Below are positions 1-24,000 of a stretch of 24,000 nucleotides of DNA, piece by piece. Position numbers and translations under genes: made by a program. The notes under the pieces were generated by a model. That model had not been told where the DNA came from, searched no databases, and was given only the letters and a program-made list of their open reading frames with translations. The stretch spans positions 263,644 to 287,643 of the forward strand of contig NZ_AUKI01000020.1 of the NCBI RefSeq assembly GCF_000424665.1, written 5' to 3'. The DNA comes from Salinimicrobium terrae DSM 17865. GTDB lineage: Bacteria; Bacteroidota; Bacteroidia; Flavobacteriales; Flavobacteriaceae. Within the stretch, counting starts at the first letter, position 1; each line of letters starts with the position of its first letter.

Positions 1-1
1 C

Positions 2-850
2 TACTCAAAAATCGCCGAGCAGGGCAAGGCAGAGAATGCTGCCTCCTGCTGTGGCGCGACCACTCCTTCCAATAAGGTTTATAACATCATGATGGACGAC
101 TACACCGGAACCGAAGGGTATATTGAAGATGCCGATCTTGGACTTGGCTGTGGACTTCCTACGCAATACGCCGGGATCAAAAAAGGAGATACAGTGATAG
201 ATCTGGGATCTGGTGCGGGGAATGACTGCTTTGTCGCCAGGCATGAAACAGGAGCTGAAGGAAAGGTTATAGGGATTGATTTTACTCCGGCTATGATACG
301 AAAAGCCCGTATAAATGCTGATAAGTTAGGTTTCAATAACGTCGAATTTCGCGAAGGAGATATTGATGACCTGCCGGTTAATGATAACACTGCAGATGTA
401 ATAGTTAGCAACTGCGTGCTCAATCTCGTACCAGATAAGCCAAAAGTTATTACGGAAATCTTCAGGGTATTAAAACCGGGGGGACACTTCAGCATTTCAG
501 ATATTGTTCTGGTGGGCGATTTACCAGTAGCTTTGCGCGAAGACGCCGAAATGTACGCAGGTTGCGTAGCCGGTGCCATTCAAAAAGGGGATTATTTGCA
601 GTACATTAAAAATGCAGGTTTTAAGAACCTCATCCTTCAAAAAGAAAAACCAATCACCATTCCCGATGATATTCTGTCGAAATATCTTTCAGAAGTAGAA
701 ATTACCGAATTTAAAAAAGGGGAAACCGGAATTTTTAGCATTACCGTTTACGCAGAGAAACCGGGAGTAAAAAAGGAAAAACCAAAAATTAAAATGACCG
801 CCCTGCAAACAGAGGGAGCATGTTGCGCACCGGATTCGGGTTGTTGTTAA
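2..850 (+). CDS. arsM: Arsenite S-adenosylmethionine methyltransferase (ArsM-type); 5' end lies outside the window
   Basis: The frame of the listed 89..850 ORF stays open back to base 2 (YSKIAEQGKAENAASCCGATTPSNKVYNIMMDD...), so the listed ATG is internal. It has the SAM-binding motif VIDLGSGAGND, the N-terminal CC pair and a Cys-rich C terminus (GACCAPDSGCC), all typical of ArsM. Confidence 0.85.
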   Translation, partial: YSKIAEQGKAENAASCCGATTPSNKVYNIMMDDYTGTEGYIEDADLGLGCGLPTQYAGIKKGDTVIDLGSGAGNDCFVARHETGAEGKVIGIDFTPAMIRKARINADKLGFNNVEFREGDIDDLPVNDNTADVIVSNCVLNLVPDKPKVITEIFRVLKPGGHFSISDIVLVGDLPVALREDAEMYAGCVAGAIQKGDYLQYIKNAGFKNLILQKEKPITIPDDILSKYLSEVEITEFKKGETGIFSITVYAEKPGVKKEKPKIKMTALQTEGACCAPDSGCC

Positions 851-949
851 ATGGAAGCCGTCAGTTCCTACTGCCGTCAGTATGAGTAATTTTTTCACGA
901 GCGGAAGCCGGGAAAAAATTATATTGAGCACGGCAGCGAGCACAAAAAA

Positions 950-971
950 AGCAGGCAAGAATTTGCCTGCT
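950..971 (-). terminator. Rho-independent terminator hairpin downstream of the GH97 gene, possibly bidirectional and also serving arsM
   Basis: A perfect 9-bp stem AGCAGGCAA/TTGCCTGCT with a 4-nt loop. An A7 run at 944-950 on the plus strand gives a U7 tail on the minus strand. On the plus strand only TTT follows. Confidence 0.6.
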
Positions 972-997
972 TTCCATCATTTTTGGGAGGTATAGAT

Positions 998-3172
<2,175 letters not shown>

Positions 3173-3255
3173 TTAATAAAATGAATGGCAAATATATGGC
3201 TTCTTCCGAAGAAGGAAATATCTGGACCTATTTTGACAATTGTTATTGGAAAGAA

Positions 3256-3280
3256 ATTAGCCGGGAATTTCCCGGCTAAT
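3256..3280 (-). terminator. Palindromic hairpin downstream of the porin gene
   Basis: ATTAGCCGGGA-att-TCCCGGCTAAT forms an 11-bp perfect stem. On the minus strand it is followed by the T-rich TTTCTTTCC. Confidence 0.5.
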
Positions 3281-3300
3281 ATGATAACTACAAATAAGAT

Positions 3301-4578
3301 TTATAAAGCATTCGGGGAGTCCTGAGGTTTTGTAAAACTAAACAACTTAGGACTAAAGCTCACCATCACCCAGGCCCAGTTCTGCGTTATGGATGCATTC
3401 CCTCCTTTTAGGATCTCAAGTGATTCACTGCCAAACATCTGGGAATAACCAAGATTGATCCCCAAATCCTTCCGCACCTTATATCCCGCTGCAATGTCTA
3501 TTTCTGTCCCAAGGTAATCATCCTGCTCATTTCCGGCAGAATCGGTGATAGTCGCAGCCGATGAGAAAACATGAGGCGTTACAGAAATTTCAAATTTTGA
3601 AGTGACATAGGAAAACTTTCCGTAGAGATCTAAAAGGCCGACAGAATTCTGGTGGTTACCCACATAAAAATAGTCCATATGCCCATTGAAGGCGTGGTTT
3701 GTTCCAAACAGCGGAGTGAATGATTTGAGTTCTCCTGAAGTATCGTTCATATCTGTCCCCGAAAGATATTCGGCTCCCACTCCAGTTACGAAAATATCAG
3801 CCAGTTTGTAATTTAGATTAATGCCTGCATACCATGCAGAAACTTCCCGACCTGTATGACTTCCCGCCTGCCCGTAAGCTCCAACATTACCAAAAAGATC
3901 TCCAGAAACGAAATTGTGAAAGGCTCCATAGGTTTGAATATAATCTACTTCCCTCTCCTGCGTGGCTGCATCAAATTCATAACCGGTATTCATTAGAAGG
4001 AAACTAAAACCAACATTGTTGACGTCCAGATGGTACCAGGCCATTTGAAGGTTTTGATAATTATTTATGCTGTAAGGAACTTCTAACAAAGTTTCTGTCT
4101 CGGCGTTATAGGCTGCAGCAAGATCCAGCCTGTGGTTTGCAGCAGGCTTCCAGGAGACAAGAGCCGCATCATGACTGCGTGCTTGCTGAGCCCAGCCAAC
4201 TTCCCCTAAGATCCTCTGGTTGTCATAGGATAAAACCTGTCTACCTATACGGAAAAGAAAATTTCGACTTGTTTGATACTGGCCATAGGCTTCAAATATT
4301 GAAAAGGAATTATTATCTTCTAAACGCATGGTTGGAGTATCCCCCCAAACACCAATGCTCTGGCCTGAAAATTTCACCTTCAGGTTTTCGTCACCATACC
4401 CAAGAGTAAGACGGGTACGTTGGGACGTATGGGCAGCAGGATCTGCATCCTCCGGTAATAGTGTTTTATATCCATTCCTGAATTCAAACCTTGGTCGCAC
4501 CTGCAGGTCGGCTTCAAAGGTCTGTGAAAATAAGGTTGATGAAAAAAGAAGAGCGAATAAGAAGTAGAATTTATTCAT
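3301..4578 (-). CDS. Alginate-export (AlgE-like) family outer-membrane beta-barrel porin
   Basis: Signal peptide MNKFYFLFALLFSSTLFSQ. The motifs RPRFEFRNG and GEVGWAQQARSHDAAL match my recollection of the Alginate_exp family. The rest alternates in a beta-strand pattern rich in aromatics and Gly. Confidence 0.7.
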   Translation of the reverse strand: MNKFYFLFALLFSSTLFSQTFEADLQVRPRFEFRNGYKTLLPEDADPAAHTSQRTRLTLGYGDENLKVKFSGQSIGVWGDTPTMRLEDNNSFSIFEAYGQYQTSRNFLFRIGRQVLSYDNQRILGEVGWAQQARSHDAALVSWKPAANHRLDLAAAYNAETETLLEVPYSINNYQNLQMAWYHLDVNNVGFSFLLMNTGYEFDAATQEREVDYIQTYGAFHNFVSGDLFGNVGAYGQAGSHTGREVSAWYAGINLNYKLADIFVTGVGAEYLSGTDMNDTSGELKSFTPLFGTNHAFNGHMDYFYVGNHQNSVGLLDLYGKFSYVTSKFEISVTPHVFSSAATITDSAGNEQDDYLGTEIDIAAGYKVRKDLGINLGYSQMFGSESLEILKGGNASITQNWAWVMVSFSPKLFSFTKPQDSPNAL

Positions 4579-4726
4579 TTTTATATAAATTTTCAGCTAC
4601 AAAAGAATCTATTGCTCCTGTTATAAACTATGATTTTTCTCATAATTACATAAAAATTTAAACTCGCCCTCGCAATTAAGAACTATAAAATTTTCATATT
4701 TTTAGCAAACCTTTGCCCCCTCACTT

Positions 4727-5962
4727 ATGAAGCACCTCCTACTGTTTTTAATGATTTCTTTAAGTTCATTTACCGCAGTTACCCAGGAAATAAATACAGA
4801 TAAATTATACTATGAAGCTTTGGAGGAGTATCAAAGTGGCAACTTCAAGAAATCTCTTGTGCTTACGACTACCGCTCTTACTGCCGCTCCTGAATATCAT
4901 GATATAAGAGTACTCCAGATACGGAACAAGTTTGCTTTACAGCTTCTGGAAGAAACTAATGTAGATCTTGAATTTTTACTGAACCGGGCCCCTCATTATG
5001 AAGGGGTAAAATCATTGACTGTTCAACGTCTCCGACAAATGGAATCGCAAACTGCACTACTATTTGCAGATCACCTTCTGGAGATTTATAATGAAGATGC
5101 CGAAATAAACATCATTAAAGCCCGACTCCTGTTGCAATTAAGTAAATCTGAAGAAGCAAGAACGCTAGCAACAAAAATTTTCCAACAATCTGCTCTTAAT
5201 GATGGCCAACGATATGCTTTACATCAAATAATAAACCTCACTGTCAAAAATGCCGTGCAGGTAACGGGACAGTACATTTCTTTTAGCGATGACTATCCCC
5301 GGAATGACCCCTGGTATGTAGTAAGTACAGAATACCAGCACAACTTTTCAAATATGGCGCTCATTGGAAGATTAACCTATTCAGATCGCTCCTATAATGA
5401 TGGAACTTTATATGAAATAGAGGCCTATCCTATTTTTTCCGAGAAATTATATGCCTTTGGTAACGTTGGTTTTCCTGATGGAAGTGTTTTTCCCGAATTT
5501 AGAGCCAGTGCTTCAGCTTTCTATAATTTCGCACCCTCTTTTGAAGCTGAAATAGGATTTAGAAGCTTAACTAATGATAGCAATACCCATTTTATAGGAA
5601 TTGGAGGACTAACCACCTACACCGGGAAATTTTATTTAAATGCAAGAGCTTTTATTGGTCCCGAGCAATTTGAGAAACTGGTTCAGAATTACCAATTCAA
5701 TATTAGATACTACTTAAGCACCCCCGAAAATTACCTTTTTGGAAGGGTGGGTAGCGGTATCTCCCCAGATGATCCTACACTGTACACCCAGGCTCAGGAA
5801 AATCCTGCTTTGGATGCCTGGTATATAAATACCGGAATTAATAAATCCATCGGAATTCATCACGTAATTTCTATTAGCGGCGGAATGCTTTATGAAGATT
5901 TAGCGAATGACAAGAAAGGACAACAGTTATTTGCAAGCCTGGGTTACAGGTATAAATTTTAA
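4727..5962 (+). CDS. Outer-membrane protein with an N-terminal TPR-like helical region and a C-terminal YaiO-like beta-barrel
   Basis: Signal peptide MKHLLLFLMISLSSFTAVTQ. Residues about 25-170 are helical repeats (YYEALEEYQSGNFKKSL...). Residues about 175-411 are Gly/Tyr-rich alternating strands ending in ...GYRYKF, an OMP-type C-terminal Phe. The YaiO assignment is from memory and unverified. Confidence 0.6.
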   Translation: MKHLLLFLMISLSSFTAVTQEINTDKLYYEALEEYQSGNFKKSLVLTTTALTAAPEYHDIRVLQIRNKFALQLLEETNVDLEFLLNRAPHYEGVKSLTVQRLRQMESQTALLFADHLLEIYNEDAEINIIKARLLLQLSKSEEARTLATKIFQQSALNDGQRYALHQIINLTVKNAVQVTGQYISFSDDYPRNDPWYVVSTEYQHNFSNMALIGRLTYSDRSYNDGTLYEIEAYPIFSEKLYAFGNVGFPDGSVFPEFRASASAFYNFAPSFEAEIGFRSLTNDSNTHFIGIGGLTTYTGKFYLNARAFIGPEQFEKLVQNYQFNIRYYLSTPENYLFGRVGSGISPDDPTLYTQAQENPALDAWYINTGINKSIGIHHVISISGGMLYEDLANDKKGQQLFASLGYRYKF

Positions 5963-7401
5963 GAAGAAGCTGAAGTTTCTGTACTAAATCCTTTTCGGGT
6001 CATGGTACCCCAACCCGATTTAATTCCGAAGAGTTTTTTATAAAGTCCCTTAAGCTGCCCAAAGACCAAAACAGGATGAAAAATAAAAGGCTCGAGGTAT
6101 GCTGCAAGTAAAAGCTCTGCAACTTCCCGGGCAGAAGAATAATGCCTGAAATTTAGGATATAAAAGAAAACTGCTACTGAAGAGAAGATGCACCCCAGCA
6201 AATAAACTGCTGTGAACAGTAGTATCGCCGATGGCCAGTCAATGAGCCCGTGATAGCCAAAGAATATTATAAAGATGATCCCTAGAAATTCAACTATGGG
6301 CGCTCCAAATTCAAAGAAGCACCAGTAAGGAAAAAAGATCATTCCCATTTTCCCATACCTGGGATTCATGAAAAGGTAACGATGTAACTTCAGAGTTTCC
6401 CAAAGACCCCTGGTCCATCTATCCCGCTGTTTTACAAAAATGCTGTAGGTATGGGGAACTTCGGTCCAGCAAAGGGTTTCAGGGATATAGACCACTTTGT
6501 ATTTCTTCTTCAGTTTTTCCATATGAACCCGGAGTCGGATACAAAGCTCCAGGTCCTCTCCAACCGTGTTAATGTTGAAACCTCCTACTTCTAATAACCG
6601 GGTGCGGGGATACATACCAAAGGCGCCAGATACCAGCATGAGACCGTTCACTTCTCCCCATCCCATTCGACCTATAAGAAAAGCCCTAATATATTCCACT
6701 ACCTGGGTTGTAGGTAAAAGATCCTTCGGAACTTTTAGCTTTTTAAGGACACCGGACTTAATTTCGGAATCATTTGCAACTCCAATAGCTCCGCCACAGG
6801 CAATAATTTCCCGGTCTCCTTCCTCCAGGTATGGCCGTACCATTTTAAGAATAGCATCCTGCTCTACAATACAGTCGGCATCTGTACAGAGAACAAGCTC
6901 TGTAGTGGCGAAATTAATTCCGCAGTTTATAGCATCACTTCGCCCCCCATTGTTTTTATCAATAATCGTCAGGTGTTTATACTGGATCTCTGTACTTTTA
7001 TATACCGCCCGTACCATAGCAGTGGGAATAGGCTGTACGATAAAGGTAGAATCTATAGTTTTCAGCTTATATTTTTCAATAAGCAAATCCATGGAGTTGT
7101 CTTTGCTCCCATCGTTTACTACAATCAATTCATAAAAAGGATATTGTATAGAAAGAAGGGATTTTACATTTTCAACAATAGTTCGACCCTCGTTAAATGC
7201 AGGAGCAACAAGAGTTACCGAAGGAATATCTGTGGCACTAACAATATCCTTAACCTGCAGGAATCTTGACCGGCGCTTATTGCGTTTAACTGCCATTGCA
7301 GAGAGGACTACACCCAAAAAATAAAATGATAGCAGGAGCATTCCGTAGACAAAGAATAGCCAACTTATTTTTACATAGAAGCTGTACAATAAATCAGTCA
7401 T
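5959..7401 (-). CDS. Processive family-2 glycosyltransferase (PgaC/IcaA/BcsA-like polysaccharide synthase) with N- and C-terminal TM segments
   Basis: It carries VVNDGSKD, CTDADC (DXD), GEDLEL (the TED-type motif) and QRDRWTRG (QxxRW). One N-terminal and several C-terminal hydrophobic helices are present. The start overlaps the upstream gene by 4 nt (ATGA). Confidence 0.85.
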   Translation of the reverse strand: MTDLLYSFYVKISWLFFVYGMLLLSFYFLGVVLSAMAVKRNKRRSRFLQVKDIVSATDIPSVTLVAPAFNEGRTIVENVKSLLSIQYPFYELIVVNDGSKDNSMDLLIEKYKLKTIDSTFIVQPIPTAMVRAVYKSTEIQYKHLTIIDKNNGGRSDAINCGINFATTELVLCTDADCIVEQDAILKMVRPYLEEGDREIIACGGAIGVANDSEIKSGVLKKLKVPKDLLPTTQVVEYIRAFLIGRMGWGEVNGLMLVSGAFGMYPRTRLLEVGGFNINTVGEDLELCIRLRVHMEKLKKKYKVVYIPETLCWTEVPHTYSIFVKQRDRWTRGLWETLKLHRYLFMNPRYGKMGMIFFPYWCFFEFGAPIVEFLGIIFIIFFGYHGLIDWPSAILLFTAVYLLGCIFSSVAVFFYILNFRHYSSAREVAELLLAAYLEPFIFHPVLVFGQLKGLYKKLFGIKSGWGTMTRKGFSTETSASS

Positions 7402-8453
7402 ATAACTTCTTTTAGAGCGTCAATGGTGGAATATTGGCTGTAGTAGAATTCATGCACCAGCTTTTCATGGCCACTGGTCCAGAGAATTTCGGCTGCACTA
7501 AGCTCAAGAATATCATTCCCGGTATGCAAAATGGCATCATAAAATTCCAGATCGGGGGTGTCTGAGATCTGGTGTATATACTTTAGCAACTGTACCTGTT
7601 GTTCGATTGTGGGAACGTTAAAAATCTTAGCTTTTACCTCTTGGAGCTGTTCTCCCGTAAGTTTAAATGAACTAATACAATAAATTGCCGTTTCCCGGCG
7701 ATCAAAACTTTCATGATCAAGGAAACCAATGATATAATCGACTTCTGTAAACAAATTATACTTCCTGATGATCCTCATTAGTAACTCCTGTGCGTAAGGT
7801 CGTTGTGTCGCATAAGTTTTTTTTAAATATTTAATTTTCGGATCGGGATAGAGAGCAAAAAGCTTCTCCACGATCTTGATCTGTTGCCAGAGTGTCATTT
7901 CTCTTTTTAGATAAGGAAGAAATCGAAGACTCTCCCATCCCAGGAAAACAACCATAGCAATCTGCGCCTCCCTTCTTACATAAATATTAGGATTATTACG
8001 TTCCCTTGTCACATCTTTTAGATACTGGGATTGTTCCATTTCATAAATTTCCCTTATTCCTCTTGCCTTCACATACCATTTCCTGCTCTTAAGCTTGGAT
8101 TGGGCTGCTCTATAGGGAGGAATTTGACTAAAAAGAAGACGTAATTTGATGTAATTTTCTCCCAGCATTGTTCTCTGGGCCCTTATCATAAGATCTATAA
8201 GGTACTGGATATTAGCCTTTTTAGAAGGTTTAGCACCTACAGCCTGTAAAGCTCGCTGAACATTTATAAAAGAATATTCCTCCCCCCTGGGTGGGTAAAG
8301 GTACTTTGCTATTTCGTTGGCAAATGTATATTCAATCCTATCCAGTTGTTTTTTTCTAATCTTACGGTATAGCAGGCTAATACCAATAGTACACCACACC
8401 AAAACGAGAAAAAAAAGCAGGATTGAAATAAGCAGAAGTAGTTTTCCCTCCAT
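7398..8453 (-). CDS. Membrane-anchored HEAT/armadillo-like repeat protein of unknown function
   Basis: One N-terminal TM helix (LLLLISILLFFLVLVWCTIGISLL) is followed by an all-helical repeat region. Its motifs resemble HEAT_2/PBS-lyase repeats (KWYVKARGIREIYEM, NIYVRREAQIAMVV). It appears translationally coupled to both neighbours. Confidence 0.5.
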   Translation of the reverse strand: MEGKLLLLISILLFFLVLVWCTIGISLLYRKIRKKQLDRIEYTFANEIAKYLYPPRGEEYSFINVQRALQAVGAKPSKKANIQYLIDLMIRAQRTMLGENYIKLRLLFSQIPPYRAAQSKLKSRKWYVKARGIREIYEMEQSQYLKDVTRERNNPNIYVRREAQIAMVVFLGWESLRFLPYLKREMTLWQQIKIVEKLFALYPDPKIKYLKKTYATQRPYAQELLMRIIRKYNLFTEVDYIIGFLDHESFDRRETAIYCISSFKLTGEQLQEVKAKIFNVPTIEQQVQLLKYIHQISDTPDLEFYDAILHTGNDILELSAAEILWTSGHEKLVHEFYYSQYSTIDALKEVI

Positions 8454-8454
8454 A

Positions 8455-8805
8455 CTATGACAACATTTGTTCTACTTTGTCAAAATTGAAAGGAACTGCA
8501 AAAAAGCCGGATACATGCCCCATCTCCAAAATGTTTTGACGAACTTTCTTCTGCCCCATGCTGGTAATGATTAGCAGGGATTTATGCCGTATGATCTCTT
8601 TTATCTGGTATACGTAATCCAGGGGCGCAATTCCGTCAAATAAAATATCTGAAATAATAATATCGAAGTTTTCATCCTGATCTTCAATATCCAACTGGTC
8701 CAGGCTACGTATTGCTTTACAGCGATAGTCGTGATTTAAGATCATTCGTTCCAGAACCTGTAACAGAATGAGGTCCTGCTGAATTATCAGTGCAGTTTTT
8801 ACCAT
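8455..8805 (-). CDS. Stand-alone response-regulator receiver (REC) domain, atypical
   Basis: A 116-aa CheY-like pattern with a candidate phospho-acceptor in FDIIISD(53)ILF and a Thr in LLIIT(81)S. The acidic pocket is QQD rather than DD/ED, and the conserved Lys-Pro is Val-Pro (FAVPF). Confidence 0.7.
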   Translation of the reverse strand: MVKTALIIQQDLILLQVLERMILNHDYRCKAIRSLDQLDIEDQDENFDIIISDILFDGIAPLDYVYQIKEIIRHKSLLIITSMGQKKVRQNILEMGHVSGFFAVPFNFDKVEQMLS

Positions 8806-8848
8806 ATGAGGCTAAGTAGGGAGTACTGAATTGGGGCTCAGTACCTTA

Positions 8849-8856
8849 CAAATCTA
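8849..8856 (-). promoter_or_regulatory. Candidate Bacteroidota -7 promoter box for the REC-HEAT-GT2 operon
   Basis: The minus strand reads TAGATTTG, an exact match to the TAnnTTTG consensus, 43 nt upstream of the REC ATG. The predicted leader contains a 7-bp hairpin (GTACTGA/TCAGTAC, 8823-8844). Confidence 0.4.
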
Positions 8857-8995
8857 ACAAAAATTAGTTATAAATATGTTAATCCAGTCATTCTTTTTGA
8901 CTGATAAAGAAGTATATACGTTAAACATCTTGTTTATCGGCAGGGTTTTAATCGGATAACAAAGTGGATCTGTAAAATTGAATTGAAATCATCCT

Positions 8996-9919
8996 CTAAC
9001 TTTCAACTATGAAATTAAAAGCAGCATGTTTGTTTTCGACTTTTATTTCTTCTCCTTTATAATCATCAATTCTCTCATCATCTATGTGCATATCCTTACC
9101 AAACCATTTAAACCGAACCTTCTTTACCTTCTTTGAAAAAACAAAATCCTCAAGGAAAATATTTTCATCCTTTTTTAGAAGATCCTGAATATAACTTTCC
9201 AGGTCTTTTCGGGCTTTTTCGGGTACGGCAACCAGTTCAAAACTTCCATCGCCCGTCAGGGCTCCGGGAGCAAGTTCAAAATTGGGACCAATGAACCTGA
9301 TGTTCATTAGTTCCACCAGAAGAAATCTTCCGGTAATTTCTTCTCCATCAGCAATAATTATTGCTTCACATGCCTTGGAGTTTCTTACGATTTCCAATAG
9401 CTCTTGCAACGATTGATTAAGTTCATCATCAGGATCTTCCGGCTCTCCTTCGTTTTTCTTTTTCTTTTCCATTACTTTCAGCAGCTTCGGAAAAATTCCA
9501 AAGCCCAGTCCTTCGATAAAAAATCCTGCTTCCCCCGCACCTTCCACCTGTCCCACATCAAAAGGTTCAATATTCTTAAGTTCATCAAGTGCTTTAATAG
9601 AAAGATTTAAATTTAAAGTGGTAGCAATATTATTAGCTGTGCCCAATGGCAGCACTTGTACAGGGGTTTTTTGAATGGGTGCTCCCACCTTGAGTAATTC
9701 TGCAGCCAGTTTTTGTACCGTGCCGTCACCCCCGGCAAGAAAAATGACATCGGCCTCGTTTCGAGTAAACCGCTCCCAACCCGGTGTATCTGTGGAATAA
9801 TATTTAACCTCATATCCTGCCGCTTCAATTTTTTTTACCAGAGTTTTTTCATCATGTTTCCCAGATCCAGCCGTAGGGTTATGTATAAGAATTGTTTGTT
9901 TCATTACCGTGGTTTCCAA
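8996..9919 (-). CDS. Diacylglycerol-kinase-family lipid kinase (YegS/BmrU-like)
   Basis: ILIHNPTAGSGKH together with the FLAGGDGTV nucleotide-binding motif, and a length of about 300 aa. The true start may be the internal MKQTILIHNP. Confidence 0.85.
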   Translation of the reverse strand: METTVMKQTILIHNPTAGSGKHDEKTLVKKIEAAGYEVKYYSTDTPGWERFTRNEADVIFLAGGDGTVQKLAAELLKVGAPIQKTPVQVLPLGTANNIATTLNLNLSIKALDELKNIEPFDVGQVEGAGEAGFFIEGLGFGIFPKLLKVMEKKKKNEGEPEDPDDELNQSLQELLEIVRNSKACEAIIIADGEEITGRFLLVELMNIRFIGPNFELAPGALTGDGSFELVAVPEKARKDLESYIQDLLKKDENIFLEDFVFSKKVKKVRFKWFGKDMHIDDERIDDYKGEEIKVENKHAAFNFIVES

Positions 9920-10041
9920 TAAAGATAAGATTCCGTTAAGAAGAATATGGCTTCATTAACACAGACTTATAATACTCAGGTTTTATCTTAGTCTAAAGTT
10001 TTGTATTTTAAAATAACAACCACATTAAAGATAATTAACTT

Positions 10042-10770
10042 ATGAAAATACTTGTAACCAATGACGACGGAATTTACAGTCCCGGGCTTTCCTGCCTGGC
10101 TAAATGTGCCTCCAAATACGGGGAAGTAATTATAATGGCTCCCGATGTTGAACAGTCATCTATGGGCCAAGCCATAACCTCTGCTAAGCCTATTACTTAT
10201 AAAAAATCCCCCATCCACTTCGAAGGAATGGAAGCATATAGAGTAAGTGGAACTCCTGCCGATTGTGTCGCTCTGGGAACTCATTTATTTGATGATATAG
10301 ATATTGTCCTTTCGGGTATCAACATAGGATCAAACCTTGGAAATTCGGCTTGGCATTCCGGAACCTTGTCGGCTGCACGACAGGCTGTATTGTTTGGAAT
10401 TAGAGGTGTTGCACTTAGTGTATCAATAGGTGATAATGAACCCGATTTTGATGCCCTGGAACCTTTTGTTGTAGATTCATTAAAAGAGGTGATGCATGAA
10501 TCTTCAATGGAACTCCTTAATATCAACTTCCCAAGAAAACCCGCAGGAGATATTGTCTGGACCTGCCAGTCGGTACGTCACTATGATGGGAAAGTGGTAC
10601 AGCAGGAAGACCCTATGGGTCGCGAGCATTACTGGTTCACCGTCTTCCCCATTGAAGATGTAGAAGAAGGAACAGACAGGTGGGCTGTGAAGCATGGTAA
10701 GACGAGCATCACCCCAATGATCCTGGACCTAACTGATAAAAAAATATACGAGGCGAAAAAGGAGAAATAA
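10042..10770 (+). CDS. surE: 5'/3'-nucleotidase SurE
   Basis: The N terminus MKILVTNDDGIYSPGL is the SurE signature, followed by GINIGSNLG and SGTLSAA motifs. Confidence 0.9.
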   Translation: MKILVTNDDGIYSPGLSCLAKCASKYGEVIIMAPDVEQSSMGQAITSAKPITYKKSPIHFEGMEAYRVSGTPADCVALGTHLFDDIDIVLSGINIGSNLGNSAWHSGTLSAARQAVLFGIRGVALSVSIGDNEPDFDALEPFVVDSLKEVMHESSMELLNINFPRKPAGDIVWTCQSVRHYDGKVVQQEDPMGREHYWFTVFPIEDVEEGTDRWAVKHGKTSITPMILDLTDKKIYEAKKEK

Positions 10771-10802
10771 GGATAAGATTTTTTTCCTTAACCTCACAGA
10801 AT

Positions 10803-10836
10803 AAAGCTCTGCACTTTGGTGTGGGGCTTTATTTAT
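10803..10836 (+). terminator. Intrinsic terminator after surE
   Basis: A 12-bp stem AAAGCTCTGCAC/GTGTGGGGCTTT containing three G-U pairs, a TTTG loop, and a following ATTTAT. Confidence 0.55.
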
Positions 10837-11096
10837 GTGACAGCACTTTAAATAATTTTTTTAAGCCCTCATTACCCTTCCTATTCCGCCGCCGTGCTTA
10901 CACCTCCATACCTATTTGGATTTCAGTAGCTGCACCATCAAAATTGGCCTGCTGTGCATTATGTTAAATACAAGCTTTAAATTATTATTCTAAAACCCTT
11001 TTTTTTTCGGTACAAGCATCTGCGCATGATATAATTGTCGAAAAGGAATGAATATTTTCATCTTTGGAAAATTTCAGTTCAATTTATATTAATCTC

Positions 11097-11159
11097 ACGC
11101 AACCTTTTAAGAGTTTCTGCTCATATAAGTATAAGCAGTTCTAACTTAAAAGAAATAAA
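11097..11159 (+). repeat. Conserved leader, copy 1 (paralogous to 11648-11711)
   Basis: Roughly 80 percent identical to copy 2 in my hand alignment, ending at the ATG. The shared core is ACGCAACCTTTT..AGTTTC.GCTC.TA.AAGTATAAGCAG...TTAAAAGA. Confidence 0.7.
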
Positions 11160-11179
11160 ATGAAAAATTATTCTCACTT

Positions 11180-11548
11180 ATGTTCATTCTTCCATTACTT
11201 TCCTGCTCAATAGAGACAGATGGCCCTTTAGATCCGGGTATGCCGGGTGACTGGGTTCTTGTACAAACCTCCGGGCAGGTTAAAAATTCGGTACAAACCG
11301 GATCAGATATGCCTTTTCAGGAGGCATATACTTTAAATGCCGATGGAACCTTTACAAAAACAAGAATTCACGATGGAGAAGTATTAAAAGCAACAGGCAC
11401 ATATGAAATTTCTGAAACCAGCAACGAAATGCAGAGCCCGGAAGTAAATGTTTATGTTTACTTTCACCATGATAAACAAAGCATGTTAGTAGCTACATGC
11501 TACTCTTCTTCTTTGACTGAACATCTCTATCTTACTACCGATGTGTGA
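11180..11548 (+). CDS. Small putative lipoprotein (lipocalin-like size) whose signal peptide is disrupted by a 1-nt frame offset
   Basis: The ORF begins MFILPLLSCS, a lipobox with almost no n- or h-region. The ATG at 11160 followed by A5 is out of frame and stops after 17 codons. One extra A would give MKKLFSLMFILPLLSCS. Confidence 0.5.
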   Translation: MFILPLLSCSIETDGPLDPGMPGDWVLVQTSGQVKNSVQTGSDMPFQEAYTLNADGTFTKTRIHDGEVLKATGTYEISETSNEMQSPEVNVYVYFHHDKQSMLVATCYSSSLTEHLYLTTDV

Positions 11549-11647
11549 TGGGTTGGGTCTACAGTATGAAAAACTGGATTAGGAAAATAATTAATAAACC
11601 AACCATGAAAAGGTTTGTGGGGTAACTATCAAAATTGTTTTCGTTTG

Positions 11648-11711
11648 ACGCAACCTTTTTAAAGTTTCCGCTCTTAGAAGTATAAGCAGCTATAATTTAA
11701 AAGACCTAAAA
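11648..11711 (+). repeat. Conserved leader, copy 2
   Basis: See copy 1. It directly precedes the ATG at 11712. Confidence 0.7.
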
Positions 11712-12291
11712 ATGAAAAAATTACTCTTAATTTTGTTTATTCTTCCCTTTTTTTCATGTTCTGTTAATACAGAAGAAAAAAGCTGTTCAAAAAGAATCTT
11801 TTGAAGATAAATTCAGTTTATCACCTACCATTGCGGCCGTTTACTTTGGGAAAATGGGAGAGGGAAATGCTCTTGATAAAAAATTTGCTGGTAATTCAAA
11901 TCCTGGTGGGATCACTATAGCCTACGGCCTCTCCCTGGCTTATCAATTATCGGATAAGATTAAGATCCGCTCCGGGGTAAACAGCCTTAATCTCAGTTCC
12001 AAAACCAGGAATGTGGAAAATAACCTTGCAGGAAATGCCAGCGCATTAGAGGGAAATCCTGCTGGTAATATTCATTATTCCGCCGGATACGGAACTTTAG
12101 ATCAACAACTCGACTTTATTGAGATTCCTCTAGAACTGGAATTCGCTTTAATAGATAAGCAGGTGGGAGTAAGTTTAATTGCAGGTGCCAGTACATTTTT
12201 TCTTCAGGAGAATGAGGTTACCATAAGTACTGCCGGATTCACCGGTAGTTTAGGCCCTGCTAACAACCTGAATAACAGCCTTACTATTTAG
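11712..12291 (+). pseudogene. Outer-membrane beta-barrel lipoprotein gene, frameshifted at an A6 tract and apparently 3'-truncated
   Basis: The ATG at 11712 encodes MKKLLLILFILPFFSCSVNTEEK and then stops at 11802-11804. The adjacent frame is open from 11731 and continues as ...KAVQKESFEDKFSLSPTIAAVYFGKMGEGNALDKKF... to 12291. The switch point is the A6 run at 11776-11781. The product ends in ...NNLNNSLTI, without an OMP-type terminal strand or Phe. Confidence 0.55.
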
Positions 12292-12678
12292 GAATCTTTT
12301 CAAGGGTACGTTTTAAGTTCTAAAAGCTTTACTTGCTTTATTATCAAATTTAGAACAATAAAGATTTCTACAGTCGGTGCTCCTGTGGGGTGAAACTTGA
12401 TCATTTAAAGATAAAAAATTCCGAGGGAAAAATGGAATTATAAATCCTAATAAGGATATTTTATAACAATGATAAAATCTTTTTTTAATACCTTTTTATC
12501 TCTTGTTATTGCTTCACCATTTTATAAGGATTATCAATCAAATCCTGAGGAACCTCTATTAACCCAGAACTTATTTCCAATTAATTTCTAAATTAGATTT
12601 TAATAATTCTTTGCCACATTTGTTTTTCTTTAAAAAGAGATATGGTTGAAATAATTGATTTATAGAAGGTGGGGGTTT

Positions 12679-12754
12679 GTCGAGTAGGTAAAGGGGAATT
12701 TCACCCCTAAACCTCTCACAGAACCGTACGTGAATCTCTCAATTCATACGGCTC
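12679..12754 (-). ncRNA. Group II intron domains V and VI
   Basis: Domain V is GAGCCGTATGAATTGAGAGATTCACGTACGGTTC: 34 nt, with the AGC triad and an AC bulge, and its base is nearly identical to the yeast ai5gamma DV. Domain VI is GAGAGGTTTAGGGG-loop-CCCCTTTACCT[A]CTC, with the bulged A 7 nt from the 3' end. Confidence 0.9.
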
Positions 12755-12769
12755 CTCTCAGCCAAGACT

Positions 12770-14032
12770 TTAAGGTTTAAGCCCTGAATATTGCCAATGT
12801 TCAAACAGGTATGGTTCGAGCCTGCATATTTTCTGTAGATGTCGTAGCGCAAGGACCCACTGCTTCCGCTTGAACCTACGGTACTTATTACGTATCCATT
12901 TTATCAAGCGAATGTGCAATGTTCTAAATAGTTTCTTGAGGCCTCCCAGTCGAAATTTACCGTAGTAGTTTATCCATCCTCTGATTTTAGGCCGCAACAG
13001 AGATGCAATTTTGCTCAATGGGAACTGTACCATTTTATGGATGTTCATCCTGAAGAGCTCTTCATTTATCCTGTTGATGCTTTTCTGACTGATGGCAGGG
13101 GTAAAACCTAGTTTCATTATTCCCCTTATTTTAACTACTCTGGGTTTAAAGGTGTGACCCAGAAAATCGAACTTCTGAAATTTCACTTTAAACCTTGGTC
13201 TTTTCTTCTGATTTCTGCGACAGTACACTACTCTTGTCTTCTCCTGATTCACTTCCAGTTTACACTCTCTGAATCGTCTTTCGATTTCTTCAAGAAGTCG
13301 GTTAGCATGAGGCAAGTGGTAACAATGAACCACAATGTCATCAGCATAACGTTCAAACTGGATATCAGGATAGCGCTTTTGGATCCACTTGTCGAATACA
13401 ATATCCATAAAGATATTAGCTAATACAGGACTAATTACTCCGCCCTGTGGTGTGCCTTTACCATTCGGATTATGCAGCGTTCCATCAGATAATTGCACTG
13501 GAGCCTCCAGCCACCTTTTCACGTACAGCAAAATATGCTTCTCCTGTGTATGGTGCTGAACAGCTTTCAGTAGCAGTTCATGATCAATGTTGTCATAAAA
13601 TCCTTTTATGTCCAAATCAATGACCCAGCTATATCGTAAACAATTTATACGACATTGGCCTAAGGCATCATGTGCAGATTTCCTGGGACGATACCCAAAA
13701 CTGCTTGGACTAAAGGTGTGATCAACAATTGTGTTTAACTGCGATGCAATTACTTGTTGGGCAACCCGATCAACTACAGTGGGAATACCCAAAGGTCTCA
13801 TTTTACCTTTCCCTTTTGGGATTAGTACCTGTCGAACAGGTTTAGGGAAGTAACTCCCACTGGCCATCCTGTTCCATAATGGGTACAGATATTTCCGTGG
13901 TTGACTACTTACTGTTTCAATGGATAATCCATCTACTCCAGCACTCCCTTTGTTGGCTTTTATTCTCTTAAAAGCTTCATTTACCTGCAACCTGCTAATA
14001 GGTTGCGTCTTGTGTTCTTCATTAAAAATCAT
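12770..14032 (-). CDS. Group II intron reverse transcriptase/maturase with no endonuclease domain
   Basis: RT blocks are present (GSAGVDG, RPLGIPTVVDRVAQQ, FGYRPRKSAHDA, DLDIKGFYDNIDH, GTPQGGVISPVLANI, YADDIVV), followed by a maturase X region (RGWINYYG). The 420-aa product ends shortly after X. Confidence 0.95.
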   Translation of the reverse strand: MIFNEEHKTQPISRLQVNEAFKRIKANKGSAGVDGLSIETVSSQPRKYLYPLWNRMASGSYFPKPVRQVLIPKGKGKMRPLGIPTVVDRVAQQVIASQLNTIVDHTFSPSSFGYRPRKSAHDALGQCRINCLRYSWVIDLDIKGFYDNIDHELLLKAVQHHTQEKHILLYVKRWLEAPVQLSDGTLHNPNGKGTPQGGVISPVLANIFMDIVFDKWIQKRYPDIQFERYADDIVVHCYHLPHANRLLEEIERRFRECKLEVNQEKTRVVYCRRNQKKRPRFKVKFQKFDFLGHTFKPRVVKIRGIMKLGFTPAISQKSINRINEELFRMNIHKMVQFPLSKIASLLRPKIRGWINYYGKFRLGGLKKLFRTLHIRLIKWIRNKYRRFKRKQWVLALRHLQKICRLEPYLFEHWQYSGLKP

Positions 14033-14865
14033 CCTTAAATTACTTTAAGTTGTAATACAATAAATGAACATGCTTGAGTGAAGTCCTTCGCTCACAAGAT
14101 GATTAATCTTGTTCTCTGGAGTATTTTCGCTACTACGACTTCATCCGTCCCAATACCTAACGTCGCTACTTTCTGGTTTTTCCGCTTCGGGATTTTCACC
14201 ATTTTTGCTTCTCATTTAGATATTGGTTCTCCTGTTCCTTGATAATGCCTGAGTATGGTTCTTGCCTCCTATATGCCGGGTGTCGTATGGTCAGTAATCA
14301 GGTATCCACCATACTTAATCTATCGGAGCTGCTCTCTCCTCAATTTTGACACCGTAAAGGTCACTTTCGACACGTCCATAGAGGTTCACTTACGTTCAAC
14401 TCCCATACTCTCACCAGATCTTGTCGCTCAATACCTGTTCTCTTAAAACAAGCACCACAAGATGGTTTGAACAATACGCCTGAACATCTTGTTCGATAGG
14501 CCAACATTTTATGAAACGGTACCGTGAGACTTCTAACTTACCATCCAAAAATGGGGTTAGCTCGTTTCTGTTTCTACATAAAATTCTATCATCATTATCA
14601 AAGTTATGTTATCATTTCAATGAACTTTTTAGGTTCTATTGTACTCCCGTGATAACTCAGGACACACAGCAAGAGGAGAACACGCGGAGCGATGTTGTAA
14701 TGGTTCTCCCCCTTTGTTTATAGGACTTCGCATCTTTTACTTTCAAAGACTATTACTAATTTTGCGGCAAATGCTTTGGGAACCCTTATAAATAAAGAAT
14801 TTTTTGCGGCAAAAGTTACTAAAAGCCATTTTTAAAACTATTGTGGAGTTTATAGCCCTGGTATT

Positions 14866-14904
14866 ACAACATAATATTAGTTCGGAAGATCTAAGCTTGC
14901 AGCA
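14866..14904 (+). repeat. Unclassified short repeat, copy A
   Basis: ACAACATAATATTAGTTCGGAAGATCTAAGCTTGCAGCA matches copy B at 33 of 39 positions by hand alignment. Weaker similarity continues for about 20 nt. Confidence 0.55.
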
Positions 14905-14950
14905 TTGGCTGGACTTTCATTAAAGAAACAGGGGAATTATAAAAAATTGA

Positions 14951-15003
14951 CCCTCTCCTATAGAATTACAAAACTCACGATTGCAAAAAACCTATAGGGA
15001 GGG
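14951..15003 (-). terminator. Long-loop inverted repeat, possibly the terminator of the small ORF at 15161-15021
   Basis: CCCTCTCCTATAG ... CTATAGGGAGGG pairs over 12 bp with one bulge and a 28-nt spacer. On the minus strand it is followed by TCAATTTTTT. Confidence 0.35.
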
Positions 15004-15020
15004 ATTTTTCTGATTTAGGA

Positions 15021-15161
15021 TCAATAGAATAATATAGCATATAAAGCAAAAGAGATTGTACCCACTAGCAATACTAACCTAAAGATCCTTCTACAAGCTT
15101 TTAAAAAATTGGCTCTGCCGCCATTTTCAGTAGAAAAGATGTTCTCCCAGCTCTCGTCCAT
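15021..15161 (-). CDS. Candidate 46-aa small membrane protein, below the ORF-track cutoff
   Basis: My own translation gives MDESWENIFSTENGGRANFLKACRRIFRLVLLVGTISFALYAILFY with a TGA stop. It has a polar N-terminal half and one C-terminal TM-like helix, and an inverted repeat plus T-run lies just downstream. I see no independent support. Confidence 0.25.
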   Translation of the reverse strand: MDESWENIFSTENGGRANFLKACRRIFRLVLLVGTISFALYAILFY

Positions 15162-15380
15162 AATGAATTGTAGTTTTTACTGGAACAACAGAAGGCGCGC
15201 GCCTGCAATGCCAGTAGTTAGTTAATTCATAGTCATTAAATAGAATATTTATAATTTACTTAAAATTTTCTTAATAAAAAACATTAAATTACAGTATGAG
15301 AAATAGTTTACATGCTCATAAATTAAAAACCATTAGAATTTATTCCTCTTTGAAATTCTTCAAGAAATATCTGTGGCCTC

Positions 15381-15419
15381 ACAACATGGTATTAGTTCGG
15401 TAGATTTGGGCTTGCAGCA
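15381..15419 (+). repeat. Unclassified short repeat, copy B
   Basis: ACAACATGGTATTAGTTCGGTAGATTTGGGCTTGCAGCA. See copy A. Confidence 0.55.
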
Positions 15420-15548
15420 CTCCGCTGTGCTTCGTTCGCTTGTCTTATTTGACCAGTAGGACTACTCAGTTCCTCGAATGATATTTTCTTCCCCTGGTTA
15501 GAACTTTTCCCGGTTCACGAATTACGTCCACAACTAAAATAAAAAGTT

Positions 15549-16607
15549 TCAAGATTTCACTGCTTTAAGACCTCCTTTCAGGTTGTGCATCTTTTTTTCG
15601 GGAAAGAAAGCTTTTATTATAGAAGTAGCTTCCAAACTTCTCACTCCTGAGGCGCAGTACACCAGCAAATTATCTTCGGAAGCTAATTCGCTGTACCTTT
15701 TTTGTAGCTCCGGAAGGGGAATGTGGAATCCTCCGATATTGTGGATTGCCCGCTCTTTGGCCGTACGAACGTCTAATAACGAATAATTTTCCGGGGTAGA
15801 TTTATATTGCTCATAAGAAAGAGATTCCGAAATGCCAGTCCCGCAGGAAAAATTGATTTCTTTTAATTCCGTTACCACCACATCGGAATTTTTTGAAAAG
15901 GGCAGGATTTTGTTTTGCATCTCAAAAACATCAAAAAGGAGTAATTTCCCTGATAATACATTGCCAATCCCTAAGATTATTTTTAGCACTTCATTCGCCT
16001 GCAGGTTTCCGATGATTCCGGGTAAAATTCCCAAGACACCGACTTCGCTACAGGAAGGCATTTCTTCAGCAGAACCGGGTTCCGGAAAAAGACAGCGGTA
16101 AGTAGGTCCATTCTGGTAATTAAACACCGATACCTGTCCGTCGAACTTAAAAATGGAACCGAGAACCAGAGGCTTTTCAGTTAAAACAGCGGCGTCGTTG
16201 GTCAGGTATTTAGTGGTGAAATTGTCACTTCCCTCAACGATGATATCGTACTCCGAAAATAAATCGTATGCATTTTTCGCCGTCAATCTCTCATTATAAG
16301 CCACTATTTCTATCAAAGAATTCATCTCCTGAAGCCGGTTTTTGGCAGCAATTACTTTTGGCTCCCCTACGTTTTTTTCTGAAAACAGGATCTGCCGCTG
16401 TAAATTTGAACTTTCTACCAGATCATCATCTATTATTCCTATTTTTCCCACTCCGGCGGCAGCAAGATATTGTAAAACGGGGCATCCAAGTCCGCCGGCT
16501 CCTATCACCAGGACCTTTGCCTGCTTCAGTTTCAGTTGTCCTGCTTCACCGATTTCATCGAGAAGTATGTGCCGGAGATAGCGCTGCTTTTCTTTTTCTG
16601 TCAACAT
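15549..16607 (-). CDS. thiF: ThiF/MoeB-type adenylyltransferase fused to a C-terminal rhodanese domain
   Basis: It has RYLRHILL, the VLVIGAGGLGCP Rossmann motif and NLQRQ, plus a C-terminal rhodanese active-site loop, VYCASGVRS. It is the last gene of the thi operon. Confidence 0.85.
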   Translation of the reverse strand: MLTEKEKQRYLRHILLDEIGEAGQLKLKQAKVLVIGAGGLGCPVLQYLAAAGVGKIGIIDDDLVESSNLQRQILFSEKNVGEPKVIAAKNRLQEMNSLIEIVAYNERLTAKNAYDLFSEYDIIVEGSDNFTTKYLTNDAAVLTEKPLVLGSIFKFDGQVSVFNYQNGPTYRCLFPEPGSAEEMPSCSEVGVLGILPGIIGNLQANEVLKIILGIGNVLSGKLLLFDVFEMQNKILPFSKNSDVVVTELKEINFSCGTGISESLSYEQYKSTPENYSLLDVRTAKERAIHNIGGFHIPLPELQKRYSELASEDNLLVYCASGVRSLEATSIIKAFFPEKKMHNLKGGLKAVKS

Positions 16608-16608
16608 A

Positions 16609-17718
16609 TTACCAGCTTTTTTCCCAGTCCTTCCAGACAGGTTCTATCCCGGTTTCAGAAAGCATTTTTGCGATAAATTCTGTACTTCTTTCGTCGGAAA
16701 TTTCGAACTGCTCCAAAGATTGCGGCTCCACCACATAACCTCCGGGATTTGTTTTAGATTCTGCACTCATCGAAGTGATTCCCAGGTGAACGATATTGTT
16801 CCTGAAGATCTCACTTTCCCGGGTGGAAATAGACAATTCCACTTCTTCATCCAGTAATCTGTAAGCACAAATAACCTGAAGCAGGTCGGGATCTGTCATC
16901 TCCACTTTTGGTTCGAGTCCGCCACTGAAAGGCCGTAAGCGAGGAAATGAAATAGAGTACCTCGTTTTCCAGTAGGTCTTTTGCAGATATTTGAGATGTA
17001 AAGCAGTGAAAAAGCTATCGGCTCTCCAGTCTTCGAGTCCGAACAACGCACCAATTCCAATTTTATGGATTCCTGCTCTTCCTAGCCGGTCTGCAGTTTC
17101 CAGCCGATAATCGAAGTTCGACTTTTTTCCTTTCGGGTGATGGACCTTATAGGTTTCCCGATGATATGTTTCCTGATATACCAGTGTGGCATAAAGTCCG
17201 TTTTCTATCAGCTGTTCATATTCATCCTGATCTAACGGCTGAATTTCAATGGAAATATTAGAGAAATAGGGTCTCAATAGTTTAATCGCATTACACATGT
17301 AATCGACGCCCACAGTCTTGTTTGCCTCACCGGTTACGAGCAGAATATGGTCGTATCCTTTTGACTTTAAGAATTTGGCTTCCTTGATTATCTCTGCATA
17401 GCTCAACGTCTTTCTGGGGATTTTATTCGTCATACTGAACCCACAGTAGGTGCAAATATTTTGACATTCATTGCTCAGATACATGGGAGCATACATCTGC
17501 ATCGTATTTCCGAAGCGCTTTTTGGTGATCGTCTTGCTCTGCTGCGCCATTTCTTCCAGAAAAGGCTTTGCGGCAGGAGAGATGAGCGCTTTGAAATCTT
17601 CCAGATCCCTTTTTCTGTACTGCAGTGCAGAACGCACATCGGCTTCTGTTTTTGAGAAAATGCTCTGCAGCACCTCATCCCAGGAATATTCGCTTAAAGT
17701 ATCTTTGAAACTACTCAT
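16609..17718 (-). CDS. thiH: 2-iminoacetate synthase ThiH (radical SAM tyrosine lyase)
   Basis: A radical-SAM CxxxCxxC motif ([10 protein letters not shown]), a length of about 370 aa, and its position between thiG and thiF. Confidence 0.9.
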
Positions 17719-18490
17719 ATAGAAATTGTGTTAACGGACTACTTGCTTCGGCTTGTTGTCTTTGTGGAGCCAGTTTTGCGGTGTAGGCGATTCTTCCTGC
17801 TTCCACAGCGAGTTTAAAGGCTTTTGCTATTTCCACCGGATTGGGAGAAACTGCAATTGCCGTATTTACCAAAACAGCATCGGCGCCTATTTCCATAGCA
17901 TGTGCGGCGTGAGACGGACTCCCGATTCCCGCATCTATAATCACCGGCACGTTGCTTTGTTCAATGATGATCTCCAGGAAATCCAGTGTTTTTAGTCCTT
18001 TGTTGCTGCCAATAGGAGCACCCAGAGGCATTACACACTGCGCGCCCACTTCTTCAAGCCGCTTGCACAAAACCGGATCGGCATGGATGTAGGGCATTAC
18101 CACAAACCCCATTTTTACCAGTTCTTCGCAGGCTTTTAAAGTCTCTATAGGGTCCGGAAGTAAATATTTGGGATCGGGATGAATTTCCACTTTCACCCAA
18201 TTCGTTTCCAGTGCTTCTCTGGCCATTTGGGCAGCAAATAGAGCTTCTTTGGCATCTCGCACGCCCGAAGTATTGGGTAGAAGACTGATGTAAGGATCTT
18301 TTAAGGAAGAAATCATTTGGTCGTCGTCATTTCCCGGTTCCACTCTTTTTAAAGCCACCGTCACCAGTTCACTTTGAGAAGCTAAGATCGCCTGTTGCAT
18401 TACTTCTGAAGAACTGAATTTTCCTGTTCCCGTAAACAAACGGGAAGAAAAGGTTTTGTCTGCTATTTTTAATTGATCTGTGTTGCTCAT
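17711..18490 (-). CDS. thiG: Thiazole synthase ThiG
   Basis: [25 protein letters not shown] and [11 protein letters not shown] motifs. It overlaps thiH by 8 nt. Confidence 0.95.
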
Positions 18491-19122
18491 AATTGTGTCT
18501 CTGAAAATTGTTTGTTAATTTCCTGAAGTACTTTTTCGGGTTGCGGATGAGTGGTTAGCCACCCGGAAACTGCCACTCCGTGCACCCCTATTTCAGCCAA
18601 CGCGGGAATGTCGCTTGGCGTTATCCCGCCAATGGCAATGACCGGAATTGATGTTCCGCCGGCACTAAGGCTGCTTAGCAGCTTCCGGTAACTTTCTGCT
18701 CCCAATACGGGGCTGAGGTTCTTCTTGGTGGTTGTAAAGCGGAAAGGACCCAGGCCAATATAATCTACCTCTTTTTCACAAAGGCTTTCGCAATCCTCAA
18801 GCGTGTTTGCGGTTCCTCCAATGATCTTATCCGGCCCCAGGAGTTTTCTGGCTTCCAAAGGGCAGCTGTCTTCTTTTCCTAAATGAACGCCTGCGGCATT
18901 CACCTTTTTTGCTACCTCCGGAAAGTCATTAATGATCAGTTTCACCTGGAACTTTTCACAAATTTTTTTTGCTGATTTTGCTGTTTCAAGGACCGTCTCA
19001 AAAGATTCATTTTTGAGGCGCAACTGAACCCAGTCTGCCCCGGCGGCACATATCCTGCGAATGTTTTCCAGGTGTTCTGCGGGCGTTTCTCCCTGTGATA
19101 TATAGTGTAAGTTGGAGATCAT
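18487..19122 (-). CDS. thiE: Thiamine-phosphate synthase ThiE
   Basis: LHYISQG..., VQLRLK, GVHLG and IAIGGI motifs, with 4-nt overlaps to both neighbours. Confidence 0.9.
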
Positions 19123-19880
19123 ATGTTATGATATGCTAATAATGTTTTGTTTGATGCTAATACTTTCTCAATGTACTTTTTTGCTTTTCGGGTAGCCTCC
19201 GGAAGTGGATCACCCAAAGCCAAATGTGCTGCAAGTGCTGAGGATAAAACGCATCCGCTACCGTGCTTTTCTGAACAATTGGTTCGTCCCGGCTTAAAGC
19301 TCAAGGTTGCTCCTTCTGTGGTAAACAGTTCGTCCAGTCCAAGTGCATCCGGTCGGTGTCCTCCCTTTAGATACAAATTGGTTTTGCTGCTTATTTTCCG
19401 GATCGTTTCTTCCATAGGCAATTCAGGATAAAATAGTTGCAACTCCTCAAAGTTCGGCGTGACTACAAAAACCTTTTCGAGAATGGATTCGAAATTCTTC
19501 TGAAAATCTTTTGGTTCCTGAAATGAGAATCCGCTACTGGATTTTAAAACCGGGTCCCAAATGATCCTGATGCTTTGGTTTTTAACCAGCAGTTTGTCGA
19601 TCACTTTATACAAAACCTGAAGGTTTTCCACAATTCCGATTTTCACAACCTCTACAGGAAATCTTTCCAGTAAAAGTTCCAGTTGCTGAAGGATAATACC
19701 TTCAGAAGTCCAGTGACAGGCTTCAAATTTTTTATCATTCTGAATCGTATTTGCAGTGTTTACCGCCAATCCATAACATTCCAGGCTTTCAAAGGTCTTG
19801 ACATCAGCCAGCAATCCGGCTCCGCCGGAGGGATCAAATCCGGCAATGCTTAAAACAAACGGTCTTTTAGTGGTAAACAT
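19119..19880 (-). CDS. thiD: Hydroxymethylpyrimidine/phosphomethylpyrimidine kinase ThiD
   Basis: VLSIAGFDPSGGAGLLADVKT and GSGCVLSSALAAHLALG motifs. I place the start at the internal MFTTKRP (19880) rather than the longest ORF (19931), which reduces the overlap with the upstream gene to 14 nt. Confidence 0.9.
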   Translation of the reverse strand: MFTTKRPFVLSIAGFDPSGGAGLLADVKTFESLECYGLAVNTANTIQNDKKFEACHWTSEGIILQQLELLLERFPVEVVKIGIVENLQVLYKVIDKLLVKNQSIRIIWDPVLKSSSGFSFQEPKDFQKNFESILEKVFVVTPNFEELQLFYPELPMEETIRKISSKTNLYLKGGHRPDALGLDELFTTEGATLSFKPGRTNCSEKHGSGCVLSSALAAHLALGDPLPEATRKAKKYIEKVLASNKTLLAYHNI

Positions 19881-20463
19881 TTCTGTACTCTTTATAGATT
19901 TCAGTAAAAACCTTGTCTCTGTTTTCATCAAGCCATACGGCTCCCAATACTGCTACTCCCGCATATCCCAATTCTTTTGCTTTCGTAATATTATCGGTTT
20001 CAATTCCGCCTAAAGCGATCACTTTGTGTTGCACATTTTCTACATTAAAAGCCCGTCCCTTATGACCAGTTTTGGAAACTGAATTAAACACCGGACTCAA
20101 AAAGACATGATCAAATGCCGAAGCTTCATTTTTCAGCTGTTCCAGATCGTGAAATGAAGAACTCACCGTAAAGCCATCCGATTTATACTGCTGTATATAT
20201 TCAGCTAAATCTTTCTTTTTGCTTCGGCAGCTTTCCTTCAAATGAATACCTTTTACCGGAAAAATTTCAGCTAAATGATGATGTTGATGAAGTATCATTC
20301 TTTGAAGGTATTTTTCTTCAAATCGTGATAACCATAACTTCAGTTCTTCTTCCGTCATTCGCGGTTTGCGAACGTGTAAAAGGGGCAGCCCATTCTCAAA
20401 AAAGTGAATGAGCTGTTCCTTTTCATCACCTTGGCTTTCTTCCGAAGTAAAAAGAATCAGCAT
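19867..20463 (-). CDS. Second ThiE/TenI-family protein, a divergent thiamine-phosphate synthase paralogue
   Basis: A 198-aa TIM-barrel-like protein with LHVRKP, GIHL and IALGGI motifs resembling ThiE/TenI but divergent. It sits between thiC and thiD. Confidence 0.65.
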   Translation of the reverse strand: MLILFTSEESQGDEKEQLIHFFENGLPLLHVRKPRMTEEELKLWLSRFEEKYLQRMILHQHHHLAEIFPVKGIHLKESCRSKKKDLAEYIQQYKSDGFTVSSSFHDLEQLKNEASAFDHVFLSPVFNSVSKTGHKGRAFNVENVQHKVIALGGIETDNITKAKELGYAGVAVLGAVWLDENRDKVFTEIYKEYRNVYH

Positions 20464-20475
20464 CTGGATTTCCGT

Positions 20476-22344
<1,869 letters not shown>

Positions 22345-22392
22345 TTAATGTTGATAACTTCTGGCTTCCGGAAAAATTCTTCCGAAGCAATT

Positions 22393-22596
22393 TTATCCTC
22401 CCTGAGTGGCCCTGATAATAAGTACGTTTTCACCTTCGGCCAGTTCACGCCGGGTCCAGTCGCTTTTAGAAATAATCTGATTATTGACAGCAACAGCAAT
22501 CCCTTTTTCAGAAATGTTGAGCTGGGTCAACAGGTCCTGAAGGTTGGATGGTGAATTAAAATTGTGGGCGGTGTTGTTTACGTTTACAGTTATCAT
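22393..22596 (-). CDS. thiS: Sulfur-carrier protein ThiS
   Basis: A 67-aa product, MITVNVNN...IIRATQGG, ending in the diagnostic GG. The listed 122-aa ORF reads through the riboswitch upstream and is not the real gene. Confidence 0.85.
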   Translation of the reverse strand: MITVNVNNTAHNFNSPSNLQDLLTQLNISEKGIAVAVNNQIISKSDWTRRELAEGENVLIIRATQGG

Positions 22597-22704
22597 TGTT
22601 TTGAAATTTATAGCTGTAAACTGCAGGGGAATTCCCAAAAGAAAAAGTAAATACAAACCAGAATTCTTCCAAAACGGAATTATGGCAGAAAATATGTAGA
22701 TAAC

Positions 22705-22787
22705 ACTTTTCCCTTCGCGGGTATTAACCGGATCAGGTTCAAAGGGTTTTATCTCAGCCAATTTTTAAAAATCAGCACCCCTAAAGT
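22705..22787 (-). ncRNA. TPP (THI-box) riboswitch aptamer
   Basis: The minus strand reads ACTTTAGGGGTGC...GGCTGAGATAAAACCCTTTGAACCTGATCCGGTTAATACCCGCGAAGGGAAAAGT. All signature elements are present: GGGGUGC, CUGAGA, ACCCUUUGAACCUGAUC and GGGAA. P1 is ACTTT/AAAGT. Confidence 0.9.
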
Positions 22788-22796
22788 TTACGTTTT

Positions 22797-22804
22797 CAAA
22801 TGTA
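22797..22804 (-). promoter_or_regulatory. Candidate -7 promoter box for the thi operon
   Basis: The minus strand reads TACATTTG (TAnnTTTG) and ends 9 nt upstream of riboswitch P1. Confidence 0.45.
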
Positions 22805-22944
22805 AAGGAATTTTATTGGGAAATAAAAATTTATCCTGATCCTGATACACTTTTTATGATTCGTACGAATATTTACATATCATAGATAGAGTATAGCAGA
22901 GTGTCGAACTGTAGACATTCTTTTCGTATCCCGATTTTTCTCTC

Positions 22945-24000
22945 CTAACTTTTTTGAGCTTCTATTTTTTCTTTCAACAGCAGCATATCTGAACTCACTT
23001 TAGTCTCCAGGACACGAGCGTAGATCTGCGTTGTTGAAAGTTTGGTGTGGCCAAGAAGTTTTGAGACTGTTTCAATAGGGACTCCATTCGACAAGGTAAT
23101 GGTCGTTGCGAATGTATGTCGGGCAGAATGAAAAGTGATGGTCTTCCGGATATTTAATTGCTCCATAATCTCTTTCAAATATTTATTCACCTTCTGGTTT
23201 GAAAAGACTGGGAACAGGGTTTCAGAATTGGGATTATCATTTTCTTTTAAATAAAAAGAAAGAATCTCCTGAGCTTTAGGTAAAAGTGGAACTTTTACCG
23301 TTTCATTTGTTTTTTGCCGTTTGGTATAGATCCAGTTGATACCATCAATACCCTTGGCGATTTGATCAGGAACTAATTCTTTAATATCTACATAAGAAAG
23401 ACCACAGTAACAGGAGAAAATAAAAATATCTTTTACCTTTTCTAAAGAAGATCGGGTAAAAGTTGTAGCCTCCAGAATTTCCAGTTCCCGTTTTGACAAA
23501 TACTGCCTCTCATATTTCTCAAATCTAAATTTGAAGCTGTCAGAAGGATTTTTTGTCATCCACCCTATCTTAACCGCGAGGTTGAGCATTTTCTTTAGCC
23601 GCTCCAAATGCTTCATGGTACCATTGTTTCCACAAGTTTTCCGGCTGATTTTGGCAGAATAGGTTCTCAAGAAGTTTTAAAAATCGGTAATGAACCGGTA
23701 GTTTATCTCGTTTAGATGAAGATCATTTGTCTTTTTTTCTTTTTGCAGGAATTCTTTAAGATAGTTTTCTGTAGTTCCGTAGTTCTTAAGGGTTCCCTTC
23801 TTAAGAATAGTTTTCATATGAGTATCATGGTATTTAAGAAGTTCCAGAAGGCTCTTATGTTCTTTATCATTTCCTAGATACCGTGCTTTAATTTTTAAGG
23901 CAGAAACCTTCTTATTTTCAGAGCAAAGCTGTTTGTGGCATTCCATGAGTCTAGTATAAACCTGGTCTAAGTACTGGTTTAAAACTCGTACGTCTTGTCC
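22945..24000 (-). pseudogene. Tyrosine recombinase (IntDOT-like integrase) with one in-frame TAA; the N terminus lies beyond the window
   Basis: ORFs 23946-23677 and 23670-22945 share a frame and are separated only by the TAA at 23679-23677 (...RFITDF*NFLRTYSAK...). The frame stays open from 23946 to the window edge (GQDVRVLNQYLDQVYTRLMECHK...). The catalytic HSARHTF, LLGHTKLSTTQIY and GLSYVD motifs are present. Confidence 0.8.

Follow-up and report, generated by a model that had tools for sequence, protein, structure and literature searches.

A probable minimal synthase-dependent polysaccharide system of Bacteroidota in Salinimicrobium terrae

Several bacterial systems pair a sugar polymerase with an outer-membrane protein in which TPR repeats precede a beta-barrel. 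In the Bcs cellulose system, the synthase is a membrane GT2 enzyme that carries a transmembrane (TM) region of its own along with D, DxD, (T/G)ED and QxxRW motifs, and BcsC is the outer-membrane partner. Pga/Ica follows the same TPR and porin exporter logic. The barrels of PgaA, BcsC and PelB all have 16 strands. In the Pel system the synthase PelF is a cytosolic GT4 enzyme, c-di-GMP control runs through PelD, and PelE is an inner-membrane protein whose helical-repeat domain acts as a scaffold. NfrA-NfrB shares, by annotation, the two-part logic of a GT2 synthase and an outer-membrane TPR/barrel protein, and NfrB is activated by c-di-GMP. Lastly, yaiS-yaiP-yaiX-yaiO are adjacent on one strand in E. 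coli K-12, which confirms the statement in a preliminary description of our locus that yaiO lies near the GT2 gene yaiP.

We analyzed a window of 24,000 nucleotides from the marine flavobacterium Salinimicrobium terrae, in which four linked genes occupy positions 4727-8805. Together they look like a complete, unstudied machine for the synthesis and secretion of a sugar polymer, and our literature search found no publication describing the four-gene system. We think it likely that the locus represents, in minimal form, an uncharacterised system for synthase-dependent polysaccharide synthesis and export found across Bacteroidota; the polymer, the processivity of the GT2 and the export itself are inferred. 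The preliminary description had proposed an unstudied synthase-dependent secretion module, and this reading was supported when the class of the GT2, the barrel and the gene linkage were each tested. Its four open reading frames, with their strands and lengths, agreed exactly with the ORF list:

8455-8805, minus strand: receiver (REC) gene, 116 aa, opening a three-gene operon
7398-8453, minus strand: HEAT-type membrane protein gene, 351 aa
5959-7401, minus strand: GT2 gene, 480 aa
4727-5962, plus strand: TPR and YaiO-family barrel gene, 411 aa

The gene junctions were read directly from the sequence. The TAG stop codon of REC is separated by 1 base from the ATG of the 351-aa gene, whose stop codon is coupled to the GT2 start by a 4-nt ATGA overlap, just as had been described. 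The barrel gene is convergent with the GT2 gene, and their 3' ends overlap by 4 nt. Upstream of the operon, the sequence TAGATTTG (8849-8856, minus strand; 44-51 nt ahead of the start of REC) fits TAnnTTTG, the Bacteroidota -7 promoter consensus. Because this motif is not enriched across the window (18 found vs 24.6 expected), TAGATTTG is suggestive by position only, and we tentatively regard it as a candidate promoter of REC-HEAT-GT2.

The GT2 scored over the cut-offs of PF00535, PF13641 and PF13632 in the Pfam search, and its top NCBIfam matches were PgaC_IcaA, XrtG-associated GT2, CelA and NodC. The complete motif set and the flanking TM helices claimed for it were all found:

7282-7380, minus strand: N-terminal TM block, GT2 residues 8-40 (hydropathy)
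7099-7116, minus strand: NDGSKD, nucleotide-binding Asp motif, residues 96-101; N96, D97, G98, S99 and D101 invariant
6874-6882, minus strand: DAD (DxD motif), residues 174-176, aligned with the DxD region of BcsA
6553-6561, minus strand: GED, residues 281-283, equivalent to TED of BcsA (catalytic base); invariant
6415-6429, minus strand: QRDRW (QxxRW, acceptor-binding), residues 325-329, aligned with QRGRW of BcsA; Q, R, R and W invariant
6058-6324, minus strand: C-terminal hydrophobic block of about 3-4 TM helices, residues 360-448 (hydropathy)

When a profile of 18 GT2 orthologues was compared with the PDB, long matches were obtained only with hyaluronan synthase (HAS; query 12-393) and the cellulose synthase BcsA. 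The GT2s of distant systems show 38-45% identity to ours. The alignment to BcsA spans GED, QRDRW and the TM region; the C-terminal block aligns to the BcsA TM region 395-475 and over the TM regions of HAS. The two TM blocks are presumed to form a translocation channel, and the protein is predicted to be a membrane-embedded processive synthase and translocase. A QxxRW motif is also present in certain GT2s that are non-processive or lipid-directed, such as ceramide glucosyltransferase. By its NCBIfam and PDB matches the window enzyme groups with membrane-embedded processive synthases, as expected from the PgaC/IcaA/BcsA architecture first assigned to it, and not with lipid-carrier-dependent enzymes that have no TM channel. 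Such a synthase would work at the cytoplasmic face, polymerising a UDP-sugar into a beta-linked glycan and threading the glycan through its own TM channel. A polymer of HexNAc or glucose would be most likely, because the GT2 is akin to PgaC/IcaA, NodC, chitin synthase and HAS.

Pga/Ica is the closest named synthase family to this GT2 by both profile and BLASTP, and synthase size and TM layout are similar. It could thus be supposed that the module is a diverged poly-beta-1,6-GlcNAc system with equivalents of PgaC and PgaA. PgaC_IcaA is indeed the best NCBIfam match, and PgaC is the closest GT2 of E. coli (24% identity, E 9e-26, BLASTP). However, the score of 129 bits is far under the equivalog cut-off of 422. 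The window has neither a PgaB-type deacetylase nor PgaD, the porin, a YaiO-family protein, has no BLASTP similarity to PgaA, and the synthase is accompanied by HEAT and REC proteins instead of PgaD and c-di-GMP regulation. We judge a diverged Pga/Ica system to be very unlikely.

The 411-aa protein is predicted to be a secreted outer-membrane protein with a signal peptide, a periplasmic TPR-like domain and a YaiO-family barrel. Its AF2 model (pLDDT 89.7) comprises two parts:

4796-5239, plus strand: TPR-like helical domain of nine helices, residues 24-171 (AF2 model)
5249-5959, plus strand: 14-stranded beta-barrel, residues 175-411 (AF2, PF19413, TIGR04390)

The N-terminal part gave weak TPR matches, including TPR_19, and homologues carry TPR_19, TPR_16 or TPR_14. 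One loop of the barrel contains a short helix (350-358), and the C-terminus reads ...YRYKF, with an aromatic last residue. The barrel had been assigned to the YaiO type, and this proved correct: residues 175-411 match PF19413 with 149.3 bits (cut-off 23.9) and TIGR04390 with 101.2 bits (cut-off 32), so the barrel does not stand outside known families. The proposed PgaA/BcsC logic of a TPR-like domain followed by a barrel of about 240 aa is also borne out, since Foldseek against the PDB ranked BcsC first (E 2.7e-10) and PelB second (3.7e-9), with PgaA and AlgE also listed. Superposition on BcsC and PelB gave modest TM-scores of 0.43-0.46 with an rmsd of about 11 A, and the best fit of the barrel by itself was to OmpG (TM 0.60-0.63). 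With its 14 predicted strands it is smaller than the 16-18-strand exporters; compared with BcsC, the TPR domain is also far shorter, at about 150 aa. The polymer would traverse the periplasm along the TPR-like domain and exit through the barrel.

The E. coli yai cluster likewise links a GT2 gene to a YaiO-family barrel gene, and both barrels match PF19413 above the cut-off. However, E. coli YaiO (257 aa) has no TPR domain, HEAT and REC proteins are missing from the cluster, whose products include a PIG-L deacetylase and an acyltransferase, and the E. coli GT2 shares just 26% identity with ours over the GT domain. BLASTP and hhalign detected no direct similarity between the window barrel and E. 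coli YaiO; the two are linked through family profiles only. NfrA gave no BLASTP match to the window protein, and the similarity of NfrB to the window GT2 is marginal (E 0.013). No Pel family matches were found among the window proteins, and the membrane GT2 differs in kind from PelF.

We then explored the linkage of the four genes in 53 well-flanked Flavobacteriaceae loci, 8 look-up contexts and 38 well-flanked metagenome loci. All four genes were linked in 51 of the 53 Flavobacteriaceae loci (36 convergent, 15 divergent) and in 8/8 look-up contexts, which include Chitinophaga, Pedobacter and Sphingobacterium genomes and cover three Bacteroidota classes. The look-up contexts add further gene orders, one with four co-directional genes and another with YaiO between REC and HEAT, so that the linkage holds through at least four different orders. 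It is also reciprocal, because two look-ups started from the YaiO protein reached REC-HEAT-GT2. Chance adjacency is ruled out by a linkage kept across these rearrangements, and the conserved linkage expected from the preliminary description is thereby established. Among the 38 metagenome loci, REC was present in 38, GT2 directly followed HEAT in 37 and YaiO occurred in 29; in the stretch of roughly 8 kb examined, the YaiO gene was absent from the other 9 and from 2/53 genome loci.

Most relatives have a fuller gene set, adding an LtaS/OpgB-like transferase, a conserved, uncharacterised protein of about 390 aa and, in many cases, a PAS hybrid histidine kinase. None of these is encoded in the window, in accordance with the description of the module as minimal. 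This transferase, encoded next to the synthase or as part of it, is of the alkaline phosphatase superfamily and is analogous to BcsG of pEtN-cellulose producers. In 18/38 well-flanked metagenome relatives, the GT2 is fused to the LtaS/OpgB-like 'Sulfatase' domain. Because 'Sulfatase' domains of the LtaS/OpgB/EptA/BcsG type act outside the cytoplasm, this fusion suggests that the GT2 product reaches the periplasm.

The product might also stay there. The GT2 could make a glycan that is kept in the periplasm or anchored in the membrane, such as an OPG-like glucan, a glycolipid or an LTA-like polymer, and no secreted exopolysaccharide; YaiO would then be a porin or anchor in another role. The LtaS/OpgB-like enzymes, of phosphoglycerol-transferase type, and the GDPD also encoded at the Pedobacter locus recall OPG/LTA chemistry; some well-flanked loci are without YaiO, as noted above, and the GT2 has a weak Glyco_transf_21 match in profile searches. 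However, the window's module has no LtaS-like gene, and its GT2 is far smaller than OpgH-type synthases and matches the OpgH (MdoH) model only weakly (E 3e-4). Moreover, the YaiO protein has a periplasmic TPR domain in the N-to-C order of BcsC, PgaA and PelB and ranks them first structurally, and its linkage survives at least four gene orders. A retained glycan is thus rather unlikely, and we favor secretion of the polymer.

The 351-aa protein had been described as a single-pass membrane protein with HEAT-like repeats. It has no Pfam match of its own, but homologues carry HEAT_2 (PF13646) or HEAT (PF02985), the AF2 model (pLDDT 88.7) is an all-alpha solenoid of 17 helices after a long N-terminal TM helix (2-52), and Foldseek returned ARM/HEAT solenoids only; all three agree with the description. 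The family comprises 767 clusters at 50% identity (E<=1e-3). Two features were located:

8370-8441, minus strand: TM segment, about residues 5-28 (hydropathy), followed by the K/R-rich YRKIRKKQLDR
7860-7988, minus strand: most conserved core, residues 156-198, NIYVRREAQIAMV...GWESLRFLPYL...LWQQIKIVEKL; columns (near-)invariant in three alignments

Longer homologues run from a signal peptide through LysM or SPOR, TM and a K/R-rich stretch to HEAT. The predicted topology places the N-terminus outside and the solenoid in the cytoplasm, and the core at 156-198 is a candidate interaction surface. We propose that this protein is a membrane-anchored scaffold joining the small receiver to the synthase, a role that would resemble that of PelE, and that the translational coupling would keep it in fixed proportion to the synthase.

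Profile searches of window ORFs of at least 100 aa found no PilZ, GGDEF, EAL, PgaB or PgaD domain, and no riboswitch was found in 4500-10100; the stated lack of PilZ, PgaD, PgaB and any c-di-GMP component was thus upheld. BcsB is likewise missing. The HEAT scaffold and receiver may replace the PilZ, PgaD, PelD and MshEN c-di-GMP receptors of known systems. It is also conceivable that they are a separate signalling pair sharing the operon, for example relaying envelope state to other targets, since HEAT solenoids are generic scaffolds and the receiver is degenerate in the window's clade. However, neither protein has an output domain, and GT2 directly follows HEAT in every genome locus not cut off before GT2 as well as in nearly all metagenome loci, where REC is constant. 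Stop/start codon overlap is usual at the HEAT/GT2 junction. A separate pair is therefore highly improbable, and the two proteins more probably regulate the synthase.

The receiver matched PF00072 with 29.2 bits, slightly below the cut-off of 30.2. Aligned with CheY and 65 orthologues, it has Q9/Q10 for CheY D12/D13 and V104 for K109, and its D53 corresponds to D57. The window's Flavobacteriaceae clade has thus retained the phospho-Asp only and has lost K109 and the Mg-binding acidic pair D12 and D13. Here REC is most likely a phosphorylation-independent subunit, so control at the window locus would be transcriptional or through another ligand. If the suggested activation role of the receiver is read as activation by phosphorylation, it probably holds for the fuller relatives and not for this locus. 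In most relatives synthesis is probably switched by a His-Asp phosphorelay, not by c-di-GMP: their loci often also encode a PAS hybrid histidine kinase or a REC-Hpt-REC protein, and the receiver is canonical in 57/57 distant relatives.

ORF calling recovered four genes at exactly the coordinates at which the preliminary description had proposed a minimal synthase-dependent exopolysaccharide module. They are given here with the genes on either side.

Features of the locus and its neighbourhood
998-3169, minus strand: GH97 glycoside hydrolase
3301-4578, minus strand: Alginate_exp-family (AlgE-like) porin
4727-5962, plus strand: TPR-YaiO, a TPR and barrel protein of 411 aa
5959-7401, minus strand: GT2, a membrane glycosyltransferase of 480 aa
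7398-8453, minus strand: HEAT, a single-pass membrane protein of 351 aa
8455-8805, minus strand: REC, a receiver-like protein of 116 aa
8996-9919, minus strand: YegS/DAGK_cat-type lipid kinase gene, directly upstream of the operon and on the same strand

The junctions read from the sequence are also those first proposed: REC and HEAT are separated by a 1-nt gap (TAG-T-ATG), and HEAT and GT2 share an ATGA overlap. The TPR-YaiO and GT2 genes are convergent, and their 3' ends share 4 nt. NCBI entries from Salinimicrobium terrae match the 351-aa and 411-aa proteins with 100% identity, and the NCBI annotation already names the 411-aa protein as YaiO family. A gap of 190 nt lies between the REC gene and the upstream lipid kinase gene. 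In this gap, 44-51 nt upstream of the REC start codon, TAGATTTG matches the Bacteroidota -7 consensus; only its position suggests a promoter role, the motif showing no window-wide enrichment. A sigma-70 promoter and terminator scan is uninformative here because the host genome is that of a member of Bacteroidota.

We scanned 185,579 species genomes with the pattern of the HEAT-type protein and obtained 61 loci, which come from unclassified MAGs and ten named genera of Flavobacteriaceae (Salinimicrobium, Gillisia, Antarcticibacterium, Salegentibacter, Christiangramia/Gramella, Zunongwangia, Autumnicola, Flagellimonas, Sediminicola, and Psychroflexus). The ORFs of these loci were searched with the four window proteins. 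A further 80 loci were obtained from metagenomes with a distant sub-alignment of the HEAT family, the tighter A4, and 38 of them had enough flank. The alignment A2 was too diverse for the metagenome scan, and its profile search was swamped by the close clade.

Gene content of related loci
All four genes: 51 of 61 genome loci
Truncated at the edge of a contig: 8 of 61 genome loci
REC-HEAT-GT2 without a YaiO gene within the locus: 2 of 61 genome loci
GT2 directly after HEAT: 37 of 38 well-flanked metagenome loci
REC present: 38 of 38 well-flanked metagenome loci
YaiO present: 29 of 38 well-flanked metagenome loci
LtaS-like gene present: 31 of 38 well-flanked metagenome loci
Protein of about 390 aa present: 24 of 38 well-flanked metagenome loci
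LtaS-like domain and GT2 fused in one polypeptide of about 1200 aa: 18 of 38 well-flanked metagenome loci

The YaiO gene is convergent and downstream, as in the window, in 36 of the 51 complete loci. It is divergent and upstream in the other 15, all of which carry an LtaS/OpgB-like 'Sulfatase'-family gene and the protein of about 390 aa. Further gene orders were found when distant contexts were looked up singly (Chitinophaga skermanii, Lacinutrix neustonica, a Ferruginibacter-like contig, Pedobacter glucosidilyticus, Sphingobacterium thalpophilum, and three metagenome contigs), and REC, HEAT, GT2 and TPR-YaiO occurred together in 8/8. Two of these look-ups began from YaiO and not from HEAT, so the linkage is reciprocal. 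The linkage of the four families, which had been singled out for checking, is thus conserved, and these synteny results rule out chance adjacency.

The genes flanking the module vary from genus to genus. The Alginate_exp-family porin adjoins the YaiO gene only in the Salinimicrobium loci L004-L009, and it therefore lies outside the conserved module. The AlgE-like porin and the GH97 enzyme were both rejected as parts of the system because they adjoin the YaiO gene in Salinimicrobium loci only. The lipid kinase at 8996-9919 was considered as a DAG-recycling partner and was rejected as well, because its position is unconserved even among sister species and the window has no LtaS-like gene.

Fuller systems in the relatives add the LtaS/OpgB-like transferase and the protein of about 390 aa, and PAS hybrid histidine kinases or a REC-Hpt-REC protein often adjoin them. 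The window lacks every one of these accessory genes, and the word "minimal" in the preliminary description was accurate. The protein of about 390 aa has an N-terminal membrane anchor and adjoins the YaiO gene (L003 6511-7662; L068 14426-15610; L070 10749-11930; L072 11794-12972; L073 13230-14426). Searches of NCBIfam and of the PDB sequences gave no match to it, and none is on record for Pfam. In Christiangramia antarctica (L042), the window-type module directly adjoins a second and divergent set of hybrid kinase, REC, HEAT and GT2 genes (1-7306, minus strand).

The GT2 protein carries NDGSKD (residue 96), DAD (174), GED (281), and QRDRW (325), and hydropathy places its hydrophobic or TM blocks at residues 8-40 and 360-448; the full motif set with flanking TM helices had been claimed from the first reading. 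The D, DxD, GED and QxxRW motifs are invariant in 18 orthologues. Together with an integral TM region, they are the features expected of an inner-membrane GT2 synthase. Its processivity is predicted, and any assignment of its sugar would likewise be a prediction. A further motif, WG.M.R.GF, is invariant in the C-terminal cytosolic tail of 18/18 orthologues (residues 452-472; 5962-6048 region, minus strand), and this tail of the GT2 subfamily is a candidate partner-binding site.

The best curated family for GT2 is PgaC_IcaA (TIGR03937), with 129.2 bits, far below the equivalog cut-off of 422.3. Among E. coli enzymes, PgaC is nearest (24% identity, E 9e-26), and YaiP (E 5e-15) and NfrB (E 0.013) are more remote. 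Long PDB alignments of GT2 were obtained with BcsA and take in GED, QRDRW and the TM region, and the long matches of a profile of the 18 orthologues were hyaluronan synthases (residues 12-393). The match to SpsA covered the soluble GT domain only, and the remaining matches to GT2 enzymes covered only the short nucleotide-binding motif.

Residues 175-411 of the TPR-YaiO protein score 149.3 bits on PF19413 (cut-off 23.9) and 101.2 bits on TIGR04390 (cut-off 32), far over both curated cut-offs, which bears out the first assignment to a YaiO-type barrel. Its AF2 model (pLDDT 89.7, with 57 homologues in the alignment) has a signal-peptide helix, nine TPR-like helices at 24-171, 14 strands, and one short loop helix, and the chain ends in YRYKF. 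In a Foldseek search against the PDB, E. coli BcsC was first (E 2.7e-10) and PelB second (E 3.7e-9). For the barrel alone, OmpG was best (TM 0.60-0.63), and PgaA and AlgE stood lower in the list. The modelled TPR-like domain and 14-strand barrel, with these top matches, bear out the exporter-like architecture first suggested, an outer-membrane porin joined to a TPR domain in the periplasm. Direct comparison with the founding member, E. coli YaiO, gave no signal (BLASTP E 1.2; hhalign probability 0.1). E. coli YaiO scores 92.7 bits on PF19413, and the two barrels are related only through the family profile.

The proximity of yaiO to a GT2 gene (yaiP) in E. coli K-12 had been given correctly: yaiS, yaiP, yaiX and yaiO form one cluster. 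Our locus shares with it only the pairing of GT2 and YaiO, and domain searches of the window found no PIG-L deacetylase or acyltransferase of the yaiSPXO type. The module belongs to none of the Bcs, Pga and Pel systems, although it would work in the way that they do. It has no PgaB, PgaD, BcsB, PilZ, PelD or MshEN, and its porin, with 14 predicted strands, is of the YaiO family. Among the window ORFs, the PgaB deacetylase and PgaD were not found, and BLASTP matched neither PgaA nor PgaD.

The characterised Gram-negative synthase-dependent systems (cellulose, PNAG, alginate, Pel, and Nfr) are switched by c-di-GMP. No PilZ, PgaD, PelD, Alg44 or MshEN domain occurs in any window ORF of at least 100 aa, in agreement with the absence of PilZ, PgaD, PgaB and c-di-GMP components noted at first. 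No GGDEF domain was found in the window ORFs, and a scan of 4500-10100 found no c-di-GMP riboswitch. Hidden c-di-GMP control was rejected on these results, from the ORFs of the window and from the riboswitch scan of this region. The genomic position of the c-di-GMP receptor or co-polymerase of known systems is occupied here by HEAT and REC, and we infer that the two may be its functional equivalent.

The 351-aa HEAT-type protein has no Pfam match of its own. Its homologues carry HEAT_2 (PF13646) or HEAT (PF02985) with up to 67 bits, and the family comprises 767 clusters at 50% identity (E ≤ 1e-3), 289 of them with E ≤ 1e-10. The AF2 model (pLDDT 88.7) has one long helix at 2-52 followed by an all-alpha solenoid. 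Foldseek matched it to generic or designed ARM/HEAT solenoids only (E about 1e-3, TM 0.28-0.45), which gave no functional lead. The TM segment is directly followed by YRKIRKKQLDR. Longer homologues have the order signal peptide, LysM or SPOR, TM, K/R-rich stretch, HEAT. The K/R-rich stretch and this domain order place the solenoid in the cytoplasm, on the side of the GT domain and the receiver.

The window receiver scores 29.2 bits on PF00072, whose gathering cut-off is 30.2; the orthologues in distant loci match this family without a weak or faint mark. The CheY phosphorylation quintet (D12, D13, D57, T/S87, K109) is not complete in the window REC, where the residues are Q9, Q10, D53, M83, and V104; T81 and S82 lie just upstream of M83. 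In an alignment of 66 receivers, almost all from the clade of the window, D12 is replaced by Q in 61/66, D13 by E or Q in 59/66, and K109 by V or I in 55/66, and D57 is kept in 64/66. The 57 distinct receivers from distant metagenome loci have the canonical quintet (E/D, D, D, S/T, K) in 56-57/57, which suggests an ancestral system under phosphorelay control. The receiver of the marine Flavobacteriaceae clade, and with it that of this locus, is a derived pseudo-receiver.

We conclude that the locus probably encodes a synthase-dependent polysaccharide machine, which is predicted to produce an extracellular polymer. GT2 would polymerise and translocate the polymer, and TPR-YaiO would guide it through the periplasm and then out via the barrel. 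HEAT is translationally coupled to the synthase, and its cytoplasmic solenoid, which would be anchored next to GT2, may scaffold the receiver onto the synthase by physical contact, so that the HEAT-receiver pair would replace the c-di-GMP receptors of known systems.

The strongest indirect support for a product that reaches the periplasm comes from the fusions of GT2 with the LtaS/OpgB-like 'Sulfatase' domain, which were confirmed by Pfam and lie directly after the HEAT-type gene (for example, L083 9020-12607 and L089 9017-12631). The catalytic domain of LtaS, OpgB, EptA and BcsG works outside the cytoplasm. The main rival reading is that the product is a glycan resembling OPG or LTA and is periplasmic or anchored. 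We consider it unlikely; the window has the TPR-YaiO barrel protein and no LtaS-like gene.

The most far-reaching interpretation, to which we give a little under an even chance, is that REC-HEAT-GT2 with TPR-YaiO is an unrecognised class of synthase-dependent exopolysaccharide system, so far observed in Bacteroidota only. In most of its versions, the LtaS/OpgB-like transferase, fused or adjacent, and the protein of about 390 aa are present too. The synthase would be switched post-translationally by a His-Asp phosphorelay in place of c-di-GMP, with the membrane-anchored HEAT scaffold passing on the signal, and the polymer would be exported through the 14-stranded YaiO barrel. The version in marine Flavobacteriaceae would have been derived by reduction and would have a pseudo-receiver.

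Searches of the literature open without subscription gave no account of what YaiO does, of the yai genes as one system, or of the Bacteroidota module. The module was not described in the searched work on synthase-dependent systems in Bacteroidetes, on HEAT with GT2 and a response regulator, or on Flavobacterium pgaC. Public annotation already gives the single proteins generic names. There seems to be no earlier description of the system and its extended gene set, of the link to a phosphorelay, or of the degenerate receiver.

Enzymes of c-di-GMP metabolism are few in Bacteroidota, and how members of the phylum make matrix polymers is poorly understood. The 767 HEAT clusters, and a linkage that survives the shuffling of gene order in named genomes of three classes, make the module a candidate for a major matrix or capsule system of the phylum. 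It would be controlled by a two-component phosphorelay through a HEAT scaffold, a different logic from that of c-di-GMP. It would overturn no principle, and it is a well-defined and widespread candidate for a polysaccharide synthase that is controlled independently of c-di-GMP. If true, the YaiO outer-membrane family would gain its first proposed function, which would extend to the orphan yaiSPXO cluster of E. coli. The fusions of GT2 with the LtaS-like domain are candidate producers of a phospho-substituted polymer, and the degenerate receiver of the marine clade may be a natural experiment on the loss of such a switch. Culturable Flavobacteriaceae, Chitinophaga or Pedobacter would allow direct tests of these hypotheses.

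Some variants of the cluster were also observed. Five metagenome loci (L109, L110, L112, L132, and L134) have HEAT, the GT2/Sulfatase fusion and REC, with no YaiO gene within 8 kb; the protein of about 390 aa is present in the first four and missing from L134. In Pedobacter glucosidilyticus (L070), a GDPD glycerophosphodiester phosphodiesterase gene (11917-12798) lies in the cluster beside the LtaS-like gene, which hints at glycerophosphate chemistry on the polymer.

Elsewhere in the window, a group II intron occupies 12679-14509 on the minus strand (Rfam RF00029 at 12679-12756, RF01999 at 14403-14509), and an RT/maturase ORF (RVT_1 and GIIM) lies within it at 12770-14032. A thiamine operon at 15549-22761 (minus strand) holds thiS, thiC, two TMP-TENI (thiamine-phosphate synthase) genes, a Phos_pyr_kin (phosphomethylpyrimidine kinase) gene, thiG, a radical-SAM/BATS gene, and thiF-rhodanese. 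It is headed by a TPP riboswitch at 22693-22792 (minus strand, 75 bits), and the promoter-like motif TACATTTG is found just upstream of the riboswitch at 22797-22804.
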